DNA from: an uncultured Bacilli bacterium
GTDB taxonomy: Bacteria; Bacillota_I; Bacilli_A; RF39; UBA660
Assembly: GCA_944358305.1 (NCBI GenBank)
Contig: CALVQK010000001.1
Coordinates: forward strand, 163,103 to 227,102
Length of the DNA: 64,000 bases
Reading direction: 5' to 3'
Below are positions 1 through 64,000 of this stretch, one piece after another. The position numbers were made by a program, and so were the translations under genes. Position 1 is the stretch's first letter, and each line of letters opens with the position of its first letter. The notes under the pieces are model-generated. The model searched no databases, was not told where the DNA came from, and saw only the letters and a list, made by a program, of their open reading frames with translations.

Positions 1-1227
1 AGTTATGATAACTTGCTTAATGTTTTAAATGCCGAAGAAGTAAATAGAGTAGATGATGAAATAATAGGTAATATCTTAGCAGCATCATATCGTAGTACTA
101 CATTTATTAATACTGTTAATTTAACAAGTGAAGATATTTTAATAGTAGGGGATAGACATAGTGTTATAGAATATGCTGTTAATTCTAAAGTTAAAATGAT
201 TATTTTATCAGGATATTCTGAGATTAAAGATGAACATATTGAACTTGCTAAGAAAAATAAAGTTAATATTATTAGAAGTAGTTATGATACTTATCACATT
301 GCTAAATTAGTTAGTTTATCTAATTACATTAGAACAATGAAAAGAACTACTAAAGATGCTGTTTACTTTGATGAAAATAGTTATGTTGATGATATATTAG
401 ATGTTAATAAAAAATTAAGACATACAAATTATCCTGTAATTAATAATAGAACTGGAAAATGCTTAGGACTACTTAGAATTACCGACTTAGATTCTAAAAA
501 TCCTAAAAAAGTAATATTAGTTGATCACAATGAAGAAAAACAAAGTGCTGAAGGACTTGATGAAGCAGAGATTATTGAAATAGTAGATCATCATAACTTA
601 AGTAGTTTATCTACACCTAGTCCTATTAATTTTAGAAATATGGCCGTAGGTTCTAGTAATACAATTATTTATTCTTTATATAAAGAAAGAAATATAGAAA
701 TACCTAAAGAAATAGCAGGTATGATGTTATCAGGAATTTTATCAGATACTCTAATATTAAAGTCACCTACAACAACAGAGTTAGATAGAAAAGCTGTTAT
801 GGAATTATCTAGTATAGCAGAAGTTAATTATGAAGAATATGGACTTAATTTAATTAAAGCAGGTACTTCACTTGATGGTATGACTCATGAAGATGTTTTA
901 TATAATGACTTTAAATTATATACAGTAGATGATAAAACTTTAGGTATAGGTCAATTCTTTACTACTAATTTTGATGATATTAAAAAAGAAATGGATGCTT
1001 ATCTTGATACCTTAGATAGAGAAGCTGAAGGAAATAATTATTCTCTAATCGCTTTATATATTACTGATATTATCAAAAATGGTTCTTATGTTTTATTTAA
1101 TAGAAAAGCTAAAGACATTATGGATAATGCTTATGATAAAGAAATGGAAGAAGGAGAATACTTACAAGATTGTGTTTCTCGTAAGAAAAATGTTGTACCT
1201 GTAATAATGGCAAGTTTTGAGAAATAG
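1..1227 (+). CDS. CBS/DRTGG-domain-containing family II (DHH/DHHA2) manganese-dependent inorganic pyrophosphatase, 5' end outside window
   Basis: Open frame from nt 1 with no in-window start. Tandem CBS-like segments plus a GDRHS (DRTGG-like) motif, then the DHH motif (VDHHN) and a DHHA2-like SPTTT region. Confidence 0.65.
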   Translation, partial: SYDNLLNVLNAEEVNRVDDEIIGNILAASYRSTTFINTVNLTSEDILIVGDRHSVIEYAVNSKVKMIILSGYSEIKDEHIELAKKNKVNIIRSSYDTYHIAKLVSLSNYIRTMKRTTKDAVYFDENSYVDDILDVNKKLRHTNYPVINNRTGKCLGLLRITDLDSKNPKKVILVDHNEEKQSAEGLDEAEIIEIVDHHNLSSLSTPSPINFRNMAVGSSNTIIYSLYKERNIEIPKEIAGMMLSGILSDTLILKSPTTTELDRKAVMELSSIAEVNYEEYGLNLIKAGTSLDGMTHEDVLYNDFKLYTVDDKTLGIGQFFTTNFDDIKKEMDAYLDTLDREAEGNNYSLIALYITDIIKNGSYVLFNRKAKDIMDNAYDKEMEEGEYLQDCVSRKKNVVPVIMASFEK

Positions 1228-1296
1228 TATAGTTTAAGCTATGCTTTTTCTTTTACTTAAATTATGTTATTATATAAGGCAACTGGAGAAAGTAGT

Positions 1297-1947
1297 ATGA
1301 ATGAAAATGAAAGATTTAAAATATTAAAAGATAATAGAGCAAATATCGAAGTATATAAGTATCTAAAAGAAAGACTAGAAAATTTAACTATTAAAGTTGT
1401 TAAAAATGAAGGTTCAGTTTTAGAATTAATGAAAAAGCATGTCTTAAAAGGATGGTGCTGGCAAACTACTGAGAGTACTATAGTCTTTCTAAACGATAAT
1501 GATTATATAGAAAGAGGTAATTTATTATTCGAAGAAGATAAACTATTAATAAAAACATATTATCATTCATGGATTAATTTTCGATATAGAGATATGGAAT
1601 ATACTTTTGATCCCTGCTTAAATATTTTATGTACTAAAAAGTTATACCAAGAAGTTTTTGAAACAGAAGTAAGAGGAATGGTTAGTGCTAAGGAAGTAAG
1701 AGATGAATTAATAGATTCTATCCTAAATCCTAAGCCTAAAAAAATTGATAGTTCACCTAGTAGTATTTTTGTTGAAAATTTTATGAAAAAACTTTTTGGA
1801 GAAGCTTTAGAAAATAAAAATAGTGAGATTACAATAATAGGTGATGATGATGTTTATTCACCAATGTATCGTAATAGTACTGGTTATAAAGCAGAAATAG
1901 AAGATGGGAAAATAAAGAAACTAGTCGCTCACTTTTATATGAATTAA
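1297..1947 (+). CDS. hypothetical protein
   Basis: ORF with RBS GGAGAAAG upstream of ATG 1297. No family recognised. Confidence 0.45.
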   Translation: MNENERFKILKDNRANIEVYKYLKERLENLTIKVVKNEGSVLELMKKHVLKGWCWQTTESTIVFLNDNDYIERGNLLFEEDKLLIKTYYHSWINFRYRDMEYTFDPCLNILCTKKLYQEVFETEVRGMVSAKEVRDELIDSILNPKPKKIDSSPSSIFVENFMKKLFGEALENKNSEITIIGDDDVYSPMYRNSTGYKAEIEDGKIKKLVAHFYMN

Positions 1948-2034
1948 TAATGTTTAGATATGTCTAATTGATTTTATAGTTCTTTTATTTCTTTCTTTTT
2001 AATGATATAATTATTGAATAGAAAAGAGGTTATT

Positions 2035-2850
2035 ATGACAGATATTATTAATACAATTATTTTAGGAATTATTCAGGGGATTGCAGAGTTCTTACCAATT
2101 TCAAGTAGTGCTCATCTAATTATTTTTAGAGATCTTTTTGGAATTGGCGCTGATATGTCTACAAAAGTAGCATTATGCTTTGATTTAGCTCTCCATTTAG
2201 GTACATTACTTGCCATTGCAGTATTCTTCTTTAAAGACTTTCTTAATATGGTTATAAAAGGAGTTACTAAAGGTGTTAAGGATAAAGAAGGAAAATTATT
2301 CTGGCAAATAGTAGTTGCAACTATTCCTGCTGCTATAGTTGGAGTCTTGTTTGAAAGTACTATCGAAAATGCTATTAGAACAAATTATCTTTTAATTGCA
2401 ACTGCCCTAATAGTAATGGGTATTATCATCTATCTAGTTGATAAAAAATGTAAGGAAGAGAAAAATACTAAAGAAATATCATTTAAAGATGCCATTATTA
2501 TAGGCTGTTCTCAAGTTTTTGCCTTAATACCAGGTTTTTCTCGTAGCGGGACAACTATCGCTAGTGCAAGATGCTTAAAAGTAGATAGAGAAAGTGCTGC
2601 TAAGTTTTCATTTTACTTATCAGCACCAGTTGTTCTTGGAGCCTGTGTTCTTCAACTATTAGATGACGGTGCTATCTCTTTAATACTTGAGAATGCAACA
2701 ATCTTTATTATTGGTATAGTCGTATCTTTTATCGTCGGTTTGATTTGTATTAAGTTTTTATTACAATATCTTAAAAAACATGACTTTAAACTATTTATGA
2801 TTTATCGTATTATTTTAGCAATTATTGTTATTTTAACAGTAATATTTTAA
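2035..2850 (+). CDS. uppP: undecaprenyl-diphosphate phosphatase (UppP/BacA)
   Basis: Polytopic membrane protein carrying the SRSGTTI motif typical of UppP. RBS AAAGAGG upstream of ATG 2035. Confidence 0.8.
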   Translation: MTDIINTIILGIIQGIAEFLPISSSAHLIIFRDLFGIGADMSTKVALCFDLALHLGTLLAIAVFFFKDFLNMVIKGVTKGVKDKEGKLFWQIVVATIPAAIVGVLFESTIENAIRTNYLLIATALIVMGIIIYLVDKKCKEEKNTKEISFKDAIIIGCSQVFALIPGFSRSGTTIASARCLKVDRESAAKFSFYLSAPVVLGACVLQLLDDGAISLILENATIFIIGIVVSFIVGLICIKFLLQYLKKHDFKLFMIYRIILAIIVILTVIF

Positions 2851-2864
2851 GGGGGAAGTGAATC

Positions 2865-3872
2865 ATGATAGATAAATCATTTAAAGAAATATGCGATGGT
2901 ATTAAAAAAGGCGTTAAAGATACACAATTAGAAATTATGGTAAATGCTAATACTAATTTAGTTAATCTTTATTATAGAATAGGGAAAACTCTAGAAGAAA
3001 ATAGTAAGTGGGGTAATAAATTTATTGATACTGTTGCTTTCGAACTTAAAAATACATTTCCTACTTTAAAAGGATTTTCTATTCGTAATTTAAAGTATAT
3101 GAAAACATTTTATAATGAATATAAAGATGAAACTGAATTTGTGCAACTGGTTGCACAATTACCTTGGAAGCATAATATTACTTTATTCCAAAAAGTAAAA
3201 GATAAAAACATTCGTAAATGGTATATGGAAAAATGTTTAGAAGAAGGTTGGTCAAATAATATTTTAATCTATCAGATAGATGCTGATTTATATAAAAGAC
3301 AGGTAGAAAATAAAAAGCACAATAATTTCAAGATTACTTTAAAAGAAAATAGTGATCTTGCTAATAACATTATGAAAGAGCCTTATGTTTTTGATTTAAT
3401 AGAATTAACTGAAGATTATAAGGAAAGAGAATTAGAAAATAAAATGTTAGAACGTTTAAAAAATGTTTTATTAGAATTAGGTAGTGGTTTTTCTTTTGTT
3501 GGTAATCAATATAAAATTACTGTAGACGATGAAGATTTTTATATTGATTTGTTATTCTATCATATTAAATTAAAATGTTATATTGCCATTGAACTTAAAG
3601 TAGGAAAGTTCAAACCTGAATTTGGTAGCAAAATGGGATTTTATTTGACTGCTTTAGATGAACAAGTAAAAGATAATAATGATAATCCATCTATAGGTAT
3701 TATTTTATGTTCTAGTAAGAGCAATAAAATAGTAGATTATACCTTAAAATATATTAATAAACCACTAGGAGTTAGTGAATATAAAATATTTAATGAACTT
3801 CCTAATAACTTATTAAAAGATTTCCCAACGGAAGATGAATTAAATATCTTTATAGATTTAGATGAGGAGTGA
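2865..3872 (+). CDS. YhcG/DUF1016-family PD-(D/E)XK nuclease-like protein
   Basis: The N-terminal region matches the DUF1016 pattern (KWGNKFIDTVAFELKNTFPTLKGFSIRNLKYMKTFY). C-terminal PD-(D/E)XK-like core D..IAIELKVGKFKPE. RBS GGGGGAAG. Confidence 0.6.
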   Translation: MIDKSFKEICDGIKKGVKDTQLEIMVNANTNLVNLYYRIGKTLEENSKWGNKFIDTVAFELKNTFPTLKGFSIRNLKYMKTFYNEYKDETEFVQLVAQLPWKHNITLFQKVKDKNIRKWYMEKCLEEGWSNNILIYQIDADLYKRQVENKKHNNFKITLKENSDLANNIMKEPYVFDLIELTEDYKERELENKMLERLKNVLLELGSGFSFVGNQYKITVDDEDFYIDLLFYHIKLKCYIAIELKVGKFKPEFGSKMGFYLTALDEQVKDNNDNPSIGIILCSSKSNKIVDYTLKYINKPLGVSEYKIFNELPNNLLKDFPTEDELNIFIDLDEE

Positions 3873-3876
3873 TTTT

Positions 3877-4626
3877 ATGCATAATACTCTTGCTTTATTT
3901 ATAACTTTTCTTTTAGGATTTTTTATAGTTATAGGAGTGATAATAGCTTTTTTCTTAAAAAAACAGCAAAAAGTCTTAGATTTTATTTTTGCTTTTGCTC
4001 TTTCAATTCTCACAATGTTAATATTAACAGACTTACTAGGTCATACTATAGAACATTTAGGAATTAAGCATATTTATCTATTTATTCTCTTTACTTGTCT
4101 TGGCCTCTTAATCTTTAAAATAATAGATGATTTTATCCCTGAACATGACGATAGTAAAATGACTAAGAAAGAAGAACATAAAAATATTGTTCATATTGGG
4201 GTGCTTGCAACTATTGCTTTAATTATTCATAACTTTGTAGAAGGTATGGCAATTTACCTAACCGCCACTAATGATATTAACTTAGGTATAATGATGGCTT
4301 TAGGAGTAGGTCTTCATAATATCCCTTTAGGAATAATTATTACTACGACTTTAAATAATGGTGAAAAATTAGGTAAATATCTCTTTTGCATAATTTCTTT
4401 ATTTATTTCTAGTTTTATAGGAGGATTATTACTTTACTTATTAAATATTAATACTGTAAGTGATATAGTAATAGGATCTCTACTTGCTCTTACTATAGGT
4501 ATGCTTTTATATATTATTATCTTTGAGTTATATCCTAAAGTTAAGAAAACTTCCAATAAAAAGATTACTATTATAGGGTTAGGCTGTGGTATTCTAATTG
4601 CCTTGCTAGCAATGATAATAGGCTAG
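3877..4626 (+). CDS. zupT: ZIP-family zinc/metal transporter (ZupT-like)
   Basis: Eight-TM protein with the ZIP signatures HNFVEGMAI and GLHNIPLG. RBS GAGGAG upstream of ATG 3877. Confidence 0.75.
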   Translation: MHNTLALFITFLLGFFIVIGVIIAFFLKKQQKVLDFIFAFALSILTMLILTDLLGHTIEHLGIKHIYLFILFTCLGLLIFKIIDDFIPEHDDSKMTKKEEHKNIVHIGVLATIALIIHNFVEGMAIYLTATNDINLGIMMALGVGLHNIPLGIIITTTLNNGEKLGKYLFCIISLFISSFIGGLLLYLLNINTVSDIVIGSLLALTIGMLLYIIIFELYPKVKKTSNKKITIIGLGCGILIALLAMIIG

Positions 4627-4635
4627 GTGTTGTTT

Positions 4636-5364
4636 ATGTTAGATAAATTTTTAAACCTATTTTTACAATTTATAATTTATTCTTTCTTTGGCTATTTAAT
4701 TGAAGTAACTAGCTGTTCAATGAGAAATAAAAAATTGACATTAAACAGAGGCTTCTTTTTAGGCCCTTATCTACCTATCTTTGGTTTTTCTTGTATGCTA
4801 ATGGGCTTTATTATACTAAGATATAAAAGTGATTTACTTATAGTTTTTGTCATGAGTGCTTTTATCTGTACTACTGTAGAATATATAACAAGCTATGTTT
4901 TAGAGAAAATATTTAAAGCTAGATGGTGGGATTATAGCGATCATAAATTTAATCTAGAAGGTAGAGTTTGTTTATTTAATTCTCTTCTTTTTGGACTGGG
5001 TGGTATAGCTTTCGCTTATATAATTAATCCAATTACAAGTTTTATAATAGACATAATGCCCTTATTTGTCTTTAGAATTATCTCTATTATTTTACTAATT
5101 TTATTTTTAGTAGATGTAATTATAACAATTACGACTTTATATCAAGTAAAAGTATCTTCAATAAAATTTAAAAGCCGTGATGTAACTGCCGAACTTACTA
5201 AAATAATCAGAGAAGAACTTACTAAAAAACGTGATATTAAGACTAACTTTTTTGTTAGACACATGTTAAATGCTTTCCCACAAATTAACCTGAACGATTA
5301 TAATAGTCCACTTAGTAAACTTAAAAGATATAGTACAAAAACATTTAGAAAGAAACAAAAATAA
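4636..5364 (+). CDS. DUF1113-like (putative ABC-transporter type IV family) membrane protein
   Basis: Polytopic membrane protein with the WWDYS...EGRVCLFNSLLFGLGG pattern seen in that family. AGGTG RBS. Confidence 0.4.
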   Translation: MLDKFLNLFLQFIIYSFFGYLIEVTSCSMRNKKLTLNRGFFLGPYLPIFGFSCMLMGFIILRYKSDLLIVFVMSAFICTTVEYITSYVLEKIFKARWWDYSDHKFNLEGRVCLFNSLLFGLGGIAFAYIINPITSFIIDIMPLFVFRIISIILLILFLVDVIITITTLYQVKVSSIKFKSRDVTAELTKIIREELTKKRDIKTNFFVRHMLNAFPQINLNDYNSPLSKLKRYSTKTFRKKQK

Positions 5365-5446
5365 TTGTCAATTTATGTAGAAATAAAATAAAGACTAATA
5401 TACGTTTTCTAAAAAATGTTATAATGAATAAAAGAAAGGAAATATT

Positions 5447-6820
5447 ATGCAAATAAAAGAAGATATAAATAAATATATATTTAGAGGATATGATATTAGA
5501 GGAGTTTTTGATAAAGATATTGATATAGATACAGCTTATACTATAGGACTTGGCTTTGGAAGTAAATTATATGATTTAGGAAAAAACACTTGTGTTGTAG
5601 GTCATGATAATAGATTGTCTTCTCCAGATTTACATCAAGCTTTAATCCAAGGTTTAATTGAAACAGGAATTAATGTTATTGATTTAGGCCTATGTACAAC
5701 ACCAATGTATTATTTTGCTTGTCAAGATTTAAAAATAGATAGTGGAATTATGATAACAGCAAGTCATAACCCTAAAGATGAAAATGGGTTTAAATTTGCT
5801 TTTTCTAACTATCAAAATGCTAAAGGAAAAGAAATAGAAGACTTTTATGATTATATTATTAAAGGTAATTTTCATAATGGAAAAGGTTCTATTACTAAAA
5901 AGACTGTTAAAGAAGATTATTATAATGCCTTAACAAATAACTTAGCTTTTGGAAAAAAGAAAGTTAAAGTAGTTCTTGATCCTGGTAATGGGACAACTTC
6001 TCCTTTTTTAAATGATATTTTTAAAAGAGTAAATGTAGATTATACCATTATTAATGGTGAAAGTGATGGTAGTTTTCCTAATCATCATCCTGATCCATCT
6101 ATTGAAAGCAATCTAGAAGAGTTAAAAAAACGTGTAAAAGAAACATCAGCAGATGTTGGCCTTGCTTTTGATGGTGACGGTGATAGAGTAGGAGTTATTT
6201 CTAATTTGGGTAATTTTATTCCTATTGACTATTATATGATTATTATTATTAGAAATATTATTGATAAAGTTAGTAACAAAACATTTTTATATGATGTTAA
6301 ATGTAGTAAATCTTTAGAAGATGAAATAATTAAATTAGGAGGAACTCCATATTGTTATAGAACTGGTAATTCATATACAAAAGCGAAAGTTGCAGAATTA
6401 GACTTAGCTTTCGGGGGAGAATTATCGGGACATGTTTATTTTAGAGACAAGTTTTTAGGATTTGATAGTGGAATTTATGCTGGTCTTAGATTACTTGAAA
6501 TATTATCTAATACTAATAAAACAGTAGAAGATTTACTTGCTGGTATTAATAGATATTATCAAACTCCTGAGACTAAATATAAAACTAAAGATGAAATTAA
6601 ATTTGCTGTTGTAGAAAAAATCGAAGACTATTGCAAAGAGAAAAATTATACTTATAATAATATCGATGGAGTTAGAGTAACTTTTACTGATGGCTGGGCT
6701 AGTGTAAGAGCTTCTAATACAGGTCCTAATTTAACAGCAAGATTTGAAGCAACAACAGAAAAAAGATTAGAAGAAATAAAATCAGAATTTGAAAACTTAA
6801 TCTTTAAATATAATAAATAA
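5447..6820 (+). CDS. phosphohexomutase (phosphoglucomutase/phosphomannomutase family)
   Basis: Active-site TASHNP, metal-binding DGDGDR and sugar-binding GGELSGH motifs. Extended -10 promoter TGtTATAAT at 5417-5425. Confidence 0.8.
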   Translation: MQIKEDINKYIFRGYDIRGVFDKDIDIDTAYTIGLGFGSKLYDLGKNTCVVGHDNRLSSPDLHQALIQGLIETGINVIDLGLCTTPMYYFACQDLKIDSGIMITASHNPKDENGFKFAFSNYQNAKGKEIEDFYDYIIKGNFHNGKGSITKKTVKEDYYNALTNNLAFGKKKVKVVLDPGNGTTSPFLNDIFKRVNVDYTIINGESDGSFPNHHPDPSIESNLEELKKRVKETSADVGLAFDGDGDRVGVISNLGNFIPIDYYMIIIIRNIIDKVSNKTFLYDVKCSKSLEDEIIKLGGTPYCYRTGNSYTKAKVAELDLAFGGELSGHVYFRDKFLGFDSGIYAGLRLLEILSNTNKTVEDLLAGINRYYQTPETKYKTKDEIKFAVVEKIEDYCKEKNYTYNNIDGVRVTFTDGWASVRASNTGPNLTARFEATTEKRLEEIKSEFENLIFKYNK

Positions 6821-6857
6821 GAAAGATGCATATCTTATAATAGGAAGGATGACTAAA

Positions 6858-7940
6858 ATGAAAGTAGTTATAACAGCAGGTGGTACCGGAGGACATATAT
6901 TTCCAGCTTTAGCCGTTATAGATAAGTTAAAAGAAAAAGATAAAAATGTGAAAATCTTATATATAGGCACTACTGATAGAATGGAAAAAGATATAATCCC
7001 TAAGACTGGAATACCCTATGTTGGTATTGAAATGAAAGGTTTAAATAGAAAAAATGTCTTTAAAAATATTGAGGTTATGAAGACATATTTTAGAGCATGT
7101 AAAAAAGCTAAAAACGAATTAGCTAAATTTAAACCTGATGTTGTTATCGGTTTTGGTGGTTATATAAGTGCCCCAGTTATATATTCAGCTTCTAAACTTA
7201 AAATAAAAACTATTATTCATGAACAAAATTCTATTCCTGGAGTTTCTAATAAATTCTTATCAAGATATGTAGATCGTGTTTTAGTTTCATTTAAAGAAAG
7301 TATAAAAGATTTTCCTAAAGATAAAACCATCTATACTGGTAATCCTCGCAGTGAGCAAATAAAAGATGTAAAAAAGATTAGTAAGACTTCTTTAGGCTTT
7401 AATAAAGATCTTCCTCTTGTTATAATAGTAATGGGTTCTCTTGGCTCTTTAACTATGACTAAAAAATTAAAAGAGATAATGCCTCTATTTAAAAATAAAA
7501 GCTATCAAGTTTTATTAATAACAGGTAAGAATTATTATGATGATTATAAAGACATAAAGCTTAGTAAAAATGTTAAAATAGTGCCATTTTTAGATAATCT
7601 AATAGGATATATGAAAGATGCTAGTTTAATTGTTACTAGAAGTGGTGCTAGTACTATCGCTGAAATTACAAGTATTGGCCTACCTGCTATTATGGTACCA
7701 AGTCCTTATGTTACTAATAATCATCAATATATAAATGCTAAATCACTAGAAAATGATAGTGCTTGCCTTATCTTAAAAGAAGAAGATTTTAATAAAGATA
7801 ATTTAATTAGTCTTGTAGATAAGCTAATTAATAATAAAGATAAATTAAATAGTATGCATGAAGCATTACTTAAAAGAAGTGTAACAGACAGTGCTACTCG
7901 TATTTACGAGGAAATAATAAAATTAGTAAGGGATGAATGA
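6858..7940 (+). CDS. murG: UDP-N-acetylglucosamine--N-acetylmuramyl-(pentapeptide) pyrophosphoryl-undecaprenol GlcNAc transferase MurG
   Basis: N-terminal GGTGGH(I/V)FPA motif and glycosyltransferase family 28 architecture. An alternative ATG lies at 6849. Confidence 0.85.
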   Translation: MKVVITAGGTGGHIFPALAVIDKLKEKDKNVKILYIGTTDRMEKDIIPKTGIPYVGIEMKGLNRKNVFKNIEVMKTYFRACKKAKNELAKFKPDVVIGFGGYISAPVIYSASKLKIKTIIHEQNSIPGVSNKFLSRYVDRVLVSFKESIKDFPKDKTIYTGNPRSEQIKDVKKISKTSLGFNKDLPLVIIVMGSLGSLTMTKKLKEIMPLFKNKSYQVLLITGKNYYDDYKDIKLSKNVKIVPFLDNLIGYMKDASLIVTRSGASTIAEITSIGLPAIMVPSPYVTNNHQYINAKSLENDSACLILKEEDFNKDNLISLVDKLINNKDKLNSMHEALLKRSVTDSATRIYEEIIKLVRDE

Positions 7941-8850
7941 AATGGATGAATTTTTAAAAGAAGTAGAATCTAATGATATAGGAAAAATATCCAAAGATGT
8001 TTTTATAAGTAAATATACTACCTATAAAGTAGGTGGCCTAGTAAAAGCGATCATTTATCCTAAAAATACTGAAAAACTAGTTTTATTATGTAAGTTAATA
8101 AAGAAATATAAAGTAAAACATAAAATTTTAGGTAATGGAAGCAATCTTTTATTTAGTGATAAAACCTATAATGGCGTTCTAATCAAATTAGATGAATTTA
8201 ATAAAATAGAATTCTTTGGTAATAAAGTAACTTGTGGTGCTGGAGCCTCTTTAATGAAAGTTGCTAAAGAATCAATAAAAAGAGGTCTAGCAGGTCTTGA
8301 ATTCGCTAGTGGTATACCTGGTACAATTGGTGGTGCTGTTTATATGAATGCCGGTGCTTATAAAAGTGATATGGGTTATGTTACTAGAGCTGTTAAAGTA
8401 TTAACAGATGATCTTAGAATAATAACTCTAACAAATGAAGAGATGGATTTTCACTATAGAAGCAGTTTCTTACAAAGGCACCCTAATTATATTTGTCTAG
8501 AAGCTGTAATAAGATTAGAAAAAGGAAATAAAAATGCTTTAGAAGAAGTAGTAAAAGATAGAAGAGAAAGACGTCTTAAGTCTCAGCCTTTAAATTATCC
8601 AAGTGCTGGTAGTGTTTTTAGAAATCCAGAAAATGCTGATCCTGCAGGTAAATTAATTGAAGATATAGGTTTAAAAGGCTTAACTAAAGGTGGCGCTGAA
8701 GTTAGTAAAGTTCATGCTAATTTTATCATTAATAAAAATAATGCTAGCGCTAAAGATATTCATGATTTAATTTTATTCGTAAAAGATGCTGTTAAAGAAC
8801 ATTATGGTATAGATTTGCGGGTAGAACAAGAATTTGTAAATTGGGAGTAG
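7933..8850 (+). CDS. murB: UDP-N-acetylenolpyruvoylglucosamine reductase MurB
   Basis: FAD-binding PCMH-type domain and MurB C-terminal domain (GSVFRNP motif). Overlaps the murG stop. An alternative ATG lies at 7942. Confidence 0.85.
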   Translation: MNEMDEFLKEVESNDIGKISKDVFISKYTTYKVGGLVKAIIYPKNTEKLVLLCKLIKKYKVKHKILGNGSNLLFSDKTYNGVLIKLDEFNKIEFFGNKVTCGAGASLMKVAKESIKRGLAGLEFASGIPGTIGGAVYMNAGAYKSDMGYVTRAVKVLTDDLRIITLTNEEMDFHYRSSFLQRHPNYICLEAVIRLEKGNKNALEEVVKDRRERRLKSQPLNYPSAGSVFRNPENADPAGKLIEDIGLKGLTKGGAEVSKVHANFIINKNNASAKDIHDLILFVKDAVKEHYGIDLRVEQEFVNWE

Positions 8851-8856
8851 TGATAT

Positions 8857-9540
8857 ATGACTAAAGTTATCAAGAAGAAAAAATTAAGACTATTACCATT
8901 TTTAATATTTATTATAGTAATCGCTATAATAGTTTTTGTCTGTCTTTTTGTTCTTGATACTAAAGTAAAAAATATTATTATAACAGGAAATGAGGTCCTA
9001 AGTGATGATGAAATCATAGAATTAGCAGGACTTACAGATTATCCAAGTTTCTATAAGACTTTAAATAGTAAGATAGAAAATGGAATTAAAGAAAACCCAC
9101 TTATTAAAGATGTAAATATTGATAGAAGTTTTTATCACATTATTGAAATAAAAGTAGATGAATATGAAATATTATATAAAAGAGAAGATAATGGTAAATA
9201 TGTTTTAGAAAATAAAGATGAAATAACTCTTGATAGTGAAACTCCATACACGATACCAAGATTAATTAATGAAATACCAGATAAAAAATTAAATAGTTTT
9301 ATCAAGTATTATAAAAGAATAGATTTAAACATTAGAGAAAAAATAAGTGAAATAAAGTATGATCCTAATGATTATGATGAAGATAGATTCTTATTATATA
9401 TGGATGATGGTAATAGCGTTTATGTAACTATTACTAAGTTTGAAAGATTAAATTATTATAATGATGTCCTACCTCAATTAGATGGTAGAAAAGGAATACT
9501 TTATTTAGATTCAGGAAACCATTTTAGGATAATGGAATAA
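8857..9540 (+). CDS. divIB: cell division protein DivIB/FtsQ (POTRA domain)
   Basis: Basic N-terminus, single TM and a POTRA-like region. Conserved position after murG-murB. Confidence 0.6.
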   Translation: MTKVIKKKKLRLLPFLIFIIVIAIIVFVCLFVLDTKVKNIIITGNEVLSDDEIIELAGLTDYPSFYKTLNSKIENGIKENPLIKDVNIDRSFYHIIEIKVDEYEILYKREDNGKYVLENKDEITLDSETPYTIPRLINEIPDKKLNSFIKYYKRIDLNIREKISEIKYDPNDYDEDRFLLYMDDGNSVYVTITKFERLNYYNDVLPQLDGRKGILYLDSGNHFRIME

Positions 9541-9557
9541 TAGATAATAATGAATGT

Positions 9558-9597
9558 AAAATAACAATGGGACCAAGACTTATTGTTATTTTTTATT
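9558..9597 (+). terminator. rho-independent terminator after divIB
   Basis: AAAATAACAAT-N13-ATTGTTATTTT stem followed by a T-run. Confidence 0.6.
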
Positions 9598-9625
9598 TGA
9601 ACAATAGGACTCTATGTGTTAATAT
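9597..9625 (+). promoter_or_regulatory. sigma-70-type promoter for the surface-protein gene; duplicated at 60553-60581
   Basis: TTGAAC-17nt-TGtTAATAT (extended -10). Confidence 0.5.
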
Positions 9626-9700
9626 TATATTAGAAAAGGTAGTAACAAATAAGTAGAAATACAAAAGTTGGTACATACTAAAGATTAGGAGTGGAGTCTA

Positions 9701-11470
9701 ATGAAAAGATTATTACTAGAAACAAGCTTTAGTAAAATTTATATGATTTCAGTAATAGTAATAAGCTTACTTATAATAGGAGGCTATTTTTCATATGCTA
9801 TGTTTACAGTAAATAGAGAAAAGGGAAATGCTATAAGTATAGTAACAGGGAATTTAACTTATAAACTAGAGGTAGATGGAAGTGAAGGCAATACTTTAAC
9901 AGTACCACAAAACAGTAGTAGAGAATTTATAGTAACACTATCTAATCCTAATAATAGAAAAGCAAGATTTAACTTTTATTATTTAAATGATTTACCTAAT
10001 AATGTAGAAGCAGGATATATAATAGATTGTGAAACAAACACTTTACCAGAATCTGTTGGCGTAAACTTAGAAACAAGTGGAACAGCAGGTTCTAGTAATA
10101 TATATAAAATAATGGTAGAGAATAATTCTAGTAATGATATAACAATAGAGTTAGGAGTAAATGTAGGACTAGATTATAATGATTTAGAATTACCAAGTAA
10201 TGGACATATATTTAAAGAATATGAGAATGTTCCAAATGCTCCAGAGTTAGATGAAGGAATGATACCAGTAAGTTATGATGGATCTAACTGGGTAAAAGCA
10301 GAGTCTAATAATACAGATAATAGTTGGTATAACTATGATGAACAGATGTGGGCAAATGCTGTCACCGTAACAGAAGAAACAAGAGATATATATAAGAGTG
10401 CTGATGTAGGAACAACAATATCAATGGATGATATAGAGACAATGTGGGTATGGATACCAAGATATAGTTACTCTATAGGAAGCGAAGATGGTACAAATTA
10501 CTATGGAAAAAAAGGATGCTATTTAGAAACAGATCCTACTCAAGCTTTACCAGGAGAAATAGATGTAAGATTTGTATCAACTTCTATAAAAGATAGAGGA
10601 ACAGCTAAATATGTAACAACTACAGGTTCAAGAGAGTATTATACTCCAGATGCCTTTACATTTGGAGATGAAGAACTATCAGGAATCTGGGTAGGAAAAT
10701 TTGAGACAAGTAGTAATTCAAGTTCTCCTGACGGAGGAGGAAATACAACAGAATTAGATCCGATGATAAAACCTAATACTCCAGATTGGCGCTGGATTAG
10801 TGTAAGTAATGCCTTTAATGTATCTTTAAAAATGAATGATGAAGGAAATAGGTATGGAATAGAAAGTACAACCGATACTCATATGATGAAGAATAGTGAA
10901 TGGGCAATAGTAGCCTATCTATCCCAAAGTAAATATGGTAAGTTAGGTAATACTAATTTCACAGGTGACAATAAAGAGATATATCAAAATAAATCAGATC
11001 AATATATAACAGGATGCAGTTATGGTGCTCCAAGTGATGATAGTACGGATTATGGATGTCAATATACCTATGACATCGATATAAACGGAACAGGAGCAAG
11101 TACAACAGGAAATATCTATGGAATTTATGATATGAGTGGAGGAGCTTGGGAGTATGTAATGGGTAATTACAATGATATAGTAGGTGATAGTAATTTTGTT
11201 TCTATGCCAGAATCAAAGTATTATGATAAATATACAAATAGTGATATTTTTTCTTCATGTAATGGTCAGTTATGCTTGAGCCATAATTTAGGCGAAACAG
11301 CAAATTGGTATAATAGTGCAAAAGGCCATGTTACAGAAACATATCCTTGGATGATATGTGGTGGTTATTATTCACAAATTGATTCTAGTTTATTTAAAGT
11401 AGACGCGTCAAATAATTATGGCAGTGCCCATTCACTTGTATCTTTCCGATTAGTAGCAACAACAAGTTAA
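9701..11470 (+). CDS. N-terminally anchored surface protein with C-terminal FGE-sulfatase (formylglycine-generating-enzyme)-like domain, paralogue A
   Basis: Single N-terminal TM/signal anchor. The C-terminal half carries FGE-family-like motifs NSEWAIVAYLS and GIYDMSGGAWEYVMGNY (compare GxYDMxGNVWEW). RBS AGGAGTGGAG. Confidence 0.6.
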   Translation: MKRLLLETSFSKIYMISVIVISLLIIGGYFSYAMFTVNREKGNAISIVTGNLTYKLEVDGSEGNTLTVPQNSSREFIVTLSNPNNRKARFNFYYLNDLPNNVEAGYIIDCETNTLPESVGVNLETSGTAGSSNIYKIMVENNSSNDITIELGVNVGLDYNDLELPSNGHIFKEYENVPNAPELDEGMIPVSYDGSNWVKAESNNTDNSWYNYDEQMWANAVTVTEETRDIYKSADVGTTISMDDIETMWVWIPRYSYSIGSEDGTNYYGKKGCYLETDPTQALPGEIDVRFVSTSIKDRGTAKYVTTTGSREYYTPDAFTFGDEELSGIWVGKFETSSNSSSPDGGGNTTELDPMIKPNTPDWRWISVSNAFNVSLKMNDEGNRYGIESTTDTHMMKNSEWAIVAYLSQSKYGKLGNTNFTGDNKEIYQNKSDQYITGCSYGAPSDDSTDYGCQYTYDIDINGTGASTTGNIYGIYDMSGGAWEYVMGNYNDIVGDSNFVSMPESKYYDKYTNSDIFSSCNGQLCLSHNLGETANWYNSAKGHVTETYPWMICGGYYSQIDSSLFKVDASNNYGSAHSLVSFRLVATTS

Positions 11471-11540
11471 TTGAGTAAAAAAAGAAAACAGTAAATAAAA
11501 AATTATTAGTACTGTGGTATAAGATATTTATTCATAATAA

Positions 11541-11572
11541 AAGGGAAATGAGTTTTTATTCATTTCCTTTTG
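11541..11572. terminator. bidirectional rho-independent terminator between convergent genes
   Basis: AAGGGAAATGA-loop-TCATTTCCTT hairpin. The minus-strand stop codon lies in the loop. Confidence 0.55.
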
Positions 11573-11924
11573 TCATTATTCTTAATTTATCATAACTTTC
11601 TAATCCTTTAGAACTTCCTTCTGGAAGTAGATAAATATAATAAGCTTTAAGTCTTGGCCTAACAAACTTCTCTGTTTTAATAGATGGGTATATTGCTAAG
11701 ATATTATTCTCTTTATCAGTAACTACAATGTCAAGTTTTTGACAAACAAAATAAGTGTTGATCATTTTCTTTTTAGGATAACATAATCCTTCTTTAATAG
11801 GATAAAGATAAAATCTATATCCTTTAATTCTATCCTTAAACTTAGTTACCATTTTAAATTTTATTTTATTCTTACCATTTTTTATATATCTTTCCACGAA
11901 AATCACCTGTATATATAATAACAT
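11556..11924 (-). CDS. small hypothetical protein, possibly DUF192-like
   Basis: MINTYFVCQKLDIVVTDKENNIL resembles the DUF192/COG1430 core. Start is uncertain (ATG 11924 or GTG 11897). Confidence 0.35.
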   Translation of the reverse strand: MLLYIQVIFVERYIKNGKNKIKFKMVTKFKDRIKGYRFYLYPIKEGLCYPKKKMINTYFVCQKLDIVVTDKENNILAIYPSIKTEKFVRPRLKAYYIYLLPEGSSKGLESYDKLRIMTKGNE

Positions 11925-12005
11925 TCCTTTAAGATTTTAGCCATATTATTAATTGAAAAACTATTATCTGTGTGCTAATATTAAAATAAGGAGTGTAGTG
12001 AGTGT

Positions 12006-13394
12006 ATGAATAATAATCAAAATAGCAGTAATTTATCTAATATGTATGGAACAAATAATGGAGTAGTTCATAATCAAGAGAGTAATAATATTTCAAATCA
12101 AACTAGTAATATGAATACGCAATCAACCGATATAAATAATACTGGAATTGTAGATAGTACGAATAGTTTAAATAATAGTAATAATCAAACTATAAATCAA
12201 AATAATAATATCCTAAAAGATCAGTCAAATATTTTAGGAGAAAATCTTTCTATTAATAGTGAGAGTATTAATCAAAATCTGAATGACAATAGTTCTAACA
12301 TAAATAATGTAAATAATTATTCATCTTCACCCTCAGTTTCTGCTAATATTAATCAAGAACCTTTAAGTGAACAAAAGAAAAGTGAAATAATTGATCATTA
12401 TATCAATCCAGGGCCAGGCAGTAATGAAACAGTAAACAATAATACCGCTTCTAATGATGAAGAATACTTAAAAGCTTATATAGGAAAAAATTATGAGAAA
12501 ATTATGAACAGTAATATTTCTATACCTGCTTTCTTCTTTGCTGAACTTTACTGGTTTTATCGAAAGATGTTCTTATTTGGACTTATTCTAGGTATAATAC
12601 GTATCCTTATTTTAAATAGTCCTTTAGGTCTTTTTGCACTCATTGTAAATGTTATTTGTATTTTTATTACTAATAAAGTCTACTTAATAGATGCTAAATA
12701 TAAGATAAGTAAAATAAAAAGTAAAATGTATGGTAAAAACAGCCAAGAAATACTAAATGCTTGTGCTTCTAAAGGTGGTACAAGTATTGGTCTAACAGTT
12801 GGAGGAATAGCAATAGAAATAGTAGGTATTATCATTTTTCTAATTGTAAGTTTAATAACAGGCATGGCCTCTATCTTTAATGTTGACTTTTTAAATAATT
12901 TGTTCTCTAATGTAAATATAAATATTATTCCTAACTCTTCTAGTGGAGAAGAGTCTAATAAAACTTTTGATGGAACTTTATACTTTGATGTTAATACTAA
13001 TATAACAGATAAAGTAGCAGTAAATGTTCCTAGCGTCTTTGAAGATGAAAGTATGGATTCTCATGAATATGCTTATACTTATAACAGTAATCCTAGTGGT
13101 GTCTTTGGAGATTGTAGTTTTTCTTTAAGTATTGTTTCTAATTATACTAATGCTGAAAACTTAGCGACTGGTATGGCTGAGTATTATAATAATACTACTA
13201 ATATAATTAATACAAATGTAAATGGTATAAATTGGTATGGTCTAAACTATAGTTCAGTTTATAATACTACCGCTTACCTTATGGAACTTGATAATAAAGT
13301 CTATTTATATAAATTTGAAATTGGTGATGACTCAGATCAAGCTGCCTGCAATACATATAATGAACAAATTTTCAATTCAATTAGTCTTAAGTAA
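12006..13394 (+). CDS. hypothetical membrane protein with N/S/Q-rich N-terminal low-complexity region
   Basis: An N-rich disordered region of about 150 aa, then a TM cluster, then a Cys-containing C-terminal domain. Confidence 0.45.
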   Translation: MNNNQNSSNLSNMYGTNNGVVHNQESNNISNQTSNMNTQSTDINNTGIVDSTNSLNNSNNQTINQNNNILKDQSNILGENLSINSESINQNLNDNSSNINNVNNYSSSPSVSANINQEPLSEQKKSEIIDHYINPGPGSNETVNNNTASNDEEYLKAYIGKNYEKIMNSNISIPAFFFAELYWFYRKMFLFGLILGIIRILILNSPLGLFALIVNVICIFITNKVYLIDAKYKISKIKSKMYGKNSQEILNACASKGGTSIGLTVGGIAIEIVGIIIFLIVSLITGMASIFNVDFLNNLFSNVNINIIPNSSSGEESNKTFDGTLYFDVNTNITDKVAVNVPSVFEDESMDSHEYAYTYNSNPSGVFGDCSFSLSIVSNYTNAENLATGMAEYYNNTTNIINTNVNGINWYGLNYSSVYNTTAYLMELDNKVYLYKFEIGDDSDQAACNTYNEQIFNSISLK

Positions 13395-13396
13395 TA

Positions 13397-13422
13397 AAGA
13401 GAGTTTTCATTAACTCTTTTTT
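13397..13422 (+). terminator. rho-independent terminator
   Basis: AAAGAGAGTT-ttcatt-AACTCTTTTTT. Confidence 0.6.
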
Positions 13423-13492
13423 CCTTCTTAAAATACTTTAATTAAACTGATATTTATGTTATTATATTGAAGAAAGAAAGGGAGGTAATAAC

Positions 13493-14215
13493 ATGAGTGG
13501 ACATTCAAAATGGGCTACTATTCATAGAAAGAAAGGATTAATAGATGCAGCGCGTGGTAAAGTTTTTCAAAAACTAGCTAAAGAATTATATGTTGCTGCA
13601 AAAAGCGGTGCTCCAGATCCTGATAGTAATGCGGCACTTAGACTTGTAGTTGAGAAAGCTAAAGCTGCTAATATGCCTAAAGATAACATCCAAAAAGCGA
13701 TTGATAAAGCTAAAGGAGCAGGTAATGGTGAAAATTATGAGAGTATAAGATATGAAGGCTATGGACCAGGTGGTGTCGCTATTATGGTAGATTGTCTTAC
13801 TGATAATCGTAATAGAACGGCCTCATCTGTACGTAGTACATTCTCTAAACGTGGTGGTAACTTAGGTACAGATGGTTCTGTTAGTTATATCTTTGAACGT
13901 AAAGGTATTATTGTTATTCCAAGTGATTATGATGAAGATGAAGTAATGTTAACTGCCCTAGATGCTGGAGCCTTAGATATGGAAAATACAGGAGATACAT
14001 ATTTAATTACAACACCTAGTGATAAATTTATTGCAGTAAAAGATGCCCTTGCTACTATGGGTGTTGCAGAATTTCTTACTAGTGAAGTTACATTCGTTCC
14101 AAATAATGAAGTAACTCTTGATGATGAAACTAAAGAAAAAGTATATAATCTAATAGAGGCTTTAGAAGATATAGATGATGTCGGGGATGTTCATCATAAT
14201 ATGAAAGAGGATTAA
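13493..14215 (+). CDS. yebC: YebC/PmpR-family DNA-binding transcriptional regulator
   Basis: Characteristic N-terminus MSGHSKWATIHRKK. Full-length family architecture. Confidence 0.85.
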   Translation: MSGHSKWATIHRKKGLIDAARGKVFQKLAKELYVAAKSGAPDPDSNAALRLVVEKAKAANMPKDNIQKAIDKAKGAGNGENYESIRYEGYGPGGVAIMVDCLTDNRNRTASSVRSTFSKRGGNLGTDGSVSYIFERKGIIVIPSDYDEDEVMLTALDAGALDMENTGDTYLITTPSDKFIAVKDALATMGVAEFLTSEVTFVPNNEVTLDDETKEKVYNLIEALEDIDDVGDVHHNMKED

Positions 14216-14216
14216 G

Positions 14217-14777
14217 ATGTATAGTTATATTATTGGTAAAGTAACAGAAGTAATGTCTAATGCTATTGTTCTAGAAAATAATGGTATAGGTTATCTTATT
14301 AATACACCTAATCCTTTCGCTTTTGAAGAAGGTAATGATTATAAAGTTTATTTGTATCAACAAATTAAAGAAGATGAACATAGTCTTTTTGGTTTTAAAA
14401 CTAAAGAAGAAAAAGAACTATTCTTAAAACTTATTGGTGTTAAAGGTCTAGGCCCCAAAATGGCTTTACCTATTATCGCTACTGGTTCAATTTCTGGTAT
14501 TAGTGATGCGATTAATAGAGAAAATATTCTTTATCTAAAAAAATTCCCTAAAATAGGAGAAAAACTTGCTAAACAAATGATTCTTGATTTAAAAGGTAAA
14601 CTTGATGATTTAAGTACAGAGGGAGAAATAGTTAAAGATACAAGTGAAGAGTTAAGAGAAGCTTTACTTGGTCTTGGCTATAAAGATAAAGAAATAAAAA
14701 GTGTTATTCTAAAAGTAGATCAATCTTTAAGTATCGAAGAGCAAATAAAAGAAGCCTTAAAACTATTTTTAAAGTAG
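14217..14777 (+). CDS. ruvA: Holliday junction DNA helicase subunit RuvA
   Basis: OB-fold N-terminus and a helix-hairpin-helix region (IGVKGLGPKMAL). Directly upstream of ruvB. Confidence 0.8.
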   Translation: MYSYIIGKVTEVMSNAIVLENNGIGYLINTPNPFAFEEGNDYKVYLYQQIKEDEHSLFGFKTKEEKELFLKLIGVKGLGPKMALPIIATGSISGISDAINRENILYLKKFPKIGEKLAKQMILDLKGKLDDLSTEGEIVKDTSEELREALLGLGYKDKEIKSVILKVDQSLSIEEQIKEALKLFLK

Positions 14778-14785
14778 GTGATTAG

Positions 14786-15811
14786 ATGAAGGAAAGAATA
14801 ATAACTAGCGAAGAATTAGAAGATGACGGTGTAGTTGATAATACAATTAGACCAGAAGTCTTAGATGAATATATTGGGCAGTCTGAAGTAAAAGAAAATA
14901 TTAGAGTTTTTATCGAAGCTAGTAAGATAAGGGGAGAAGTATTAGATCATGTACTTTTATATGGCCCTCCAGGCCTTGGTAAAACAACCCTTGCTTACAT
15001 TATCGCTAGAGAACTTGGTGTTAATATTAAAACTGCTAGTGGTCCTTCTATTGAAAAAAGTGGTGACTTAGCAGCAATTCTTTCAACTCTTGAACCAGGT
15101 GATGTTTTATTTATTGATGAAATTCATAGAATGCCTAGATTCATTGAAGAAATATTATACCCAGCGATGGAAGATTTTACTTTAGATATTATTATCGGTG
15201 GTGAAGGTAGTTCCAGAAGTATTAAAATAGATCTACCACCATTTACTCTTGTTGGAGCAACAACAAGAGCAGGAGATTTATCAGCACCACTTAGGGATCG
15301 TTTTGGTATTGTATCTAAATTAAAATTTTATACAACCGAAGAATTAACAGAAATAATTAAAAGAACTAGTAGAGTTTTAGAAATGCCAATAAATGAAGAT
15401 GCTGCCATTGAACTTGCTAAAAGAAGTAGAGGCACTCCACGTATTGCAAACCGTCTATTCAAAAGGGTAAGAGACTTTGCCTTAGTAGATAAAAAAGAAT
15501 CTATCGATTTAGATGTTATGAATAAAGCCTTAGAAAGATTAAAAGTCGGTAAAAGTGGGCTTGATGAAACTGACCATCAATTATTAAAAGCTATTATCGA
15601 AAGATTTAATGGTGGCCCTGTTGGCATAGATGCTCTAGCATCTTCAATCGGAGAAGAAACATCCACAATAGAAGATGTAATAGAACCATATCTTTTACAA
15701 GAAGGATATTTAAAAAGAACAAGCCGTGGTAGAATGGTAACAGAAAAAGCTTATAAAGAATTAAACATAAACTATCAGGGAGGCCTATTTGGAATAGATT
15801 TAGATGTATGA
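14786..15811 (+). CDS. ruvB: Holliday junction DNA helicase RuvB
   Basis: AAA+ Walker [12 protein letters not shown], Walker B DEIHR, and the RuvB C-terminal winged helix. Confidence 0.9.
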
Positions 15812-16334
15812 GGATTTAATTAATAAACTTCGCCAAGAAATTATAACTAGTGATTATGATAGAGACTTGTTATCATTTAGACTTAATAATCTAAATAATA
15901 GTAGAAACTTATCTAGCGAAATAAAAGATATAGTGCTTAAAGTTAATGAATTATATAAAATAAGAAAATTTCCTAAAAATGTTGAAGTCGGAGCGTTATT
16001 AGGATTAATATCACTTTTAAATATGATAAAGAACTATGATGAGTATTCTCTTGAAAGTTTCTTCTTTTTAGGTTTTTATTTAAGCGATTATGACAAGGAC
16101 GAATTAGAAGTCTTTGTTAAAACTGCTATTTCACCTAAGATAATAAATATATTATCTTTTAAAGTAGATAATTTATATGAAGAGAGTAGTTACTTAGATT
16201 ATTATTTAGGAAAAGATAATGAGATGGCTTATGATTTAGAAAATAAGAGTAGAACAGAAATAAGAAAGAAGACTGGTTTTATGGAAAATGAAAGTTTTGA
16301 TAGGGGGTATCTTTATGAAATTAGAAGAATTTGA
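15804..16334 (+). CDS. hypothetical protein
   Basis: ORF overlapping the ruvB stop by 8 nt and queA by about 20 nt. No family recognised. Confidence 0.4.
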
Positions 16335-17340
16335 TTATTATTTACCAGAAGACTTAATTGCTCAAACACCAATAAAACAAAGAGATGCTTCAAGGTTAAT
16401 GGTGCTTGATAAAGAAACAGGCGAAATATGTCATAAACATTTCTATGATATTATAGATTACTTAAATCCTGGTGATACTTTAGTTTTAAACGATACTAAA
16501 GTCTTACCTGCTAGATTAATTGGTGAGAAAGTAAGTACTAAAGCCGTAATAGAAGTTCTTCTTTTAAAAAATAAAGAAAATGATACTTGGGAAACCTTAG
16601 TTAAACCAGCTAGACGTGTCCATATAGGAGATGTTGTATCATTTGGTAATGGTTTATTAAAACTAACTTGTACAGAAGTTAAAGATGAAGGTATTAGAGT
16701 TTTTGAGGCAAGTTATAAAGGAATATTCTATGAGCTATTAGATAAGTTAGGTACGATGCCTCTACCTCCATATATTCATGAAAAACTAGAAGATAAAGAT
16801 CGTTATCAAACTGTCTATGCCAAAGAAATAGGTAGTGCCGCTGCTCCTACAGCAGGACTTCATTTCACTGAAGAATTACTTACTAAAATAAAAGAAAAAG
16901 GTATAAACATTGTTTATTTAACTCTACATGTAGGACTAGGTACTTTTAGACCTGTTAAAGTAGAAGATGTTACGAAACATAAAATGCATAGTGAATTTTA
17001 TTCATTAAGTAAGAGCGTTGCTGATATTCTTAATCAAACAAGAGCAAATGGGAAAAGAATAATAGCAGTTGGTACAACTTCAACAAGAACACTAGAAACT
17101 ATCTATGAAAAGTTTGGTGAGTTCAAAGAAGATCATGGCTTTACAGATATTTTTATCTATCCTGGAAAAGATGTTAAAAGTATAGATGGACTTATAACTA
17201 ACTTTCATTTACCTAAATCAACCCTAATTATGTTAGTATCAGCCATAGCAGGAAAAGATAATATCTTAAATGCCTATAAAATCGCTGTTAAAGAGAAATA
17301 TAGATTCTTCTCATTTGGAGATGCTATGTTTATAAAATAA
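16315..17340 (+). CDS. queA: S-adenosylmethionine:tRNA ribosyltransferase-isomerase QueA
   Basis: N-terminus [31 protein letters not shown] is the QueA signature. RBS GGGGG upstream of ATG 16315. Confidence 0.85.
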
Positions 17341-17393
17341 GCCTTGAAAAACTATAGTTTATAATATATAATAAGCATATTGGAGGAAGAAAT

Positions 17394-18680
17394 ATGGAAA
17401 AAAAAGAAACTAAAAAAGAAACAAATAAGAAAAATTATCATAATATTGAAATAAAAGTAGAAGGAAAAGAATGGACTGACGCTATCGGTAAAGCTTTCAA
17501 AGAAAAAGTAAAGAAAGTAAGTGTTGATGGCTTTAGAAAAGGAAAATGTCCAAAAAATATTTATGACAAAAAATTTGGTCAAGACTATTTAATAGATGCA
17601 GCAGACTTAGTATTACAAGATGCTTATACTAAAGCTTTAAAAGATAATGATTTAGTACCAGTAGTACAACCTGAGCCTAATTTAAAAAGTTTAGATGAAA
17701 AGAGCGTTACTTTTACTTTTAAAATTATTACTAAACCAGAAGTTAAAATTAGTAAATATAGAGACTTAGGTATTAAACCTAATGAAGTTAAAGTAACAAA
17801 AGAAGAAATAGATCATGAAATAGGTCATTTACTTGAGAGATTCGAAGAATTAGTTAATAAAGATGAAAATGGTAAAGTTGAAAATGGTGATGTTGCCGTT
17901 ATTGACTTTGAAGGATTTAAAGATGGAGAGCCTTTTGAAGGTGGTAAAGGAGAAAACTATTCTCTAGAAATAGGAAGTGGTACTTTTATTCCAGGCTTTG
18001 AAGAACAATTAATTGGTATGAAATCTGGAGATGAGAAAGATATTAAAGTAACATTCCCAGAAGATTATATGGAAGAATCTCTAAAAGGTAAAGAAGTAAC
18101 ATTTAAAGTAAAAGTACATGAAATTAAAACTAAAGAAAAAAGAGAACTTGATGAAGATTTCTTCTTCGATCTTGGTATTGAAGGCGTTAATGATGAAGAA
18201 AGCTTAAGAAAAGAAGTAGAAGCTAATATCAAAGCTAATAAAGATATGGAAGAAGAAAACAAATATATTGATAGATTACTAGAAGCAGTATCTAAAAATG
18301 TAGAAGTTGATATTCCAGAAGAAATGGTTAACGAAGAAGTTGAAAGACTATTTAGAAGAACAGAACAACAAATGGCTATGCAAGGAATTAGTTTAGATTT
18401 ATATTATCAAGTTACTAAATCTACTGAAAAAGATTTAAAAGATCAACTAGAAAAAGAAGCATATCAAAATGTTTTATATCGTTTAATGCTTGAAGAAATC
18501 ATGAATATAGAAAAGATTGAAGTAACAGAGAGTGATGCTATGGAAGAAGCTAAACGTCTTGCTGAAAGATATCAAATGGAACTTGATGCTTTCTTAAATG
18601 AATTTGGTGGTATTGAAATGGTTCAATATGACCAAGAAATGAGAAAAACTATTGAATTATTAAAAGAATTAAATAAATAG
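17394..18680 (+). CDS. tig: trigger factor
   Basis: N-terminal ribosome-binding region with GFRKGKCP, a central FKBP-type PPIase region and a C-terminal chaperone domain. Confidence 0.85.
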   Translation: MEKKETKKETNKKNYHNIEIKVEGKEWTDAIGKAFKEKVKKVSVDGFRKGKCPKNIYDKKFGQDYLIDAADLVLQDAYTKALKDNDLVPVVQPEPNLKSLDEKSVTFTFKIITKPEVKISKYRDLGIKPNEVKVTKEEIDHEIGHLLERFEELVNKDENGKVENGDVAVIDFEGFKDGEPFEGGKGENYSLEIGSGTFIPGFEEQLIGMKSGDEKDIKVTFPEDYMEESLKGKEVTFKVKVHEIKTKEKRELDEDFFFDLGIEGVNDEESLRKEVEANIKANKDMEEENKYIDRLLEAVSKNVEVDIPEEMVNEEVERLFRRTEQQMAMQGISLDLYYQVTKSTEKDLKDQLEKEAYQNVLYRLMLEEIMNIEKIEVTESDAMEEAKRLAERYQMELDAFLNEFGGIEMVQYDQEMRKTIELLKELNK

Positions 18681-18709
18681 TTGCTAGAATTAAAAATCTT
18701 TGATAAAAT
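18681..18709 (+). promoter_or_regulatory. sigma-70-type promoter for rpmG
   Basis: TTGCTA-17nt-TAAAAT. Confidence 0.45.
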
Positions 18710-18736
18710 TACTAGAGGAAAAAAGGAGGGATAACG

Positions 18737-18904
18737 ATGGCAAAGAAATTAGGACATAGACAAAAGAAGACATTTGTATGCTCAGTTTGTGGTAATGAAA
18801 ATTATAGAGAAGAGAAAAATGTAAATAATACTCCAGGAAGAATGGAAATTAGTAAATATTGTAAATTCTGTGGTAAACACACAACTCATAAAGAGAAAAA
18901 ATAA
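18737..18904 (+). CDS. rpmG: 50S ribosomal protein L33
   Basis: 55-aa ORF not in the supplied track. CxxC...NTPGR...CxxC zinc-ribbon pattern typical of L33. RBS AAAGGAGGG. Terminator hairpin 18911-18933. Confidence 0.8.
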   Translation: MAKKLGHRQKKTFVCSVCGNENYREEKNVNNTPGRMEISKYCKFCGKHTTHKEKK

Positions 18905-18910
18905 TAATAT

Positions 18911-18933
18911 AACAGTCATTTAATGACTGTTTT
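18911..18933 (+). terminator. rho-independent terminator after rpmG
   Basis: AACAGTCATT-t-AATGACTGTT palindrome plus TT. Confidence 0.55.
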
Positions 18934-18958
18934 AAGTCTATAAGAAAGGAGTAAGAAA

Positions 18959-19516
18959 ATGGTTAATTCAAATGATTTTAAACCAGGTATGACTATTAAG
19001 TTCGAAGGAGGAATCTATACAATCCTTGAAAGTCAACACGTTAAACCAGGTAAAGGAGCTGCTATTGTTAAAGCTAAGATGAAAAACTTAAGAACAGGTT
19101 CTATCGTTGAAAAAACATTTAATGCTGGTGTTAAAGTAGAAACTGCTCATATCGATAAGAAGACTATGCAATTCCTTTATGCTATGGGAGATACTTATTA
19201 TTTTATGAGTATGACAGATTATGAACAAATAGAACTTGATAAAAGTGTAATTGGTGATGATGCTAAATACTTAAAAGAAAACTTAGAAGTAGAAATTACT
19301 TTCTTTGAAGGTGAGATGTTAGGTATGAATTTACCTGATAAAGTAGTTATGAAAGTAACTAAGACAGAGGATGCTGTTAAAGGTAATACTTCAAGTGGTG
19401 CGATGAAAAATGCTGAACTTGAAACAGGTATGACTATTCAGGTACCATTATTTATTAAACAAGATGAAGATATTTTAGTTAGTACTAAAGACGGTAAATA
19501 TGTTTCACGTGCGTAA
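18959..19516 (+). CDS. efp: elongation factor P
   Basis: Conserved KPGKG loop (modifiable Lys) and the three-domain EF-P length. Confidence 0.9.
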   Translation: MVNSNDFKPGMTIKFEGGIYTILESQHVKPGKGAAIVKAKMKNLRTGSIVEKTFNAGVKVETAHIDKKTMQFLYAMGDTYYFMSMTDYEQIELDKSVIGDDAKYLKENLEVEITFFEGEMLGMNLPDKVVMKVTKTEDAVKGNTSSGAMKNAELETGMTIQVPLFIKQDEDILVSTKDGKYVSRA

Positions 19517-19545
19517 AACAATAACTTAAGTTATTGTTTTTTTCT
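19516..19545 (+). terminator. rho-independent terminator after efp
   Basis: AAAACAATAACTT/AAGTTATTGTTTT stem plus a T-run. Confidence 0.6.
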
Positions 19546-19645
19546 TTTCTATAATTGATTTATCGGATTCTATGTGGTAACATTTTATTAGATAATAGAA
19601 TGGCAAGACTAAGATATAACCATTCTAACTAATAAGGAGTGTAAC

Positions 19646-21499
19646 ATGGAGAAAGATAATAAAAAGAAAAAAATAATTACTTTAGTAATAAGTATATTAA
19701 TAATAATAATATTGATTCTTGCAATAAGTTATGCTTACTTTTCTACTAGATTAAATGGATCAGATCAAATAGTAAAAGTAGGAGAGTTAGAACTAGTATT
19801 AAATGAAACAAGTGAAGGAATAACTTTGGATAATGCTATAGGATTAAGTGATGAAGATGGTATGAATTTAACACCATCAACATTTGAATTAAGAAATAAT
19901 GGAGATAAGGCCGTTGATTATACTATTTATTTAGATGACAATACAATTGATGATGCAGATACCAGAATAGACGATATGTATTTAAAATACAATCTAAATA
20001 AAAATGGTGCAGATAGTGGTGCGACTTTACTTACTAGAACAGGATCTAATCCAAATAGAGTGCTAGACTCTGGAACTATAGAAGGTGGAGTGACTAATAC
20101 ATATAGTTTAAACTTATGGATAACAGATGAAGTAGATGGAAACTATTCAGGCCAAGTATTTAGTGGAGTCTTAAGAGTAGAGGTTAGTCAAGAAAGAGCT
20201 ATGGAAGCAAGTACAGTATTGCTTGATAATATACCAGAAGATAATCTTTATGATGATGGAATAGATACCTTTATAACAGGCGAAGATCCAAATAATTATA
20301 TATGGTACTCAGGAAAGTTATGGAGAGCGGTGAGTGTTAATAATGAAACGAAGACAGTTAAATTAGTAACACAATGGAGTATAAGTTCTATTCCTTATTC
20401 AAATGGCAGTTCTAAATTTACAGGAAGTTATATGGAAGAATGGTTAAATGATACAAGTGTAGATGGTTTTTTAGGTAATTTAAGAGATCATGAGAACTTT
20501 ATAGTAACAGATGCAAAGTGGGATGCAACAATGGATAATCGAAGTCTAGGTAATATAACAAGACCAAATGGTACAACTGTAGTGACAGATGCTGTAGGTC
20601 TACTTAATATGTATGAATACCAGACAAGTTATACTGGAACTACCTATAGCAATGGATATTTAAATAACGAACTATGGTGGTGGACTTTGACTCCAAGCGA
20701 TAATAGTAGTATTAATGTTATATTTGAACCAGGGAATGTAGGACATAATGAGCCCGCTAGTTCTTTTGGTGTTCGTCCTTCAGTGATACTAAAATCAAGT
20801 ATAAATATAGTTGGTGGTAATGGAAGTGAATATGACCCTTATCGTTTAGATGGCGATAATGACAATAATTTGTCTGGCACATTACTTAATACAAGGTATA
20901 GTGGGGAATACATTAGTTTTGGACTGGGCGAGAATAATTTGTATAGAATAGTAAGCCATGAAACAGAAAAACTAACTAAGATAACAAGTGCTGAAGCTTT
21001 AAAAAAATCTGATGGGTTTGTACAAACAGCTTTTGGCAATGATATAACATTTTCCAAAAATAATGCAATAGGTAGTTTTTTAAATGGTGAATATTTAAAT
21101 AACTATGTTGATAAAAAGCAAAGTGATATGATAGAAGACAGCACTATATGGTATCTTGGAGCAGTAGGAGAAGGTACGTCATATAAATTAGCTAAATATA
21201 CAGATGTAAGTGGAAAAACATTAACTTCAAATAGTACAAGTACCAAAGTAGGGTTGTTAAGATTAGGTGAGTTGCTAGCGGGCCAAACTGACAAATATAT
21301 TAGTAATGCCCATTATTGGCTTTTGACACCATATGATAGTTCTAGAGTTCGTGACATTGGTAATAGTAGTGATTCTTATTTTCTTCCTGTTGGTTGGGCA
21401 GATTATGGCATCAAACCTGCATTAAACCTAAAATCAAATGTTATTATAACCTCAGGTGATGGCACAAAAGAAAATCCATTTGAAATTGCATTGCAATAG
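19646..21499 (+). CDS. N-terminally anchored surface protein, paralogue sharing the N-terminal module with 9701/44730/60656; two C-terminal RPxxNL..GxG..(D/N)P(Y/F) modules
   Basis: A TM anchor followed by SYAYFS...VGELELVLNE...EGITL, alignable to SYAMFT...TGNLTYKLEV...EGNTL of the other paralogues. Two C-terminal modules end GVRPSVILKS..GGNGSEYDPYRL and GIKPALNLKS..SGDGTKENPFEI. Confidence 0.55.
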   Translation: MEKDNKKKKIITLVISILIIIILILAISYAYFSTRLNGSDQIVKVGELELVLNETSEGITLDNAIGLSDEDGMNLTPSTFELRNNGDKAVDYTIYLDDNTIDDADTRIDDMYLKYNLNKNGADSGATLLTRTGSNPNRVLDSGTIEGGVTNTYSLNLWITDEVDGNYSGQVFSGVLRVEVSQERAMEASTVLLDNIPEDNLYDDGIDTFITGEDPNNYIWYSGKLWRAVSVNNETKTVKLVTQWSISSIPYSNGSSKFTGSYMEEWLNDTSVDGFLGNLRDHENFIVTDAKWDATMDNRSLGNITRPNGTTVVTDAVGLLNMYEYQTSYTGTTYSNGYLNNELWWWTLTPSDNSSINVIFEPGNVGHNEPASSFGVRPSVILKSSINIVGGNGSEYDPYRLDGDNDNNLSGTLLNTRYSGEYISFGLGENNLYRIVSHETEKLTKITSAEALKKSDGFVQTAFGNDITFSKNNAIGSFLNGEYLNNYVDKKQSDMIEDSTIWYLGAVGEGTSYKLAKYTDVSGKTLTSNSTSTKVGLLRLGELLAGQTDKYISNAHYWLLTPYDSSRVRDIGNSSDSYFLPVGWADYGIKPALNLKSNVIITSGDGTKENPFEIALQ

Positions 21500-21500
21500 T

Positions 21501-21533
21501 AAAGAGTGATGAATAAAAATTCATCACTCTTCT
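21501..21533. terminator. bidirectional terminator between convergent genes
   Basis: Perfect 13-bp inverted repeat AAGAGTGATGAAT-aaaa-ATTCATCACTCTT. Confidence 0.65.
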
Positions 21534-22174
21534 TCATTTGTTTGATTATCTTCTGTATTATCACTTTCTTCTTCAACTATTCTTCCAATTCTAAAGCTAT
21601 ACTTATGATCACTATCTTTATATTCTTTTAAACTAAACTCTAATCCCTGATATTGAAAGAATTCTGATGTTTCACTTTTATCATCACTAGTATTTCCTAA
21701 TGTTTCAAAGACTCTATCATAAACTAAATCTGCTGTCTCTTCTGTTATTTCTTCATTACTAGATCTTATCATATCATTAATTAAATCTTTTATATCATTA
21801 CTTTTCTTATCAAAGTTAATACTTATAATATTTATATTATTATCATCTTTTAAATTAAACTCTATTTCTATATCGTTGATTACAATTTTATTATCAATAA
21901 TACTATTTATATCAATGTCATCATCGCTAATTTCATTAAAATTATTTATAAAATCTTGTAATGAAATATCACTTATAGTATCAAGCTCTATTAAATCACT
22001 AAAGTCTTCATTCTGATATTTCTCTTCCATTGTTCTATGATCAATTATTGACTTAGTTATCTCTGTTGAAATAACATAACATAATATTCCTAAGATAATT
22101 GTAACTATTATAAGTATAACAATTTGTTTTTTAGTTAATTTTTGTTTTTCCTTTTTCTTTTTTTCTTTTTTCAT
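21524..22174 (-). CDS. hypothetical membrane-anchored protein with an acidic C-terminus
   Basis: Lys-rich N-terminus, one TM, then a D/E/N-rich region. No family recognised. Confidence 0.4.
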   Translation of the reverse strand: MKKEKKKKEKQKLTKKQIVILIIVTIILGILCYVISTEITKSIIDHRTMEEKYQNEDFSDLIELDTISDISLQDFINNFNEISDDDIDINSIIDNKIVINDIEIEFNLKDDNNINIISINFDKKSNDIKDLINDMIRSSNEEITEETADLVYDRVFETLGNTSDDKSETSEFFQYQGLEFSLKEYKDSDHKYSFRIGRIVEEESDNTEDNQTNEEE

Positions 22175-22271
22175 AGTACCACCTCTTTAATTATAACAGA
22201 TATTTACACTATAGTCCCTTATTTTTCTATATTTTTTAATCTAATCCTGTTATAATAATATTGGTGATAAT

Positions 22272-23174
22272 ATGAAATATTTAGCAATTGGACATGCTTC
22301 TTATGATATTACTTTTAGATTAGATAAGTTTCCAATAGAAAATACTAAACAAAGAGTGAATAAACATATAGATTGTGGTGGAGGTCCTGCTAGTAATGCT
22401 GGTTACTTATTGGCATTGTGGGATCAGTCTGTATCATTTCAAGGAGTAGTAGGTAATGACTATTATGGTAATAAAATAAAAGAGGAATTTCAAAGAGTAG
22501 GAGTAGATACTACTTATTTAGAATTAGTTGAAGGATTTGATACTATGTTAAGCTTCATTATCGCTAATTCTACTAATGCTAGTAGAACTATTCTTACAAG
22601 TCAAGATGATACAGTACCTAAATGTAGTTTATCTAATGATAATAAGTATGATGTTATCTTAGTAGATGGCGAAGAGGAAGAGATGAGTAAAAAGATTCTT
22701 CTAAATAATAAAGATGCTGTTAAGATAATAGATGCTGGAACATGTAAACCTGGAACCGTTAATTTATGTCCTTATGTAGATTACCTTGTCTGCTCTAAAA
22801 ACTTTGCCTTAGACTATACTAAACTTGAATATGATGGAAGTATGGAAAGTTTAATTAAAATTCATAATAAATTAACAGAAGACTTCCATAATACAGTTGT
22901 TATAACCTTAGAAGATAAAGGCTGTTTTACTAAAATAGGTGAAGAATATAAACTAATACCTAGTATTAAAGTAAAATCCGTTGATACAACAGGCGCAGGA
23001 GATATATTCCATGGAGCATTTACTTACTTTATAACTCATAATTATTCCCTTTTGGATACATGTCGTCTTTCTAATATCACAGGTGCCTTATCTACTTTAA
23101 GAGTAGGAGGACGTTATTCTATTCCAAACTTAGAAGCAGTCTTAGAAAGAAGTAATTTAATTGATACTATCTAG
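22272..23174 (+). CDS. PfkB-family carbohydrate kinase (ribokinase-like)
   Basis: C-terminal PfkB signature DTTGAGDIFHGAF. N-terminal GG dipeptide (CGGGPASNAG). Confidence 0.7.
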   Translation: MKYLAIGHASYDITFRLDKFPIENTKQRVNKHIDCGGGPASNAGYLLALWDQSVSFQGVVGNDYYGNKIKEEFQRVGVDTTYLELVEGFDTMLSFIIANSTNASRTILTSQDDTVPKCSLSNDNKYDVILVDGEEEEMSKKILLNNKDAVKIIDAGTCKPGTVNLCPYVDYLVCSKNFALDYTKLEYDGSMESLIKIHNKLTEDFHNTVVITLEDKGCFTKIGEEYKLIPSIKVKSVDTTGAGDIFHGAFTYFITHNYSLLDTCRLSNITGALSTLRVGGRYSIPNLEAVLERSNLIDTI

Positions 23175-23418
23175 TTACCCAAAACTTGATTTACATGGCA
23201 TGGATAGAGAATATGCAACCTTCAAAGTAAAAGAATTTATTGATGACTGCTATAAACTAAAATACGAAAAAATAGTTATAATCCATGGCATTGGAACAGG
23301 AATACTAAAAGATGCTGTTAGAAGTTACTTGCAAAAAGATAAAAGAGTGTTAGAATATAAATTAGATTTTATGAATCCAGGCTGTACAATTGTAAGCTTA
23401 AAATTTGACAATCCTTAG
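23161..23418 (+). CDS. Smr (small MutS-related) domain protein
   Basis: LDLHGM motif and the Smr-domain length. Start is uncertain (TTG 23161 overlaps the upstream stop). Confidence 0.5.
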   Translation: MILSSYPKLDLHGMDREYATFKVKEFIDDCYKLKYEKIVIIHGIGTGILKDAVRSYLQKDKRVLEYKLDFMNPGCTIVSLKFDNP

Positions 23419-23464
23419 GTTTTGTGGTATAATATGGCCAGCTTAAGGAAAAGGGGGATTTTAG

Positions 23465-24493
23465 ATGTATACAGAAGAAAATCAAAGAGGCAGATTTCCA
23501 TTAAGAGATATTTTATTAAAAGCTATTATAGTTATAATTTTTATAATTTTAATTATTTTTATCATTACAAGACTTACTACACCAAATAATAGTAATAACA
23601 GTAATAGCGTAAATTCTAATTATGATCAAGTATTTAGTGAAAATTTAAAAGCAATGGAAGATGCTGCCTATAGTTATTATACAGAAGAAAGATTACCAAA
23701 AGAAGTTGGAGATATTAATGAATTAACTCTAAGAGAAATGATAAATTCTAATCTTTTAGAAGCATTTACTGATGCAGATGGTAATTCATGTGATGTTAAT
23801 GCTAGTTATATCAGATTAACAAAAAATGAAGAAGATTACACTTTAAGAGTAAATCTTAAATGTAATGAAAAAGAAGATTATTCCCTTACAAAGGTAGGAG
23901 AATATGACTATTGTGAACATGATATATGTAAAAGAGATAGTAGTAAAGAAAACGAAGAAACAGCTAAAGAAGAAGATAACGAAGTAACTGATGAAGTAGA
24001 TATTACAGAAGAAACAGAGACTACCACTACTCCAGCTACTAATAACAGTAATACTAATAATAATACTGGAACTACTAATAACAGTACATCTAATAATAAT
24101 AGCAATACTGGAGGTAGTAGTGGTTCTAGTGGTAATTCAAATAATACATCTAATAATACACCGCAAGTAATAACAATGTATGAATATAGAAAAGTAACAG
24201 ATCCTGTTTTATCAGGATGGAGTGCTTGGAGTAGTTGGGCTTATAATACAGAAAGATATAGTGCTATTAAATGTGGTACTACTGATGCCAATTGTTTAAG
24301 AGAAGTTCAATTATATTCACGAAGAGAACAAGTAGGAACAAGTAATGGTAGACCAGTTTATGGTACAGTTAATTACTATAGTTATAGAACAAGAACCTTA
24401 ATTAGTAGTGGTTCTACTGATACAAAATGGAGTACTTATAATGACCAAAGCTTATTAAGCCAAGGTTATACTTATACAGGAAATACCAGATAG
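23465..24493 (+). CDS. hypothetical N-anchored secreted protein (N/S/T-rich linker, Cys-containing C-terminal domain)
   Basis: N-terminal TM, low-complexity T/N/S region and a C-terminal W/Y-rich domain. Confidence 0.4.
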   Translation: MYTEENQRGRFPLRDILLKAIIVIIFIILIIFIITRLTTPNNSNNSNSVNSNYDQVFSENLKAMEDAAYSYYTEERLPKEVGDINELTLREMINSNLLEAFTDADGNSCDVNASYIRLTKNEEDYTLRVNLKCNEKEDYSLTKVGEYDYCEHDICKRDSSKENEETAKEEDNEVTDEVDITEETETTTTPATNNSNTNNNTGTTNNSTSNNNSNTGGSSGSSGNSNNTSNNTPQVITMYEYRKVTDPVLSGWSAWSSWAYNTERYSAIKCGTTDANCLREVQLYSRREQVGTSNGRPVYGTVNYYSYRTRTLISSGSTDTKWSTYNDQSLLSQGYTYTGNTR

Positions 24494-24503
24494 GAGTGAT
24501 AAT

Positions 24504-26162
24504 ATGGGTAAAATAAGAGGACTTTATCGTTTTAAAACTTCAGACATAAATGATCATGCTAAATTAGCATATTGTTATGTTGAAGAAAATGAGTATGGTA
24601 ACTTAGAATATCATTTTACAGAGGATTTATCAATAATAAGAAAAATCTTTGTAAGATATGCTGAGGATAACGGTTATACCAAAGCAGATTTAAATAATAT
24701 TCAAGATCATAAGCACTTTGATTTGAACTGTTCATCTCCTAAAAATGTTTTTGATAAAATAAGAGAAGCGAACAGCGATAAGAATTTATCTATTGAAGAT
24801 TTTGCTAGTAGTTTTGTTCATTCTACAGTTGATCCTCTTAATCTAAATCCTTCTGAATCTGCAGAAGCAGAAGAAGAGTTAGAATTAGATATAGATGATG
24901 CTGAGGACTTAGATGATGATTTTGATGATGAGGAAGATTTAGATGAAAAGGACAAATTCCCAACTCGTGTCCGCAAATTCTTTAGTAATAAATTAACTAC
25001 TTTGAAAAATAAATGGAATAGTTTAAATCCAAGAACAAAAGTTGGCTTTATTGGCGCTGGTATGGCTGCTTTAAGTGTTGCTATTGCTATCGGAGCAAGT
25101 GTAGCTGTTAATAAATTTGGTGGCCCAACCGCTACAAATAGTAGAGTCGCTTCTGTAACAGATGATAATGATAAAGATAAAAACAAAGATCAAAATGATA
25201 AAAAAGATGAACAAGAAACTAAAGATGAAGATCAAAAAGAGAAAGAAAATGAAGCTAGTAAACAAAATACAGATGGTTCTAGCCAAACATCTAATGATAA
25301 CTCTTACAGCCAAGCCTCATCTAATGGCAACTCTAATTCTGGCTCAGGTTCATCATCAAATGGTGGTGGTTCATCAAGTGGTGGAACTTCTGGAGGCGGA
25401 TCAACTGGTTCTACAACAACTCCAGGAAGTATAAATGAAGATGTTCCAGTTTTCCAAAACCCTGACGAGTCACTAGATAATTCTAATAATGGTGGTTCAT
25501 CTGATGGAGAGACAGAAGATCCTTATGAAAATGTTAATGAAGGAGAACAAGATACCAATATAGGAGAAGGTGAACAGCCTGATCAAGATGAAGATTATAG
25601 TGAAGAGATTGATGTTCCACCTTCAACTGAAGATAAAGATAATGTCGATAAAGATGATGTTGATTTCAACGATGAACTTACAGGAAATGAAGATGCTGTA
25701 GATGACGATGATCTAAGCTATGATATGGATGTACCATTAGATCAAGGTGATTCTGAAGATTATGAAGTAGTTACTCCAGCACCACTTCCAGATCCTAATG
25801 ATACAGCAGTAGCTGGAGATGGTGATTATAATACAACAGAAGATGAATTAAATAATGTAACAGAAGAAGAAGTTAATACTACAACACCTACTACACCAGA
25901 TCAAAGTCAAACAGAAGACTATAGCGAGGAAATAGATGTTGTTCCAGTAACTCAAGAATTAGTAGAACCAGAAGGACAATATGTAGATCAGGATGCGGAG
26001 TTAGCTGCAAGACAAGAAGCCAATGCTAATGCTGTAGAACAAGCTGTTAATGAAATGGCTGAAGGTAATGATGTTAGCTTAATATTTAATGATCAAACAG
26101 GTACCGTAAGTATCCAGCAAAATACAACTACTAACACACAAACAAATAGTATGACAAAATAG
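24504..26162 (+). CDS. hypothetical single-pass membrane protein with acidic and S/G/N/D-rich low-complexity regions
   Basis: A roughly 100-aa globular N-terminal domain, an acidic stretch, a TM (VGFIGAGMAALSVAIAIGASVAV) and a long D/E/S/G/N-rich exterior region. Confidence 0.4.
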   Translation: MGKIRGLYRFKTSDINDHAKLAYCYVEENEYGNLEYHFTEDLSIIRKIFVRYAEDNGYTKADLNNIQDHKHFDLNCSSPKNVFDKIREANSDKNLSIEDFASSFVHSTVDPLNLNPSESAEAEEELELDIDDAEDLDDDFDDEEDLDEKDKFPTRVRKFFSNKLTTLKNKWNSLNPRTKVGFIGAGMAALSVAIAIGASVAVNKFGGPTATNSRVASVTDDNDKDKNKDQNDKKDEQETKDEDQKEKENEASKQNTDGSSQTSNDNSYSQASSNGNSNSGSGSSSNGGGSSSGGTSGGGSTGSTTTPGSINEDVPVFQNPDESLDNSNNGGSSDGETEDPYENVNEGEQDTNIGEGEQPDQDEDYSEEIDVPPSTEDKDNVDKDDVDFNDELTGNEDAVDDDDLSYDMDVPLDQGDSEDYEVVTPAPLPDPNDTAVAGDGDYNTTEDELNNVTEEEVNTTTPTTPDQSQTEDYSEEIDVVPVTQELVEPEGQYVDQDAELAARQEANANAVEQAVNEMAEGNDVSLIFNDQTGTVSIQQNTTTNTQTNSMTK

Positions 26163-26219
26163 TTTTACTATTTGTTTTTTCTTTGGTATAATTTAAGTAA
26201 AGAATAGGAAGTGGTGTTT

Positions 26220-28124
26220 ATGAATTATAGTTTTGATTTACTAACAGAGCTTGATGATAATAGAAATGAAATAGAGGTCTTTATTGATTCTTCTAACACC
26301 GCTATAGATAGTGAAAGAATAACTGAACTTACAACTATAATTAACCAACTATTAGGGCATTTTAATCAACTTTTAGTTAGAGTACAAGATATTATCCCTA
26401 AAGAAGATATTGATAATAATATAAAATTAGCCAAAGAAATAGAAAATAAATTAAAAGAGATAGAAATAAAAAAACCAAAAGATAAAGTAGAATCACTAAT
26501 AGCAATATATAATAATTTAAGAAACCATTATGATAATTTAACTGCCAAAATATTAACTTACATAAAAACAAGTGATACTATTTCCTCTTATAACAAACTA
26601 GTAATAAAAGCTAATGAGAATATTGTTGCCCTAAATAACTTAGATCTTTCTAAAGATATAATAGATGAAATATCTTCTCTTTATAATGAATTAAAAAATA
26701 GTAATGATCTTTCTAAAATAAATAATTTTATCAATAAGACTAATGACATAATAAAAGAATATACTACTAGCGATTTAAATGAAAAAAAAGGAAAACCATC
26801 AGAACGTATTTTTTCTCTTTTCGCTAAAATAAACGACCAAATAATAGACTCATTATTTCTCCCTAAAGACAACTTAGTTTATGCTTCATATATTCTAGAA
26901 GATAAAAGTAAATATTATGCTATTATAAAAGAAGAAAAAGAAATAGCTATATTAGATCAAAGCTTTACTAATTTGCCAAATTTAGTATTAACTAAAGACA
27001 ATATAATAGATACCTGTAAAACTATTATTAAAAATGCAGGTATATATTATGATATAAATGAGTACATGCGTTATATTGAAAAAAGTTATAAAACTAAAAT
27101 GACTAAAGAAATAGATGAATTAGTGCTTAAATATAAAGTAAGATTAAAAGAATTAGAAAAAAACATTAATAGCCAATTATCTTTTATTGATGATATAGCA
27201 CTTATAGTTAATAAAATGCCTTGTAAGAAGTATCCTAATATTAAATATAATGATGTAAAAGTAGAAGAGTATTTCCCTAATTATGAAGAAGAACCTGATA
27301 GTAAAGCTAAAGAAATAAAACGTCTTATAATAGAAGTTTTATTAAATCCTAATATTAAAAGCGAGTTCGATACTAAAAGTATTTTAAAGACATTATATGA
27401 TAAAGATACAATTGCCTCTCTTCTTAAAAGTGATTATAAACCAAATAATACAATTCCTATAGTTAATACAGATAATAATATTAATATAGATACTGATTTA
27501 ACTAATCCTCTTAAAACTAATTCTGAAAAAATAAATACTTATCTAAATAATAGACTTGATGAGTTAGAGCTTCTTAAAAGTAGTCCTAAGATAAATGTTA
27601 CAATTACTAAATATGATGATGTTTTATATAAAGATATAAATACTATATTAGATCTTATAACAGCAGGTGTAATATGTGATAAAGTTTATAAAAAAGGGCA
27701 AGGAGACTATGCAATATTAGATTATTTAAAAACTGGCAATAATTTAAAGTTCACTTCAAAATATAAAGCTAGAGTCTTAGCCACTAGTATAAATAGAGAT
27801 AGTTATCTAAAACTATTATTAGAAAATATTCTAAAAAAATATATTTATATAACTTCATCTAATGGTAAAGACATTATAATAGATTATTTAACACCTCTTT
27901 TAACTAAAGAGAAAATATTACCTAAAGATATACTAAACGATTTACTTAATAATGAAGAAATGTTAAAAAACTGCATCAAACACTTTGATTATGATTTTCT
28001 TAATCCTTTATCAGATAAATCTCTAAAAGTAGAAAAAATAGGTAAAGAAAGTAATGATATAAATATCAGTAAAGCAAATGATATGTTAGTAGAATTAAAA
28101 AAAATAGATAACATACTTAATTAA
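26220..28124 (+). CDS. hypothetical protein (K/N/I-rich, predicted helical)
   Basis: Long ORF with RBS AGGAAG. No recognisable family. Confidence 0.4.
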   Translation: MNYSFDLLTELDDNRNEIEVFIDSSNTAIDSERITELTTIINQLLGHFNQLLVRVQDIIPKEDIDNNIKLAKEIENKLKEIEIKKPKDKVESLIAIYNNLRNHYDNLTAKILTYIKTSDTISSYNKLVIKANENIVALNNLDLSKDIIDEISSLYNELKNSNDLSKINNFINKTNDIIKEYTTSDLNEKKGKPSERIFSLFAKINDQIIDSLFLPKDNLVYASYILEDKSKYYAIIKEEKEIAILDQSFTNLPNLVLTKDNIIDTCKTIIKNAGIYYDINEYMRYIEKSYKTKMTKEIDELVLKYKVRLKELEKNINSQLSFIDDIALIVNKMPCKKYPNIKYNDVKVEEYFPNYEEEPDSKAKEIKRLIIEVLLNPNIKSEFDTKSILKTLYDKDTIASLLKSDYKPNNTIPIVNTDNNINIDTDLTNPLKTNSEKINTYLNNRLDELELLKSSPKINVTITKYDDVLYKDINTILDLITAGVICDKVYKKGQGDYAILDYLKTGNNLKFTSKYKARVLATSINRDSYLKLLLENILKKYIYITSSNGKDIIIDYLTPLLTKEKILPKDILNDLLNNEEMLKNCIKHFDYDFLNPLSDKSLKVEKIGKESNDINISKANDMLVELKKIDNILN

Positions 28125-28137
28125 GGAGAAGAATAGA

Positions 28138-28274
28138 ATGGAGTTACTAAACTATAAAAACATCACTTATACTATAAAATCTATCTTCTTCTTTCTGCTT
28201 TAGCTAAAAGTCTTTTAAATACCTTTAATTGCATTTATCTATATAAACAAGGATATTCAGTCAGTGAAATCGCT
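28138..28274 (+). pseudogene. frameshifted N-terminal segment of the membrane-protein paralogue
   Basis: ATG 28138 reads MELLNYKNITYTIKSIFFFLL then stops. The continuation (LSALAKSLLNTFNCIYLYKQGYSVSEIALW) is in the frame of the 28275 ORF, and it aligns to the intact N-terminus of the downstream paralogue. Confidence 0.5.
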
Positions 28275-29258
28275 TTGTGGCTTATAGTTGTTTATATTGG
28301 TTATATAATTTTTCAACCATTATTAATTAAATATAATCATAAGCTTACAAATAAGAAAACTATAATTATCTCTTTCTTCTTTTTCTTATGTACATATGTA
28401 CAATTGATTTTTTGTCTTCATACAACCTTTGATTTAATTATTAATGCCATTCTTTTTTCATGTTATGCTGGAACATACTGGAATTTAAGACATAATCTTG
28501 AATTTAAAACTTTAAATGAAAATAGAATAGGTAGGAAAGTAGGAATACTCATAATTATTACGCAAATAGCAGATATTACCGCAGGTATCATCTCTGCTTT
28601 AATACTAGATAATTTTAGTATTATACCTTTATTTATAATTTCAACTATTTTAATGATCATATCTATTATCTATATTTTTTTAGTTAAAGAAAAAAGAAGA
28701 AAGAAAACTAAAGATAATATATTAAAATACTTTAAGACAGTTCCAAAAACAACATTATTTCATATTTTTCTCAAGGAAGCCTCAACCGTCATGAGTCAAC
28801 TTTTTTCTCTTTATCTTTTCATCTATGTATCAAACACTTATAGTTTTGCAGGCCTTGCCAACTTTTTCTTAGGCTTAGCAGGAATTATATTTACTTACTT
28901 CTTATCAAAGAAAATAGATGAAAATAGAGAAAAATACTTACTACTAAGTGTTGTTTTAATATGTACAATTTATTTATTAAAAATAAATATAACTTCAGAA
29001 CTTGTTTTAATTATTGTCTTTATAGAAGGTTTTATAAAACAGTTTTATAAAGTTGTTACTAGTAATAACTATTATTTACTAGGCCATAAGTTAGATAAAA
29101 TTACCTATATTTGTGGCAATGAATTATTTGTTAATATTTCAAGAATAATTATTATTTTAATTGGATTCTTCTTAACAGGAAGCTTACCTAAATTAATGTA
29201 CTTTTGTATAGGTCTATTAATTTTATCAGGATTTGTACCTTTTAAAACTAAAAAATAA
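28275..29258 (+). CDS. polytopic membrane protein, tandem paralogue 1 (N-terminus disrupted by frameshift)
   Basis: About 10 TM segments and about 80% identity to the downstream paralogue, with identical blocks (KYFKTVPKTTLFHIFLKEASTVMS; SNTYSFAGLANFFLGLAGIIFTYFLSKKIDE). Confidence 0.5.
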   Translation: MWLIVVYIGYIIFQPLLIKYNHKLTNKKTIIISFFFFLCTYVQLIFCLHTTFDLIINAILFSCYAGTYWNLRHNLEFKTLNENRIGRKVGILIIITQIADITAGIISALILDNFSIIPLFIISTILMIISIIYIFLVKEKRRKKTKDNILKYFKTVPKTTLFHIFLKEASTVMSQLFSLYLFIYVSNTYSFAGLANFFLGLAGIIFTYFLSKKIDENREKYLLLSVVLICTIYLLKINITSELVLIIVFIEGFIKQFYKVVTSNNYYLLGHKLDKITYICGNELFVNISRIIIILIGFFLTGSLPKLMYFCIGLLILSGFVPFKTKK

Positions 29259-29278
29259 TCAAGATAGGAATGATAAAA

Positions 29279-30397
29279 ATGGATAATATAATTTCAAAGA
29301 ACATAATATATTCCAAATTTTTTATATTGTTATCAGCTTTAGCCAAGAATTTATTAGGCACATTTAATGCTATTTATTTGTATAAGCAAGGTTTTTCTTT
29401 AACTTTAGTAGTTTCATGGCAACTAACAGTATATATATGTTACATGATTTTTCAACCATTTATACATAGGTACCTTTATAAGTTCAGTAATAAATTCTTA
29501 ATGGTAATATCCTTCCTATTTTTCTTAAGTGCCTATTTAAAATTAATCTTTGATCTTCATACAACTTTTGATTTAATAGTTAATGCTATCCTTTTTGGTT
29601 TATATGCCAATATCTATTGGAATGTTAGACACAGTCTTGAGTTTAAGACTTTAAATGATAAAAAAATAGGTAGAAAAGTAGGAATAATTTTAATAATTTC
29701 CCAAATATCCGAGATATTAGCATCACTTATCTCTGCTTTTATTCTTGATAACTTTAGTATTATTCCACTATTTATTACCTCTAGTATCTTAATGCTTATA
29801 TCTTTAATTTATGTCTTTATGTTGAAAGAAAAAAGAAGAAAGCCACCTAAGGAATCTATATTTAAGTATTTTAAAACAGTTCCTAAGACAACACTGTTTC
29901 ATATTTTCTTAAAAGAAGCCTCAACTGTTATGAGTCATTTCTTTTCTTTATACTTGTTCCTTTATGTTTCAAATACATATTCTTTTGCAGGACTTGCTAA
30001 CTTTTTCTTAGGCTTAGCAGGAATAATATTTACTTACTTCTTATCAAAGAAAATAGATGAAAAAAGAGAAAGTTATTTACTATTCTGCACAGTATTAATT
30101 TGTACTGTTTATTTACTAAAAATAAATATAACTTCTGAATTTGTTCTAATAGTAGTATTTATGGAAGGCTTTATCAAACAATTCTTTAATGTTGTCTCTA
30201 ATAATAATTATTATTTATTAGGTCATAACTTAGAAAAAACTACTTATATTTGTGGTTATGAATTATTCATAAACTTTGCTAGAGTAGTGATTCTTTTTGT
30301 AGGTTTCTTCTTAACTGGAAGTTTACCTAAACTTATGTATTTTTGCATTGGCTTACTAATTTTATCTGGTTTTCTTCCTTTCAAAATAAAAAAATAA
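29279..30397 (+). CDS. polytopic membrane protein, tandem paralogue 2 (intact); possible transporter
   Basis: See the 28275 ORF. An alternative ATG lies at 29270. Confidence 0.55.
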   Translation: MDNIISKNIIYSKFFILLSALAKNLLGTFNAIYLYKQGFSLTLVVSWQLTVYICYMIFQPFIHRYLYKFSNKFLMVISFLFFLSAYLKLIFDLHTTFDLIVNAILFGLYANIYWNVRHSLEFKTLNDKKIGRKVGIILIISQISEILASLISAFILDNFSIIPLFITSSILMLISLIYVFMLKEKRRKPPKESIFKYFKTVPKTTLFHIFLKEASTVMSHFFSLYLFLYVSNTYSFAGLANFFLGLAGIIFTYFLSKKIDEKRESYLLFCTVLICTVYLLKINITSEFVLIVVFMEGFIKQFFNVVSNNNYYLLGHNLEKTTYICGYELFINFARVVILFVGFFLTGSLPKLMYFCIGLLILSGFLPFKIKK

Positions 30398-30561
30398 AAT
30401 TATTTAACGTTGATATTACTAGTTTTCATCTAGTTTACGAAAACTCGTACTTGTAACTTTTCGATTTTTATTATATATTGTTATTGGGAATGAAAATTCC
30501 TAGTCATCTAACTCTCTTTACCATCTTAATTAATTTTTGTTTAAAGTCGCCCAAATAAACA

Positions 30562-30594
30562 AAAAAAGAAGAGTTTAGGTGACTTCTTTTTTGT
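30562..30594. terminator. bidirectional rho-independent terminator
   Basis: A-run, AAGAAGAG-tttaggtg-ACTTCTT, T-run. Confidence 0.5.
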
Positions 30595-30595
30595 C

Positions 30596-31381
30596 TTAAA
30601 CTAAATTATTAGTTTTTCTATATATTTTAGCACTTTCTACTAATATCCTATTTTCATCTTGTAAAGATTTTTCTAAGACATCAAAATAAGGGCTATTATT
30701 ATCGTTACTTAAATAACTTTCTAAAAGATAATATATATCTTTATTTTCCTTAAATATACCAATAATACTCTTAATATTTGGCATTCTAATAATGATCTCT
30801 TCAAGATCAATTCCATATAGTAGTGAAAGATTTGTAATGGCTTGGTATAATCTATCTAAATTATAGCTAGAACTTAATTTTGTTCCATTCAGGATAAGAT
30901 CATAATGAGTTTCTACTGATGTTTCATTTTGACCTTTAGTGACGGCATCAAAATCGACTAAGTGACCGCCATCTTTATCAATAAGTTGATTAGAAAGAGC
31001 GATGTCATTAAAAAGGAATCCCTGTTTATGAAGTTGTTTCAATTGCCTTGCACAGTCAATGGCTGCCTTCATTTTCTCTTGATGGGTAAAGTGAGCATTT
31101 TTAATTTCTTCTTCAAAAGTTAATGCCTTATCAAAATATAACATTATAAAGCCCCTAAAGTGCTCATCTACTGAATAATAATCAAGAGGGTAACCACTAT
31201 TTTCAATAAAATTTCCTCTAAGGAGTCTCTTTATATTTCTTCTTTTTAAATTACTCTCACTATTTAATACTTTTATAACAGTACCTTTTGGAAGTGACTT
31301 ATAAGTAGCAAGGAAGCCAAAAGCACCTTCCATTTCTGGTATTTTTTTAAGTAAGAAAGATTCCCTAAAACTAATATTCAT
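30596..31381 (-). CDS. protein-kinase-like / aminoglycoside-phosphotransferase-like fold protein
   Basis: Catalytic-loop-like FNDIALSNQLI (compare HGDLHPGNIL) followed by LVDFDAV (DFG/DFD-like). Confidence 0.4.
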   Translation of the reverse strand: MNISFRESFLLKKIPEMEGAFGFLATYKSLPKGTVIKVLNSESNLKRRNIKRLLRGNFIENSGYPLDYYSVDEHFRGFIMLYFDKALTFEEEIKNAHFTHQEKMKAAIDCARQLKQLHKQGFLFNDIALSNQLIDKDGGHLVDFDAVTKGQNETSVETHYDLILNGTKLSSSYNLDRLYQAITNLSLLYGIDLEEIIIRMPNIKSIIGIFKENKDIYYLLESYLSNDNNSPYFDVLEKSLQDENRILVESAKIYRKTNNLV

Positions 31382-31502
31382 ATAATTGCTCCTTCCAAGT
31401 AAACGTTATTTAAAATACTATAAAATTAAATAAAAATCAAGGTTAGGCTTTTAAAGTTTAGAAAATTACTGTATAATAAAGCATAGAAAGAAAGGGATAA
31501 TT

Positions 31503-32807
31503 ATGATTAGTAAACCAAAAGGAACAGTAGATTTAACTGATAAAAAAGCAAGATGTTGGAAGTATGTCGAAGAAGTTATTGATTCTGTTATGGAAAAATA
31601 TAATTATAACTATATTAGAACTCCTATCTTTGAAGCTAGTGAATTGTTTCATAGAGGAATAGGGGATTCTACTGATATAGTAACAAAAGAAACATATGAT
31701 TTTAAAGATAGAGGAGATAGAAGTATTACTTTAAGACCCGAAGGAACAGCAGGAGTAGTTAGAAGTTATATTGAAAATAAAATGTATGGCAAAAATAACT
31801 TACCTGTTAAAGTTTATTATAATGGAACAATGTACCGTTATGAAAGACCACAGAAGGGAAGACTTAGAGAACTTAGTCAATATGGAGTAGAAGTCTTAGG
31901 TAGCACTGATCCTATGATGGATGCTGAAGTTATTTCTCTAGCTTATAACATCAATAAAATGTTAGGCTTAACTGATACAGTAGTACACATTAATAGTCTA
32001 GGAGATAAAGAGTCCCGTGATAAATATAGAGAAGCTTTAAAAAGTTATTTTAAGCCTCATTTAGATGATTTATGTGACGATTGTAAAGAAAGATTTGATA
32101 AAAACCCTTTAAGAATTATAGATTGTAAAATAGATAGTAATAAAGACTATTTTAAAGATGCTCCTAATATTTTAGACTATCTAAATAAAGAGAGTAAAGA
32201 GCACTTTGAAAAGGTGTGTGAATACCTTGATATTTTAGAAGTTAAATATGTAATAGATCCAAAAATAGTAAGAGGTCTAGATTATTATAACCATACTGTC
32301 TTTGAACTTATGACCGAAGAAAGTAATCTTGCTTTAGGTGGTGGTGGCCGTTATGATAACTTAGTAAGTACTCTAGATGGCCCCGAAACATCATGTGTAG
32401 GTTATGCCGTTGGCCTAGATAGATTAGTAGATCTTTTAATGGAAAAAGAGTTAACTACTAATGTAAGAGATTATATAGATGCTTTTATTATGTATGTTAA
32501 TGAAGATGAAAAGAAAAATGCTATTTATCTTGCTAATGAACTTAGAATGTCAGGTTTTGTTGTAGAAACAGAATATACTAAAAAAAGCTTAAAGAGTCAG
32601 TTTAAAAGAGCAGATTACTTTAATAGTAAATATTTAATACTACTAAATAGTGATGACTTGAATGAAGGGTTAGTTACTATTAAAAATAATAAAACTAAAG
32701 AAGAAGAAAAGATTATGATGGAATATATTATTTATTATTTCGATGAACATATAAGTGATGATAATTTACCTATTGACTATCATAATCATGATGAAGAAGA
32801 GGTGTAG
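31503..32807 (+). CDS. hisS: histidine--tRNA ligase
   Basis: Class II aaRS motifs (RPEGTA..R, GGGRYD) and a C-terminal anticodon-binding domain. Confidence 0.85.
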   Translation: MISKPKGTVDLTDKKARCWKYVEEVIDSVMEKYNYNYIRTPIFEASELFHRGIGDSTDIVTKETYDFKDRGDRSITLRPEGTAGVVRSYIENKMYGKNNLPVKVYYNGTMYRYERPQKGRLRELSQYGVEVLGSTDPMMDAEVISLAYNINKMLGLTDTVVHINSLGDKESRDKYREALKSYFKPHLDDLCDDCKERFDKNPLRIIDCKIDSNKDYFKDAPNILDYLNKESKEHFEKVCEYLDILEVKYVIDPKIVRGLDYYNHTVFELMTEESNLALGGGGRYDNLVSTLDGPETSCVGYAVGLDRLVDLLMEKELTTNVRDYIDAFIMYVNEDEKKNAIYLANELRMSGFVVETEYTKKSLKSQFKRADYFNSKYLILLNSDDLNEGLVTIKNNKTKEEEKIMMEYIIYYFDEHISDDNLPIDYHNHDEEEV

Positions 32808-32811
32808 TTTA

Positions 32812-34128
32812 GTGAATAAAATATTTTTTAAAGACTTAGAAAACTATTTTGATAAAGAAATAGAACTAAGTGGTTTCGTTGAAAATATTAGAAATATAAA
32901 ATGGGTACAGTTTTTAGTATTAAGAGACTCTACAGACAAAGTTCAAGTAACTATTGAAAAAAGCGAAGAGAAAAATAAGGAAATGGTAGAATTAGTTAAT
33001 AACTTAACTCTTGAATCTACTGTTAAAGTAACAGGAACTTTAAAGAAAAATGAAAATGTTAGATTAAGAGGAATGGAATTTATTCCTACAAAAATAGAAG
33101 TAACTAGTACAAGTGATGCTGAACTTCCTATCAATATTCATGATAAAGAAGCTCAACTATTAGATCAAAGATTAGATTATAGATGGTTAGACTTAAGAAA
33201 TGAATATAATTTTAATATCTTTAAAATTCAAAGTGATATGGTCAAATATATGCGTGAATTTATGTATTCTAAAGACTTTACAGAAATACATACTCCTAAG
33301 TTAATTGGAGCAGCATCAGAAAGTGGTTCAGAGGTATTTGAAGTAAAATACTTTGATCGTAAAGCTTATCTTGCTCAATCTCCTCAATTTTATAAACAAA
33401 TGGCTATCGCTAGTGGTTATGACAAAGTCTTTGAAGTAGCACCTGTCTTTCGTGCCGAGAATTCTAATACTTCTCGTCATACTACTGAGTTTACTGGTTT
33501 TGATGTAGAATTTGCCTATATTGATTCATATGAAGATGTTATGGACTTAGAAGAAGAATTATTAACTTATACTTTAAAGAAATTAAATGAAAAATATGGA
33601 GAACTAGCTAAAAGTTTGTATGATAAAGAAATCGTAGTACCTAAAGGAAAATTCCCAAGAGTAAAACTTGCAGATCTTTATGAAGAGTTAGAAAAAAGAT
33701 ATGACTATAAAGTAGATGAAAGTGAAAAAAATGACTTAACTACTGAAGCAGAGCGTTTAAGTTATCGTTATGCTATGGATGAATTTAATCAAGAATTTAT
33801 CTTTGTTACAGACTTTCCTAAAGAAAAAAGAGCTTTTTACCACATGCGTAAAAATGATATACCTGAAGGTTATGATTTAATCTATCGCGGAGTAGAAATA
33901 ACTACTGGTGCAGAACGTGAACACAGATATGATGTTTTAGTTAAACAAGCTAAAGAAAAGGGACTAGATAAAGATGTAGAATTCTACTTAGAATTTTTCA
34001 AATATGGTTGTCCTCCTCACGGTGGCTTTGGCTTAGGTATTGATAGATTAACCATGTTAGTATTAGGATTACCTAGTGTTAAAGAATCCATGTTAATATT
34101 TAGAGGACCTAATAGATTAAACCCATAA
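32812..34128 (+). CDS. aspS: aspartate--tRNA ligase, short archaeal/type-2-like form (possibly non-discriminating); AsnRS not fully excluded
   Basis: N-terminal OB fold and class II core FRAENSNTSRHTTEF...GGFGLGIDRL. GTG start 32812 with RBS GAGGTG. The hisS-aspS synteny favours AspRS. Confidence 0.6.
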   Translation: MNKIFFKDLENYFDKEIELSGFVENIRNIKWVQFLVLRDSTDKVQVTIEKSEEKNKEMVELVNNLTLESTVKVTGTLKKNENVRLRGMEFIPTKIEVTSTSDAELPINIHDKEAQLLDQRLDYRWLDLRNEYNFNIFKIQSDMVKYMREFMYSKDFTEIHTPKLIGAASESGSEVFEVKYFDRKAYLAQSPQFYKQMAIASGYDKVFEVAPVFRAENSNTSRHTTEFTGFDVEFAYIDSYEDVMDLEEELLTYTLKKLNEKYGELAKSLYDKEIVVPKGKFPRVKLADLYEELEKRYDYKVDESEKNDLTTEAERLSYRYAMDEFNQEFIFVTDFPKEKRAFYHMRKNDIPEGYDLIYRGVEITTGAEREHRYDVLVKQAKEKGLDKDVEFYLEFFKYGCPPHGGFGLGIDRLTMLVLGLPSVKESMLIFRGPNRLNP

Positions 34129-34156
34129 AGCATGTAAATTTACATGCTTTTTTTCT
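34128..34156 (+). terminator. rho-independent terminator after aspS
   Basis: AAAGCATGTAAA/TTTACATGCTTT palindrome plus a T-run. Confidence 0.65.
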
Positions 34157-34204
34157 TTTCTTATGGAATAAATTTGTAACTTCCATTATACTTTAAGTAA
34201 GTAG

Positions 34205-35023
34205 GTGATACTTATGGAAAATATAAAAAGAGTAGGAATGGTTTTGATTTCCGTATTAACTTTAATTATAGTAGCATCTCTAATCTTTGTAATTAATATT
34301 AATTTAACATCAAGCGAAAAACAAACCTTTAATGATGATAGTGAACATTTAACAGAAGAAGAAATAATTTCATTAATTGAGCTTATAAATGTATATGATA
34401 GTTATTTGATTACTTTTGATGGTACTAAAGATTTAAATACTCTAACTATGCAAGAGAAAATTAACTTTATTGATAGATTGCCAAATGAGGTTAAACAAGA
34501 ATTAAATCTTGATTTTGAAAGTGGTGTCAGTTTAAATAAAATAGAATCTGTTTTAAAAAGTTATTTAGGTCCTAATACTACTTTTTCTCCTGTTAATTCA
34601 ACTTGTTATTTAAATGATGGAGATTACTTAATTTATGATGAAAGTACCAAAATGTATAAGGCAGATAGTGATTATCATGCTCATGGCGCCTATACTCCGC
34701 CATCTATAGAAAACTATTATGTTGAAGGAAAAAGAATTGTCGATGGAGATAAATTAATCTATACTATCACACTAAAAAAGGCTTTCGCTTATCCTAATAG
34801 TTCTCTATATTATGGCAGTTACACTGACCTAGTTAATAATACTAATTTAGTAGTAAATTTATATGAAGAATATGGAAATTATGAACAAGAAGAAATCTCT
34901 TCATTATTAGAAGATTATAAAGACGAGTTTACAAGCTATACTTATGTCCTTGAAACCAAAGATAGCCTTAACAATAGTTACTTAGTAGAACTTGCTAATT
35001 TAAAAAGTCAAAGTGAATTTTAA
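34205..35023 (+). CDS. hypothetical N-anchored secreted protein
   Basis: N-terminal TM/signal. No family recognised. Confidence 0.4.
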   Translation: MILMENIKRVGMVLISVLTLIIVASLIFVININLTSSEKQTFNDDSEHLTEEEIISLIELINVYDSYLITFDGTKDLNTLTMQEKINFIDRLPNEVKQELNLDFESGVSLNKIESVLKSYLGPNTTFSPVNSTCYLNDGDYLIYDESTKMYKADSDYHAHGAYTPPSIENYYVEGKRIVDGDKLIYTITLKKAFAYPNSSLYYGSYTDLVNNTNLVVNLYEEYGNYEQEEISSLLEDYKDEFTSYTYVLETKDSLNNSYLVELANLKSQSEF

Positions 35024-35029
35024 AAGACC

Positions 35030-35497
35030 TTAACTGTTTTTAGTTAAAGTCTTTTCTTTTTGATAACCATCTGCAAAGCTTTTCGCTTCTGTGAATAAAT
35101 CTATAGTTTTAGAGAAAGTTTCGTGTCCTTTATTATTATATCTATAATCTATAAAACTATCTTCATAATCTCTAACACTTTGATAATGAGCTGCAAATTG
35201 ATTAATATTTTCTTTAATAAAATTTGTTCTCAAGATATGTAATCCTTCACTTAAATCACTAACTAAAGTTAAGCCATTATTAATTGTTATATAATCAAGT
35301 CCATTATTACTTTCATTTTCTCTAACTGTCTCAAACTCTTCTTCTAAGTAATTAATACTTCTGCCAGCAGATATTAAAAAACGCCTTCTATCAAAACCGT
35401 TTAAAGTTTTATCTTGAGCTTTCTTTACTAATTCAAAAAATATATTTTCATGTAGGGCTACACTTTTTTCTTTTAAAACTTCAATCATTTCAATCAT
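35030..35497 (-). CDS. hypothetical protein
   Basis: 155-aa ORF divergent from the toxin-like gene. No family recognised. Confidence 0.4.
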   Translation of the reverse strand: MIEMIEVLKEKSVALHENIFFELVKKAQDKTLNGFDRRRFLISAGRSINYLEEEFETVRENESNNGLDYITINNGLTLVSDLSEGLHILRTNFIKENINQFAAHYQSVRDYEDSFIDYRYNNKGHETFSKTIDLFTEAKSFADGYQKEKTLTKNS

Positions 35498-35589
35498 AAA
35501 AACCTCCAGAAACTATTATACTGCAAAAGAAAGATAATCGCAAAAAAATTAAAGTATTTACTAAAACAAGACCTTATGATATAATAACA

Positions 35590-35619
35590 TTGTATTAAAT
35601 GAAAGGAATTTCATATAAT
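35590..35619 (+). promoter_or_regulatory. candidate promoter upstream of the tandem repeats
   Basis: TTGTAT-18nt-TATAAT. Confidence 0.3.
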
Positions 35620-35647
35620 ATAAAAGTAAGTGGATTTCTCTTACGAA

Positions 35648-35745
35648 AATGTCTGTCGCTTCTGGGTGGTGCGACTAATAAATGATCCCAATAGGCAATG
35701 TTTGTCGCTTCTGGGTGGTGCGACTAATAAATGATCCCAATAGAA
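35648..35745 (+). ncRNA. candidate type III antitoxin RNA: two tandem 49-nt repeats
   Basis: Unit 1 (35648-35696) and unit 2 (35697-35745) differ at 3 positions. Each holds a GC-rich hairpin GTCGC-ttctgggtggt-GCGAC, anomalous for this AT-rich genome. The repeats are followed by a terminator and then a ToxN/AbiQ-like ORF. Confidence 0.45.
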
Positions 35746-35747
35746 AA

Positions 35748-35785
35748 TAAAAGAAAGTTCTATCAATGATAGAATTTTCTTTTTA
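35748..35785 (+). terminator. terminator-like hairpin between repeats and toxin gene
   Basis: AAAGAAAGTTCTATC-aat-GATAGAATTTTCTTT (about 15 bp, one G:U) followed by TT. Confidence 0.5.
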
Positions 35786-35800
35786 AGTTTGAAAGGAACA

Positions 35801-35829
35801 TTGACGAACATATTTTTGTGTAGTATACT
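35801..35829 (+). promoter_or_regulatory. strong sigma-70-like promoter immediately upstream of the toxin-like ORF
   Basis: TTGACG-17nt-TATACT. RBS GAGGTG 7 nt before ATG 35866. Confidence 0.45.
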
Positions 35830-35865
35830 TTGGTTACAAATTATATATTTATGAGGTGTTAAAAC

Positions 35866-36333
35866 ATGAAAGTAAAAACAGGATATTTATACCATATTAA
35901 AGATGAATTTTTTGATGTTGTTAATGATGAAAATTTAATGGCTAATAAAGAAAAGGGACATAAACGTCCAACTTATTTTACTATAAGAGATAAAGATATA
36001 TTATGGTTTATACCTTTAAGCAGCAAGGTGGATAAATATAAGAAAATAGTTGATAAAAAAATTAAAAAATATGGTAAATGCAATACAATATTGATAAGAA
36101 AAGTTTTTGATGAAGAAAGTGCAATTTTATTGCAAAATACATTCCCAACTTTAGAAAAATATATTGATCATATTCACAAGAGAAATGGTAAGCCTGCTAA
36201 AGTTCCTTCCGTTTTGCAAAAAGATATAGAAAAAAACTTTAAATATATGATAGATCTGAAAAGACATGGTAATAATTTGTTCTTTACTGACATTGATAAA
36301 ATTAAAGAACAGATGTTAAAAGAGCTTAGATAA
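35866..36333 (+). CDS. ToxN/AbiQ-superfamily type III toxin-like endoribonuclease
   Basis: The 155-aa length and N-terminal pattern Y.Y.I.D.F.DVV....RPTYFTI....LWFIPLSSKVDKYKK match the ToxN/AbiQ core (..RPY.G.V.......YFAPLSSPK.KH) as I recall it. Tandem repeats plus a terminator lie upstream. Confidence 0.5.
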   Translation: MKVKTGYLYHIKDEFFDVVNDENLMANKEKGHKRPTYFTIRDKDILWFIPLSSKVDKYKKIVDKKIKKYGKCNTILIRKVFDEESAILLQNTFPTLEKYIDHIHKRNGKPAKVPSVLQKDIEKNFKYMIDLKRHGNNLFFTDIDKIKEQMLKELR

Positions 36334-36419
36334 TATATATATAGAAAAATTTTAGTAGTTTATAGAACTTTCTTTATTGATGTGTTAAAATATTTGATAG
36401 ATTAAAGAGGAGTGATACC

Positions 36420-38171
36420 ATGAATAATCAAGACATTATTAATGAAGTCAGAAGAAAAAATGATATTGTTGATATTATTGGTGAAAAAATACCTCTTGAA
36501 AAACGCGGGAAAAACTACTTTGGGGTTTGTCCGTTTCATGATGATACCAATCCTTCCATGAGCGTATCTCGTGAAAAACAAATATATACTTGCTTTTCTT
36601 GTCATGCTACAGGGAATGTCTTTACCTTTCTAATGAATTATGAGCATAAAGAGTTTAGTCAAGTTTTAAGTGATCTAGCAGTACGTGTTGGCATTACTTT
36701 AAATGGAGTTAGAGTAAAGAGAACATCAACTAAATATGATGACTGGTATAAAGCTTACGACCTTGCTAATAAATATTATCAAAATAACTTACTAACAAAA
36801 GAAGGGGAAGCAGCTCGTAATTATTTAAAGGAAAGACAAATAGATGATGAAACTATCAAAGAGTTTGAAATTGGCTATTCCCTAAAAACACGAGATGATT
36901 TAACTAAACTATTAACTTTGAAAGGAAACTCACTTGATTTTCTTAATAAAATAGGACTTACTAATGAAGATCATGATATTTATACTTCAAGGTTAATGTT
37001 TCCTTTACACGATTTAAATGGTAAAGTAATAGGCTTTAGTGGCCGTATTATTACTAATAGTAAGCAAAATAAATATCTTAATACTAAAGAAACAGATCTT
37101 TTTAAGAAAGGCAAACTATTATATCACTACCACATTGCTAAAGAAGCTGCTAGAATTAGCAAGTCAGTTATCATTATGGAAGGCTTTATGGATATAATAA
37201 GAGCTAGTACTGTTGGTATAAAAAATACTGTTGCTACTATGGGTACTGCTCTAACTAAAGATCATATCAAAGAGATTAAAAGACTTTCTAATAATATAAT
37301 TCTTTGTTTTGACGGAGATGATGCCGGCGTAAAAGCAACAATTGCATCAGGGGAGTTATTTGCAAGTGAAGGACTTGAAGTAAAAGTAATTTCTTTACCA
37401 AATAAAGATGATCCAGATACTTACATTTTAAAGAACGGTAAAGATGCTTTTGTTACTTTAATAAATAATGCTATTTTCTATAGCGATTTTAAAATTAGAA
37501 ATTTAAGTCGCAACCGTAATTTTGCTAGTAGTGAGGATAAAGCTAACTATATTCATGAGGTTTTAAAAGAAACTGCTAAAATAGAAGATAACATTAGAGT
37601 AGAAATAATTCTAAAAGATCTTGCAAAAAAGTTTGAAATAGGGTATAATACCCTAGAAAAAAGTTTTCAGGAGTTAGTAAATGCTAAGAATGCCGAAAAT
37701 TCTAAAGAACAAGAAATTAAAATCACTACAACTCCTAGAACTTCACAGCTTAAGAAAAAAGATATGTATCAAAAAGCAAGCCTCAGCGTTATATATTATA
37801 TGTTAAATAAGCAAGAGATAATAGATCAGGTAGAATCCGAACATCTTGTGTTTCCTACCGAAGCTTTAAGAGCATTAGAAAGTGAAATTGTTTATTTTTA
37901 TCATAAGTATGGCTTTATTAATGAAGCGGACTTTTATACTTATCTTTCGCCTAAGAAAGAATTAGTTGATCTTTTAAGTGAAATAATAGAGTTAGATTTA
38001 AAAAGTGAACCTAGTAAGGAAGCGCTTTCTGATTACTTTAAAGTAATTAGAGAATATAACTATAAAAAAACAATTGAAGCACTTGAAGAGAAAATAAAAA
38101 ACGAATCTGATCCTACTATGCAAATCAAATATGCAGAAAAGATTAGAGAACTAAGAATAGGGGAGAGTTAA
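36420..38171 (+). CDS. dnaG: DNA primase DnaG
   Basis: N-terminal CHC2 zinc finger ([13 protein letters not shown]...CFSCH), TOPRIM domain (EGFMD..DGDDAG) and a C-terminal helicase-interaction domain. Confidence 0.9.
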
Positions 38172-38172
38172 A

Positions 38173-39264
38173 ATGGTAGAAGAAATTAAAACAATGGCTG
38201 AAAGAAAAGAAAAACTTATTAAATTAGGTAAAGAACAAGGATATATTACTTATGAACAACTAGCTAATGAATTAAAAGGACTTGAAGTAGATAGTGATAG
38301 TCTTGATGATTTATATAACAGCCTAGTATCATTAGGAATTGAAATAGTTTCTGAAGATGGTAGTGATGATGCAAGCGGAGCAGAAATAACAGAAAATACT
38401 AAAACAGAGGATTTAACAATGTCTAAAGACATTAAAATAAATGACCCTGTTAGAATGTATTTAAAAGAAATAGGTAGAATTCCACTTTTAACTAGTGACG
38501 AAGAATTTGAATACGCCGAAAGAGCCGTTGATGGTGATGAAGAAGCCAAAAGAATATTAGCAGAATCTAACCTTCGTTTGGTAGTATCAATCGCTAAACG
38601 TTATGTAGGAAGAGGTATGCTTTTTCTTGATTTAATTCAAGAAGGAAATATTGGTCTTATGAAAGCCGTTGAAAAGTTTGACCCTACTAAAGGATACAAA
38701 TTTTCAACATATGCAACTTGGTGGATTAGACAAGCTATAACAAGAGCTATTGCTGATCAAGCTAGAACTATTAGAGTTCCCGTTCATATGGTTGAAACAA
38801 TTAATAAACTAGCTCGTGTTCAAAGACAACTTACTCAAGAATTAAATAGAGAACCAACAGATGATGAAATAGCAGCTAAATTAGAAATACCTGTAGAGAA
38901 GGTAAGAGAAGTATATAAAATTAGTCAAGATCCTGTCGCTTTAGAAACACCTATTGGTGAAGAAGATGATTCTCATTTAGGAGACTTTATTAAAGATGAT
39001 AGAATGATTGGTCCAGAAGAATATACTACTGAAGAAATGCTAAAAGAAGAACTTGCTAGTGTCCTTTTAACATTAACTGATAGAGAAGAGAAAGTATTAA
39101 GATTAAGATTTGGTCTTGATGATGGACAGTGTAGAACCCTAGAAGAAGTAGGACAAATCTTTGGTGTAACAAGAGAGCGCATTAGACAAATAGAAGCAAA
39201 AGCTTTAAGAAAATTAAGGCATCCATCAAGATCAAGAAAGTTAAAGGATTTCTTAACAGATTAA
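38173..39264 (+). CDS. sigA: RNA polymerase primary sigma factor SigA/RpoD
   Basis: Sigma-70 regions 1.2, 2, 3 and 4 ([31 protein letters not shown]; TWWIRQAI). Conserved position after dnaG. Confidence 0.9.
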
Positions 39265-39932
39265 TGAAAATAAATAATAGATTAAAAACAATAGGGGATT
39301 TAGTTCCCCTTTCTTCATATCCCTTAGATATAGGGTGTGATCATGCTCTTTTGTCCATTTATTTAGTTAAAGAAAAAGGAATACAAAAAGTACTTGCTAG
39401 TGATAATAAAAGTGGCCCTTTAAAAAAAGCTAAAGAGAATGTAAATTTTTATAAAGTAAAAGATAAAATTAAATTAGTTGAAGCTGAAGGCTTAGATTCT
39501 TATGAAGAGGGAATAGATACTATTACTATTTCTGGTATGGGTGGTCTTAATATCAATAAAATATTAGATGATAATAAAAGATATTTAAAGAATATAAACA
39601 CTTTAATATTATCTCCTAATAACTATTCTATTGCTGTTAAAAGAAAATTAACTAAGTTAGGATACCATATAGATAATGAAGTCTTAGTTAAAGAAAATAA
39701 TATAATTTATGAGATATTAGTTTTTAAAAAAGGAAGAAAATACTATTCATATAAAAAATTATTTTTAGGGCCAGTTTTAATGACTAAGCAAGATAATCTT
39801 ACTAAAGAACATTATCAAAATCTTTTAGAAACTAAAAGATCACTCCTTAAAGCTCTACCTTTATCATTTTCTAATAAAATTAGAGTTACTAAAAAAGAAA
39901 TTAAATATTTAGAAGAAGTTATAAACATTTAA
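39264..39932 (+). CDS. trmK: tRNA (adenine22-N1)-methyltransferase TrmK (YqfN-like)
   Basis: SAM-MTase N-terminus (LDIGCDHA) and the conserved dnaG-sigA-trmK synteny. ATG overlaps the sigA stop (TAATG). Confidence 0.7.
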   Translation: MKINNRLKTIGDLVPLSSYPLDIGCDHALLSIYLVKEKGIQKVLASDNKSGPLKKAKENVNFYKVKDKIKLVEAEGLDSYEEGIDTITISGMGGLNINKILDDNKRYLKNINTLILSPNNYSIAVKRKLTKLGYHIDNEVLVKENNIIYEILVFKKGRKYYSYKKLFLGPVLMTKQDNLTKEHYQNLLETKRSLLKALPLSFSNKIRVTKKEIKYLEEVINI

Positions 39933-39944
39933 GGTATTACTAAA

Positions 39945-40313
39945 TTATTTAGTAGTATCTTTTTTATTAATCCCAATAACAGCACCTACACTAGTTGTTA
40001 AAAGAATTATAAAACTATAAATAAATGTCCTAATATCAAAAGAGCTATTAGTTATTAATTTTAATATTATCATAACAAGTAAAAATATTGCCCCTAATTT
40101 CAAACCCTCAACAATACCATATTTATTAGAACTTTTTCCTAAAAATAAAGCATTAATAAAAAGTACTCCTAATACTATAACCATTTTCATAATATTATAA
40201 ATATTGTTATTGATTACATCAAAATAATAAAGTGTATTTAGAATAAGCCCTAATATAATTATACTACCAAAAGTAATTAAAATAAATTTTCCTATTTTTT
40301 TTAAATAATTCAC
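39945..40313 (-). CDS. small hypothetical membrane protein (4 TM)
   Basis: A 122-aa hydrophobic ORF. Confidence 0.35.
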   Translation of the reverse strand: MNYLKKIGKFILITFGSIIILGLILNTLYYFDVINNNIYNIMKMVIVLGVLFINALFLGKSSNKYGIVEGLKLGAIFLLVMIILKLITNSSFDIRTFIYSFIILLTTSVGAVIGINKKDTTK

Positions 40314-40439
40314 TAAAGCATCACCTACTAAATGTTATGTAAATATATAAACTTATATTACAGTTTTATGTAATATGACAAAATATTAGTTTGTGTTTTT
40401 ATCTTTTTTGTTTTATAATTTAAAATAAGGAGGATCAAA

Positions 40440-42641
40440 ATGAGAGGTAGAAAAAAAGAAAAAAAGGGATTTACGTTAGTAGAGCTTTTAGCAACGATCA
40501 TAATATTAGGCCTATTAACAGCAATCGCTTATATAAGTGTAAGAAGCATTTTAGATAGAGGTAATGACAGTTATTATGTTTCTCAAGAAGATATGCTTGT
40601 TTTAGCAGGAAGAGAATATTATGCTGATCATAGAAGCGAATTACCTAAAGATGTAGGAGATACATCTAATGTAACATTAGAAACATTAATTGAACAAAAA
40701 TATATAGATCCTATTAAAGATAGAAATGAAAATGATTGTGATTTTGTTAATAGTAGTGTGACAGTCCAAAAAATAACAGAGACTGATTATCAATACTATG
40801 GTATTTTAACTTGTAGTGGTGACAATTATCAAACAGAAGAGGATGAAGCAAATCCAGTGATAAAATTTAATCCAAACAAAAAGTCTTCACAAAATTCTAT
40901 AAACGTTACTATGCAAGTTACAGATAATGTAGAAGTTGCCAGTGTTAGATATGTAATAACTAAAGATGGTGAAGCATATCAAGATAGTGGTTATCAAGTA
41001 TACAATGGAGATATTAATATAAGATTAACAGAATTAGGTTTATATGAAATAACAGGATATGCTATTGATACAAGTGGTAATATGACATCTAGAAGATCTG
41101 GTCAATACTCAATTTATAAAGGAGTAGATTGTAGTAATGTTAAATTTACTAGTAGTGATACCATTGCAAACGAAAATATAACTGTTAAAGTAAATGTTCC
41201 AGATAATACTTATAGATGGGAATTAAGTGAAAGAGTAGATGGTGGCTCATATCAATTAATGGAGTCTTATATAGGAAGCGAAGATCAAACTATAGAATTA
41301 TCTGATGAAGGAACTCATCAATTGAGAGCTGTAGTATATGATCAGTATGGTAACACCTGTACATCTACAAGTTCTTCATATACAATTGATAAAACTCCTC
41401 CAACTTTATCAGTAGTTTTAAAGAAAAAGTCAAGTAAAACAGACTTAGGAGAAACAGCTAATATTTCTTCCTTAGCAGATTATACAAATAATACTTGGTA
41501 TAGTGGTTATGTTGTCTTAAGAGGAAGTTGCTCTGACAATAGAGGAAGTTGTACGGTTTCTTATCAAGTTACAGGAGCTTCAACAAACACAGATGGTTAT
41601 GTAAATAAAACTACTCGTAATATTAACGCTGAAGGAACATCAACAGTAACATATAGAGTAACAGATACAGCAGGAAATGTTACAACAAGATCATATACTA
41701 TAAAACTAGATAGAACAGCTCCTTCGTGTCCAACCCTTACATCATCTATCGCTCAAAAGACTTGGACTAATCAAAATGTAAGCTTTACTTTTGACTTTGA
41801 TAATGATACCGACAAGTGGCAATGGTATACAGGTTCTGCTGGTAAATCTTGGACAGATTGGGGAGAAAAACCAATTAGCACTACATCAGTATCTATAAGT
41901 GGAGAAGGTAAAAGAACAATTAAAGTAGGTCTATATGACGAAGCAGGTAATTATAGGGAGTGCTTTGATGGTAACCAATATTATATTGATAAGACCAAAC
42001 CAGTATTAACATACTCTGTAACTCAATCATCAGATAGTTCAAAAGGAGTTTCAGGAAACAGTAAAGATGGTAATGTCTCAAAAAACTTCACTTCTCTTGG
42101 CAACGCTATAAGAAAATTCAGTGCTACAGATAGTGCAAGTGGCATTTCAACTTATCAGTACAACTCTGGCAGTGGTTGGAAGACGGAAACAAAGTATTCT
42201 AGCTATACTGTAAAATCAAATAATAACGCTAGCTACAGAGTTAGGGACAAAGCCGGTAATTATTCTAATACAGTAACTTTAAATATAACTATTCAGGATC
42301 CAGATCCAGACAAAAACTTCAAAGTAACTTGTAAACAAACTTGCCATGGGAATTGTAGTTTAAATGGTTGGAATAACGATACTATCTGGCGTTGGGATAT
42401 TTCAGGTGCAGGTAGTGGTGTTTCTAAAGCTAAACTTGATTATTCAACCGAATGGGTAGATCATTACTGGACAGCTGAAATGACTAAAACTGGTAAGCAA
42501 GTAGTAAGTAAGAGTGGTGGATATGCAGTATTTAATTTACCAACTAAGTTTGAATTTACTAGATCTTATGCCAAACTAAAAATAGTAGGAGATGTTTGGA
42601 CTGTAAATGGTAAGAAAAAAACGTGTACAATACAAGAATAA
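40440..42641 (+). CDS. large type IV pilin-like (prepilin-type N-terminal cleavage/methylation) protein with Ig-like repeats
   Basis: Class III signal peptide KKG|FTLVELLATIIILGLLTAIAY (G-F-T-L-x-E consensus). About 690 aa of repeated beta-rich (Ig-like) modules follow. Confidence 0.65.
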   Translation: MRGRKKEKKGFTLVELLATIIILGLLTAIAYISVRSILDRGNDSYYVSQEDMLVLAGREYYADHRSELPKDVGDTSNVTLETLIEQKYIDPIKDRNENDCDFVNSSVTVQKITETDYQYYGILTCSGDNYQTEEDEANPVIKFNPNKKSSQNSINVTMQVTDNVEVASVRYVITKDGEAYQDSGYQVYNGDINIRLTELGLYEITGYAIDTSGNMTSRRSGQYSIYKGVDCSNVKFTSSDTIANENITVKVNVPDNTYRWELSERVDGGSYQLMESYIGSEDQTIELSDEGTHQLRAVVYDQYGNTCTSTSSSYTIDKTPPTLSVVLKKKSSKTDLGETANISSLADYTNNTWYSGYVVLRGSCSDNRGSCTVSYQVTGASTNTDGYVNKTTRNINAEGTSTVTYRVTDTAGNVTTRSYTIKLDRTAPSCPTLTSSIAQKTWTNQNVSFTFDFDNDTDKWQWYTGSAGKSWTDWGEKPISTTSVSISGEGKRTIKVGLYDEAGNYRECFDGNQYYIDKTKPVLTYSVTQSSDSSKGVSGNSKDGNVSKNFTSLGNAIRKFSATDSASGISTYQYNSGSGWKTETKYSSYTVKSNNNASYRVRDKAGNYSNTVTLNITIQDPDPDKNFKVTCKQTCHGNCSLNGWNNDTIWRWDISGAGSGVSKAKLDYSTEWVDHYWTAEMTKTGKQVVSKSGGYAVFNLPTKFEFTRSYAKLKIVGDVWTVNGKKKTCTIQE

Positions 42642-42658
42642 TAAAGGAAGGTTATAAT

Positions 42659-43468
42659 ATGAAAAACAAATTAAAAATTGCTGTAGTAATCGCTATAATA
42701 GCTATTTTGTTAATTATTGGAGGAGTAGTTATTTACTTCTCCTCTAACTCTAATAACAGTGAAGAAAATAAACCAAACACCGAAAGAGCAACTCTTGAGG
42801 AAATGAGAAATTATGTAGAGACATTAAACAATACTATTATTCACGGAGGAAATGAAGATGTTTTAAAGAAAGTCTTACATACCACTGAAATTGATGAAAC
42901 ATCTATTATGACCGGTAAAGATGCTTATCTTTTAAAGACGCCTAGTGAAGAAATAATAGAGGAATATTCCTTGGGTCAATATGAAAACACCGCAAAAACA
43001 CTAGCTCAAAACCTAGAAACAAAAATAAAAGATAACTTTGAATATACAATTACCGATGTAGGTGAAACAGATGATTATACTTCTTTTCATATAACTTATA
43101 GAACATTCTATTATAATGCTTATATTAATGATTTACTTACAATTAGAAATGAACTTTTAACAAGAGAAGGATACGACTTAGATAATGTCGTAAATAATGC
43201 CCAATTTATAGCTGACTTATATAAAGCAAAAATAAAAGCTGCCTATCTATTAAACAATTATTTAGATAATTATGTTAATCAAAATGAAACAGCTAATACC
43301 GTTTTAAGTTTTACTAACAATAAAATTGAAGATAGTACCGATGAATTTCTATCTTATCTACATAATTTAAATGGTGAAAACTATACTAAAAGTCCTAATC
43401 TAACAACTGAAGAAGAAATAAATGCTTTTTTAAATAATTTTGATTTAACAGATCCGCTAGCTTTATAA
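42659..43468 (+). CDS. hypothetical N-anchored protein co-transcribed with the pilin-like gene
   Basis: RBS GGAAGG, then MKNKLKIAVVIAIIAILLIIGGVV TM anchor. No family recognised. Confidence 0.4.
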   Translation: MKNKLKIAVVIAIIAILLIIGGVVIYFSSNSNNSEENKPNTERATLEEMRNYVETLNNTIIHGGNEDVLKKVLHTTEIDETSIMTGKDAYLLKTPSEEIIEEYSLGQYENTAKTLAQNLETKIKDNFEYTITDVGETDDYTSFHITYRTFYYNAYINDLLTIRNELLTREGYDLDNVVNNAQFIADLYKAKIKAAYLLNNYLDNYVNQNETANTVLSFTNNKIEDSTDEFLSYLHNLNGENYTKSPNLTTEEEINAFLNNFDLTDPLAL

Positions 43469-43520
43469 AATAACATATGATAAAATAATAAACGTTAACG
43501 AAAGAAGTGATATTTACATT

Positions 43521-44564
43521 ATGAAAAAAATTATTTTAACTGGTGATAGACCCACTGGGAATCTACATTTAGGTCATTATGTAGGTTCCTTAAAAAACAG
43601 GGTAGAATTACAAGAAAAGGGCGATTACGATGAAATGTATGTTTTTATCGCTGATGCTCAAGCTCTAACAGATAATTTTAATAACCCTAAGAAGGTTAGA
43701 GATAATATTATAGAAGTAGCGATAGATTATTTATCTGTAGGAATAGATCCCTCTAAAGTAACTATCTTTATTCAGAGTATGATTTCACCACTTTGTGAAC
43801 TTACTATGTATTATATGAATTTAGTAACATTAGCGAGACTAGAGAGAAATCCTACTGTTAAAAGTGAAATAAAACAAAAAGAGTTTGGTAATAGTATTCC
43901 TGTAGGATTTTTAAACTATCCAATAAGTCAAACTGCAGATATAACTGCTTTTGAAGCTACAATTGTTCCCGTAGGAGATGACCAACTACCTATGATAGAA
44001 CAGGCAAGAGAAATAGTTAGAAGTTTTAATAATATTTATGGAGAAACATTAGTAGAACCAAAAGCTGTTATTCCTGATAATGAAGCTTGTAGAAGACTAC
44101 CAGGTACAGATGGTAAAGCTAAAATGAGTAAATCTATTGGCAATTGTATTTACTTAAAAGATGATAGCGAAACAGTTAAAAAGAAAGTTATGAGTATGTA
44201 TACAGATCCTAATCACTTAAAAGTAGAAGATCCTGGTAATACTAAAGATAATCCTGTATTTATCTATTTAGAAGCTCTATCAAAAGATGAACATTTTAAG
44301 AAGTATTTACCTGAATATAAAAATTTAGATGAATTAAAAGCTCATTATGAAAAAGGTGGCCTAGGCGATGTTAAAGTAAAGAGATTCTTATATGAAGTTA
44401 TAGAAGATACTCTAAGGCCTATAAGAGAAAAAAGAAAGTATTATGAAGAAAACATTGACCTTGTCTATAATATCCTAAAAGATGGTAGTAATAAAGCCTT
44501 AAAGAAAGCCAACGCTACTTTAAAAAAAGTAAAAAAAGCTATGTTAATAGATTATTTTGATTAA
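43521..44564 (+). CDS. trpS: tryptophan--tRNA ligase
   Basis: Class I HIGH-type motif (TGNLHLGH) and KMSKS. Confidence 0.9.
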   Translation: MKKIILTGDRPTGNLHLGHYVGSLKNRVELQEKGDYDEMYVFIADAQALTDNFNNPKKVRDNIIEVAIDYLSVGIDPSKVTIFIQSMISPLCELTMYYMNLVTLARLERNPTVKSEIKQKEFGNSIPVGFLNYPISQTADITAFEATIVPVGDDQLPMIEQAREIVRSFNNIYGETLVEPKAVIPDNEACRRLPGTDGKAKMSKSIGNCIYLKDDSETVKKKVMSMYTDPNHLKVEDPGNTKDNPVFIYLEALSKDEHFKKYLPEYKNLDELKAHYEKGGLGDVKVKRFLYEVIEDTLRPIREKRKYYEENIDLVYNILKDGSNKALKKANATLKKVKKAMLIDYFD

Positions 44565-44602
44565 TTATTAGTTTACACAGTTATTTGTAAATACCTTATC
44601 TT

Positions 44603-44630
44603 AATAGCACAAAATGTGCTATTATTTTTA
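44603..44630 (+). terminator. rho-independent terminator after trpS
   Basis: AATAGCACA-aaa-TGTGCTATT plus T-rich tail. Confidence 0.55.
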
Positions 44631-44729
44631 TATATAATAAAAGTGCGTCCAAGTAGGAATCTTTGGATGTAACGTCAAGAGAAAATAAAATAAATTTTAT
44701 TTCTTATATCTAAGGTAAGGTGTTGGTTT

Positions 44730-46334
44730 ATGAGATTTAATATCAAAGAATTTATGAAAGCAGATATATCTAAGTTTTATATTTTAATAGCAGGAACTAT
44801 TTGTCTATTAGTATTAGGAGGTTATTTTTCTTACGCTATGTTTACAGTATCAAAAGAACAAGATAATGCTGTAAGTATTATAACTGGTAATTTAGAATAT
44901 GATTTACAAGTAGATGGAGAAGAAGGTAATACTTTAACAGTACCTGCTAATTCAACGAATGACTTTATTGTTACTTTAAGTAATCCCAATAATAGAGAAG
45001 CAAGATTTAATTTCTATTATGAAGATACATTACCTGATGATGTAACAGTTGGTTATGTCCCTGCTAATGGTGTAAATGCTGTTGCAGAAGCCAAAGGTAT
45101 AAACTTATCATCTGATGGTTCAAGTGGTTCTAGTAATACCTATAGAATCCAAGTGAAAAATGATACAGATAGTGAAATAAAAGTTACCTTAGGAGCAGAA
45201 GTAGGATTAGATTATAATGATTTAACATTGCCAGAAAATACTCAAACAGTTGATGAAATAGAACTTTCTCCTGCTGCCAAGACAATTCTTTCTGCTAATG
45301 CGATACAGGATGATTCTAAAAATATGTTTAACTATGTAAACGATAATGCTTTATATGCTTCTATTAATGATGATAGTACAAACTCTACTCCTAATTCTGA
45401 GTCTACAGTAAGCGGGTTATATGCTATTGAAGATGATAATGGTATCAGTTATTATTTTAGGGGTAATGTAAATAATAATAATGTTCAGTTTGGCCAATAT
45501 GATAATGATTACTATATTTACCAAAGTGGTACTAATTATTATCAGAGTGAAGAAAGTTGCATAGAAGCTGGAAACAGCAACTGTACGAGTGTAAAATTAG
45601 CATCTAAGGGCGATAAAATGTACTGGAAGATAGTAAGAATAAATGGTGATGGAAGTTTAAGATTAATCTATAACGGAATAAGTCCGACTCCTAATGGTAG
45701 TGATTTAGCTAATTCTTATGCAATAGGTGTTGCTCCATACAATTTAACTAGTAATGATCCAAAATATACTGGCTATACCTACGATAATGGAACAAATAGT
45801 TTTATTAAAAGAGAAATAGATACATGGTATAATAATACATTAGGAATTAATACTAATTATGATAGTAAAGTTTTAAGCAATATATTTTGTAGTGATAGTA
45901 GTGGTTACAAGTTAGGAACAGATTATGGTCTAGATGATACTAACTATAATGTCTTTGCTAGTTTTAATAGATTAAGACAAGATTTAAGTAATTATTCTAA
46001 ACCAAATGCTCCAACATTAAAATGTCAAGGGACAGAAGAAACTTATGGTGGATCATATAATTTAAAAGCTGCTTTAATAACAATAGATGAACTAAATATA
46101 GCAGGACTTGGAAGCGAAGCGACTACTTATTTAAGTCAAGATAGTTCCCCACTATATTATTGGACTATGACACCTGCTGCTTTTAATAACAACAATGCAT
46201 TCACTTGGCTTGACAGTTTAGATAATGTTAATGTTACTAATAATTACGCTATACGTCCTGTTATTAATTTATCATTAGAAAATGCTTTTGCAAGTGGCAG
46301 TGGTACTACTGATGATCCTTATATTGTATCATAG
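44730..46334 (+). CDS. N-terminally anchored surface protein, paralogue with shared N-terminal module and one C-terminal RPxxNL..GxG..DPY module
   Basis: GGYFSYAMFTVSKEQDNAVSIITGNLEYDLQVDGEEGNTLTVP...ARFNFYYED aligns to the 9701/60656 N-terminal region. C-terminus AIRPVINLSLENAFASGSGTTDDPYIVS. Confidence 0.55.
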   Translation: MRFNIKEFMKADISKFYILIAGTICLLVLGGYFSYAMFTVSKEQDNAVSIITGNLEYDLQVDGEEGNTLTVPANSTNDFIVTLSNPNNREARFNFYYEDTLPDDVTVGYVPANGVNAVAEAKGINLSSDGSSGSSNTYRIQVKNDTDSEIKVTLGAEVGLDYNDLTLPENTQTVDEIELSPAAKTILSANAIQDDSKNMFNYVNDNALYASINDDSTNSTPNSESTVSGLYAIEDDNGISYYFRGNVNNNNVQFGQYDNDYYIYQSGTNYYQSEESCIEAGNSNCTSVKLASKGDKMYWKIVRINGDGSLRLIYNGISPTPNGSDLANSYAIGVAPYNLTSNDPKYTGYTYDNGTNSFIKREIDTWYNNTLGINTNYDSKVLSNIFCSDSSGYKLGTDYGLDDTNYNVFASFNRLRQDLSNYSKPNAPTLKCQGTEETYGGSYNLKAALITIDELNIAGLGSEATTYLSQDSSPLYYWTMTPAAFNNNNAFTWLDSLDNVNVTNNYAIRPVINLSLENAFASGSGTTDDPYIVS

Positions 46335-46358
46335 TAAAATTACTAAAATATTTTAATT

Positions 46359-46392
46359 AAGAATAATTGTAAAACAGTTATTCTTTTTTTAT
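46359..46392 (+). terminator. rho-independent terminator
   Basis: AAGAATAA-N11-TTATTCTT plus TTTTTTT. Confidence 0.5.
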
Positions 46393-46645
46393 TGATTTAT
46401 TTTATCTAATATGATACATTAAAATTAGATGGGAGACTTGTAAAAAAGATGGAAAAGGAAGGAGGAAGAAAAAAGTGAAAAAACTTGTAATTTTGAAAAT
46501 TGAATATACTTTTTAATGTCAATGTTTTAAATTGGTCTAATGAAATGAAAAAATTGATAGGTGTTTTTAAGATCAATTTACAAAATTCCCTTTTTGTTTT
46601 AGGGCTATAATTATGTTACAACTATTGCAGAAAGGAGTTATTGTA

Positions 46646-47602
46646 ATGAAAAAAAGAATGAAAAATATTCCTAAAGGCGTTAGTAATAAAGAAATTAGAG
46701 ATTATATGTTATCTAATAATTTCGTTTATGAAGCAACTTTTGATCCCGTGTTTAAATCAATAATGGGAAACTGTCCTAATTATTTAGCAGATTTAATATC
46801 TAATATAACAGGTATAGATAAAAACTTAATAAAAAAGACATTTAAAGAAAAGAATGTTGAGTATAAAGTAAGTAATGCTTTAGAAAGAAAGAAAACTTCA
46901 GATTTTATCTTTCAGTGTAGAGGCTATATCATTAATCTAGAATGTAATAATGAATACTGGGAAGGTCTAATAGAAAGAAATGAAGCTTACTTTTCTAAAA
47001 TAAAAGGAGAATTATTAAATAAGGGAGAACAATATAGTAAGAATATAAAAGTAATTCAAATAAACTTTGATAATTATAAGGAATATGAAAAAGCTTTAGG
47101 GAAAGAATTAATATCAGATTTTAAGATAAGAAATGGCATTGGTTTAATAGAAACAGAGTCTAGTATAAAATATCATATAAATTTATATAAAATAAAAGAG
47201 AAATATTATAAAGGAGAAGATTTAACGAGATTAGAAAAAGAGTTATTAATATTAACACTAGATGATTATAAAGAAATAATAAAAATAAGTGAAGGAGATG
47301 AAATACTAATGGAAGTAAGAGATAAATTATATGAACTAACAAATGATATAGATAATATAGGGCTTTATGATCCTGAGAAGAGGAGAAAAGAGGAAGAAGA
47401 GTTAAAGATAGAATACCATACTAAACTTGCTAGAGAAGAAGGAATTGAACAAGGAATAGAAAAAGGGATTGAACAAGGGATTAAACAAGGTACTAGTAAT
47501 GAAAAAAAATTTATTGCTAAAAATCTCTTAAAAGATGGATTGCCTATAGATAAAATATCTAAATATACTGGCCTTAGTGAAAAGCAGGTATCACTATTAT
47601 AG
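46646..47602 (+). CDS. Rpn/YhgA-like PD-(D/E)XK nuclease family transposase-like protein
   Basis: C-terminal repeated (E/K)GIEQG motifs and ...IAKNLLKDGLPIDKISKYTGLSEKQVSLL tail typical of this family. RBS AAAGGAG. Confidence 0.55.
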   Translation: MKKRMKNIPKGVSNKEIRDYMLSNNFVYEATFDPVFKSIMGNCPNYLADLISNITGIDKNLIKKTFKEKNVEYKVSNALERKKTSDFIFQCRGYIINLECNNEYWEGLIERNEAYFSKIKGELLNKGEQYSKNIKVIQINFDNYKEYEKALGKELISDFKIRNGIGLIETESSIKYHINLYKIKEKYYKGEDLTRLEKELLILTLDDYKEIIKISEGDEILMEVRDKLYELTNDIDNIGLYDPEKRRKEEEELKIEYHTKLAREEGIEQGIEKGIEQGIKQGTSNEKKFIAKNLLKDGLPIDKISKYTGLSEKQVSLL

Positions 47603-47945
47603 GAGATGAAAATTTAATGGAAGTAAGAGATAAATTATATGAACTAACAAATGATATAGATAATATCGGACTATATGATCCAGAGAAAAGGAGAAAAGAG
47701 GAAGAAGAGTTAAAGATAGAATACCATAGTAAGCTTGCTAGGGAAGAAGGAATAGAGAAAGGAATTAAAAGAGGTGCTAGTAATGAAAAGAAATCTATTG
47801 CTAAAAATCTTTTAGAGATAGGTATATCTAAAAAAGATGTAATGAAAGCGACAGGATTAAACGAGAAACAGTTATCACTATTATAGGAGATAAAAACTTA
47901 ATGGAAGTAAGAAATAAATTATATGAACTAACAAAACTAATTTGA
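47293..47945 (+). repeat. tandem direct repeat (about 284-309 bp, about 2.2 copies) duplicating the 3' end of the Rpn-like gene
   Basis: GGAGATGAAA(T/A)(A/T)TTAATGGAAGTAAGAGATAAATTATATGAACTAACAAATGATATAGATAAT recurs at 47293, 47602 and 47886 (third copy truncated). Confidence 0.85.
47617..47886 (+). pseudogene. in-frame fragment duplicating the C-terminal 89 aa of the Rpn-like protein
   Basis: MEVRDKLYELTNDIDNIGLYDPEKRRKEEEELKIEYH... is near-identical to residues of the upstream gene. A third 14-aa remnant lies at 47901-47945. Confidence 0.6.
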
Positions 47946-47971
47946 TTATATAATTGAAAACTGTAAATAAT

Positions 47972-47997
47972 AAAAAAGCGTCATTAAGACGCTTTTA
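47972..47997. terminator. bidirectional terminator between convergent genes
   Basis: AAAAGCGTC-attaa-GACGCTTTT. Confidence 0.6.
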
Positions 47998-48693
47998 ATA
48001 TACAAAAATAGATAAAATAATTAAAGCACTATTATGTATTGCATGCATTATAATAGATGGATAAATACTTTTTGTATCGTAATAAGTTAAAGCAAAGAAG
48101 AATCCTAAACTACCATACGGAATTATATATAAATATTCTAATATATTGCTACTACCAATTACATGTAGAAGACCAAATATTAGTCCAGAACTAAAAGCAT
48201 ATACCCATTTATTTTTAAATAATTTAGATACACCTTTTCTAAAGGTAAGTTCCTCTGCTATAGGAGCAAGTATGCCAGCTGTAAATAACATTAAATAAGG
48301 AGTAGAACTAACTAATGTCTGTACAGCTTCTTCATTACTAGAAGTATTTAAATTAGCAATAAAGCCAATTATTATATTAGATATACACATAATCATTAAT
48401 CCCACAAACCAGTATTTGAAAGCTGTATCCATATTTAATTTTATATTCTTTTTAAAAGTTTTAAACTCAGTTTTTAGCTCTTTAAAATATAAAATAATCA
48501 ATACAATTACTAATATCACATCCACAAATGTATTAGCAATTGCAAGGTCACTGGCTGTATAATTATTAACATCAATATTAAATAACATTATGGGTATTAT
48601 TTGTAAATAACTACTAAAGTAAAATATTAAAAATGTTAATAAACCTTTACAAATCTCTAAGATTCTTTCTTTTGTAAAAATATTTTTCATCAT
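47995..48693 (-). CDS. CPBP-family (CAAX protease / Abi) intramembrane metalloprotease
   Basis: Motifs EELTFRKG, FGLLHV and MHAIHNS in a 6-7 TM protein. Confidence 0.7.
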   Translation of the reverse strand: MMKNIFTKERILEICKGLLTFLIFYFSSYLQIIPIMLFNIDVNNYTASDLAIANTFVDVILVIVLIILYFKELKTEFKTFKKNIKLNMDTAFKYWFVGLMIMCISNIIIGFIANLNTSSNEEAVQTLVSSTPYLMLFTAGILAPIAEELTFRKGVSKLFKNKWVYAFSSGLIFGLLHVIGSSNILEYLYIIPYGSLGFFFALTYYDTKSIYPSIIMHAIHNSALIILSIFVY

Positions 48694-48799
48694 ATATCAC
48701 CTACTATATAATAATAGCACAAATCAATATAAAATAGTATTGTTTGATATAAATTTCTTTGTTATACTATAACTATAAAATAACGGAGATGATATAATA

Positions 48800-49396
48800 A
48801 TGGATACAAGAAAAGCCAAATTACAAGAAAAAGGATTAATTATAGAAAATGATAACAACTTATATAAAAGAGTTTTAACATTATATAAAGATGGATTTAA
48901 TGCTATTTTAAATGAAGTAGTAAATTTTTCTAATTTATCTAAAGCAATAGAAGAGTCAAAGTGCTTTTTTGCACCCTCTAAGACTTTTAAAGATTATGGT
49001 TATTTATCCACAACCTCGCCATATTTTTATTTTTTGAATACTTTTTATCTTGAAAATTTAAATGAAAATGATATAGAAATTTTAAAAAATAAAACTCAAC
49101 TAGATGAAGAAGTAGTTCAACTAGTTAAAAGAACTTTAAAAGATGTTATAAAAAAAGAAAAAGCTAAAAATATCACTTATTTTAATGCTACGCCAGAAAC
49201 AATTATAAGAAATGGAACATTAGTATTCGCTTTTGTATATGGAAAAAATAGTAAAGCCCTAAACGATGAAGAGTATCTTAACAATATAAAGGCACAAAAA
49301 AAATTTATTAATTTACTTAAAAATAATTTTGAAAGCGGTATAAGTTCAAGCTTCAACAATGTAGACTGTAAATTATTAAGTTATAAAATTTTATAA
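48800..49396 (+). CDS. hypothetical protein
   Basis: A 198-aa ORF. No family recognised. Confidence 0.4.
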   Translation: MDTRKAKLQEKGLIIENDNNLYKRVLTLYKDGFNAILNEVVNFSNLSKAIEESKCFFAPSKTFKDYGYLSTTSPYFYFLNTFYLENLNENDIEILKNKTQLDEEVVQLVKRTLKDVIKKEKAKNITYFNATPETIIRNGTLVFAFVYGKNSKALNDEEYLNNIKAQKKFINLLKNNFESGISSSFNNVDCKLLSYKIL

Positions 49397-49408
49397 GGAG
49401 GTTTTACT

Positions 49409-50527
49409 ATGGCAATAATTTCAAATGTTAATGTTCCTAAAATAGACATACCTAACCGAAAAAACAATAAAGATAGTGGTGTTTCTAAAATACAATCAAA
49501 CTCTATTCAAAAAGAAAAAATGATTAATATAAATAATCAAAATGCCAATAAAGAAAGCATGGTTTTAACAAGTAATACATTTAATGATGCTAATGATGAT
49601 AATAGAGCATATGGTGGCAATCAAGCATCTTTAATTATAAGTGTTGAAGATTTTATAGATGATAATAATGTTTGGGAAATCGTTCACAAATACTATCCTG
49701 AAGCTTCAAAAGAAGATATAGAATTACTATTTAATAGAATGAACTTCGTTGGTTGTGGTTATGTAGCTGCTGTTAATACTTTATTTCAATATTTTGATAG
49801 CATTCCTAATGGTCAAAGCAAATTTGAAGAAATATTCGGGTTTTCTATGTTAGCTAATAAAGAAAATCCAAGTACAGGAGAACATTACTATGGTTACCGT
49901 TATGAATATTTATTTTTAGATTTTTTTCTATATTATGCTAAAAATGAAAGAGGCTTTGATACTATCGAAGAGGCCTACGGTAACGTAGAAGAAGAAATGG
50001 AAATCAGAAACAATGATGCAGCATTAGACGAAGAAGACTTCCAGCGAACAGGAATGGAAGGCACCTATGCTGTAGAAGCAGGAAATGTTTTTGCTAAATA
50101 CCTAGAAGAGAAAGGAATAGAACTTTCTGTTACTTCAGACACTATAACAGCCAAAGTAACATTAGAACCAGGCACTGAAGAATGGAAAAAGAGAAAAGCA
50201 GAATTAGAAGCTATCGGGATTAATATTCCTGATGATCAACCAATAACTGAAAACGAAACTGAAAAAGTAGATATTAAAGAAGCTTTAAGAGAAGGTAAAT
50301 TTGCTATAGTATCAGCTAATGACTTTACTTTATATTACCCAGAAGATATTGATGGCAATGGGAAGTTAGACGATATTTATATAGAAGATGTTGGTTCTCA
50401 TGCTATGACTATTGTTGATATTACAGATGATGGTAAATATATAGTATCAAGTTGGGGCCACAAATATATTTTAGATCCCGCTTTAGATAAACCAACAGGA
50501 ATTGCCATATATGATTATGAAAGATAA
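49409..50527 (+). CDS. hypothetical protein; possible papain-like/C39-like cysteine peptidase fold
   Basis: Low-complexity N-terminus, then a NFVGCGYVAAVNTLFQ (Cys) ... GSHAMTIVD (His) arrangement. Weak. Confidence 0.3.
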   Translation: MAIISNVNVPKIDIPNRKNNKDSGVSKIQSNSIQKEKMININNQNANKESMVLTSNTFNDANDDNRAYGGNQASLIISVEDFIDDNNVWEIVHKYYPEASKEDIELLFNRMNFVGCGYVAAVNTLFQYFDSIPNGQSKFEEIFGFSMLANKENPSTGEHYYGYRYEYLFLDFFLYYAKNERGFDTIEEAYGNVEEEMEIRNNDAALDEEDFQRTGMEGTYAVEAGNVFAKYLEEKGIELSVTSDTITAKVTLEPGTEEWKKRKAELEAIGINIPDDQPITENETEKVDIKEALREGKFAIVSANDFTLYYPEDIDGNGKLDDIYIEDVGSHAMTIVDITDDGKYIVSSWGHKYILDPALDKPTGIAIYDYER

Positions 50528-50636
50528 TTTAAGATAGGTAAATGAGTTTGACAAAAAATAAAATAACATGTATACTTATAGGCAAGAAAGGAGTGGAGTT
50601 TCAAAACCCCACTCTTTAGTTTGTAAGGAGGTAGTT

Positions 50637-50885
50637 ATGGAAGAAAAAGTAAAATCTTTAGTAGATGATAAAATTAAAGATCTAAATCTATTTGTAAGTA
50701 GTGTTTACTATTCTACTGAAGAAGGAGTAAAAACTTTAAATATTGAACTTGATAGTGATGAAGTAATTGATGTTAATAAAATAACAGAAGCAACAAAAAT
50801 AATTAATCCTATAATGGATGATAATAATTTATGTAATGATATAGATGTATTAGATATACATTCAAAAGAGAAAGGAGATAATTAA
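50637..50885 (+). CDS. rimP: RimP-like ribosome maturation factor (short form)
   Basis: Position immediately upstream of nusA and N-terminal-domain-like sequence. RBS AAGGAGG upstream of ATG 50637. The C-terminal domain appears to be missing. Confidence 0.5.
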   Translation: MEEKVKSLVDDKIKDLNLFVSSVYYSTEEGVKTLNIELDSDEVIDVNKITEATKIINPIMDDNNLCNDIDVLDIHSKEKGDN

Positions 50886-50886
50886 A

Positions 50887-52098
50887 ATGAATGGAAAAGA
50901 ATTTCTTAATGCTGTTGATTTAGTAGTTAAAGAAAAACATATTGATAAAGAAATTATTTTTGAAGCAATGAGAAACGCTTTAACTAGTGCATATAAGAAA
51001 AATGCAAAGACTAAAAATAATAATGTAAAAGTTCTAATCAATGAAAATACCGGAGATATTAAAGTATTCTCTTATTTAACAGTTGTACCAGATGATAAGA
51101 TGACTAAAGAAGAGTATGAAGATGCTTTATTTGAACGCTATGCTGAAGATGATGAACTAGATACAGAAAAACCTGAAAATGAAGAGCTAGCAGAAAAAGA
51201 AGAGAATGAAGAAGAAAAAGAAAAAATAAGTTTCTTTAATCCAGCGCTAGAAATTAAACTTAGTGATGCTAGAAAAATAGATAAAACAGTTAATATTGGA
51301 GATACTATTGATACTGAAGTAACTCCTAAAGACTTTGGTAGAGTTGCTGCCTCTACTGCTAAACAAGTAGTTATTCAAAAAATAAGAGAAGCAGAACGTA
51401 GTAGTATTACTGATGAATTTGGAGATAAACAAGATGAATTATTAGTTGGTACAGTAGCTCTTGAAGATACTGATAACTATTTTATCGATTTAGGGCGTAC
51501 TAATGGTATTTTACCTAAAAAAGATATAATTCCTGGTGAAAAAATAAAAATGGGAAGCCAAATTAAAGTTTATGTTACTAAAGTAGATAATAATGGAAGA
51601 AGCTTACTAGTTCTACTTAGTAGAAGACATTTTGGTTTCGTTAAAAGATTATTTGAAAGTGAAATTCCAGAGCTTGCTGATGGTACTGTGCTTTTATATA
51701 GCGTGGCAAGAGAAGCAGGAATTAGAAGTAAAGTAGCCGTATATTCAGAAAATCCTAAAGTAGATCCAATTGGAGCATGTATTGGTGAACGAGGAGCACG
51801 TATCGCTAATATAATTACAGAACTTAATGGCGAGAAAGTAGATATTGTAAAATATGATAATGATCCTTCTATATTTATCGCTAATGCTCTACAACCTGCT
51901 AAAGACTTAACTGTTTTAATAACAGATGTTAAGAAAAAAGAAGCTTTAGTAATCGCTGATGGAGATAATTTCTCTCTTGCAATAGGTAAGAAAGGTCTTA
52001 ATGCTAGACTTGCTACTAAACTTACTAAATATAAAATAGATATTAAAACAACAGAACAAGCTAAGGAACTTGGTATTAGTATAAAAAGTGAAGAATAG
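50887..52098 (+). CDS. nusA: transcription termination/antitermination factor NusA
   Basis: N-terminal domain with an acidic insert, S1 domain and two KH domains (GACIGERGARI). Confidence 0.9.
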   Translation: MNGKEFLNAVDLVVKEKHIDKEIIFEAMRNALTSAYKKNAKTKNNNVKVLINENTGDIKVFSYLTVVPDDKMTKEEYEDALFERYAEDDELDTEKPENEELAEKEENEEEKEKISFFNPALEIKLSDARKIDKTVNIGDTIDTEVTPKDFGRVAASTAKQVVIQKIREAERSSITDEFGDKQDELLVGTVALEDTDNYFIDLGRTNGILPKKDIIPGEKIKMGSQIKVYVTKVDNNGRSLLVLLSRRHFGFVKRLFESEIPELADGTVLLYSVAREAGIRSKVAVYSENPKVDPIGACIGERGARIANIITELNGEKVDIVKYDNDPSIFIANALQPAKDLTVLITDVKKKEALVIADGDNFSLAIGKKGLNARLATKLTKYKIDIKTTEQAKELGISIKSEE

Positions 52099-52107
52099 GA
52101 GGTACCT

Positions 52108-52371
52108 ATGAAAAAAAGAAAGATTCCTCTTAGAACATGCGTAGTTACAGGTGAAAAGTTAGATAAACGTGACTTACTTAGAATAGTAAGAGATAAAGAT
52201 TTAAATGTTAGTATTGATTTAACTGGAAAAATGAACGGTAGAGGTGCATATATTAAAAAAGACTTAAAAGTTTTAGATGAAGCTATTAAGAAAAAAAGTC
52301 TAGAAAAAAAATTAGAATGTAAAATAAGTGATGAGGTATATGATGAAATAAGAAAACTATTAGAAAATTGA
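52108..52371 (+). CDS. ylxR: YlxR/RnpM-family RNA-binding protein (DUF448)
   Basis: RTCVVTGEK...RGAYI motif. Conserved position between nusA and infB. Confidence 0.8.
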   Translation: MKKRKIPLRTCVVTGEKLDKRDLLRIVRDKDLNVSIDLTGKMNGRGAYIKKDLKVLDEAIKKKSLEKKLECKISDEVYDEIRKLLEN

Positions 52372-52384
52372 AAGAGGTGATTTT

Positions 52385-54517
52385 ATGACGATAAAAGAAT
52401 ATGCAGAAGATATTAATAAAAGTATTGAAGATGTAATTAAGCATATGGAACGTCTTGAAATGGATACAAGTGATAAGATGAGAGTATTAAGTGATGATGA
52501 AGTAATTTTATTAGATAATTCTTTTCAAGATGAAGAAGATTACGTAGATACTACGCCAGATGAAGAAATGATTAATGATTTCTCCTTAGATGAAAAAGCA
52601 GAACAAATAGCTTATGATTCAAATCTTACTAATGATAACGAGATTAAAACAAGTAAAGTAAAGAAAGTAAAAAAACAGGAGAAAGATAAAAGTAACTTTA
52701 AACAAGAAAGAAAAAATATATATAAACATAAAGAAAAACTTCAAAGTAATGAACAGTCTATTGATGAAAATGTTTTGTTATACAAAGAAGGCATGACTGT
52801 AGCTGATGTTGCTTCTGCCTTAAATGTTTCTCCAAGTGAGATTATTATGAAATTAATGGGCTTAGGTATTATGGCTACTGCTAATAATTCTCTTAATTTT
52901 GAAGATGTAGAAGTACTAGCTTTAGATTATAATAAGACTGTAAAAAAAGAAGAAACTGCCGATATTTCTAATTTTGAAAATTATGAGATAGAAGATAAGG
53001 AAGAAGACTTAGTAGAACGTCCTCCTGTCGTTACTATTATGGGACACGTTGATCATGGTAAAACTACTTTACTAGATACTATCAGAAAGAGTAATGTTGT
53101 AGACAGCGAAGCAGGAGGAATAACTCAAGAAATTGGGGCTTATCAAGTAGAATGTAATGGTAAAAAAATAACTTTTATCGATACTCCAGGCCATGAAGCT
53201 TTTACAGAGATGAGAGCAAGAGGTGCTAGTGTCACTGATATAGTTATAATCATAGTAGCAGCAGATGATGGTGTTATGCCACAAACAAAAGAAGCAATTG
53301 ATCATGCTAAAGCAGCAGGGGTTCCAATTATCGTTTGTATTAATAAAATAGATAAGCCAGGTGTCACTGATGCTAATATTGAAAAAGTTATGACTAGTTT
53401 AGTAGAAGCAGGTCTTACTCCTGAAGAGTGGGGTGGAGATACTATTGTTACTAAAATATCTGCTAAAACTGGCCAAGGTGTTGACGAATTATTAGAAAAT
53501 ATTCTTTTAATTGCTGAAATGCAAGAATTAAAAGCTAATCCTAATCGTTATGCTACAGGAGCTGTTTTAGAAAGTAAAATGGATAAACATGTAGGAGCAG
53601 TTGCAACGCTACTTATCGGAAACGGTACTTTAAGATTAGGGGACCCTCTTGTTGTAGGAACTACTTTTGGTAAAGTTAGAACCCTAAAAGATGATTTAGG
53701 AAGAAATATTGTTGAAGCACCACCTGCTATGCCAGTAGAAATTACAGGTTTATCTAGTGTTCCAAGTGCTGGTGATAAATTTATGGCTTTTGAAACTGAA
53801 AAACAAGCTAAACAAATAGCAAGTGATAGATCCCTAAGAGCTAAAGATGCTGATACAAATAGAACTGGTATGAGCCTAGAAGAATTATTTGGACAAATTA
53901 ATGAAGGCCTTAAAGAAATAAATGTTATTTTAAAAACAGATACTAACGGTAGTCTAGAAGCTGTTAAATCATCTCTAGAAAAAATAGATGTAGAAGGTGT
54001 TAAAATAAATGTTATTCGTAGTGCCGTTGGTGGTATTACGGAAAGTGATATTGTTCTAGCTGGCGCTTCTAATGCTATTATTATCGGCTTTAATGTTAGA
54101 GGCAGTAATAAAGTAGTTGATATGGCTAAAGAATACAATATTGAAATAAGACTATATGATATTATTTATAAAGTTGTAGAAGATATGGAAAAAGCTATGA
54201 AAGGTATGCTAGAACCAATCTATGAAGAAAAAGTAACAGGAACTGCCGAAATTAGACAATTATTTAAATTCTCTAAAGTTGGTATGATAGCAGGTTGTCA
54301 TGTAACATCAGGAGTAATAAAAAATAATGACAAAGCTAGAGTCGTAAGAGATGGTATAGTTATTTATAATGGAACCATTAAATCACTTCAACACGAAAAA
54401 GACCAGATTAAAGAGATTTCTAAAGACCATGATTGTGGACTAACTCTGGATAATTTCCAAGATTATAAAGAAGGAGATACTATTGAAGTATACGAGTTAG
54501 TAGAAATAGAAAGATAA
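52385..54517 (+). CDS. infB: translation initiation factor IF-2
   Basis: G domain ([25 protein letters not shown]) and the IF-2 C-terminal domains. Confidence 0.95.
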
Positions 54518-54534
54518 AAGAAGTAGAGAAATAT

Positions 54535-55050
54535 CTACTTCTTTTTATCTTGTAAGTCTATTTTATAAACTTTTACGTTTTCTACATGATCTAGAGAATA
54601 TAATAAATTATCTTTAGGGACACTTCCTTCATATATTAAATGCCCATTATTATTAAGCGCCACCTTTTGTGAATAAATATTATCCGGAACAGTAGCAATT
54701 ACAAGACCATTTTCTAGGGCATACTTATTATTTTTAAGAGCTTCTTTTAAAAGCTTTAAAGCCATAGTAGCATATCCTTGATTCCTAAATTTCTCTTCAA
54801 TGTAGTAACTTACATTACCTCCAAAAAATAAATCATCATTACTAGAACTATGAAAACTAATAGATCCAATTATTTCTAATGATTCATTAAGGCTGATTTT
54901 TAAAGAGATAAAAGATGAAGTTAAAAGATCATCACCGAAAGATCTAGATGCTAAACTAATCTTATCATTTGCTACTATCTCATTAAACCCATCAGCACTT
55001 TTAGGATTAAAGTCAAGTCCACTATTAAAATAATCATAGAATTTAAACAT
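54535..55050 (-). CDS. GNAT-family N-acetyltransferase
   Basis: Acetyl-CoA-binding motif RNQGYATMALKLLKEA. Start probably at Met 18 of the tracked ORF (RBS AAGGAAGAGAAG), which avoids overlap with the upstream gene. Confidence 0.6.
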   Translation of the reverse strand: MFKFYDYFNSGLDFNPKSADGFNEIVANDKISLASRSFGDDLLTSSFISLKISLNESLEIIGSISFHSSSNDDLFFGGNVSYYIEEKFRNQGYATMALKLLKEALKNNKYALENGLVIATVPDNIYSQKVALNNNGHLIYEGSVPKDNLLYSLDHVENVKVYKIDLQDKKK

Positions 55051-57514
55051 TCTGAGCTTCTCTTCCTTTACAAAGAACCTTTTTATCTCTAAAATACTCA
55101 TCCTTTGAACACTCTAAACAACTTTTTGTTAAATTAATAACAGTTTCAATAGGCACATTCATAATATTAGCAACTTCTTCACTAGAGAAAAACTTACAAT
55201 CAAAATATCCAAGCCTCAAAGCTAATATTTTTTTCTCTAAATCACTACATGTACTCACATAATTTTTAAAAACAGATTGTTCTAAAGCCTTTATTCCTTT
55301 AAGAATTTTTCCTTTACTATCTTTTTCTTTAATATTTTCTAAATCCTTTTCGTTGATTTTAACACTATCTGTTTTTCTAAAATTATCCCTAATCATAAAC
55401 TCTTCTAAAAAATTAGGCCATAATGTGATATTTAAATCATTATCTTCATCAACACTATTAATAATTTTAGTTAAAGAATTTCTTTCATACTTTCTTGCAT
55501 CATCATAACTAATAGAAAGCTTTGAAGAAATTTCTCTACGAGTTTGATAAACAAGATGATTATCTTTAACTAAACAAATCTCCTGTAAATAATTAATTTC
55601 ATTATTAGAAAAAGTAATTTTAATACTAGCTTTTTCTAAATCAATATAATTACTTAAATCAGGGAAAATACTTAAAGCTTCTCGTTTTAAATTTTCATTT
55701 GTCTTTATTTTTTGAAACAACGTATAACGTAGTACTAAATAATCTAATAGACTATCAACATTTAATTTTTCTCTCATTTCTTCACTAGTTAAAGGGCTAT
55801 TCTTATGTCTATTTAGCAATTTCAAAAACTTTATTTCTAAATTAGATAACATCTCACACTCTTTTATATCATAACTAATTTTACTCTTTAGTTCCATTAC
55901 TTGCTCATACAAATTAGTATCAGCTGATATAACAGTAAATAGTTCCTTTTCATCGGCACTTTTATAATCTTCATATCCTTCATTAGTAGCAATAATCCTA
56001 CTAACTAGTTGTTTATGTCTGTGAATAAAATCTTTTAATTCTCTTTTTTTAATAGATGTATTATTCTTACTTTTAACAGGTAATAAAAGAGTAGAAGGAT
56101 CACTACAATACTTTAATGCTTCTTCTAAAATTTCCTTATCGCTAAGAATCTTATTGAACAAAGCTGTTTTTCTTATTGAATAACCTCTTTTACTTTTATA
56201 GTCAAGTCTTGAGGCCATTTCTTCATTCGATAGAGGATCACCCTTAGTTTCTTCTAATAACATTAATAATTTTATTTCTTTGTCAGTTAATAACTTTTCA
56301 TTATTTTGCTCTTTAATTTCAATTTCCCTTTTACTAACATCAAGGTTTTTATAATATGATAAAGCTTCCTCTAACAAAATAGGATTTTTTCTTAATTTAC
56401 TAAATAAATTACTTTTAAAAACTAAAAATGCTTTTTTACTGCCATAATTACCCAACTTTGCAAGTTTATCAGCATTAATATCTGTACTATCATGATATTT
56501 GTTTAATAAAATAAGCAATCTAATTTCTTTCTTTGTTAAGTACCCTCTATTCTTTAACACTTCATAATCAAAGTCAGGAATAAATTTTTTAGCTATTTTA
56601 ACTAACTCATTATTTCTAGTAAGCTTTTTAAATATTTTAATCCTTGCATCAATATAATGAAAAACATCAGCATATCCTTCTATATTAATATCATCCTTAG
56701 TAACTGCTTTGTCTTTAAATCTCCATAAAAATTTTAAACATTTCAACTCTTCATAGGCAAGTTTACTAACAGGTTCTTTGCGTTCATAACTTTTTCCTTT
56801 AGTTAACTTAAATTTAAGTTTCTCTTTTCTTTTTTGCAAATTATTCTCTAGATTAGGAAACTCTTCTAATAATTTTTTAAGATTATTACCTTTTTGAAGT
56901 TTATTAAAGGCTCTAATTAAATCTTCTTTAATAATGTCAGGAGCTTTTTTATATTTAGTAGATAATTGATTGATAGATAAAGGTTTCTCTACCGCACCAC
57001 AGAATTCTTTAATAAGCTCTAATTGATAAACTGACATAGTATTATTTTTTTCTTCAAAATATTTATCTCGCTTTTTAGAAATATTTCTATACCCTGGAAA
57101 AATCCTTTCAACTTCATTTTTATCTTTCTTAAAAGCTGTGCTAATAACATCACTAACAGTATTAACACCATAGTGAAGCATTTCAGCAATTTCCATTTTA
57201 GAAAGATATTTTCCATCTTGCATATTAAAATAAAGTGAAAGTACTTTATATTCAAAACTTGTAAATATTCCCGTATCAATTTCTTCTTTTTCTTTAATAG
57301 ATCTTTTTATCACTGCTTTAAGATGGAATAAAAAAGGTAACTTAACTTCTTCTGTACATGTATCAATCGCTTGTTTTAAATAATCATCTACCATCTCTTC
57401 ATCAAAGTCGACCTTAAGGGCCTCTAAATATTTCCTAATTTCATTTTTAAAATAATTAGTTCTTTCGCTATCGCCATTTTTTAATTTTTTTACTACTTCT
57501 AGATTTTGATTCAT
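55043..57514 (-). CDS. large protein built from at least five tandem sigma-70 region-4-like helix-turn-helix repeats
   Basis: Repeating units of about 60-65 aa with the pattern L(S/T)..E(I/L).LL.LL.......L(S/T).EE(M/I)A..L......(V/I)......(A/L)..K(I/L), e.g. YLSKMEIAEMLHYGVNTVSDVISTAFKK and LTDKEIKLLMLLEETKGDPLSNEEMASRLDY...IRKTALFNKI. Confidence 0.5.
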   Translation of the reverse strand: MNQNLEVVKKLKNGDSERTNYFKNEIRKYLEALKVDFDEEMVDDYLKQAIDTCTEEVKLPFLFHLKAVIKRSIKEKEEIDTGIFTSFEYKVLSLYFNMQDGKYLSKMEIAEMLHYGVNTVSDVISTAFKKDKNEVERIFPGYRNISKKRDKYFEEKNNTMSVYQLELIKEFCGAVEKPLSINQLSTKYKKAPDIIKEDLIRAFNKLQKGNNLKKLLEEFPNLENNLQKRKEKLKFKLTKGKSYERKEPVSKLAYEELKCLKFLWRFKDKAVTKDDINIEGYADVFHYIDARIKIFKKLTRNNELVKIAKKFIPDFDYEVLKNRGYLTKKEIRLLILLNKYHDSTDINADKLAKLGNYGSKKAFLVFKSNLFSKLRKNPILLEEALSYYKNLDVSKREIEIKEQNNEKLLTDKEIKLLMLLEETKGDPLSNEEMASRLDYKSKRGYSIRKTALFNKILSDKEILEEALKYCSDPSTLLLPVKSKNNTSIKKRELKDFIHRHKQLVSRIIATNEGYEDYKSADEKELFTVISADTNLYEQVMELKSKISYDIKECEMLSNLEIKFLKLLNRHKNSPLTSEEMREKLNVDSLLDYLVLRYTLFQKIKTNENLKREALSIFPDLSNYIDLEKASIKITFSNNEINYLQEICLVKDNHLVYQTRREISSKLSISYDDARKYERNSLTKIINSVDEDNDLNITLWPNFLEEFMIRDNFRKTDSVKINEKDLENIKEKDSKGKILKGIKALEQSVFKNYVSTCSDLEKKILALRLGYFDCKFFSSEEVANIMNVPIETVINLTKSCLECSKDEYFRDKKVLCKGREAQNV

Positions 57515-57596
57515 AAGTATCCCCCTAACTAAGACAATTATATCTAAAAAGTTAAAAATATGCTATAATTATTTAAAGAAAGGACGAGAAAATATT

Positions 57597-57947
57597 ATGA
57601 ATATAAAAATTGAAAGAATTAATCACATGATTAGAGAAGAAATAAGTAAAATTTTAATGTTGGAAGTTAAAGATGAAAATATAAAATTCGTAACTGTTAC
57701 TGATTGTGATACATCAAATGATTTAAGTTATTGCAAAGTATATGTAACAGTCTTAGATAGTGAAAAAAAAGAGGAAACTTTAAAAGCTTTAAATAATGCT
57801 AGTAGTTTTATAAGAGGAGAGCTTGCTAAGAGAATTGAGATAAGAAATATTCCTGAACTTAAATTTTTCTATGATGAGTCTATTTCTTATGGAGAAAAGA
57901 TTGATAAGATTATAGATAAAATAAATGAGGAAGATAATGAACTATAA
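57597..57947 (+). CDS. rbfA: ribosome-binding factor A
   Basis: N-terminus ...RINHMIREEISKIL... and KH-like fold length. Conserved position after infB. Confidence 0.85.
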   Translation: MNIKIERINHMIREEISKILMLEVKDENIKFVTVTDCDTSNDLSYCKVYVTVLDSEKKEETLKALNNASSFIRGELAKRIEIRNIPELKFFYDESISYGEKIDKIIDKINEEDNEL

Positions 57948-59346
57948 GATTATCGTTAATAAAGAAAAATTATATAACAAAAAAGATTTTTCAAATATTG
58001 AATTCAAAAAAATAGTTAGTACCCTAAATGAAGAATATTTACTTGAAAAAAGAACTTTAAAAGCCTATCTTGATTTAAAAAGAGATTTAGAAAAAGAAAA
58101 TATTTTTATAGATATTGCAAGTGGTTACAGAAGTGTAGAAGAACAAATTGATCTAATAGAAGAGTTTACTAACACTTATGGTAGTGATTATACAGAAAAG
58201 TATGTCGCTAAGCCTAAAACCAGTGAACATCATACAGGCCTTGCTTTTGATGTTGATCTAGTTATTGATAATAAAGTTGTTTATGATAATAATATATTAT
58301 TTGAACAAGTTGAAACTTGGGAAAAGATAATTAGTATTTTACCTAACTATGGACTAATACTAAGATACCCCAAAGGAAAAGAAAAAATCACAGGTTATAA
58401 TTATGAACCATGGCATTATCGTTATGTTGGTAAAAGTACTGCTAAAATAATAATGGAAAATAACTTAACTTTAGAAGAGTATGATAAATTATATAATAAA
58501 TCAGGAATTCTTTTAGTTAACAAGCCTAAAGGCATTACTTCAAGAGATGTCGTTAATAAAATAGAAAGAATATTTGATACTAAAAAAGTAGGACATAACG
58601 GCACTCTTGATCCTTTAGCAGAAGGATTACTTGTAATTACTATTAATAGGTCGACTAAAGTAAATGAATTATTAACAAGTACCGAAAAAGAGTATATTGC
58701 TGAAGTTAAAATAGGAATAGAAACAGATACTTTAGATTTAGAAGGCAAAGTAGAAAAAACTAGTGATAAAAAGATAACTAAAGATATGTTAGATAATCTT
58801 TTTACAAACCTTAAAAGAGAATATCTTCAAGAAGTTCCTAAATATTCAGCAATTAAAGTTAGTGGTAAAAAATTATATGAATATGCTAGGAATAATGAGA
58901 TGGTAGAGCTACCAAAAAGAAAAGTTATTATAAAAGAACTAGAATTATTAGATTATAAAGAAGATAGTTTTAAATTTAGATGTCTTGTATCTAAAGGAAC
59001 ATACATTAGAAGCCTTATTAAAGATATGGGAGATTTTTTAGATATTCCTTGTACTATGAAAAGTCTTCTAAGAACAAAGCAAGGAAAGTTTTCCCTAAAA
59101 GATGCTTTAGATTTAGAAGAAGTTAATATAAATAGTAACTTAATTAGTATTAGTAATGCTTTAGATATAGATAAAAAGGAAATAGAAGCTAGAGATTATA
59201 AAAAAATAATAAATGGCGCTTCTATAAATAACACATACAATATTAAAAACGAAGTATTATTTATTAAAAACAATAAAGAGATAGCCATTTATAAAAATAT
59301 TAATAGTAAATTAATTTGTTATAAAATGATAAATGAGACTAATTAA
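57925..59346 (+). CDS. truB: in-frame fusion: VanY-like M15 D-Ala-D-Ala carboxypeptidase domain + tRNA pseudouridine(55) synthase TruB
   Basis: The N-terminal ~180 aa carry SGYRSVEEQ, SEHHTGLAFDVD and EPWHYRYVG...LTLEEY (VanY/M15B signatures). They continue without a stop into TruB (GILLVNKPKGITSRDVV...VGHNGTLDPLAEGLL...KVSGKKLYEYAR). Confidence 0.65.
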   Translation: MRKIMNYKIIVNKEKLYNKKDFSNIEFKKIVSTLNEEYLLEKRTLKAYLDLKRDLEKENIFIDIASGYRSVEEQIDLIEEFTNTYGSDYTEKYVAKPKTSEHHTGLAFDVDLVIDNKVVYDNNILFEQVETWEKIISILPNYGLILRYPKGKEKITGYNYEPWHYRYVGKSTAKIIMENNLTLEEYDKLYNKSGILLVNKPKGITSRDVVNKIERIFDTKKVGHNGTLDPLAEGLLVITINRSTKVNELLTSTEKEYIAEVKIGIETDTLDLEGKVEKTSDKKITKDMLDNLFTNLKREYLQEVPKYSAIKVSGKKLYEYARNNEMVELPKRKVIIKELELLDYKEDSFKFRCLVSKGTYIRSLIKDMGDFLDIPCTMKSLLRTKQGKFSLKDALDLEEVNINSNLISISNALDIDKKEIEARDYKKIINGASINNTYNIKNEVLFIKNNKEIAIYKNINSKLICYKMINETN

Positions 59347-59968
59347 GTCTCATTTTAATATCCTCACTTATTATATCAGTACAAAGTTTTATAAATGGTT
59401 TAATATTATCTATATCAAAAGAATAAGCAAAGCTCTTCTTACTATTTTCAATAATTATTCCCATCTTATCAACTATTATCTGTAACTTATCAATTGGTAT
59501 CTCATCAAAATCAATGTTAGGAGTCCTTAACTCTTCATAAAACAATGATAAGTCCAAATTATATTCATCAATAAGTAAAACATTTAAATTAGTATAATCA
59601 TTATAAATTAGTCTTGTTATCTCCTCTGCACTACATTTAAGCGTTTCTCCAGATAAAAGTTTTATATAGTCATTACTATTAGATATTTCCCTAATAAAAT
59701 ATTTAAACCAAAGATAATCTGTAAAAAGATGAATATAATATCCCATTATGAAAGGACTATCTAATTTCTTTTCATATTTCTTTAAAAAAGCTTCTAAATT
59801 AGGTAGGTCACTATCTTTATTAGTTAAAAAATGAGACTTAACTTTAGTTTCTCCTAAATGTTTACTAATATCAGGAGCAATTGTTCCTAAAAATAGTTCC
59901 TTTTCATTCATATTTAAATTTTTATTAATTTCTTTAGCGACTGCTAAATGTATAACTGCACTTGCCAT
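59339..59968 (-). CDS. hypothetical protein, possibly zinc-dependent phospholipase C-family-like metal hydrolase
   Basis: VIHLAVAKE...APD..H...YYIHLFTDYLW resembles the H/PD/H..HL.TD pattern of that family. Weak. Confidence 0.3.
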   Translation of the reverse strand: MASAVIHLAVAKEINKNLNMNEKELFLGTIAPDISKHLGETKVKSHFLTNKDSDLPNLEAFLKKYEKKLDSPFIMGYYIHLFTDYLWFKYFIREISNSNDYIKLLSGETLKCSAEEITRLIYNDYTNLNVLLIDEYNLDLSLFYEELRTPNIDFDEIPIDKLQIIVDKMGIIIENSKKSFAYSFDIDNIKPFIKLCTDIISEDIKMRLN

Positions 59969-60039
59969 ATTATCACCATAGTGATTTTAGCATATTTTCT
60001 GATAAAATAATAGACAAAATAAGAAAAATATAGTATATT

Positions 60040-60129
60040 ATATGCATACCTATTCCTAGTAATTGGAGTTCTTCCTTAAACCAATTACCAAGAATAAGGC
60101 TAATTATAAAATAAGAAAGGAAGGTAAAT
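60040..60129 (+). promoter_or_regulatory. rpsO 5' leader with hairpin (possible S15 autoregulatory element)
   Basis: TAATTGG-N14-CCAATTA stem-loop about 60 nt upstream of the rpsO ATG. Confidence 0.25.
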
Positions 60130-60399
60130 ATGGCTTTAACAAAAGAAGAAAAACAACAAATCATTAAAGATTTTGGTGTTAATGCTAATGATACTGGATC
60201 TGCTCCTGTACAAATAGCAATTTTAACTAAAGAAATTGATAATTTAACAGAGCATTTAAAGACTCATATTCATGATCATCATTCACGCCGTGGTCTTTTA
60301 ATGAAAGTTGGACAAAGACGTAATATGCTTAACTATTTAGCTAAAAAAGATGTTGCAAAATATCGTGAAGTAGTTAAAAAGTTAGGTTTAAGAAAGTAA
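60130..60399 (+). CDS. rpsO: 30S ribosomal protein S15
   Basis: 89-aa protein with conserved ...[22 protein letters not shown]... Confidence 0.9.
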
Positions 60400-60410
60400 A
60401 ATATTTACTT

Positions 60411-60447
60411 AAGAACTATTACATAACTGTAATGGTTCTTATTTTTA
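60411..60447 (+). terminator. rho-independent terminator after rpsO
   Basis: AAGAAC-T-ATTACA-taac-TGTAAT-G-GTTCTT then ATTTTTAT. Confidence 0.5.
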
Positions 60448-60462
60448 TATTAATAACATTCA

Positions 60463-62598
60463 GATTCAGGAAACCATTTTAGGATAATGGAATAATAGAT
60501 AATAATGAATGTAAAATAACAATAAGACTAAAAGTTATTGTTATTTTTTATTTGAACAATAGGACTCTATGTGTTAATATTATATTAGAAAAGGTAGTAA
60601 CAAATAAGTAGAAATACAAAAGTTAGTACATACTAAAGATTAGGAGTGGAGTCTAATGAAAAGATTATTACTAGAAACAAGCTTCAGTAAAATTTATATG
60701 ATCTCTGTAATAGTAATAAGCTTACTTATAATAGGAGGCTATTTTTCATATGCTATGTTTACAGTAAATAGGGAGCAGAGTAATGCAATAAGTATTATTA
60801 CAGGGAACTTAACTTATAAACTAGAAGTAGATGAAAGTGAAGGTAATACTTTAACAGTTCCACAAAACAGTAGTAGAGAATTTATAGTAACACTATCTAA
60901 TCCTAATAATAGAAAAGCAAGATTTAACTTTTATTATTTAAATGATTTACCTAATAATGTAGAAGCAGGCTATATTGTAGATTGTGAAACAAATACTTTA
61001 CCAGAATCTGTTGGCGTAAACTTAGAAACAAGTGGCACAGCAGGATCTAGTAATATATATAAAATAATGGTAGAGAATAATTCTAGTAATGATGTAACAA
61101 TAGAGTTAGGAGTAAATGTAGGGCTTGACTATAATGATTTAGAATTACCAAGTAATGGTCATATATTTAAAGAATATGAGAATGTTCCAAATGCTCCAGA
61201 GTTAGATGAAGGAATGATACCAGTAAGTTATGATGGATCTAACTGGGTAAAAGCAGAGTCTAATAATACAGATAATAGTTGGTATAACTATGATGAACAG
61301 ATGTGGGCAAATGCTGTCACCGTAACAGAAGAAACAAGAGATATATATAAGAGTGCTGATGTAGGAACAACAATATCAATGGATGATATAGAGACAATGT
61401 GGGTATGGATACCAAGATATAGTTACTCTATAGGAAGCGAAGATGGAACAAATTACTATGGAAAGAAAGGATGCTATTTAGAAACAGATCCTACTCAAGC
61501 TTTACCAGGAGAAATAGATGTAAGATTTGTAGATACTAATATAAAAGATAGAGGAACAGCCAAGTATGTAACAACAAGTGGAGCAAGAGAGTATTATACC
61601 CCAGATGCCTTTACATTTGGTAGTGTTGAGCTTAGTGGAATATGGGTAGGAAAGTTTGAGACAAGTAGTTCTAATCCAAGTGTAACAGCAGGAGGAGGCA
61701 ATACAACAGAGTTAGATGCCATGATCAAACCAAATGTGGCAAGTTGGAGAGATATAAATGTAAGTAATGCCTTTAATGTAAGTTTAAAGATGAATAATAA
61801 TGGAAATAGATATGGAATAGAGAGTACAACAGATACTCATATGATGAAGAATAGTGAATGGGCTACAGTTGCCTATTTATCACAATCAAAATATGGAAAG
61901 TTAGGTAATACTAACTTTACTGGGGCGGATAAAGAGATATATCAAAATAAATCAGATCTTTTTATAACAGGATGCAGTTATGGCAGTCCAAGTAACGGGA
62001 ATACAGATTATGGTTGCCAATATCAATATAATATAGAAATAAATGGAACAGGGGCAAGTACAACAGGAAATATCTATGGAATTTATGATATGAGTGGTGG
62101 TGCTCATGAATATACAATGGCAAATTATAATGATTTAATTGCAGATAGTGGTTTTTCTTCTATGCCTGACTCAAAATATTATGATAAATATACAACTGAT
62201 AACATGTTAACAGCTTGTAGTGGAAATGAATGTTTGAGCCATGCTTTATACGAGACTAATAATTGGTATAGTGATTATCGTGGTTTAGTAAGAGAACAAT
62301 ACCCATGGCAATTACGTGGAGGAATTTATAATTATAGTATTAAAGCGGGAATTTTTAATTTTGAAATTAGTAATAGTGCTGTTGGGGGTAATACTATAAA
62401 TGATGCTTTCCGTTTAGTAGCTACAACAAGTTAAGTGAGTAAAAAAGAAAAAATTAGTATTGTATAAGATATTTATTCATAATAAAAGGAAATGAGTTTT
62501 ATTCATTTCCTTTTGTCATTATTCTTAATTTATCATAACTTTCTAATCCTTTAGAGCTTCCATCTGGAAGCAGATAAATATAATAAACTTTAAGTCTT
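60463..62598. repeat. segmental duplication, copy B (inserted between rpsO and pnp)
   Basis: Collinear with 9507-11655. Includes a 34-nt relic of the divIB 3' end and a truncated relic of the convergent small gene. Confidence 0.9.
60656..62434 (+). CDS. N-terminally anchored surface protein with C-terminal FGE-sulfatase-like domain, paralogue B (duplicate of 9701-11470)
   Basis: First ~300 aa nearly identical to paralogue A. The C-terminal FGE-like half is roughly 75% identical, including WEY -> HEY within the GIYDMSGGA(W/H)EY motif. Confidence 0.6.
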   Translation: MKRLLLETSFSKIYMISVIVISLLIIGGYFSYAMFTVNREQSNAISIITGNLTYKLEVDESEGNTLTVPQNSSREFIVTLSNPNNRKARFNFYYLNDLPNNVEAGYIVDCETNTLPESVGVNLETSGTAGSSNIYKIMVENNSSNDVTIELGVNVGLDYNDLELPSNGHIFKEYENVPNAPELDEGMIPVSYDGSNWVKAESNNTDNSWYNYDEQMWANAVTVTEETRDIYKSADVGTTISMDDIETMWVWIPRYSYSIGSEDGTNYYGKKGCYLETDPTQALPGEIDVRFVDTNIKDRGTAKYVTTSGAREYYTPDAFTFGSVELSGIWVGKFETSSSNPSVTAGGGNTTELDAMIKPNVASWRDINVSNAFNVSLKMNNNGNRYGIESTTDTHMMKNSEWATVAYLSQSKYGKLGNTNFTGADKEIYQNKSDLFITGCSYGSPSNGNTDYGCQYQYNIEINGTGASTTGNIYGIYDMSGGAHEYTMANYNDLIADSGFSSMPDSKYYDKYTTDNMLTACSGNECLSHALYETNNWYSDYRGLVREQYPWQLRGGIYNYSIKAGIFNFEISNSAVGGNTINDAFRLVATTS

Positions 62599-62695
62599 TA
62601 CCTTATATACTTTCTGTTTTAATACTGAGATATTATTCATTTTAATTTTGATTACACCATAAAGAAAATTAACTGTTTTGATAAATTAATAAAAA

Positions 62696-62724
62696 GAAAG
62701 AGTAGAAATTTCTTTCTTTTTCTG
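62696..62724 (+). terminator. rho-independent terminator upstream of pnp
   Basis: AAAGAAAGA-gtagaaatt-TCTTTCTTTTT. Confidence 0.5.
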
Positions 62725-62757
62725 CTATTATATAATAGATTTGTGGAGGAAGTAAAA

Positions 62758-64000
62758 ATGACTAAAAAAATATATGAATATGATTTTTATGGAAAGAAAA
62801 TAGTAGTAGAACATGGAGAGCTTGCTAAACAAGCAACAGGTTCTGTCTTAGTTAGATATAATGATACTGTAATATTGACAGCTACTGTTATTAATAAAAA
62901 AGCTAATCTTTTGAGCGATTTCTTTCCATTAACAGTTAATTATCAAGAAAAACTTTATTCTGTTGGTAAAATACCCGGAGGCTTTATTAAACGTGAAGGA
63001 AGACCAACTGATGCTGCAACTCTTGCTGCAAGAATGATTGATAGACCAATGAGACCTTTATTTAAAGAAGACTTTAAAAATGAAGTTCAAGTTATCAATA
63101 CTGTTTTATCAGTTGATCAAGATTGTTCTCCTGAGTTAACAGCAATGTTGGGATCAAGCCTTGCAACTATGATTAGTGGTGCACCTTTCTTAGGACCTAT
63201 CGCTGGAGTTAAAGTGGGCTATATTGATGGGGAATATATTATTAATCCAACAGTAGAAGAATTAGAAAAAAGTGAATTAGACCTTACTGTCGCTGGGACA
63301 AAAGACGCTATTAATATGGTAGAAGCAGGCGCTAAACAAGTTAGTGAAAAAATTATGCTCGAAGGATTAATGAAAGGTCATGAAGCAATTAAAGAATTGT
63401 GTACTTGGCAAGAAGAAATTATTTCTGATATTGGTGTTACTCCTTTTGAATATGAAAGTTTAATTATTGAAGATAATTTAAAAGATGAAGTAGCTAAACT
63501 AATTGAAAAAGACTTAGATGAAGCTTTAAGAATTAAAGAAAAATTAGAGCGTTATGCTAGAATTGATGAAATTAAAGATAACTTATTAGAAAAATATAAG
63601 GAAGAAAATATTGAGTTAGAAGATGAAGATCTAGATTTATTACTTGTTAAAGTTGAGAAAATATTTAGTGATGTAGAATACAGATTGTTTAGAAATATCG
63701 TTGTTAAAGAAAAAATTAGATCTGATGGTAGAAAAATGGATGAAATTAGGCCTTTATCAACTGACATAGATTTACTTCCTAGAACTCATGGTTCTGCTTT
63801 ATTTACAAGAGGAGAGACACAATGTCTTGCTGTTACAACACTAGGCGCATTAGGAGAACATCAAATTCTTGATGGCCTTAGCTTAGAAGATGAAAAAAGA
63901 TTCATGTTACATTATAACTTTCCTCAATTTTCAGTTGGAGAAACAGGAAGATATGGTGCCCCAGGACGCCGTGAAATAGGACATGGTGCTTTAGGAGAGA
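62758..64000 (+). CDS. pnp: polyribonucleotide nucleotidyltransferase (PNPase), 3' end outside window
   Basis: The N-terminal RNase PH domain sequence matches PNPase. RBS GGAGGAAG. No stop within the window. Confidence 0.9.
   Translation, partial: MTKKIYEYDFYGKKIVVEHGELAKQATGSVLVRYNDTVILTATVINKKANLLSDFFPLTVNYQEKLYSVGKIPGGFIKREGRPTDAATLAARMIDRPMRPLFKEDFKNEVQVINTVLSVDQDCSPELTAMLGSSLATMISGAPFLGPIAGVKVGYIDGEYIINPTVEELEKSELDLTVAGTKDAINMVEAGAKQVSEKIMLEGLMKGHEAIKELCTWQEEIISDIGVTPFEYESLIIEDNLKDEVAKLIEKDLDEALRIKEKLERYARIDEIKDNLLEKYKEENIELEDEDLDLLLVKVEKIFSDVEYRLFRNIVVKEKIRSDGRKMDEIRPLSTDIDLLPRTHGSALFTRGETQCLAVTTLGALGEHQILDGLSLEDEKRFMLHYNFPQFSVGETGRYGAPGRREIGHGALGE

Follow-up and report, generated by a model that had tools for sequence, protein, structure and literature searches.

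Two copies of a surface-protein gene in a 64,000-nt stretch of DNA (hereafter the window) from an uncultured Bacilli bacterium probably differ mainly because the 3′ end of one of them, copy B, has been replaced by recombination with a member of a large gene family, and not because of positive selection. Judged from their sequences, copies A and B are putatively expressed paralogues within this large family of N-terminally anchored surface proteins. Copy B stands between rpsO and pnp, in a segment that also carries sequence from the divIB locus, where copy A resides (Table 1).

A repeat search and a global alignment agree on the 2.1-kb collinear duplication, with copy B in the rpsO–pnp spacer, that a preliminary description of this DNA had proposed (copy A ~9498/9503–11682 vs copy B 60458–62624). 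Homology between the copies runs past the coding sequence into both flanks. The last 34 nt of divIB, including its stop codon (9507–9540), recur after the rpsO terminator (60462–60495), and the last ~37 codons of the convergent 122-aa gene (11556–11682, minus strand) recur in truncated form (~125 nt) at 62499–62624. The right edge of the segment is GTTTTAATA in both copies (A 11674–11682; B 62616–62624). Because genes that are complete at A are present as truncated relics beside B, the A context is the source and B the ectopic insertion, as the same description had argued; a 2.15-kb segmental duplication with the divIB context as the source of the flanking sequence is confirmed. The label 'DUF192-like' given to the convergent gene is weaker than stated, its sole basis being a sub-threshold NCBIfam match (PRK03760, E 0.004). 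Within the duplicated intergenic region, variable sites 9569–9579 fall in the loop of the terminator-like hairpin of divIB.

Table 1. Features of the A and B loci and of a third paralogue (window coordinates unless given as residues, aa).
Feature	Position	Strand	Basis or remark
divIB/ftsQ-like gene	8857–9540	+	Pfam POTRA_1 E 1.9e-13, FtsQ_DivIB_C E 1.2e-7
Duplicated intergenic region	9541–9700	+	read from sequence
divIB terminator-like hairpin	stems ~9560–9568 and ~9581–9589		within 9541–9700; T run follows
Candidate promoter TTGAAC, 17-nt spacer, TAATAT	~9599–9627	+	putative; below promoter-scan threshold
Copy A 5′ UTR with GGAG ribosome-binding site	within 9541–9700	+	
Copy A CDS, 589 aa	9701–11470	+	
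Copy A membrane anchor, invariant S-Y-A-x-F-T motif	aa 9–39		
Copy A Ig-like beta-sandwich	aa 50–175		
Copy A C-type-lectin/FGE-fold domain	aa 176–589		
5′ recombination breakpoint, codon ~291–294	10571–10583	+	maximum chi-square at 10577, site table, block identities
Type A cassette of copy A, its variable 3′ part	10577–11539	+	
DGR variable-region equivalent in A, CGG to SF of SFRLV	11357–11446 (aa 553–582)	+	homology to true variable regions in L081/L077
Terminator hairpin common to two convergent genes	11540–11571	.	duplicated at 62482–62516
Convergent 122-aa gene, weakly DUF192-like	11556–11924	-	3′ 127 nt (11556–11682) form the right end of the segment
Third paralogue C	44730–46334	+	
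rpsO	60130–60399	+	Pfam Ribosomal_S15 in L002/L003 gene tables
rpsO terminator	60410–60441	+	insertion begins ~17 nt past terminator
divIB 3′ relic, 34 nt	60462–60495	+	
Copy B CDS, 592 aa, intact	60656–62434	+	upstream region and ribosome-binding site as in A
Copy B tract matching A coordinates 9771–10220	60726–61175	+	100% identical to L086 gene
Putatively imported 3′ cassette of B	61629–62408	+	96–100% nt identity to L028 gene (P0072)
Truncated relic of convergent 122-aa gene	62499–62624	-	
pnp (polynucleotide phosphorylase)	62759–64000	+	runs past window end; Pfam RNase_PH/PNPase/S1 in L002 table, tblastn

Assemblies made independently from different samples (L002, L003 and L085) show the same B-locus junctions, and the A locus was recovered in two more (L001 and L087), all comparison sequences being short-read metagenome assemblies. 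Since the junctions are common to the sampled strains, the duplication is older than their split. In the first step of the mechanism that we propose, a 2.15-kb unit consisting of the divIB 3′ end, terminator, promoter, 5′ UTR, CDS, bidirectional terminator and the 3′ end of the convergent gene was copied from the divIB locus to the spacer just past the rpsO terminator.

Along this segment, divergence between the copies is not uniform, in line with the earlier remark that the 5′ part is conserved and the 3′ part diverged. The maximum chi-square breakpoint falls at 10577, or CDS nucleotide 877 (0 of 200 permutations as high), with 37 differences in 1074 nt to its left (3.4%) and 236 in 1084 nt to its right (21.8%). 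The peptide differences quoted before (e.g. NSSSPDGGG vs SNPSVTAGGG, GGAWEYV vs GGAHEYT) are present. The 270-nt block 10221–10490 holds no A/B differences at all, and its last 90 nt, just upstream of the breakpoint (10401–10490), are identical in seven of eight sequences and 98.9% identical in the eighth (L002B). From the stop codon to the terminator (11471–11555), A and B share ~61% identity, with indels, and in the terminator and relic (11556–11670) identity is back to 91–98%.

Synonymous sites show the same break. By the Nei–Gojobori method, dS is 0.147 in codons 1–290, 0.03 in codons 181–290 and 0.743 in codons 291–592, a five-fold higher synonymous divergence beyond the breakpoint (Fisher p = 4.5e-12), while dN/dS is 0.06 in the 5′ part and 0.24–0.30 in the 3′ part, with a maximum of 0.57 among 50-codon blocks. 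Because dS itself is mosaic and dN/dS remains below 0.6 everywhere, recombination accounts for the pattern, and the diversifying selection on the exposed domain suggested in the preliminary description does not. Positive selection on the C-terminal domain after duplication, as the origin of the non-synonymous excess, was likewise rejected on dN/dS by region and by 50-codon block, and we regard it as highly improbable. It would fit the variability of the last ~40 residues, which form the most variable stretch across the family (column entropy 2.3–2.6 bits at aa 541–580) and match the ligand-binding variable region of DGR proteins, and it would fit the climb of dN/dS towards the 3′ end, from 0.17–0.24 to 0.37–0.57. 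However, no block has a dN/dS of 1 or more, same-locus cassettes are 100% conserved between strains, and the five-fold to eight-fold rise of dS past the breakpoint is something that selection on amino acids cannot produce. For codons 291–520, the selection reading is already contradicted; in the tail, dS exceeds 1, which makes omega too unreliable to show selection.

Partial gene conversion of the 5′ half, the other explanation offered earlier, is part of the story, with the stronger signal coming from the 3′ cassette of B. This cassette (61629–62408) is nearly identical to a gene in the L028 MAG (P0072; 96.3% identity over 839 nt, including a 420-nt run at 100%), whose N-terminal module differs from that of copy B. 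The rpsO–truB–pnp region of this MAG has only ~78% nt identity to the window, and its contigs all have ~40–46x coverage. A near-identical cassette in a MAG with ~78% housekeeping identity points to recent import. In aa identity, relatives of the B-type cassette step down from 96 to 91 and 88%, and each follows a different N-terminal module with only 21–24% identity. In the second step, ~0.8–0.9 kb of the B 3′ end would thus have been swapped, by homologous recombination, for the cassette of another family member, one whose closest relatives belong to other species and follow a different N-terminal module; the roles of donor and recipient are inferred from this distribution of relatives, and the pattern itself is observed. 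The left crossover would lie in or just past the highly conserved core (IETMWVWIPRYSY...) and the right one near the conserved SFRLV end and the terminator.

Comparisons between strains are consistent with such replacement at the rpsO–pnp locus. The A cassette has no mismatch in 894 nt in either L001 or L087, making it 100% identical in three divIB-locus assemblies. The B cassette has two mismatches in 903 nt in L002 and is 25.7% divergent in L003, and the rpsO–pnp locus of L085 holds a fourth cassette type. Across assemblies, no fewer than three 3′ cassette types (B, 3 and 4) occupy this locus, set between the same 5′ module and the same downstream sequence, while the divIB copy always carries its own.

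An alternative is that the duplication is old, that recurrent conversion (concerted evolution) has kept the 5′ half and flanks alike, and that the 3′ halves diverged in place. The lack of A/B differences in 10221–10490, the dS of 0.03 just upstream of the breakpoint, a between-strain polymorphism of the 5′ module three to nine times that of the flanks, the sharing of the rpsO–pnp insertion by all sampled strains and the presence of a family gene between rpsO and pnp in related species as well (L004, L053) can all be read in this way. Against it, the non-coding relics at B are still 91–100% identical to A out to the segment ends, which would take two distinct tracts of conversion, each stopping precisely at an original junction, and no divIB-linked copy occurs in other species among 78 loci. 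Moreover, the B cassette is 96–100% identical to the gene of a lineage that is ~22% divergent, so the 3′ half of B did not diverge in place. We therefore consider an old duplication with in-place divergence unlikely, and keep replacement of the B 3′ end as the preferred explanation.

The 5′ module has a history of its own. Between strains it differs by 4.4–7.1%, compared with 0.3–1.3% in the flanks, and in copy B it is made up of successive tracts with 100% identity, in turn, to L086, copy A and L002. The L086 gene sits at a third locus, in another sample; the B tract that it matches (60726–61175) is 89–98% identical to A. Paralogue C was considered as the donor of the private 5′ variants of B and rejected, as only four of the nine sites of the 9817–9844 cluster match it; the 100% identical tract shows that L086, not paralogue C, matches these variants. 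Similar mosaics recur family-wide, with 80 pairs that are conserved N-terminally and diverged C-terminally and 26 pairs with the reverse arrangement. In the third step, the shared 5′ 1.07 kb would trade short tracts among paralogues, which would raise its between-strain polymorphism above that of the flanking genes while keeping the loci alike. The pattern is plain and its cause ambiguous: the excess 5′ divergence could stem from gene conversion among paralogues or from assembly path-swapping.

Assembly deserves attention here, as short-read metagenome assembly has difficulty with 1-kb repeats at 95–100% identity. The window and L001 differ at 11 positions, all inside the repeat and all towards the B state, with 12.7 kb of flank identical. 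For the fine-scale 5′ mosaics, and these 11 differences in particular, a swap of paths by the assembler where paralogues are nearly identical could be the cause. We consider it extremely improbable that either copy, or the mosaic pattern as such, is an artefact: both loci, joined to unique neighbouring genes by junctions of their own, were obtained independently from other samples, in five further assemblies, the 3′ cassettes are 20–25% divergent and tied to locus-specific flanks within read length, and L085 has a unique downstream structure.

The family to which A and B belong comprises more than 4600 clusters at 50% identity, and a single ~1.5-Mb genome of the Onthousia-like gut Bacilli can hold a dozen copies or more. 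A literature search on this family and on Onthousia surface proteins returned nothing. Besides A and B, the S-Y-A-x-F-T anchor occurs in the window only in paralogue C and in a DUF6273 protein. Paralogue C shares the anchor and the Ig-like N-terminal module with A/B (54% aa identity over 173 aa), and its C-terminal part and upstream region are unrelated to and different from theirs, respectively. No SipW-type signal peptide or other NCBIfam assignment was obtained for the anchor at E <= 1, though it presumably resembles the signals of TasA and camelysin. A fold search of the PDB gave no informative match for the Ig-like domain. Two other ideas about the family were dropped. An Rpn nuclease appeared as a recurrent neighbour, but most loci with a family gene followed by Rpn look like a single orthologous locus (spacing ~340 nt), and therefore no functional link is claimed. 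Polymorphic-toxin-style swapping of C-termini does not fit either, given that no downstream immunity-like gene is present and that the extreme C-terminus, FRLVATTS, is conserved.

The preliminary description had called the 3′ domain 'FGE-like', a label that fails by sequence and holds for the fold. In a search with PF03781 (FGE-sulfatase), A scored 17.0 bits against a gathering threshold of 23.3 bits, and B gave no match. Weak matches were found in 18 of 51 close homologues (E < 0.01, best E 1.9e-4), one distant homologue reached 25.4 bits, and several distant homologues carry precomputed PF03781 assignments. An AF2 model built from 84 diverse sequences has the FGE/C-type-lectin-like fold; with the 51 close homologues, pLDDT in the C-terminal domain was below 50. 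The head fold is closest to TaqVP, a link that is clear only through the structure model: a single-sequence search of the PDB gave a marginal match to 5VF4 (E 0.0011), and a profile search of the PDB gave none. With regard to formylglycine-generating (copper oxidase) activity, the family has a nearly invariant C-x4-C (C520/C525), which in a secreted protein may be no more than a disulfide. As the head has the kind of fold used by DGR variable proteins, its architecture and modelled fold suggest a surface location and ligand binding for A and B. Like FGE/SUMF1, A and B have the motifs GIYDMSGGAWEY, RGG and FRLV collinear with the Pfam model; unlike FGE/SUMF1, they are predicted to be extracytoplasmic, belong to a variable multigene family and give no indication of enzyme activity.

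DGR variable proteins with the C-type-lectin (FGE-like) fold include TaqVP (PDB 5VF4; PMC6328139), TvpA (2Y3C) and Mtd (1YU0). As in these proteins, variability in the A/B family peaks at the very C-terminus, in the segment between RGG and SFRLV, and true variable regions occupy the same place in distant homologues. A C-type-lectin-fold domain with a C-terminal variable region, as in DGR target proteins, is thus present in A and B; unlike TaqVP, they also have an N-terminal anchor and an Ig-like module. Adenine-specific mutagenesis by a DGR elsewhere in the genome could in principle have produced their divergent C-terminal tails. True DGR targets do occur among the distant family members: in L081, the variable region and the template repeat mismatch at 17 positions, every one a template adenine, and a reverse-transcriptase ORF bears a GNYTSQ...YMDD motif. 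The tail of one B-locus allele, that of L003, is GC-rich, with DGR-type boundary motifs that are nearly intact. For A and B themselves, however, we consider this origin of the tails very unlikely: indels separate the two tails, three assemblies share an identical A tail and two an identical B tail, the B tail is only two codons away from the L028 tail in another species, and divergence reaches 700 nt upstream of any variable-region equivalent.

The surroundings of A and B also depart from DGR systems. A motif scan found no reverse transcriptase in the 64-kb window, such ORFs occurring only in L077 and L081, and neither tail has a template-like second copy in the window. The GC-rich boundary motifs TGCGCGGCGGT and IMH-like GGCTCGTTCCGCCTCGTGATG are absent from A and B even at two mismatches, the sequences at the IMH position being AT-rich (TCTTTCCGATTAGTAGCA and GCTTTCCGTTTAGTAGCT). 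No adenine-only match was found between the template repeats of L077/L081 and the variable-region equivalents of alleles from the window's species, and a pairing of the L077 template with the L079 variable region is not claimed because it contains an indel. Unlike in DGR systems, the variable-region equivalent of A/B is invariant between strains, and diversity is borne by whole 0.8–0.9-kb cassettes and by paralogue number.

Several surface families are varied by gene conversion, among them vlhA of Mycoplasma synoviae, mgpB/MgPar of M. genitalium and pilE/pilS of Neisseria. A and B resemble them in that the 5′ part is conserved and the variable 3′ part is replaced from other family members via conserved flanking homology, and the host of the window belongs to a small-genome, low-GC Bacilli lineage, one related to the Mollicutes. 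In contrast to vlhA and pilE/pilS, both A and B are full-length ORFs with their own promoter region, no promoterless or partial silent cassettes were found in the window, the variation is documented between strains and species and not within a clone, and cassettes also cross species. The head domain is further homologous (39–48% identity) to that of type IV pilin-like proteins (PF07963 N_methyl) of other Firmicutes, where it likewise forms the C-terminal end of short anchored proteins. Unlike these proteins, A and B have no G-FTLIE prepilin motif, and their anchor is the S-Y-A-x-F-T module.

Taken as a whole, the comparisons suggest that the ligand-binding head, especially its last ~40 residues, is varied by paralogy and cassette exchange, and neither by positive selection on point mutations nor, in the window, by retro-mutagenesis. 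The head domain of this large, uncharacterised family is a scaffold that DGRs diversify, and paralogy with cassette exchange, including across species, would be an alternative or complementary route to retro-mutagenesis for a ligand-binding surface. Duplicates that are conserved at the 5′ side and diverged at the 3′ side call for a test of synonymous divergence before selection is invoked, a test that here overturns the selection reading. More tentatively, and with considerable doubt, we speculate that the rpsO–pnp spacer is a recipient site in a two-layer diversification of a DGR-type lectin-fold adhesin, combining cassette exchange with DGR-competent cassettes such as that of L003. In the first layer, whole 3′ cassettes would be traded among paralogues, even between species, with the conserved core on one side and the co-duplicated terminator and relic, with the recurrent GTTTTAATA junction, on the other as homology arms; in the second, some cassettes would be open to multi-template-repeat DGRs like those of relatives. 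If so, the duplicated flanks would be functional parts of the exchange unit and not fossils. If long reads confirm the arrangement, the rpsO–pnp locus would be a convenient strain marker and would lend itself naturally to work on variation by recombination in uncultured gut bacteria with reduced genomes. Beyond what the preliminary description had seen are the place of A and B in a large multigene family, the rpsO–pnp insertion common to several strains with differing cassettes, and the DGR-type domain.

The window carries two collinear copies of a surface-protein gene, one beside divIB (copy A) and one in the spacer between rpsO and pnp (copy B), as the preliminary description had proposed. 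A repeat search of the window pairs 9503-9802 with 60458-60757 (97% identity), 10709-11008 with 61667-61966 (81%) and 11554-11669 with 62497-62612 (92%). In a global alignment of A and B read in 60-nt windows, 52-60 of 60 positions are identical from 9525 to ~10600 and 27-57 from 10605 to 11555, after which identity returns to 59/60 at 11556-11615. The two proteins share 84% of their amino acids. Copy B is flanked by relics of a divIB-like gene and of a convergent gene, with a shared terminator hairpin between B and the latter. As both genes are complete at A, these flanks derive from A's context, which bears out the earlier proposal that A is the source. The proposed mosaic divergence also stands: the maximum chi-square breakpoint falls at 10577, with 37 differences in 1074 nt to its left and 236 in 1084 nt to its right, a contrast that none of 200 permutations reached. 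Duplication, direction and mosaic divergence are confirmed.

Coordinates of the duplicated gene, its relics and exchange tracts, and other features (window positions unless a related locus is named)
Feature	Position	Description
Copy A ORF	9701-11470	589 aa
Copy B ORF	60656-62434	592 aa
rpsO terminator	60410-60441	divIB-like relic follows closely
divIB-like relic 5′ of B	60462-60495	last 34 nt of gene, including stop codon
Convergent-gene relic 3′ of B	62499-62624	truncated; ~last 37 codons of 122-aa gene
GTTTTAATA	11674-11682, 62616-62624; L085 ~2840; L086 ~2043-2051	9-mer
B tract (A coordinates)	9501-9770	97-100% like copy A of L001
B tract (A coordinates)	9771-10220	100% like L086
B tract (A coordinates)	10221-10490	100% like window copy A
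B tract (A coordinates)	10491 onwards	100% like copy B of L002
N-terminal helix with [S]-Y-A-x-F-[ST]	9701-9820 (A), 19646-19770 (DUF6273), 44730-44870 (C), 60656-60775 (B)	
Paralogue C	44730-46334	third family gene
DUF6273 protein	19646-21499	617 aa
Rpn gene and partial duplicate	46613-47886	duplicate 47617-47886; repeats 47293-47466 / 47601-47774 (90%)
truB	57925-59346	VanY-type domain fused to TruB
Protein adjoining locus A	12006-13394	462 aa
Adjacent paralogues	28275-30397	327 and 375 aa; 28368-28667 / 29507-29806
Tandem unit	35648-35745	49 nt, two copies, 94% identical
DGR loci	L077:5700-9205, L081:5670-9600	distant family member as target; outside window
ToxN-type gene (PF13958)	L002:9252-9749, L003:9223-9720	convergent to pnp

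Diversifying selection on the 3′ domain, one of two explanations initially offered for this mosaic, would account for the rise in dN between A and B (Nei-Gojobori estimates) from 0.009 in codons 1-290 to 0.224 in codons 291-592 and 0.521 in the last 72 codons. However, dS rises as well, from 0.147 (0.03, with dN ~0, in codons 181-290) to 0.743 and 1.16, giving dN/dS values of 0.06, 0.30 and 0.45, respectively. No 50-codon block exceeds a dN/dS of 0.57, and synonymous changes differ between the 5′ and 3′ parts (Fisher p = 4.5e-12). Selection on amino acids cannot lift dS five-fold, so the two parts of the gene differ in history. Diversifying selection is thus unsupported, and recombination is the cause of the mosaic divergence.

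Both copies recur in other assemblies. The exact protein A is also present in L001, a locus from another sample that is 99.92% identical across 13.8 kb, and in L087. The order rpsO-family gene-pnp, with identical relics and junctions, is found in L002 and L003, and L085 shares the left junction of the B locus. In a more distant metagenome-assembled genome (MAG; L004/L007), whose rpsO-truB-pnp region is ~78% identical to the window at the nucleotide level, and in L053, a family gene likewise lies between rpsO and pnp; no recognisable relics accompany it there. The copies are neither artefacts nor private to the window genome, with the main caveat that all evidence comes from short-read metagenome assemblies.

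The 3′ cassette, i.e. the variable portion of the gene, is invariant at the divIB locus (0/894 mismatches in L001, and the same in L087). At the rpsO-pnp locus, L002 shows 2/903 cassette mismatches, L003 carries a cassette that is 25.7% divergent (type 3), and L085 has yet another type (type 4). The N-terminal part is 94-100% identical in all compared alleles of both loci. Positions 61629-62408 of B are 96.3% identical in nucleotides, including a 420-nt run at 100%, to a gene in L028 (P0072) whose N-terminal module is unrelated (21-24% amino acid identity). L028 shares a MAG with L004/L007, at equal coverage (~40-46x), and the housekeeping genes of this MAG are ~78% identical to those of the window. 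The relatives of the B-type cassette grade from 96 through 91 to 88% amino acid identity, and every one of them carries the L028-like N-terminal module instead of that of A and B. From this we infer that the L028 lineage would be the home of the B cassette and the rpsO-pnp locus its importer. For the A cassette, no relative of this kind was found. The whole segment was copied first, and the foreign 3′ cassette would have been imported into B afterwards; exchange in the shared 5′ module likely continues.

This 5′ module is 4.4-7.1% divergent between strains, compared with 0.3-1.3% for the flanking genes, and its variants are shuffled in tracts (see table). Only 11 sites differ between the window and L001 over 13.8 kb; each has the B state, and apart from 10492 and 10510 they all fall within 9569-9751. 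Pairs with conserved N-termini and diverged C-termini, and the reverse, occur family-wide, and in one tight allele group the N-terminal half holds 27 of 29 variable columns. The tract shuffling matches the signature expected of interlocus gene conversion, but it is ambiguous, as an assembler switching paths between paralogues with identical stretches longer than k would produce the same tracts.

In the L085 allele, the right relic is missing its proximal part; in its place stand the 3′ end and first ~45 nt of a downstream DUF6273-type gene, an arrangement also seen in L004. The two sequences join at GTTTTAATA, the 9-mer that closes the A-derived segment at both window loci, and here connects the DUF6273-gene remnant to pnp-upstream sequence. 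In L086, a coding sequence like that of B and a B-like relic stopping at GTTTTAATA lie in a third context, beside an Rpn-family gene. The 9-mer occurs only nine times in the window, counting both strands. That these junctions repeatedly involve a single microhomology suggests that it is a preferred point of illegitimate recombination.

Residues 9-39 form a transmembrane helix closing with an invariant S-Y-A-x-F-T...E motif. Within the window, only A, B, paralogue C and the DUF6273 protein carry this motif; the helix is absent from every other ORF of more than 100 aa. The helix resembles SipW-type (TasA/camelysin) signal peptides, but no NCBIfam model matches it. Residues 50-175 are confidently modelled as an Ig-like sandwich, albeit a generic one, and residues 176-589, modelled with 84 diverse homologues, reach a pLDDT of 92 and a pTM of 0.94. 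By sequence, the C-type-lectin/FGE-fold head misses the Pfam FGE-sulfatase threshold (17 versus 23.3 bits); 18 of 51 close homologues give weak matches, and some distant ones carry PF03781. The wider family comprises 4624 clusters at 50% identity, its head frequently occurs in fusions with prepilin-type N-termini, Ig-like domains, Flg_new repeats or Laminin_G domains, and Onthousia-like MAGs hold many copies, partly in tandem. Together, this indicates that the head is a predicted extracellular binding module. Gene conversion is familiar as a force that shapes variable families of surface proteins; in this variant of the theme, the family is built on a lectin fold of the type associated with diversity-generating retroelements (DGRs).

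Variability across the family peaks at aa 541-580, a segment flanked by RGG and SFRLV. In the distant members L077 and L081, it is a genuine DGR variable region. Downstream of it come 4-6 template-repeat-like units (~330 nt) and a reverse-transcriptase ORF that carries GNYTSQ...YMDD; in L081, all 17 positions at which variable region and template repeat mismatch are template adenines. The units differ from each other and form a tandem array between target gene and reverse transcriptase, with TGCGCGGCGGT and GGCTCGTTCCGCCTCGTGATG at the borders of each. One unit of the L081 array corresponds to the variable region next to it; the remaining units may serve remote paralogues. The A and B tails, unlike DGR variable regions, are invariant between samples. 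Neither a reverse transcriptase nor a template copy for A/B was found within the 64-kb window, nor GC-rich boundary motifs in A or B. In L003, the rpsO-pnp allele ends in a GC-rich tail whose boundary motifs are nearly intact, making a DGR elsewhere in the species possible.

Several neighbouring features were also observed. Paralogue C is followed, after ~280 nt, by a gene for a recombination-promoting nuclease/putative transposase of the Rpn family (329 aa; TIGR01784, E 3e-17), whose own C-terminus is partly duplicated directly after the gene. The order family gene-Rpn is seen in eight related loci, which are probably mostly one orthologous locus. The DUF6273 gene stands alone after efp in the window; homologues (~70% nucleotide identity) lie directly 3′ of a family gene in L004, L028, L029 and L040, and such a pair appears to be a common unit in related MAGs. 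In the protein adjoining locus A, the N-terminal half is long, rich in Asn and Ser and of low complexity, and transmembrane segments occupy the centre; it received no Pfam or NCBIfam assignment. The adjacent paralogues, ~75% identical in nucleotides in stretches, are an older tandem duplication, and the tandem 49-nt unit is intergenic, between convergent or divergent genes. TruB, a pseudouridine synthase, has an N-terminal VanY-type D-Ala-D-Ala carboxypeptidase domain, based on Pfam VanY and TruB_N matches in the L002, L003 and L004 orthologues. In the strains nearest to the window, a ToxN-type toxin gene sits at the position just past its right end, followed in L002 by an integrase gene.

Follow-up and report, generated by a model that had tools for sequence, protein, structure and literature searches.

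The window, that is, the whole stretch of 64,000 nucleotides that was analysed, contains four related genes, designated together with their products P1 to P4 in coordinate order. An earlier note on this DNA had claimed these four open reading frames, and each was found exactly where it had been placed, all on the + strand. The genes and the elements that flank them are as follows.

9701-11470, + strand: P1, 589 aa (ORF call)
19646-21499, + strand: P2, 617 aa (ORF call)
44730-46334, + strand: P3, 534 aa (ORF call)
60656-62434, + strand: P4, 592 aa (ORF call)
9613-9628, + strand: putative extended -10-like promoter motif (TATGTGTTAATAT) 5' of P1, from an alignment of the four upstream regions
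19571-19586: equivalent putative -10-like motif 5' of P2 (same alignment)
44613-44628: equivalent putative -10-like motif 5' of P3 (same alignment)
60568-60583: equivalent putative -10-like motif 5' of P4 (same alignment)
11540-11571, + strand: terminator-like hairpin 3' of P1, from a terminator scan, inside a 193-bp downstream stretch common to P4

Each of the four genes occurs singly among housekeeping genes (divIB/murB, efp, trpS, rpsO). In related genomes the family genes are also flanked by housekeeping genes, and no conserved gene neighbourhood was found around them. The search with the -10-like pattern gave five matches, four of which lie upstream of P1-P4, versus 2.2 expected by chance, and by their match to the consensus the motifs are putative promoter elements. 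The terminator-like hairpin was located 3' of P1 only. Each gene would stand alone, with a promoter-like motif of its own. Elsewhere in the window, the ORF at 35866-36333 was considered as a ToxN/AbiQ toxin, but neither Pfam nor PADLOC supported this assignment and it was rejected.

The four proteins are paralogues in a very large family whose members are exported by gut bacteria, with four of them in the window and at least 13 P1-type copies in one MAG. P1 and P4 are 85% identical over their full length. The BLASTP similarity of P1 and P3 is confined to residues ~3-176 (E 5e-54), and P2 has no BLASTP match to P1. The sequence motifs quoted for the four proteins in the earlier note are all present. 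The parts that the four have in common lie at their N-termini.

9701-9799, + strand: P1 signal peptide/TM segment, residues 1-33, ending S-Y-A (putative signal peptidase I site, from the sequence and family site statistics)
19646-19735, + strand: P2 signal peptide/TM segment, residues 1-30, ending S-Y-A
44730-44837, + strand: P3 signal peptide/TM segment, residues 1-36, ending S-Y-A
60656-60754, + strand: P4 signal peptide/TM segment, residues 1-33
9800-10234, + strand: P1 N-module, residues 34-178, predicted Ig-like beta-sandwich (AF2, hhalign, profile search)
19736-20191, + strand: P2 N-module, divergent subtype, residues 31-182 (HMM match of 188 bits; hhalign to the P1 type)
44838-45272, + strand: P3 N-module, P1 type, residues 37-181 (BLASTP against P1, HMM match)
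60755-61189, + strand: P4 N-module (identity to P1, HMM match)

That all four share an N-terminal module is borne out, by pairwise comparison for P1, P3 and P4 and by profile comparison only for P2 (hhalign 99%). The profiles of the P2 and P1-type N-module families align with 99.6% probability (E 1.3e-23). The idea that the N-terminal segments are unrelated to one another is contradicted by the same hhalign comparison made without the TM segment and the SYA motif, in which the profiles still align over 135 columns (99.0%, E 3e-18). In a six-frame translation of the window the N-module HMM matches P1-P4 only. The AF2 model of the P1 N-module has a pLDDT of 84.8 and 10 strands, and the N-module is, as modelled, an Ig-like beta-sandwich of ~150 aa. 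It is not represented in Pfam, and a sequence search of the PDB with its profile gave nothing even at E <= 10.

A profile search found the N-module in 4,484 protein clusters (50% identity) of 114-2,133 aa, always at the N-terminus. Its partners include domains typical of adhesins (LRR_5, DUF285/PARCEL, Bact_surface_Ig-like, Laminin_G_3 and Ricin) or of secreted enzymes, with lectin and lipase domains among them, and many stand-alone forms of ~180-220 aa exist. The same FGE-like or P3-type C-terminus is found on differing N-module subtypes. Since thousands of proteins whose C-termini are unrelated have the module at their N-terminus, the domain shuffling on a common module proposed in the earlier note is real.

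In all four proteins a hydrophobic segment follows a basic N-terminus and leads to S-Y-A-(M/Y)-F, a start seen in no other ORF of the window. Site statistics were compiled from 141 family representatives that are mutually <=50% identical. The Ala at -1, which served to place the site, is present in about 141 of 147 representatives. Position -3 is S, T, A or G in 141/141, position -2 is Y or F in 140/141, and Gly occurs at -5 in 69%; the median length is 30 residues for the signal peptide and 17 for the h-region. One signal peptidase I, of the LepB type, was found in a related genome in the ~1 Mb of related loci searched. The segment is probably a Sec-type cleavable signal peptide that is processed by signal peptidase I. 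The description of the proteins as N-anchored thus holds in that all four have a hydrophobic N-terminal segment, but the anchoring itself is doubtful given the cleavable-signal-peptide features of that segment.

It may also be that the hydrophobic segment is not cleaved and serves as a signal anchor, in which case P1-P4 would be type II membrane proteins held at the cell surface, the N-module forming a stalk. P1-P4 have no LPXTG, lipobox or other retention signal in their sequences, and therefore a cleaved protein would have no obvious means of staying on the cell. The h-region is uncharged and up to 20 residues long, and the ~20 residues after SYA are modelled by AF2 at low confidence. However, the -3/-1 small-residue rule is kept in about 141 of the 147 highly divergent representatives, and a pure anchor explains neither this conservation nor that of the helix-breaking Gly at -5 and the h-region of median length 17. 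The motif also matches the processed site of TasA/camelysin-type precursors, with positions 2-93 of the Peptidase_M73 profile aligned. The anchor is somewhat doubtful on this evidence but keeps a real chance of being correct; if it is, the localisation of the proteins changes and the nature of their heads does not.

As judged from its sequence, the N-module is distantly related to the N-terminal half of the camelysin/TasA family, whereas no such likeness is detectable in its fold. The signal peptides end in small-aromatic-Ala; next come aromatic-F-[TS] and a G-T-L-x-L strand. The full site motif, [ST]-[YFW]-A|[WYM]-F-[TS]...G-T-L-x-L, resembles TasA and CalY. In hhalign the family site motif is in register with residues 23-81 of TasA. 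Peptidase_M73 (PF12389) matches residues 1-105 of family representatives, that is, the first ~100 residues of some members; two of the ten tested pass its gathering score of 22.5 bits (25.0 and 23.0 bits), with matches confined to the N-terminal half of the model. The N-module consensus reaches 20.1 bits, under the same gathering score. The stand-alone forms, at ~190 aa, are of TasA/camelysin-like size. Several differences from TasA and camelysin stand beside these likenesses. P1-P4 fall under every threshold, with no Peptidase_M73 match at E <= 1, and the SipW-cognate signal model TIGR04088 gives 10.5-12.3 bits, below its threshold of 19 bits. A fold search with the N-module gave no match to TasA. 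For a SipW-type peptidase, no S26 motif was found in the window and no gene in the ~1 Mb of related loci. Most family members also carry large C-terminal domains that are absent from TasA.

TasA fibres are formed by donor-strand exchange (PMC9674648). The cleaved N-module could polymerise in the same way, like TasA or the archaeal bundling pili, the new N-terminal strand of one subunit being inserted into the next, to give fibres that bear variable heads. The resemblance at the site motif, the register with TasA, the two Peptidase_M73 matches over the gathering score and the stand-alone modules are consistent with such fibres, which we regard as decidedly improbable.

The C-terminal regions of P1 and P4 had been described as FGE-sulfatase-like.

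10226-10645, + strand: P1 middle region (PNAPELD...MWVWIPRYSY...), residues 176-315, family-wide conserved with many invariant alignment columns
10646-11467, + strand: P1 C-terminal head, residues 316-589, with large inserts in a putative FGE-subtype C-type-lectin fold; its motifs in order are GIWVGKFETS, ISVSNAFNVSLKM, NSEWAIVAYLSQ, GIYDMSGGAWEY, CGGYY and FRLV
61601-62431, + strand: P4 C-terminal head, putative, FGE-subtype and lectin-like
11357-11455, + strand: P1 segment equivalent to the variable region (VR) of a diversity-generating retroelement (DGR), residues 553-585 (CGG...FRLV), from alignment with the VR and TR translation of the L074 locus of a related genome
62315-62419, + strand: P4 VR-equivalent segment, residues 554-588 (RGGIYNYSIKAGIFNFEISNSAVGGNTINDAFRLV)

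The motifs GIWVGKFETS, ISVSNAFNVSLKM and RGG/FRLV are presumably FGE-family signatures, going by the Pfam consensus. The earlier description is upheld in so far as both proteins do match Pfam FGE-sulfatase (PF03781), but the scores, 17.0 bits for P1 and 15.9 bits for P4, are below the 23.3-bit cut-off. The matches extend over 40-65 residues and only over positions 168-226 of the 255-position model. FGE-sulfatase is the sole recurrent Pfam match in the P1-type family (30 of 61 members); no reported score among the 61 is above the cut-off, the best E-value is 1.9e-4, and the family consensus is likewise sub-threshold (20.1 bits). Against the PDB, the full-family profile gave nothing at E <= 1, and the trimmed head profile gave matches at E 0.4-1.5 only; that to TaqVP (5VF4, E 1.5) covers HxMxNxEWAxVA...G..GIxDxxGxxWEYV. 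The AF2 model of P1 residues 176-589 (414 residues; 61 homologues, 57-80% identical) has a pLDDT of 44 and is unusable, with moderate confidence for roughly the first 80 residues of the middle region only, and a Foldseek search with this model returned noise and no meaningful match.

The catalytic triad of human FGE, Ser333/Cys336/Cys341, lies in the C-terminal segment after RGGS (PMC6328139). The equivalent segments of P1 (553-585) and P4 (554-588) lack a Cys pair and show no conservation between the two paralogues. A C-x4-C stretch at P1 520-525 is conserved and lies upstream of RGG; from the spacing of human FGE we take it to be part of an insert. No ORF in any of the six frames of the 64-kb window has the sulfatase signature C/S-x-P-x-R, so the search for sulfatase substrates proposed in the earlier note found none there.

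In DGR variable proteins the FGE-subtype CLec fold is purely a scaffold for binding, and the VR is at the extreme C-terminus (PMC6328139). A close homologue of P1 is such a protein. The product of L074:4914-6794 is 47% identical to P1 (E 3e-174) in an alignment that reaches the extreme C-terminus. The 3' 112 nt of its gene, the VR, differ from a downstream TR (7639-7750) at 17/112 positions, and all 17 are adenines in the TR. Genes for bAvd (76.8 bits) and a reverse transcriptase (RVT_1, 66.5 bits) adjoin it. A second genome has the same DGR cassette, and the targeted paralogue there lies ~780 kb away with 15/16 mismatches at TR adenines. A GC-rich IMH-like end is present in 18/88 family genes from related loci.

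In the window, the 3' ends of P1 and P4 have no second copy that could be a TR except each other, the RT and Avd of L074 have no homologue there, and neither end has an IMH-like sequence, the GC of the tails being 0.34 (P1) and 0.32 (P4). Because TR, RT, Avd and IMH were not found for P1 or P4 in the window, the two appear to be tied to DGRs by homology only. Their comparison with the DGR variable proteins TvpA of Treponema denticola, TaqVP of Thermus aquaticus and Mtd of Bordetella phage BPP-1 nevertheless shows a C-terminal head, the ordered motifs EWAxVA, GxxDMxGxxWEY, RGG and an FR-L/V last strand, and a variable segment at the extreme C-terminus, besides the homologue with its adenine-specific TR/VR pair. 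They differ from these proteins in the retroelement parts missing from the window, in the AT-rich variable segment and in much larger inserts in a domain whose fold is predicted from sequence; the signal peptide and Ig-like N-module are absent from TvpA and TaqVP.

The VR-equivalent segment is the most divergent part of P1 and P4, with 12/32 residues identical in the last block. In this segment dN is 0.59 and dS 1.16, versus 0.0-0.016 and 0.03-0.23 in the N-terminal half, and the downstream DNA is 89.6% identical over 193 bp. Duplication and mosaic recombination would account for the divergence of the tails, and the window shows no sign of a retroelement acting on them.

Since the FGE match is sub-threshold, the Cys pair is missing and a homologue is a DGR target, the head of P1 and P4 is best read as a putative FGE-subtype C-type-lectin binding domain and not as a sulfatase-maturing enzyme. 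The earlier suggestion of an extracytoplasmic sulfatase-modifying FGE is not supported on these same points, and with it goes the apparent anomaly of an extracellular FGE in a Gram-positive. A genuine extracytoplasmic formylglycine-generating enzyme, or related oxidase, that matures secreted sulfatases could be reconciled with the weak Pfam similarity to SUMF1/FGE around the GNVWEW-type motif (GIYDMSGGAWEY), and the fold subtype is probably the same. However, the triad segment falls on the hypervariable RGG...FRLV stretch, no sulfatase signature occurs in the window, and an essential-enzyme role is at odds with the massive paralogy of the P1-type family; such an enzyme is hardly credible here.

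The C-terminal regions of P2 and P3 are of another type.

20243-20842, + strand: P2 first DUF6273 module, about residues 200-399, ending GVRPSVILKS...GNGSEYDPY
20843-21496, + strand: P2 second DUF6273 module, about residues 400-617, ending GIKPALNLKS...GDGTKENPF
45282-46331, + strand: P3 C-terminal region, residues 185-534, with no Pfam match
46062-46331, + strand: P3 DUF6273-like end, last ~90 residues (AIRPVINL...GSGTTDDPY), from hhalign to the P2 repeats

P2 matches Pfam DUF6273 (PF19789) in two stretches with 32.8 bits (gathering score 23.5), and the consensus of its family scores 49.8 bits. Neither P3 nor its family consensus has a Pfam match, though the P3 tail aligns with both P2 repeats (BLASTP E 7e-4; hhalign 96%, E 5e-9), and therefore only P2 is, by profile, a member of DUF6273 and P3 is a divergent relative. 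In related loci, the C-terminal HMMs built from the P2 and P3 families match the same 18 ORFs. The terminal motif quoted in the earlier note was correctly said to close one or two modules, with two in P2 and one in P3. DUF6273 has been reported to have a C-type-lectin fold, with a C-terminal VR, and to be a DGR target domain (PMC10743442, PMC11792537). The C-termini of the four proteins do differ, as was claimed, in being of the FGE type or of the DUF6273 types, but they are less unlike than they seemed.

The similarity of P2 and P3 to DUF6273 proteins of phages, the 'tentaclins' and the Faecalibacterium prophage DGR targets, has limits. P2 and P3 are chromosomal, cellular proteins with a signal peptide, and their DUF6273 modules are C-terminal and in tandem, whereas in the phage proteins the module is N-terminal and followed by Ig domains. 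Phage receptor-binding proteins and phage DGRs often feature DUF6273 and FGE-type CLec domains (PMC10743442, PMC11792537), but with P1-P4 occurring singly among housekeeping genes, which also flank their relatives, each with its own promoter-like motif and signal peptide and with no phage structural genes adjoining, there is next to no chance that they are prophage-derived receptor-binding or tail-fibre proteins.

It is likely, then, that P1-P4 are exported paralogues in which a shared N-module carries heads of the C-type-lectin superfold, and that they act as variable binding proteins. Their host lineage would be the small-genome, low-GC gut Bacilli (Candidatus Onthousia and relatives). Each protein would consist of a Sec-type signal peptide with the family-wide S/T-Y/F-Ala site, the N-module of ~150 residues as a common stalk or export-proximal module, and one or two C-terminal ligand-binding heads, which would be of the FGE subtype in P1 and P4, two of DUF6273 type in P2 and one of DUF6273 type in P3. 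In the FGE-type head, the final ~35 residues (RGG...FRLV) would form a ligand-contacting, fast-evolving surface, and it is this segment that a diversity-generating retroelement rewrites in related genomes. From the lectin-type heads and the variable ligand-contacting segment we infer that the proteins are most likely adhesins or receptors that bind ligands of host, dietary or microbial origin, and not enzymes.

A bolder proposal is that the N-module is an undescribed, widespread export-and-assembly module of gut Bacilli, derived from TasA/camelysin, that polymerises or docks on the cell after cleavage at S-Y-A and so displays exchangeable heads, and that the FGE heads of many scattered paralogues are serviced in trans by one multi-TR DGR cassette. 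This is improbable as it stands; if true, a genome of 1.5 Mb would encode a repertoire of surface proteins that can be programmed.

Many genes of a little-known gut lineage with small genomes belong to one modular family, in which a shared and previously unannotated N-module is combined with variable binding heads that some relatives hypermutate by a retroelement. This family may be one of the main factors that decide how these uncultured bacteria attach to host, food or other microbes. It may also offer a natural system in which DGR-driven diversification can be set against diversification by paralogy on the same scaffold.

The four genes proposed in the earlier note are present as open reading frames at exactly the positions it gave, all on the forward strand.

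Genes of the family in the window
9701-11470, + strand, P1: open reading frame of 589 aa with an FGE-like C-terminal domain (head)
19646-21499, + strand, P2: open reading frame of 617 aa with DUF6273
44730-46334, + strand, P3: open reading frame of 534 aa with a DUF6273-like tail
60656-62434, + strand, P4: open reading frame of 592 aa with an FGE-like head

Each gene is solitary, with housekeeping genes on both sides, and has an extended -10-like motif (TGTGnTAnnAT) 75-115 nt upstream. A terminator-like hairpin is located 3' of P1. The window has a GC content of 25-33% and contains housekeeping genes, with murG/murB/divIB-like genes directly upstream of P1. These features identify the host as a low-GC member of the Bacilli with a cell wall. 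Among named organisms, Candidatus Onthousia (chicken-gut MAGs) has the nearest homologues, and no conserved neighbours of the family genes were found in relatives.

P1 and P4 are 85% identical throughout, the similarity of P3 to P1 is confined to residues ~3-176 (E 5e-54), and BLASTP gave no match between P2 and P1. Profiles of the P2 and P1 types, each made from homologues, match at 99.6% probability (E 1.3e-23), and the alignment persists without the hydrophobic segment and SYA motif (99.0%, E 3e-18, 135 columns). When an HMM of the N-module, the Ig-like beta-sandwich that follows this segment, was compared with the six-frame translation of the window, it matched exactly the P1, P2, P3 and P4 reading frames. 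Judged from these profiles, the N-terminal module that had been proposed as common to all four proteins is real. Searched against 1.84 billion representative proteins, the profile without the TM segment matched 4,484 clusters at E <= 1e-3, and 1,832 passed the stricter limit of E <= 1e-10. The module starts near residue 20-55 in almost all of the 150 best matches listed. N-module proteins are 114 to 2,133 aa long, and stand-alone forms of ~180-220 aa are numerous. The family as such, the N-module above all, appears to be uncharacterised. Stand-alone proteins of ~190-196 aa that consist of signal peptide and N-module only occur in the same genomes as long forms (L001:4418-4999, L040:8617-9204 and other related loci) and may represent the module in a minimal or structural version.

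The C-terminal partners vary. A Pfam/NCBIfam scan of 91 N-module representatives found BspA-type LRR in 12, DUF285/PARCEL repeats in seven, and bacterial surface Ig-like domains and DUF6273 in six each; other partners include Laminin_G_3, ricin lectin, GDSL lipase and metallophosphatase. Among homologues of P1 and P3, the same C-terminal domains are borne by clearly distinct N-module subtypes (SYAMFT, SYALLT, AFAYLT). The module shuffling suggested previously is thus well supported. DUF6273 is present twice in P2 (32.8 bits; 49.8 bits for the family consensus). P3 has no Pfam match, and hhalign pairs its last ~90 residues with the end of each P2 module (96%, E 5e-9). HMMs of the P2-type and P3-type C-termini jointly match 18 ORFs in related loci.

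The putative cleavage site was analyzed in 141 representatives with a mutual identity of at most 50% and was placed by Ala, found in ~141/147, so that Ala at -1 follows from the method. S/T/A/G occupies -3 in 141/141, Y/F occupies -2 in 140/141, and 69% have Gly at -5. Met1 to Ala spans a median of 30 residues, and the uncharged core a median of 17. These are the statistics of a textbook signal-peptidase-I site. Because the site is conserved and a related closed genome encodes a LepB-type peptidase, cleavage is somewhat favored. That the hydrophobic segment stays uncleaved as a permanent N-terminal anchor is the rather doubtful alternative.

The site motif of this probable signal peptide, [ST]-[YF]-A followed by [WYM]-F-[TS] and then G-T-L-x-L, is similar to that of TasA/camelysin precursors. 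In several family representatives the first ~100 residues align with Pfam Peptidase_M73, with two over the gathering score (25.0 and 23.0 vs 22.5), and the N-module consensus scores 20.1 bits against this model. The model has no match in P1-P4. TIGR04088 reached only 10.5-12.3 bits (cut-off 19), no SipW gene was found in the window or related loci, and TasA was not returned by fold searches. In sequence the N-module is distantly related to the TasA/camelysin family over its N-terminal half, which falls short of membership, and TasA-like polymerisation of the module (PMC9674648) is a minority hypothesis.

Pfam FGE-sulfatase is the sole recurrent match of the P1/P4-type head, always under the 23.3-bit cut-off. 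It scores 17.0 bits in P1 and 15.9 bits in P4 over 40-65 residues and 20.1 bits against the family consensus, with E <= 0.1 in 30/61 family members (best E-value 1.9e-4). AlphaFold2 gave a low-confidence model of P1 residues 176-589 (pLDDT 44). Searched against PDB sequences, a profile of the C-terminal ~205 residues had a non-significant match (E 1.5) to 5VF4, but the motifs are in line over 94 residues (HxMxNxEWAxVA ... GIxDxxGxxWEYV). 5VF4 is TaqVP, a variable protein from the diversity-generating retroelement (DGR) of Thermus aquaticus. DGR variable proteins of this kind use the FGE-subtype C-type-lectin fold and have the variable region (VR) at the extreme C-terminus with an invariant last strand at the end, and the catalytic Ser333, Cys336 and Cys341 of human FGE lie within the equivalent segment (PMC6328139). 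Alignment with homologues places this segment at residues 553-585 of P1 (CGGYYSQIDSSLFKVDASNNYGSAHSLVSFRLV) and 554-588 of P4. It has no cysteine pair in either protein and is the least conserved part between them (12/32 identical in the last block), and there is no sulfatase signature within the window. An enzymatic FGE role of P1 and P4 is very unlikely, and the unusual extracytoplasmic FGE envisaged earlier is not supported.

GTDB genomes scanned with the P1-family alignment yielded 77 distinct loci of an Onthousia-like lineage, with at least 13 P1-type copies in one MAG and at least three in a closed 1.52-Mb genome. The family member at L074:4914-6794, which has an N-module and an FGE-like head, aligns with P1 at 47% identity along its entire length (E 3e-174). 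Its 3' 112 nt are repeated downstream at 7639-7750 (95/112 identical, no gaps), and the downstream copy has an adenine at 17/17 differences, a pattern that is the hallmark of DGR mutagenic homing. This downstream copy is the template repeat (TR) of the adjacent family gene. Directly downstream of it are genes for bAvd (76.8 bits) and reverse transcriptase (RT; RVT_1, 66.5 bits). The closed genome has the same DGR cassette (L072; RT 88% identical). One of its template-like copies, L072:12282-12391, matches the VR at the 3' end of a paralogue ~780 kb off (L073), and since 15/16 differences are at template adenines, targeting in trans is indicated. The cassettes at L072:11145-13057 and L074:6670-9074 contain five or six TR/VR-like copies with ~330 bp spacing between the target gene and bAvd/RT, and may be a multi-template DGR serving scattered paralogues in trans. 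A GC-rich end resembling an IMH (TCGTTCCGCCTCGTGATG, at most 3 mismatches) with GC-rich tails is present in 18/88 complete-head genes of related loci. P1 and P4 have no IMH-like sequence (tail GC 0.34 and 0.32, respectively), and the window has no TR for either gene and no RT or Avd homologue. The window thus carries no signature of DGR diversification of P1 and P4 themselves; by homology they and the DGR targets are members of one protein family.

The duplicated unit of P1 and P4 outruns the ORFs by 198 bp upstream (9503-9700 / 60458-60655, 96% identical) and 193 bp downstream (11490-11682 / 62438-62624, 90% identical). Synonymous divergence is mosaic, with a dS of 0.03 at codons 176-290 and 1.16 at codons 541-589, which suggests recombination or gene conversion between the paralogues on top of duplication.

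Besides P1-P4, the window encodes many uncharacterised envelope proteins. The 733-aa protein at 40440-42641 (+) starts with a prepilin-type N-terminus (KGFTLVELL; Pfam N_methyl 29.1 bits), after which come bacterial Ig-like domains (Big_13, Big_3_3); its appearance is that of a large surface protein, type IV pilin-like or pseudopilin. Adjacent polytopic membrane proteins of 327 and 375 aa (28275-29258 and 29270-30397, +) share long identical stretches and are clearly paralogues, the result of a tandem duplication. Predicted membrane or secreted proteins with long Asn/Ser/Thr/Asp-rich low-complexity regions are encoded at 12006-13394, 23465-24493 and 24504-26162 (+); a Pfam scan of the first two gave no match. 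A 335-aa ORF at 2865-3872 (+), with membrane-protein genes on both sides, has a very strong PADLOC match to the candidate defence family PDC-S02 (418 bits) and also matches a PD-(D/E)xK nuclease model. At 35648-35743 (+), a 49-nt unit is tandemly repeated (2.0 copies, 97% match) ~120 nt upstream of a 155-aa ORF (35866-36333, +) recognised by neither Pfam nor PADLOC, a layout reminiscent of a type III toxin-antitoxin system (ToxIN/AbiQ-like). Directly downstream of P3, a 329-aa ORF (46613-47602, +) resembles an Rpn-type recombination-promoting nuclease or transposase; its sole database support is a weak PADLOC 'putative invertase' match at the C-terminus (26.4 bits). A recombination-related gene next to a member of a variable family may merit attention.

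The best-supported account is that of a paralogue-rich family of exported proteins in which putative C-type-lectin-fold binding heads, fast-evolving at their C-terminal tips, are borne by a conserved signal peptide with an Ig-like N-module. The analyses establish the architecture, the homologies and the presence of a DGR in relatives. P1-P4 would, after signal-peptide cleavage, be displayed at the surface and bind ligands.

Follow-up and report, generated by a model that had tools for sequence, protein, structure and literature searches.

A probable chromosomal CptIN-family type III toxin-antitoxin locus with a conserved candidate promoter dedicated to the toxin gene

[quoted passage not shown] The published model has one promoter (PMC5086642), and the published criteria are repeats, a terminator and a toxin gene in this order on a single strand (PMC3401426). 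ToxIN and TenpIN have been shown to defend against phages, but CptIN never has; so far it has only been found to stabilise plasmids (PMC3401426, PMC4627078). In the CptN toxin of Eubacterium rectale (CptN_Er), Ser51-Ser52-Arg53 form the catalytic triad, and Asp81, Ser85 and Tyr104 surround the scissile adenine, which Tyr104 sets in place while stacking against G44 (PMC4627078).

Here we describe a locus in a 64-kb stretch of DNA (the window) from uncultured gut Bacilli of the Candidatus Onthousia group, with a G+C content of 28%. We assign a probability of about 0.9 to the reading that the whole locus is a chromosomal CptIN-family type III toxin-antitoxin module, with two copies of a predicted small pseudoknotted RNA antidote, a predicted terminator and the gene for a predicted RNase toxin (Table 1). 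The initial annotation had proposed a type III system from the same architecture, all features of which are present, and had placed it in the ToxN/AbiQ family. The type III assignment holds up in profile searches, in the predicted fold and in the pseudoknot; the family is CptIN instead. The locus appears ordinary in kind, save for what looks like a conserved promoter belonging to the toxin gene; the CptIN family is already known, and the regulatory layout is possibly new.

Table 1. Features of the locus, in window coordinates.
Feature	Position	Strand	Evidence
P1a, antitoxin promoter candidate, TTTACT-17-TATAAT with TG (extended -10)	35557-35585	+	10/12 matches
Palindrome ATGAAA-ggaa-TTTCAT (35599-35614) overlapping candidate P1b TATAAT (35614-19)	35599-35619	+	sequence, regex
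5' leader stem-loop GUAAG-N9-CUUAC, directly before first repeat	35626-35644	+	predicted fold
CptI unit 1, 49 nt (register of predicted processed RNA)	35649-35697	+	TRF, alignment, covariation
CptI unit 1, S1	35655-59 with 35671-75	+	covariation
CptI unit 1, S2 (35662/35691 is a C-A mismatch)	35662-66 with 35687-91	+	covariation
CptI unit 1, A-rich loop L2, UAAUAAAUGAU	35676-86	+	alignment
CptI unit 2, 49 nt	35698-35746	+	TRF, alignment, covariation, junction motif
CptI unit 2, S1	35704-08 with 35720-24	+	covariation
CptI unit 2, S2	35711-15 with 35736-40	+	covariation
CptI unit 2, L2	35725-35	+	alignment
Predicted intrinsic terminator, 16-bp A/U-rich hairpin, core GAAAGUUCUAUC-aau-GAUAGAAUUUUC, then U5	35749-35784	+	RNAfold
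P2, candidate σA-type promoter TTGACG-17-TATACT	35801-35829	+	10/12 consensus positions
RBS GAGGTG, 7 nt before ATG	35853-35858	+	sequence; relatives have GGGGGTG in the same place
cptN, 155-aa CptN-family endoribonuclease toxin (predicted)	35866-36333	+	NF047359, 4RMO, AF2, Foldseek

The toxin gene and its family

The open reading frame and its good ribosome-binding site lie where the initial annotation had placed them, and the frame is intact. Sequence and predicted fold together put its product in the CptN family. It matches NCBIfam NF047359, the CptIN equivalog model, with 169.5 bits against a curated cut-off of 90 (E 4e-50; profile positions 1-150 of 150), and phmmer aligns residues 5-149 with E. 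rectale CptN (4RMO_A; E 2e-20). The AF2 model (pLDDT 83.8, pTM 0.78) shows the Kid/MazF-like fold of CptN, in which four helices accompany a twisted antiparallel beta-sheet. Foldseek ranks 4RMO_A first (TM 0.82/0.82, rmsd 2.3 Å over 154 columns, 34% identity), followed by MazF, MoxT, CcdB and ToxN_Bt. A profile search against type III toxin families and a structural comparison had both been suggested as checks on the locus, and both lead to CptN.

Our search returned 2605 homologous proteins, with 350 loci in species-representative genomes, mostly of uncultured gut Bacilli; the source databases name them hypothetical or leave them nameless. With these, a very large unannotated clade joins a family so far represented by 33 loci and a single structure. 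We found no match to cptN in phage genomes by tblastn, and only 8 distant matches in plasmids (32-38% identity); in PHROGs, only an unnamed family, phrog_33519, is matched.

Because the N terminus carries a core recalling ToxN/AbiQ, the earlier comparison had implied a ToxIN/AbiQ-family system. The core, PxY(F/I)...(F/Y)xP(L/I)SS, is indeed common to ToxN; hhalign aligns exactly that stretch, and ToxN_Bt (4ATO) is among the fold matches with a TM of 0.64. In contrast, Pfam yields no match at E<=1, ToxN_toxin (PF13958) included, while the true ToxN of locus L037 scores 164.6 bits. PADLOC yields nothing, AbiQ models included, and hhalign against the L037 ToxN gives a probability of only 5.7%. 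The best matches in both sequence and fold are CptN, and the RNA, with its long A-rich L2 and its unit of 49 nt, is laid out like CptI. Membership of ToxIN/AbiQ is refuted at the family level, leaving no more than kinship within the superfamily.

The residues around the active site are partly conserved. Ser52-Ser53-Lys54 is the putative catalytic triad: Ser52 and Ser53 are invariant across distant CptNs, as are Lys57, Tyr58, Gln90 and Tyr99, and the basic residue that follows the serines (Arg53 in CptN_Er) is retained as Lys54, invariant in the subfamily. The position of Tyr104 in CptN_Er is occupied by His104, invariant in the whole subfamily; the window protein has Asp82 and Ser85, but equivalents of the adenine-binding Asp81 and Ser85 are not conserved in the subfamily. 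Given these differences, specificity, and conceivably activity, may differ from that of CptN_Er. The loss of Tyr104 and of a conserved adenine cage could also mean that the locus is a CptIN relic, no longer a toxin-antitoxin system, whose toxin has lost strength or taken on another task (it could, for instance, process RNA and be co-expressed with dnaG-sigA) and whose repeats have simply persisted. His104 and Lys54 are, however, invariant throughout a subfamily that is very large and spread over many genomic settings, which argues for a functional variant and not for decay.

The repeat RNA

TRF places the array at 35648-35743, with a period of 49, 2.0 copies, 97% matches and a score of 185; the 49-nt unit has no further occurrence within the 64-kb window. 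Its G+C content is 40-46% in 50-nt windows, compared to 14-28% in the flanks and 28% in the whole window. These data bear out the earlier description of a GC-rich element of two tandem 49-nt units, each with a GTCGC-N11-GCGAC hairpin (S1 in Table 1, the second copy lying 49 nt further on). Having only two repeats had been called unusual; it is instead typical of cptIN, for which repeats of 40-48 nt in 1.9-3.4 copies have been published (PMC3401426). Exactly two units of 48-52 nt stand upstream of the toxin gene in 74 related loci, and the unit of the window locus is 1 nt past the range published in 2012. We set the register of the units from CptI of E. rectale and the invariant junction motif; between the two units this motif is GGCAAUG, not GACAAUG, so the predicted cleavage position is approximate and not assigned to a single phosphodiester bond.

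Covariation across 104 distinct units backs an H-type pseudoknot with two stems of 5 bp each (S1 and S2) and an A-rich loop, the kind of fold that had been proposed as a check on the 49-nt repeat. In these units, 89.9% of cells are paired, with compensatory changes in 9 of the 11 pairs; shuffled controls reached the observed values in 0 of 500 cases, and slid controls collapse. Two pairs have no unpaired cell in any unit: 20-52 (CG 70, UA 34) and 23-49 (GC 55, AU 49). We rejected a sixth S2 pair (columns 18-54), which is unpaired in 82 of the 104 cells. RNAfold paired the two repeats with each other when given the whole leader, and on a single unit it cannot display a pseudoknot; covariation is therefore the basis of the model. 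Even with a threshold of E<=10, Rfam gave no meaningful match in the repeats.

Both window units carry a C-A mismatch at the outermost S2 pair, as do 13 of the 104 units. This mismatch weakens S2 in both copies, as might be expected of a relic, but L037, L050, L060 and L069 have this variant too and are intact loci. The window repeats, moreover, are 97% identical with both stems kept, and the RNA changes together with the toxin from locus to locus, a pattern to be expected only where the RNA still has to bind the toxin.

The L2 motif AAUAAAU is almost invariant across units, and AUAAAUG is common to the window units and the crystallised CptI of E. rectale (CptI_Er), whose sequence we took from a primer in PMC4627078 and confirmed in locus L123. 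In CptI_Er, the A29U and deltaU30 mutants lose antitoxicity (PMC4627078). By analogy, L2 of the window units may make tertiary A-minor contacts. Together, the 104 natural variants validate the CptI pseudoknot by covariation and reveal fixed loop residues.

Two related loci, L016 and L045, have a non-repeat structured RNA of about 110 nt upstream of cptN. We rejected this RNA as a new kind of antitoxin; it is an IS605-family right end/guide-RNA region beside the C-terminus of TnpB (PF07282).

Promoters, terminator and gene context

Upstream of the array, the hexamers of P1a are 93-99% conserved in 12 syntenic loci, and the region of the palindrome and P1b has 97% column identity in syntenic loci. 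The candidate start of P1b, about 7 nt downstream, would fall on G35626 at the base of the leader hairpin. This geometry matches the single TTGACA-17-TATATT promoter and hairpin of short-class loci, and the same promoter cassette lies 5' of the toxI array in L037. The antitoxin precursor would be transcribed from P1a and/or P1b, both candidate promoters. The leader stem-loop is probably a 5'-end stabiliser that is lost on processing; at this position, related loci have hairpins with differing, compensating sequences (GCACUU/AAGUGU, ACAUUU/AAAUGU and GUAAGU/ACUUAC).

Following the array is a predicted Rho-independent terminator, first described as a hairpin of about 15 bp; its pairing extends over 16 bp (35749-35764/35768-35783), with a core of a 12-bp stem, a 3-nt loop and U5 (35780-84). 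RNAfold gives it -15.8 kcal/mol, and it has 93% column identity across the 12 syntenic loci. A simple consensus terminator scan did not call this hairpin because the scan demands at least three G-C pairs.

The near-consensus promoter between terminator and toxin gene, P2, was found where the initial annotation had noted it and, as noted then, is unusual. In the 12 syntenic same-genus loci, its -35 and -10 hexamers are 94% and 97% conserved, compared to 86% for the spacer and 79%, with indels, for the upstream linker. P2 also accompanies cptN where the genomic surroundings are unrelated, and in L016 it lies downstream of an IS insertion; 73 of 75 subfamily loci have a promoter-like element between terminator and cptN. 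The distance from array to ATG in the window, 119 nt, accommodates it; the distant cptIN loci of E. rectale, Megamonas and C. perfringens lack a promoter of this type and have no room for one. In the literature that we searched, no type III system is described with an internal promoter for its toxin. Judged by its conservation, the predicted dedicated promoter represents a real departure and a conserved peculiarity. If it is real, the textbook operon with one promoter and read-through control fails for this clade, and the modelling of toxin activation after transcription shut-off changes; the basic type III mechanism is unchallenged by this locus.

Downstream of cptN lie dnaG (TIGR01391, 432 bits) and rpoD/sigA (NF006666, 592 bits), the neighbours named at the outset, and the same site is occupied by a cptIN locus in 11 same-genus genomes. 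The position directly upstream of dnaG-sigA, with no effective terminator between cptN and dnaG in the window, would also suit a cis-regulatory leader for these genes (an attenuator or riboswitch-like element), the ORF being an unrelated small gene. We consider this extremely improbable: the same cassette of repeats, terminator and ORF occurs in about 70 loci with no dnaG nearby, the ORF is a CptN, no Rfam family matches, and the array carries its own terminator.

The hairpin 3' of cptN is decayed in the window (-2.9 kcal/mol, compared to -11.7 in relatives), so cptN may read through into dnaG. This decay and the stable genomic position in the genus could be taken as further signs of a relic; weighed against the conserved His104 and Lys54, the intact stems and the toxin-RNA co-variation, we judge that explanation improbable and favour a functional CptIN module.

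A broader reading, which we offer tentatively and regard as doubtful, joins three proposals. Toxin and antitoxin would be transcriptionally uncoupled in the subfamily, with the terminator insulating the antitoxin completely, a σA promoter driving cptN and the two promoters, in place of terminator read-through, setting the antitoxin:toxin ratio; in this genome, cptN would be first in a cptN-dnaG-sigA transcript after the loss of its own terminator; and throughout the genus, the region upstream of dnaG would receive type III cassettes (a cptIN, an orphan cptI array and a toxIN) that share one promoter cassette, and so act as their landing site. If true, toxin dosage would be tied to the macromolecular-synthesis operon.

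Proposed mechanism and comparison with known systems

From sequence and from the E. rectale system, we infer CptN toxicity, RNA processing and a possible part in phage defence, together with transcription starts, cleavage sites, stoichiometry, trigger and biological role. P1a and/or P1b would produce a short precursor of leader hairpin and two 49-nt CptI units that ends at the intrinsic terminator. CptN, as a Kid/MazF-fold endoribonuclease, would be expressed from the downstream ORF, probably mainly through P2 and perhaps also by terminator read-through. Its predicted cuts in the precursor fall inside the invariant A-A-U of the junctions, most likely at A^AUG (35648/49, 35697/98 and 35746/47), and would leave 2',3'-cyclic phosphate ends; only the cognate repeat RNA would neutralise the toxin. 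Each freed 49-nt RNA would fold into the H-type pseudoknot, with S1 formed by GUCGC/GCGAC and S2 by UGGG/CCCA, and the A-rich loop UAAUAAAUGAU would pack into the S1 minor groove. The pseudoknot would remain on CptN and occlude its active site, protein and RNA together closing into a ring (with a 2:2 composition in the E. rectale structure). Should antitoxin synthesis stop, through loss of the locus, transcription shut-off or possibly phage infection, the RNA would decay faster than the protein, and free CptN would cleave cellular RNA and arrest growth.

The closest described system is CptIN of E. rectale (4RMO; Blower 2012, Rao 2015), also chromosomal, which shares the toxin family and fold (34-39% identity, TM 0.82), the Ser-Ser-basic active-site motif, and a layout in which two tandem repeats are followed on the same strand by a terminator and the toxin gene. 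Its CptI has the same H-type pseudoknot, with a 6-nt 5' tail, a 5-bp S1 at positions 7-11, a short L1, an A-rich L2 with AUAAAUG, and A-rich junctions. In contrast, the window unit is 49 nt and not 45, its L2 is 11 nt compared to 9, and its junction and 3' tail are longer; the toxin has His for Tyr104 and Lys for Arg53, and a leader hairpin precedes the array. In E. rectale, the terminator T-tract runs directly into the RBS, where the window locus has 119 nt and a candidate promoter.

ToxIN (Pectobacterium, Bacillus thuringiensis) and AbiQ/antiQ (Lactococcus) likewise have a toxin that processes its own repeat RNA into inhibitory pseudoknots, a terminator between antitoxin and toxin genes, and a Kid/MazF-like fold with a Ser/Thr-Ser-Lys type active site. 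ToxIN differs in its toxin family, its units of 34-36 nt, its triplex-type pseudoknots and its heterohexamers. Abortive-infection activity is proven for ToxIN and AbiQ but so far not for CptIN, and the phage-defence role first ascribed to such systems as a group goes beyond what has been published for the CptIN family. Axe-Txe, a type II system of enterococcal plasmids, differs in having a protein antitoxin, an unrelated toxin and a promoter inside the antitoxin gene, with no terminator and no RNA processing, but it offers a precedent for an internal promoter of the toxin's own beside the operon promoter; in Axe-Txe, this internal promoter is essential for the antitoxin:toxin ratio (PMC3920265).

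Identity of the toxin and anatomy of the locus

[quoted passage not shown] This assignment is based on homology, the predicted fold, covariation-based RNA structure, and conserved regulatory elements. The initial annotation was correct in calling a type III system, and all of the features that it described (repeats, hairpins, GC contrast, terminator-like hairpin, promoter, RBS, and 155-aa ORF) are present in the sequence.

Features of the cptIN locus and its surroundings (window coordinates)
Feature	Position	Strand	Detail or basis
orf155	35030-35497	-	155 aa, divergent
P1a, candidate antitoxin promoter	35557-85	+	TTTACT-17-TGaTATAAT, upstream of array
Palindrome	35599-35614		ATGAAA-N4-TTTCAT, perfect, inside P1b spacer
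P1b, candidate antitoxin promoter	35614-19	+	second TATAAT; predicted start G35626, base of leader hairpin
Tandem array	35648-35743	+	TRF: period 49, 2.0 copies, 97% matches; sole array reported
S1, pseudoknot stem	35655-59 with 35671-75		covariation; alignment columns 12-16 with 32-36
S2, pseudoknot stem	35662-66 with 35687-91		covariation; alignment columns 19-23 with 49-53
Terminator hairpin	35749-64/35768-83	+	16 bp; core 12-bp stem, 3-nt loop, U5; -15.8 kcal/mol
P2, putative toxin promoter	35801-29	+	TTGACG-17-TATACT, between hairpin and cptN
RBS	35853-58	+	GAGGTG; sequence
cptN	35866-36333	+	155-aa ORF; sequence
cptN-dnaG spacer	36334-36419		

Searches of Pfam and PADLOC with the 155-aa ORF returned no match. 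Over its whole length, however, the ORF scores 169.5 bits with the NCBIfam equivalog NF047359 ('type III toxin-antitoxin system CptIN family toxin'), whose curated cut-off is 90 bits; NCBI's existing HMM suffices to name the toxin. The sole solved structure with a sequence match is 4RMO, CptN of Eubacterium rectale (CptN_Er; E 2e-20, residues 5-149). Foldseek also ranks 4RMO_A first (TM 0.82, rmsd 2.3 Å, 34% identity) for an AlphaFold2 model built with 35 homologues (pLDDT 83.8, pTM 0.78), followed by MazF, MoxT, CcdB, and ToxN of B. thuringiensis (TM 0.64). The HMM search and the structural comparison suggested by the initial annotation both gave a match to a type III toxin family, CptN. The ToxN/AbiQ motif pointed out by the initial annotation stands as a superfamily-level resemblance, hhalign aligning the same core, but not as family membership: hhalign against a bona fide ToxN gives only 5.7% probability, and the Pfam ToxN model does not detect the window protein while scoring that ToxN at 164.6 bits. 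We therefore rejected placement in the ToxN/AbiQ family.

We aligned the window toxin to CptN_Er, to the CptNs of a Megamonas and a C. perfringens plasmid, and to subfamily members; the invariant residues include Ser52, Ser53, Lys57, Tyr58, Gln90, Pro94, Lys98, and Tyr99. Where CptN_Er has its Ser-Ser-Arg triad (PMC4627078), the window protein has Ser-Ser-Lys, with the Lys invariant across the subfamily. Tyr104 of CptN_Er is replaced by His throughout the subfamily; the window protein retains the equivalents of Asp81 and Ser85, which vary across the subfamily. These substitutions point to a CptN-family toxin with possibly altered cleavage specificity.

The repeat RNA

Both units of the array contain GTCGC-N11-GCGAC, and no further copy of the unit occurs anywhere in the 64-kb window. 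The G+C content of the array is 40-46%, compared to 14-28% in the flanks and 28% in the window overall. The downstream hairpin is missed by a consensus terminator scan solely because the scan demands three G-C pairs.

Scanning species-representative genomes yielded 350 loci with relatives of the toxin, nearly all hosted by uncultured gut Bacilli or 'Tenericutes' MAGs; a protein search yielded 2605 homologues, none usefully named. We retained 80 of the 350 loci (toxin identity 67-79%). Exactly two tandem 48-52-nt units, positioned like those of the window, are found in 74 of the 80; three others are cut at contig ends, one has a single unit, and two have a mobile-element insertion. Having only about two repeats, taken earlier as unusual, is in fact normal for the CptIN family, and the Megamonas plasmid array (47 nt x 2.1) is similar. 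Other arrangements were also observed: one cptI unit only in L054, leftover toxin-less units upstream of the intact locus in L045 (150-300), and, on the C. perfringens plasmid pCP346-91 (L202, 294-535), a 97-nt period in which two distinct ~47-50-nt units alternate (A-B-A-B).

An alignment of 104 distinct cptI units supports both stems, S1 and S2: overall, 89.9% of cells are paired, with both-side changes in 9 of 11 pairs. None of 500 shuffles reached these figures, and pairing falls to 25-53% when the 3' partners are shifted by 1-3 columns. Column pairs 20-52 (CG 70, UA 34), 21-51 (GC 92, AU 12), and 23-49 (GC 55, AU 49) have zero unpaired cells, and repeats of one locus often differ by compensatory changes (CUGGA/UCCAG versus CCAGG/CCUGG in L011). 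Given that S2 pairs the S1 loop with sequence further downstream, cptI forms an H-type pseudoknot. Both window units have C-A as their outermost S2 pair, a variant also seen in other intact loci, and loop L2 is nearly invariant over the 104 units. The motif G-N-(A/C)-A-A-U is common to the three junctions of every locus. By analogy with E. rectale (GA^AAGUUU), and because a scissile adenine is required, cleavage is predicted within A-A-U, most likely at 35648^49, 35697^98, and 35746^47, which would give 49-nt products.

We rebuilt the crystallised 45-nt CptI_Er from its published primer (AAGUUUACCACUGACCGAUAUGUGGUAUAUAAAUGGUCGGGUUGA). Its numbering fits all residues named in the paper except C6, which is U6 in the primer, and exact tandem copies are present in human-gut metagenomes. 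The window unit is longer (49 nt), and the 6-nt 5' tails differ (AAGUUU in CptI_Er, AUGUCU in the window); in both, S1 occupies positions 7-11 and L1 is short. The A-rich L2 loops, AUAUAAAUG in CptI_Er and UAAUAAAUGAU in the window, have AUAAAUG in common, the segment in which A29U and deltaU30 abolish antitoxicity (PMC4627078). Processing, complex formation, toxicity, and trigger would follow the pattern of the systems from E. rectale, C. catus, and R. torques. Plasmid stabilisation has been demonstrated for CptIN but phage defence has not, even with >200 coliphages (PMC3401426, PMC4627078), so abortive infection is only a hypothesis for this locus.

Genomic context and the region upstream of dnaG

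Eleven loci, including that of Candidatus Onthousia faecipullorum, share the window's order aspS-orf272-orf155(-)-cptIN-dnaG-sigA; identities are ~94% for AspS (88-96%), ~95% for SigA, 74-84% for DnaG, and only 72-79% for CptN. The remaining ~70 loci lie in unrelated contexts, indicating that the cassette is mobile over long times yet fixed here in the genus. The neighboring orf155, for which Pfam, NCBIfam, PADLOC, and PHROGs gave no match and which is not linked to cptIN outside the genus, evolves very fast, given 41-54% identity among genomes whose AspS is mostly ~94% identical.

The cptN-dnaG spacer is homologous to a second cptI cassette's terminator plus a TGTGTTAAAAT extended -10, with equivalents in L001, L003, L004, and L013. 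The last three of these have a complete, toxin-less orphan cptI array directly before dnaG, in which 1-2 units are accompanied by a promoter cassette of their own and a terminator. Most relatives keep just the hairpin of this cassette, as a cptN terminator (-11.7 kcal/mol). The hairpin has decayed in the window (-2.9 kcal/mol), so cptN transcription probably continues into dnaG-sigA. In another locus of the same genus (L037, 3500-4358), the space between cptN and dnaG holds another type III system: a 184-aa ToxN-family toxin (Pfam PF13958, 164.6 bits) with two ~37-nt repeats in front of it and the same ~75-nt promoter/palindrome cassette as is found before the cptI array. The region upstream of dnaG appears to be a hotspot where type III cassettes share one promoter module.

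Promoters and comparison with known type III systems

Two candidate promoters precede the array. The geometry of P1b matches the single promoter of short-class loci, in which the array-to-ATG distance is ~75 nt. The palindrome within its spacer is invariant in 12 loci and recurs before every type III array of the genus; possible roles are an operator bound by some regulator or the 5' hairpin of upstream-promoter transcripts.

The second promoter singled out by the initial annotation, P2, proved to be conserved in the clade. Long-class loci, the window included, have an array-to-ATG distance of 106-137 nt and carry TTGACR-17/18-TAnAnT; in short-class loci, the -10 is TG-extended (TGnTAnnnT) and its position is fixed at -25 relative to the ATG. 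One or the other is present in 73 of 75 two-unit loci, and the remaining two have the shortest spacers. Among 12 same-genus loci, conservation is 94% for the -35 and 97% for the -10, with more variation in the P2 spacer (86%) and in the linker leading back to the terminator (79%, with indels). The antitoxin terminator of L016 and L045 is separated from the putative toxin promoter by an IS605-type element, yet cptN is intact; these natural insertions are weak evidence that toxin expression is independent of read-through. Because the promoter motif is so widespread, its hexamers are conserved, and it is kept beyond the insertions, P2 is a conserved, clade-specific feature and a putative promoter.

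The inserted regions (L016, 1-480; L045, 575-800) contain a ~110-nt structured, non-repeat RNA (GUACGGYAGCGACUNUCGGAA...) that has no Rfam match at the gathering threshold. The L016 copy lies just after the C-terminal part of a TnpB (Pfam PF07282, 73.9 bits) and is therefore probably the guide-RNA/right end of an IS605-family element; the L045 region appears to be a gene-less derivative.

Type III loci are described as bicistronic, single-promoter operons whose terminator sets the RNA:toxin ratio (PMC5086642, PMC3401426). This description fits the distant cptIN loci of E. rectale (L123), the Megamonas plasmid, and the C. perfringens plasmid, where the terminator T-tract runs straight into the RBS and leaves no space for a promoter. 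We found no report of an internal toxin promoter in the literature on type III systems; the internal promoter of txe in Axe-Txe, a type II system, comes closest as a precedent (PMC3920265). The conserved putative toxin promoter is the single feature in which this locus departs from the published CptIN/type III model.

Follow-up and report, generated by a model that had tools for sequence, protein, structure and literature searches.

Modular pilins, in which a pilin module at the N-terminus is joined to at least one domain that is not peculiar to type IV pilus biology (Raynaud et al. 2021, PMC8179133), are a known and widespread class, and one of them, PilB of S. sanguinis, is a demonstrated adhesin (PMC8179133). 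CofB and TcpB, from the type IVb systems of ETEC and Vibrio cholerae, are minor pilins located at the filament tip, where they are thought to cap the filament and to mediate binding (PMC8179133). Here, we analyzed a stretch of 64,000 nucleotides (referred to below as the window) from an uncultured Bacilli bacterium, a low-GC member of the gut community. At 40440..42641, on the forward strand, it contains a gene for a protein of 733 amino acids that is probably a modular minor type IV pilin, for which we infer a role as a pilus-displayed adhesin. The protein belongs to the modular-pilin class as already known, and extends it, leaving current concepts unchanged. The features of the locus are listed below, with domain limits based on AlphaFold2 (AF2), alignments and profile matches, as stated.

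39945..40313, minus strand: divergent DUF3792 membrane protein (Pfam PF12670), a conserved upstream neighbour, found in the same place at loci L001-L009
40427..40433, plus strand: Shine-Dalgarno sequence AAGGAGG, 6 bases 5' of the ATG at 40440, read from the sequence
40440..40469, plus strand: predicted class III (prepilin) leader, residues 1-10, MRGRKKEKKG, with Gly(-1) last (Pfam N_methyl, TIGR02532; G10 invariant)
40470..40628, plus strand: predicted alpha1 helix, residues 11-63, with F+1 and E+5, the N-terminal half being hydrophobic (AF2 helix 13-63; F11 and E15 invariant; PDB profile matches to pilins)
40629..40844, plus strand: predicted small globular pilin head, residues 64-135, with beta strands and a conserved Cys100/Cys125 pair (AF2)
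40854..41117, plus strand: predicted Ig-like beta-sandwich domain 1, residues 139-226, part of the conserved core (AF2; median identity 67% across the family; DTSGN at 210)
41124..41393, plus strand: predicted Ig-like domain 2, residues 229-318, with invariant Cys231 and Cys307 (AF2; median identity 46%)
41400..41717, plus strand: predicted Ig-like domain 3, residues 321-426, Big_3_3 / Big_13 (Pfam at 289-418 and 377-424; AF2 block-mean pLDDT mostly above 90)
41727..41993, plus strand: predicted Ig-like domain 4, residues 430-518 (AF2 strands at lower confidence; DEAGN at 500; Cys430/508)
42003..42296, plus strand: predicted Ig-like domain 5, residues 522-619, OmpL47-type (NCBIfam NF047446, best stretch 554-618; low-confidence AF2, block-mean pLDDT 33-55; DKAGN at 603)
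42315..42638, plus strand: predicted C-terminal cysteine-containing beta domain, residues 626-733 (alignment; AF2 block-mean pLDDT lower ahead of residue 651 and mostly 73-84 from there on)
42659..43468, plus strand: co-oriented single-pass N-anchored protein of 269 amino acids, starting 17 nt past the pilin stop, with an alpha+beta ectodomain of weak NTF2-like similarity
43521..44564, plus strand: trpS, directly downstream in conserved synteny (tRNA-synt_1b at all syntenic loci)
44602..44624, plus strand: terminator-like hairpin, the sole one found by a terminator search of 39800-44800

Like PilB and PilC of S. sanguinis, the 733-residue protein has a small pilin module behind a canonical class III signal, carries C-terminal grafts foreign to the pilus, comes from a monoderm host and has a proposed role as a tip adhesin. 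The graft itself is, however, different, as five Ig-like domains and an unclassified cysteine-containing end domain stand where S. sanguinis PilB and PilC have a single vWA or lectin module, respectively. Moreover, the gene lies outside a pil locus, and the protein is larger (733 residues, with relatives of up to about 1500). CofB and TcpB also attach beta-rich C-terminal domains to a pilin module through a linker, but they belong to diderm type IVb systems, are encoded inside the pilus operon and carry different beta domains, with sequence similarity to our protein detected in the N-terminal helix only. Surface proteins with OmpL47-type, Big_13 or Big_3_3 domains share the repeat domain type of the stalk, yet these are attached in other ways, for instance by outer-membrane, lipoprotein or LPXTG anchors, whereas the N-terminus of the 733-residue protein is that of a prepilin and no [LIV]Px[TSA]G motif occurs in its sequence, so that it does not qualify as a sortase-assembled pilin. 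Many of the window's other surface proteins have N-terminal membrane anchors instead of LPXTG.

The open reading frame begins with ATG and its product reads MRGRKKEKKG and then, past the predicted cleavage site, FTLVELLATIIILGLLTAIAY, with cleavage expected between MRGRKKEKKG and FTLVE. This N-terminus scored above threshold against both Pfam N_methyl PF07963 (29.1 bits, gathering score 21.2) and NCBIfam TIGR02532 (29.1 bits vs 16.3). G10 (-1), F11 (+1) and E15 (+5) are invariant across 66 homologues, and these three positions are likewise invariant in 17 head-domain sequences. When all six frames of the 64 kb window were scanned for prepilin motifs, with strict as well as relaxed patterns, the motif of this open reading frame was the sole match.

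In the AlphaFold2 model, a 51-residue alpha1 helix (13-63) leads into a small beta head, followed by five Ig-like beta-sandwich domains and the cysteine-containing C-terminal domain, with a block-mean pLDDT mostly of 74-97 over residues 41-430. The head is modeled with strands at 75-79, 106-111 and 117-122 (block-mean pLDDT mostly 77-94), and its cysteine pair consists of an invariant C125 and a C100 with at least 90% conservation in the 66 homologues. The same head domain recurs in a paralogue at 23465-24493, where it follows an ordinary non-prepilin anchor. Searched against the PDB, a profile of residues 1-138 matched 20 chains of pilins or pseudopilins at E values of 0.24 or lower, the signal lying mostly in alpha1. 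S. sanguinis PilE1 (8pfb) was the best of these (2.3e-7), and others included Geobacter PilA, MshA, Neisseria PilE, for which the alignment extends to residue ~105, and GspG. The non-pilin matches of this profile were one ATP synthase subunit b and three oxidoreductase entries (E 0.16-0.9). A Foldseek search of the PDB with the full-length model returned only multi-Ig proteins of a generic kind, complement C3 and cytokine receptors among them, at TM-scores of ~0.2, and was uninformative on the pilin head and the end domain. Taken together, sequence and model indicate that the type IV pilin-like nature of the 733-residue protein is real.

C-terminal to the pilin module lie the domains that place the protein among modular pilins, namely Big_13 and Big_3_3, each above its Pfam gathering score, and the OmpL47-type beta-barrel domain of NCBIfam, which matched four stretches (E 2.5e-16). 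A D-x-[AST]-G-N motif repeats along this region, at residues 210, 409, 500 and 603. An earlier note on this DNA, made from the sequence, had described a prepilin peptidase site with a hydrophobic alpha1 helix, a protein about five times the usual pilin size and repeated beta-rich, Ig-like modules; the profile matches, the 733-residue length and the five modeled beta-sandwiches bear out all three. The C-terminal domain (residues 626-733) matched no known family. Among 1.84 billion representatives, it was found in just 20 clusters, positioned at the C-terminus or a few residues short of it. The ten proteins with this domain that were fetched are all large, and nine of them have a pilin N-terminus, the tenth being N-terminally truncated. 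In the window's copy of the domain, W and K take the place of two otherwise conserved cysteines.

The protein has 183 homologues of 471 to 1222 amino acids, with the signal motif intact in nearly all. Median identity to homologues, ~65% across the pilin module and Ig1, drops to ~17% over Ig5 and the C-terminal domain. Combined with the range of lengths, this gradient is typical of a conserved assembly module that bears variable binding modules, and it further indicates purifying selection on the pilin module. Independent metagenome samples yielded the identical protein on at least 12 contigs, with the open reading frame intact and synteny conserved, from which we conclude that the gene is in use. 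Several relatives have two or three giant pilins.

No pilus machinery was found in the window, in line with the earlier note. A Pfam scan of 36 window open reading frames detected none, including no prepilin peptidase, HMMs for PilB, PilT, PilC, PilD, PilM, PilN and PilO, built from three Bacillaceae T4P operons, matched none of the window's open reading frames, and a scan for GspE-type Walker A motifs gave no match. Within 10 kb of any close homologue, there was also no prepilin peptidase, ATPase or platform gene. PilB-type ATPases (PF00437, E ~1e-119 to 1e-129) were found in low-GC MAG relatives, at loci L021, L039, L040 and L087, as was a PilC-type T2SSF protein, at L022. One MAG, CAKPFD01, has a big-pilin homologue, PilB and PilC spread over two contigs; this big pilin, at L021, is a distant relative, being 31% identical to the query over residues 2-324. 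In these distant relatives (L021, L022, L039, L040), the PilB-type and PilC-type genes are dispersed over separate loci, and thus give no sign of a single main locus. The suggestion that the gene is an orphan encoded away from the main locus is accordingly half right: the gene is an orphan, as are its homologues, but a single main locus is not what the dispersed machinery genes point to. The fetched low-GC loci (~20 kb each) contained no homologues of PilD, PilM, PilN or PilO, and regular-expression matches to A24 peptidases in them were false positives inside trpS. Syntenic relatives have a pair of small pilins (170 and ~195 aa) at a separate locus, which was followed as a lead to the machinery and set aside, since in L002 the pair (170 and 197 aa) lies between a GHL10 gene and lon, with machinery not nearby.

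That the pilin gene and its homologues never adjoin pilus machinery is also consistent with a protein that is never polymerised, a reading that we consider rather unlikely. The class III signal would then serve only for cleavage and membrane retention, while the Ig stalk would span the wall and display the distal domains. Archaeal sugar-binding proteins with class III signals (the Sulfolobus 'bindosome') offer an analogue, and the anchoring of many of the window's surface proteins by their N-termini, not by LPXTG, fits as well, as does the paralogue that bears the same head behind a non-prepilin anchor. Going by rough dimensions, a chain of five Ig-like domains could reach across a Gram-positive wall. 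A mere anchor, however, makes the invariant Glu+5, Phe+1 and Gly-1 hard to explain. In type IV pilins, Glu+5 is required for filament assembly and not for membrane anchoring, so that its invariance argues for polymerisation. Indeed, only selection for assembly should keep a charged residue conserved within a membrane helix, and the conserved Glu+5 thus counts against this reading, as does the retention of PilB and PilC in related MAGs.

The relatives' machinery also bears on whether the protein could be a minor pilin of a competence (Com) pseudopilus, acting in DNA uptake and not in adhesion to host or food surfaces, which appears quite improbable. ComG systems are common in monoderm Bacilli, and the relatives' ATPases are short and PilB/ComGA-like, with a four-cysteine motif and without a long N-terminal domain. 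Furthermore, no PilT-specific retraction ATPase was found in the low-GC loci, where the PilT HMM matched just the PilB-like proteins. ComG proteins and T2SS pseudopilins (GspG/H/J/K) do share the N-terminal methylation motif and alpha1 helix with the 733-residue protein, but matches to their models are limited to residues ~5-57 and fall far under the family cut-offs, and size, domains and gene context differ. The sole match to a Com model was to ComGD (E 0.29, 11.5 bits vs a cut-off of 70), and those to GspG (20.9 bits vs 88.85), GspH (16.3 vs 80) and GspJ (11.1 vs 295) covered N-terminal residues only. The gene lies outside any comG operon, with no comGA or comGB nearby, several relatives have two or three such giant pilins, and a multi-Ig stalk with a hypervariable end is typical of adhesins, not of DNA receptors. 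Finally, a decaying, non-functional remnant of a pilus system lost from a reduced genome would agree with the apparently small genomes of the lineage (a relative's homologue lies on a 1.52 Mb contig), the lack of machinery nearby and the two replaced cysteines, but is extremely improbable given an intact frame of 733 codons behind a strong ribosome-binding site, the identical protein in many independent samples, the signal motif kept in nearly all of the 183 homologues and the purifying selection on the pilin module.

The gene directly downstream of the pilin gene was described in the earlier note as coding for a co-oriented, N-anchored protein of 281 amino acids, to be checked for resemblance to PilO or PilN. 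Its orientation and anchor stand, while the protein is most likely 269 residues long: the ATG at 42659 has its own ribosome-binding site, AAGGAAGG, and is used in every metagenome gene call, and 281 residues fit only a GTG upstream, at 42623, that overlaps the pilin gene. The protein is not PilN- or PilO-like, as neither a sequence or fold match to these proteins nor conservation beside the pilin was found; the fold match is a weak, NTF2-like one, and the ectodomain is not conserved, being swapped for unrelated ones in other family members. Homology among the downstream partners was likewise rejected, with BLAST and hhalign aligning types A and B at the membrane anchor only. Nonetheless, a single-pass anchored protein occurs 3' of big pilins far above background frequency, and the 269-residue protein is probably co-expressed with the pilin. 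The interval from the pilin gene to trpS showed no terminator-like site, and the two genes are possibly co-transcribed. A T-box or other leader upstream of trpS was considered, and Rfam at gathering thresholds gave no match across the 64 kb. A SipW/TasA-type signal was considered for the neighbouring DUF6273-like proteins, for which NCBIfam gave no support at 44730-46334.

For the modular minor pilin that we favor, a prepilin peptidase whose gene lies elsewhere in the genome would remove the 10-residue basic leader after Gly10, and the mature protein would be held in the membrane by the hydrophobic N-terminal half of alpha1. A PilB/PilC-type filament machine, also encoded elsewhere, would then extract it into a filament. 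Given the ~600 residues of bulky domains behind the small head, its site would most likely be the filament tip, or a low-frequency position on a flexible linker. The five Ig-like domains would form a stalk at the filament, and a ligand in the gut environment may be bound by the distal domains, which are variable and include the C-terminal one with its cysteines. We infer processing, filament incorporation, tip location and adhesive function by analogy, with adhesion suggested by the domain types and the conservation gradient.

A more far-reaching proposal, which we regard as unlikely, is that giant pilins are the main route of surface display in small-genome gut Bacilli. Each gene would be paired in a cassette with one for a single-pass membrane protein of interchangeable ectodomain, the machinery genes would be scattered over the chromosome, and the C-terminal domain would represent a novel module for terminal binding or capping. 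The membrane protein of the cassette might serve as a dedicated partner on the membrane side, such as a chaperone, docking factor or co-displayed subunit.

Modular pilins explain many functions of otherwise simple filaments, and the few that have been studied are from cultured pathogens. The same design is seen here in uncultured gut Bacilli with small genomes, in a family featuring a conserved carrier of pilin module plus Ig1, a stalk with a variable number of Ig-like domains and fast-evolving ends. The rare end domain has so far been found only in large pilin-type proteins, and the membrane-anchored protein so often encoded downstream may point to an undescribed accessory factor. If these proteins are pilus-tip adhesins, they would be candidates for the means by which these little-known gut bacteria attach to hosts, food particles and other cells.

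The genes on which our analysis centres are the following (positions in the window):
40440-42641 (+), giant pilin, 733 aa
42659-43468 (+), anchored protein encoded between the giant pilin gene and trpS, 269 aa

The giant pilin ORF, read from the window sequence, is real, starting with an ATG that has an AAGGAGG ribosome-binding site six bases upstream. The prepilin signal that the earlier note had recognized at its N-terminus (MRGRKKEKKG|FTLVELLATIIILGLLTAIAY) scored above two curated thresholds, those of Pfam N_methyl (PF07963; 29.1 bits, gathering score 21.2) and NCBIfam TIGR02532 (29.1 bits, threshold 16.3), and was the sole motif of this type when all six frames of the window were scanned with strict and with relaxed criteria. 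Searching with the giant pilin yielded 183 proteins at E ≤0.001; the 120 of these that were listed span 471-1222 aa and nearly all carry PF07963. Among the matches listed, almost all originate from metagenome assemblies, and the named homologues are assigned to Candidatus Onthousia (Bacilli incertae sedis). Matches in the genome collection came from MAGs of 25-32% GC that are labelled uncultured Bacilli, Tenericutes or Erysipelotrichia.

The AlphaFold2 model of the giant pilin has a mean pLDDT of 75.9, with block means mostly of 74-97 over residues 41-430, and predicts these parts:
13-63, alpha1 helix, continuous over 51 residues
about 64-135, beta head, with strands 75-79, 106-111 and 117-122
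139-226, Ig-like domain 1
229-318, Ig-like domain 2
321-426, Ig-like domain 3
430-518, Ig-like domain 4
522-619, Ig-like domain 5, poorly modelled
626-733, C-terminal beta domain

A profile of residues 1-138, run against all PDB sequences, gave 24 matches at E ≤1, of which the 18 best and two more are type IV pilins or pseudopilins, including Streptococcus sanguinis PilE1 (2.3e-7), Geobacter PilA, MshA, GspG and Neisseria PilE, with the alignment extending to about residue 105. The remaining matches are an ATP synthase subunit b (E 0.16) and three entries for oxidoreductases (E 0.83-0.9). The repeats proposed earlier proved real: Big_13 and Big_3_3 match above Pfam thresholds, an NCBIfam OmpL47-type beta-barrel domain matches four stretches (E 2.5e-16), and a D-x-[AST]-G-N motif is found four times (residues 210, 409, 500 and 603). 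Cysteines pair within domains (100/125, 231/307, 364/371, 430/508), with four more in the end domain (631/635/639/729). A Foldseek search with the whole model returned generic multi-Ig proteins only, which confirms the predicted Ig stalk and nothing beyond it.

In the alignment of 66 family members, G10, F11, E15, C125, C231 and C307 never vary, and C100 hardly does. Median identity to the giant pilin falls from about 65% in the pilin module and Ig1 to 46% in Ig2, 32% in Ig3, 22% in Ig4 and 17% in Ig5 with the C-terminal domain, and the number of Ig-like domains differs between members. Such a gradient, together with the varying domain number, would be expected of a conserved carrier with diversifying binding modules.

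We consider it probable that the giant pilin is a modular minor type IV pilin serving as a tip-exposed adhesin. Its leader would be removed by a prepilin peptidase, its alpha1 helix would fit it into a filament made by a PilB/PilC machine encoded elsewhere, and the large C-terminal portion would lie exposed as the adhesin, most likely at the filament tip. In type IV pilins, assembly requires Glu+5, a residue poorly suited to a plain membrane anchor; its invariance in the family is thus the strongest indirect argument for polymerization. The same invariance speaks against the main rival, in which the giant pilin, held in the membrane, is displayed at the cell surface and never polymerizes. This rival, which we consider unlikely, draws on two observations: pilus genes never adjoin the giant pilin or its homologues, and a 342-aa paralogue at 23465-24493 (+) carries this pilin's head domain (36% identity across 70 aa, with both cysteines conserved) behind a non-prepilin anchor. 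The N-terminus of this paralogue (…RGRFPLRDILLKAIIVIIFIIL…) resembles a degenerate prepilin signal without Gly at -1, and the protein may be a former pilin that is now plainly membrane-anchored. Action of the giant pilin in a competence pseudopilus is more doubtful than membrane display, and its being a decaying remnant is very improbable.

The earlier statement that the window lacks pilus machinery holds: none was detected by Pfam scans of 36 ORFs, by HMMs that were derived from three Bacillaceae type IV pilus operons and covered PilB, T, C, D, M, N and O, or by a scan for GspE-type Walker A motifs. Nor was machinery found within 10 kb of close homologues, where the order DUF3792(-), big pilin, small anchored protein, trpS is kept; one such locus (L001) has a tandem pair of big pilins at this site and a third nearby. 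Relatives also encode a pair of small pilins (170 and about 195 aa) elsewhere, at a conserved locus flanked by a GHL10 gene and lon; machinery is missing there as well. PilB-type ATPases were found in loci of more distant low-GC MAGs (L021, L039 and L040; PF00437, E 3e-119 to 2e-129), and by custom HMM in L087, and a PilC-type T2SSF protein in L022. As L021 and L022 both derive from MAG CAKPFD01, this MAG has PilB, PilC and a big-pilin homologue (31% identical to the giant pilin over residues 2-324) on two contigs. Type IV filament genes are thus present but dispersed in the relatives examined. The ATPase genes at L039 3498-5363 (-) and L021 18782-20083 (-) stand alone, with no platform or peptidase gene adjoining; the L039 ATPase has a low-complexity tail of ~200 residues rich in Pro, Thr, Val and Asn, and the PilC-type gene of CAKPFD01 lies on a different contig from its PilB-type gene.

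The downstream gene starts 17 nt past the giant pilin stop, at an ATG with its own ribosome-binding site that is used in all metagenome gene calls. Its product thus has 269 aa, the 281 aa given previously holding just for an overlapping GTG at 42623. The only terminator-like site in 39800-44800 is 3' of trpS, with none between the giant pilin gene and trpS, which lies only 52 nt from the preceding gene. Rfam found no family at gathering score anywhere in the 64-kb window, and hence no T-box leader upstream of trpS (43521), hisS (31503) or aspS (32755), an absence that would be unusual in Bacillota. For the 269-aa protein, 13 homologues were detectable, and L001 has an orthologue of it (50% identical, same position). 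The check for a likeness to PilN/PilO, proposed earlier, was negative, and neither Pfam nor the PDB sequences gave a match to the protein. In other family members, unrelated anchored proteins of at least four sequence types (by BLAST) fill this position; hhalign aligns types A and B over the membrane anchor alone, and several types show, by eye, a C-x(2-5)-C motif right after the anchor. With approximate ORF calls and a plain hydrophobicity rule, a single-pass N-anchored protein lies directly 3' of the big pilin in 13/19 cases, against 77/672 (11%) background ORFs at the same loci (Fisher p = 2e-8, the loci not being phylogenetically independent). We regard this association as real but unexplained (loci L001, L002, L012, L013, L016, L017, L019-L021, L023, L024, L027, L029 and L092, and window 42659-43468).

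Further anchored or unusual proteins lie in the window:
9701-11470, 60656-62434 and 44730-46334, paralogous N-anchored proteins of 534-617 aa, with a looser member at 19646-21499
24504-26162 (552 aa) and 26211-28124 (637 aa), next after the 342-aa gene, no Pfam match
46613-47602 (329 aa) and 47617-47886 (89 aa), no significant Pfam match
12006-13394 (+), 462 aa, long Asn/Ser-rich N-terminal low-complexity region, no Pfam match

Full-length identity between the 9701 and 60656 copies is 84%, yet they lie 50 kb apart; over its first ~180 aa the 44730 copy is 53% identical to them, and the 19646 copy matches DUF6273. Similar DUF6273 proteins flank the small-pilin locus of relatives. The N-termini of the paralogues (…GGYFSYAMFTVNRE.GNAISI.TGNL…) may resemble SipW/TasA-type signal peptides, with no NCBIfam match to such a signal in 44730-46334. 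The 89-aa ORF is a near-verbatim copy of the last ~90 residues of the preceding one (MEVRDKLYELTNDIDNIGLYDPEKRRKEEEELKIEYH…), and the pair represents a local partial duplication.

Modular pilins are an established class, comprising over 1,200 proteins across 264 architectures, multi-domain cases included, and S. sanguinis PilB shown to be an adhesin (Raynaud et al. 2021; PMC8179133). The giant pilin shares with them a class III signal, a pilin module and extra non-pilus domains and, showing the features that could be tested, belongs to this known class. Tests for ComG pseudopilin, T2SS pseudopilin and sortase pilin identity were negative; the LPXTG motif is absent from the 733-aa sequence. A profile of the C-terminal domain, searched against 1.84 billion representative proteins, matched just 20 clusters, at the C-terminus or a few residues short of it. 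All ten matched proteins fetched are 548-961 aa long; nine have pilin-type N-termini of several head types, the tenth is N-terminally truncated, and some contain other modules by eye. The giant pilin itself has W and K at two usually conserved cysteine positions of this domain. New at the family level are this rare C-terminal domain, known so far from large pilin-type proteins only, the systematic separation of giant pilin genes from machinery genes, and the recurring anchored gene downstream of giant pilins.
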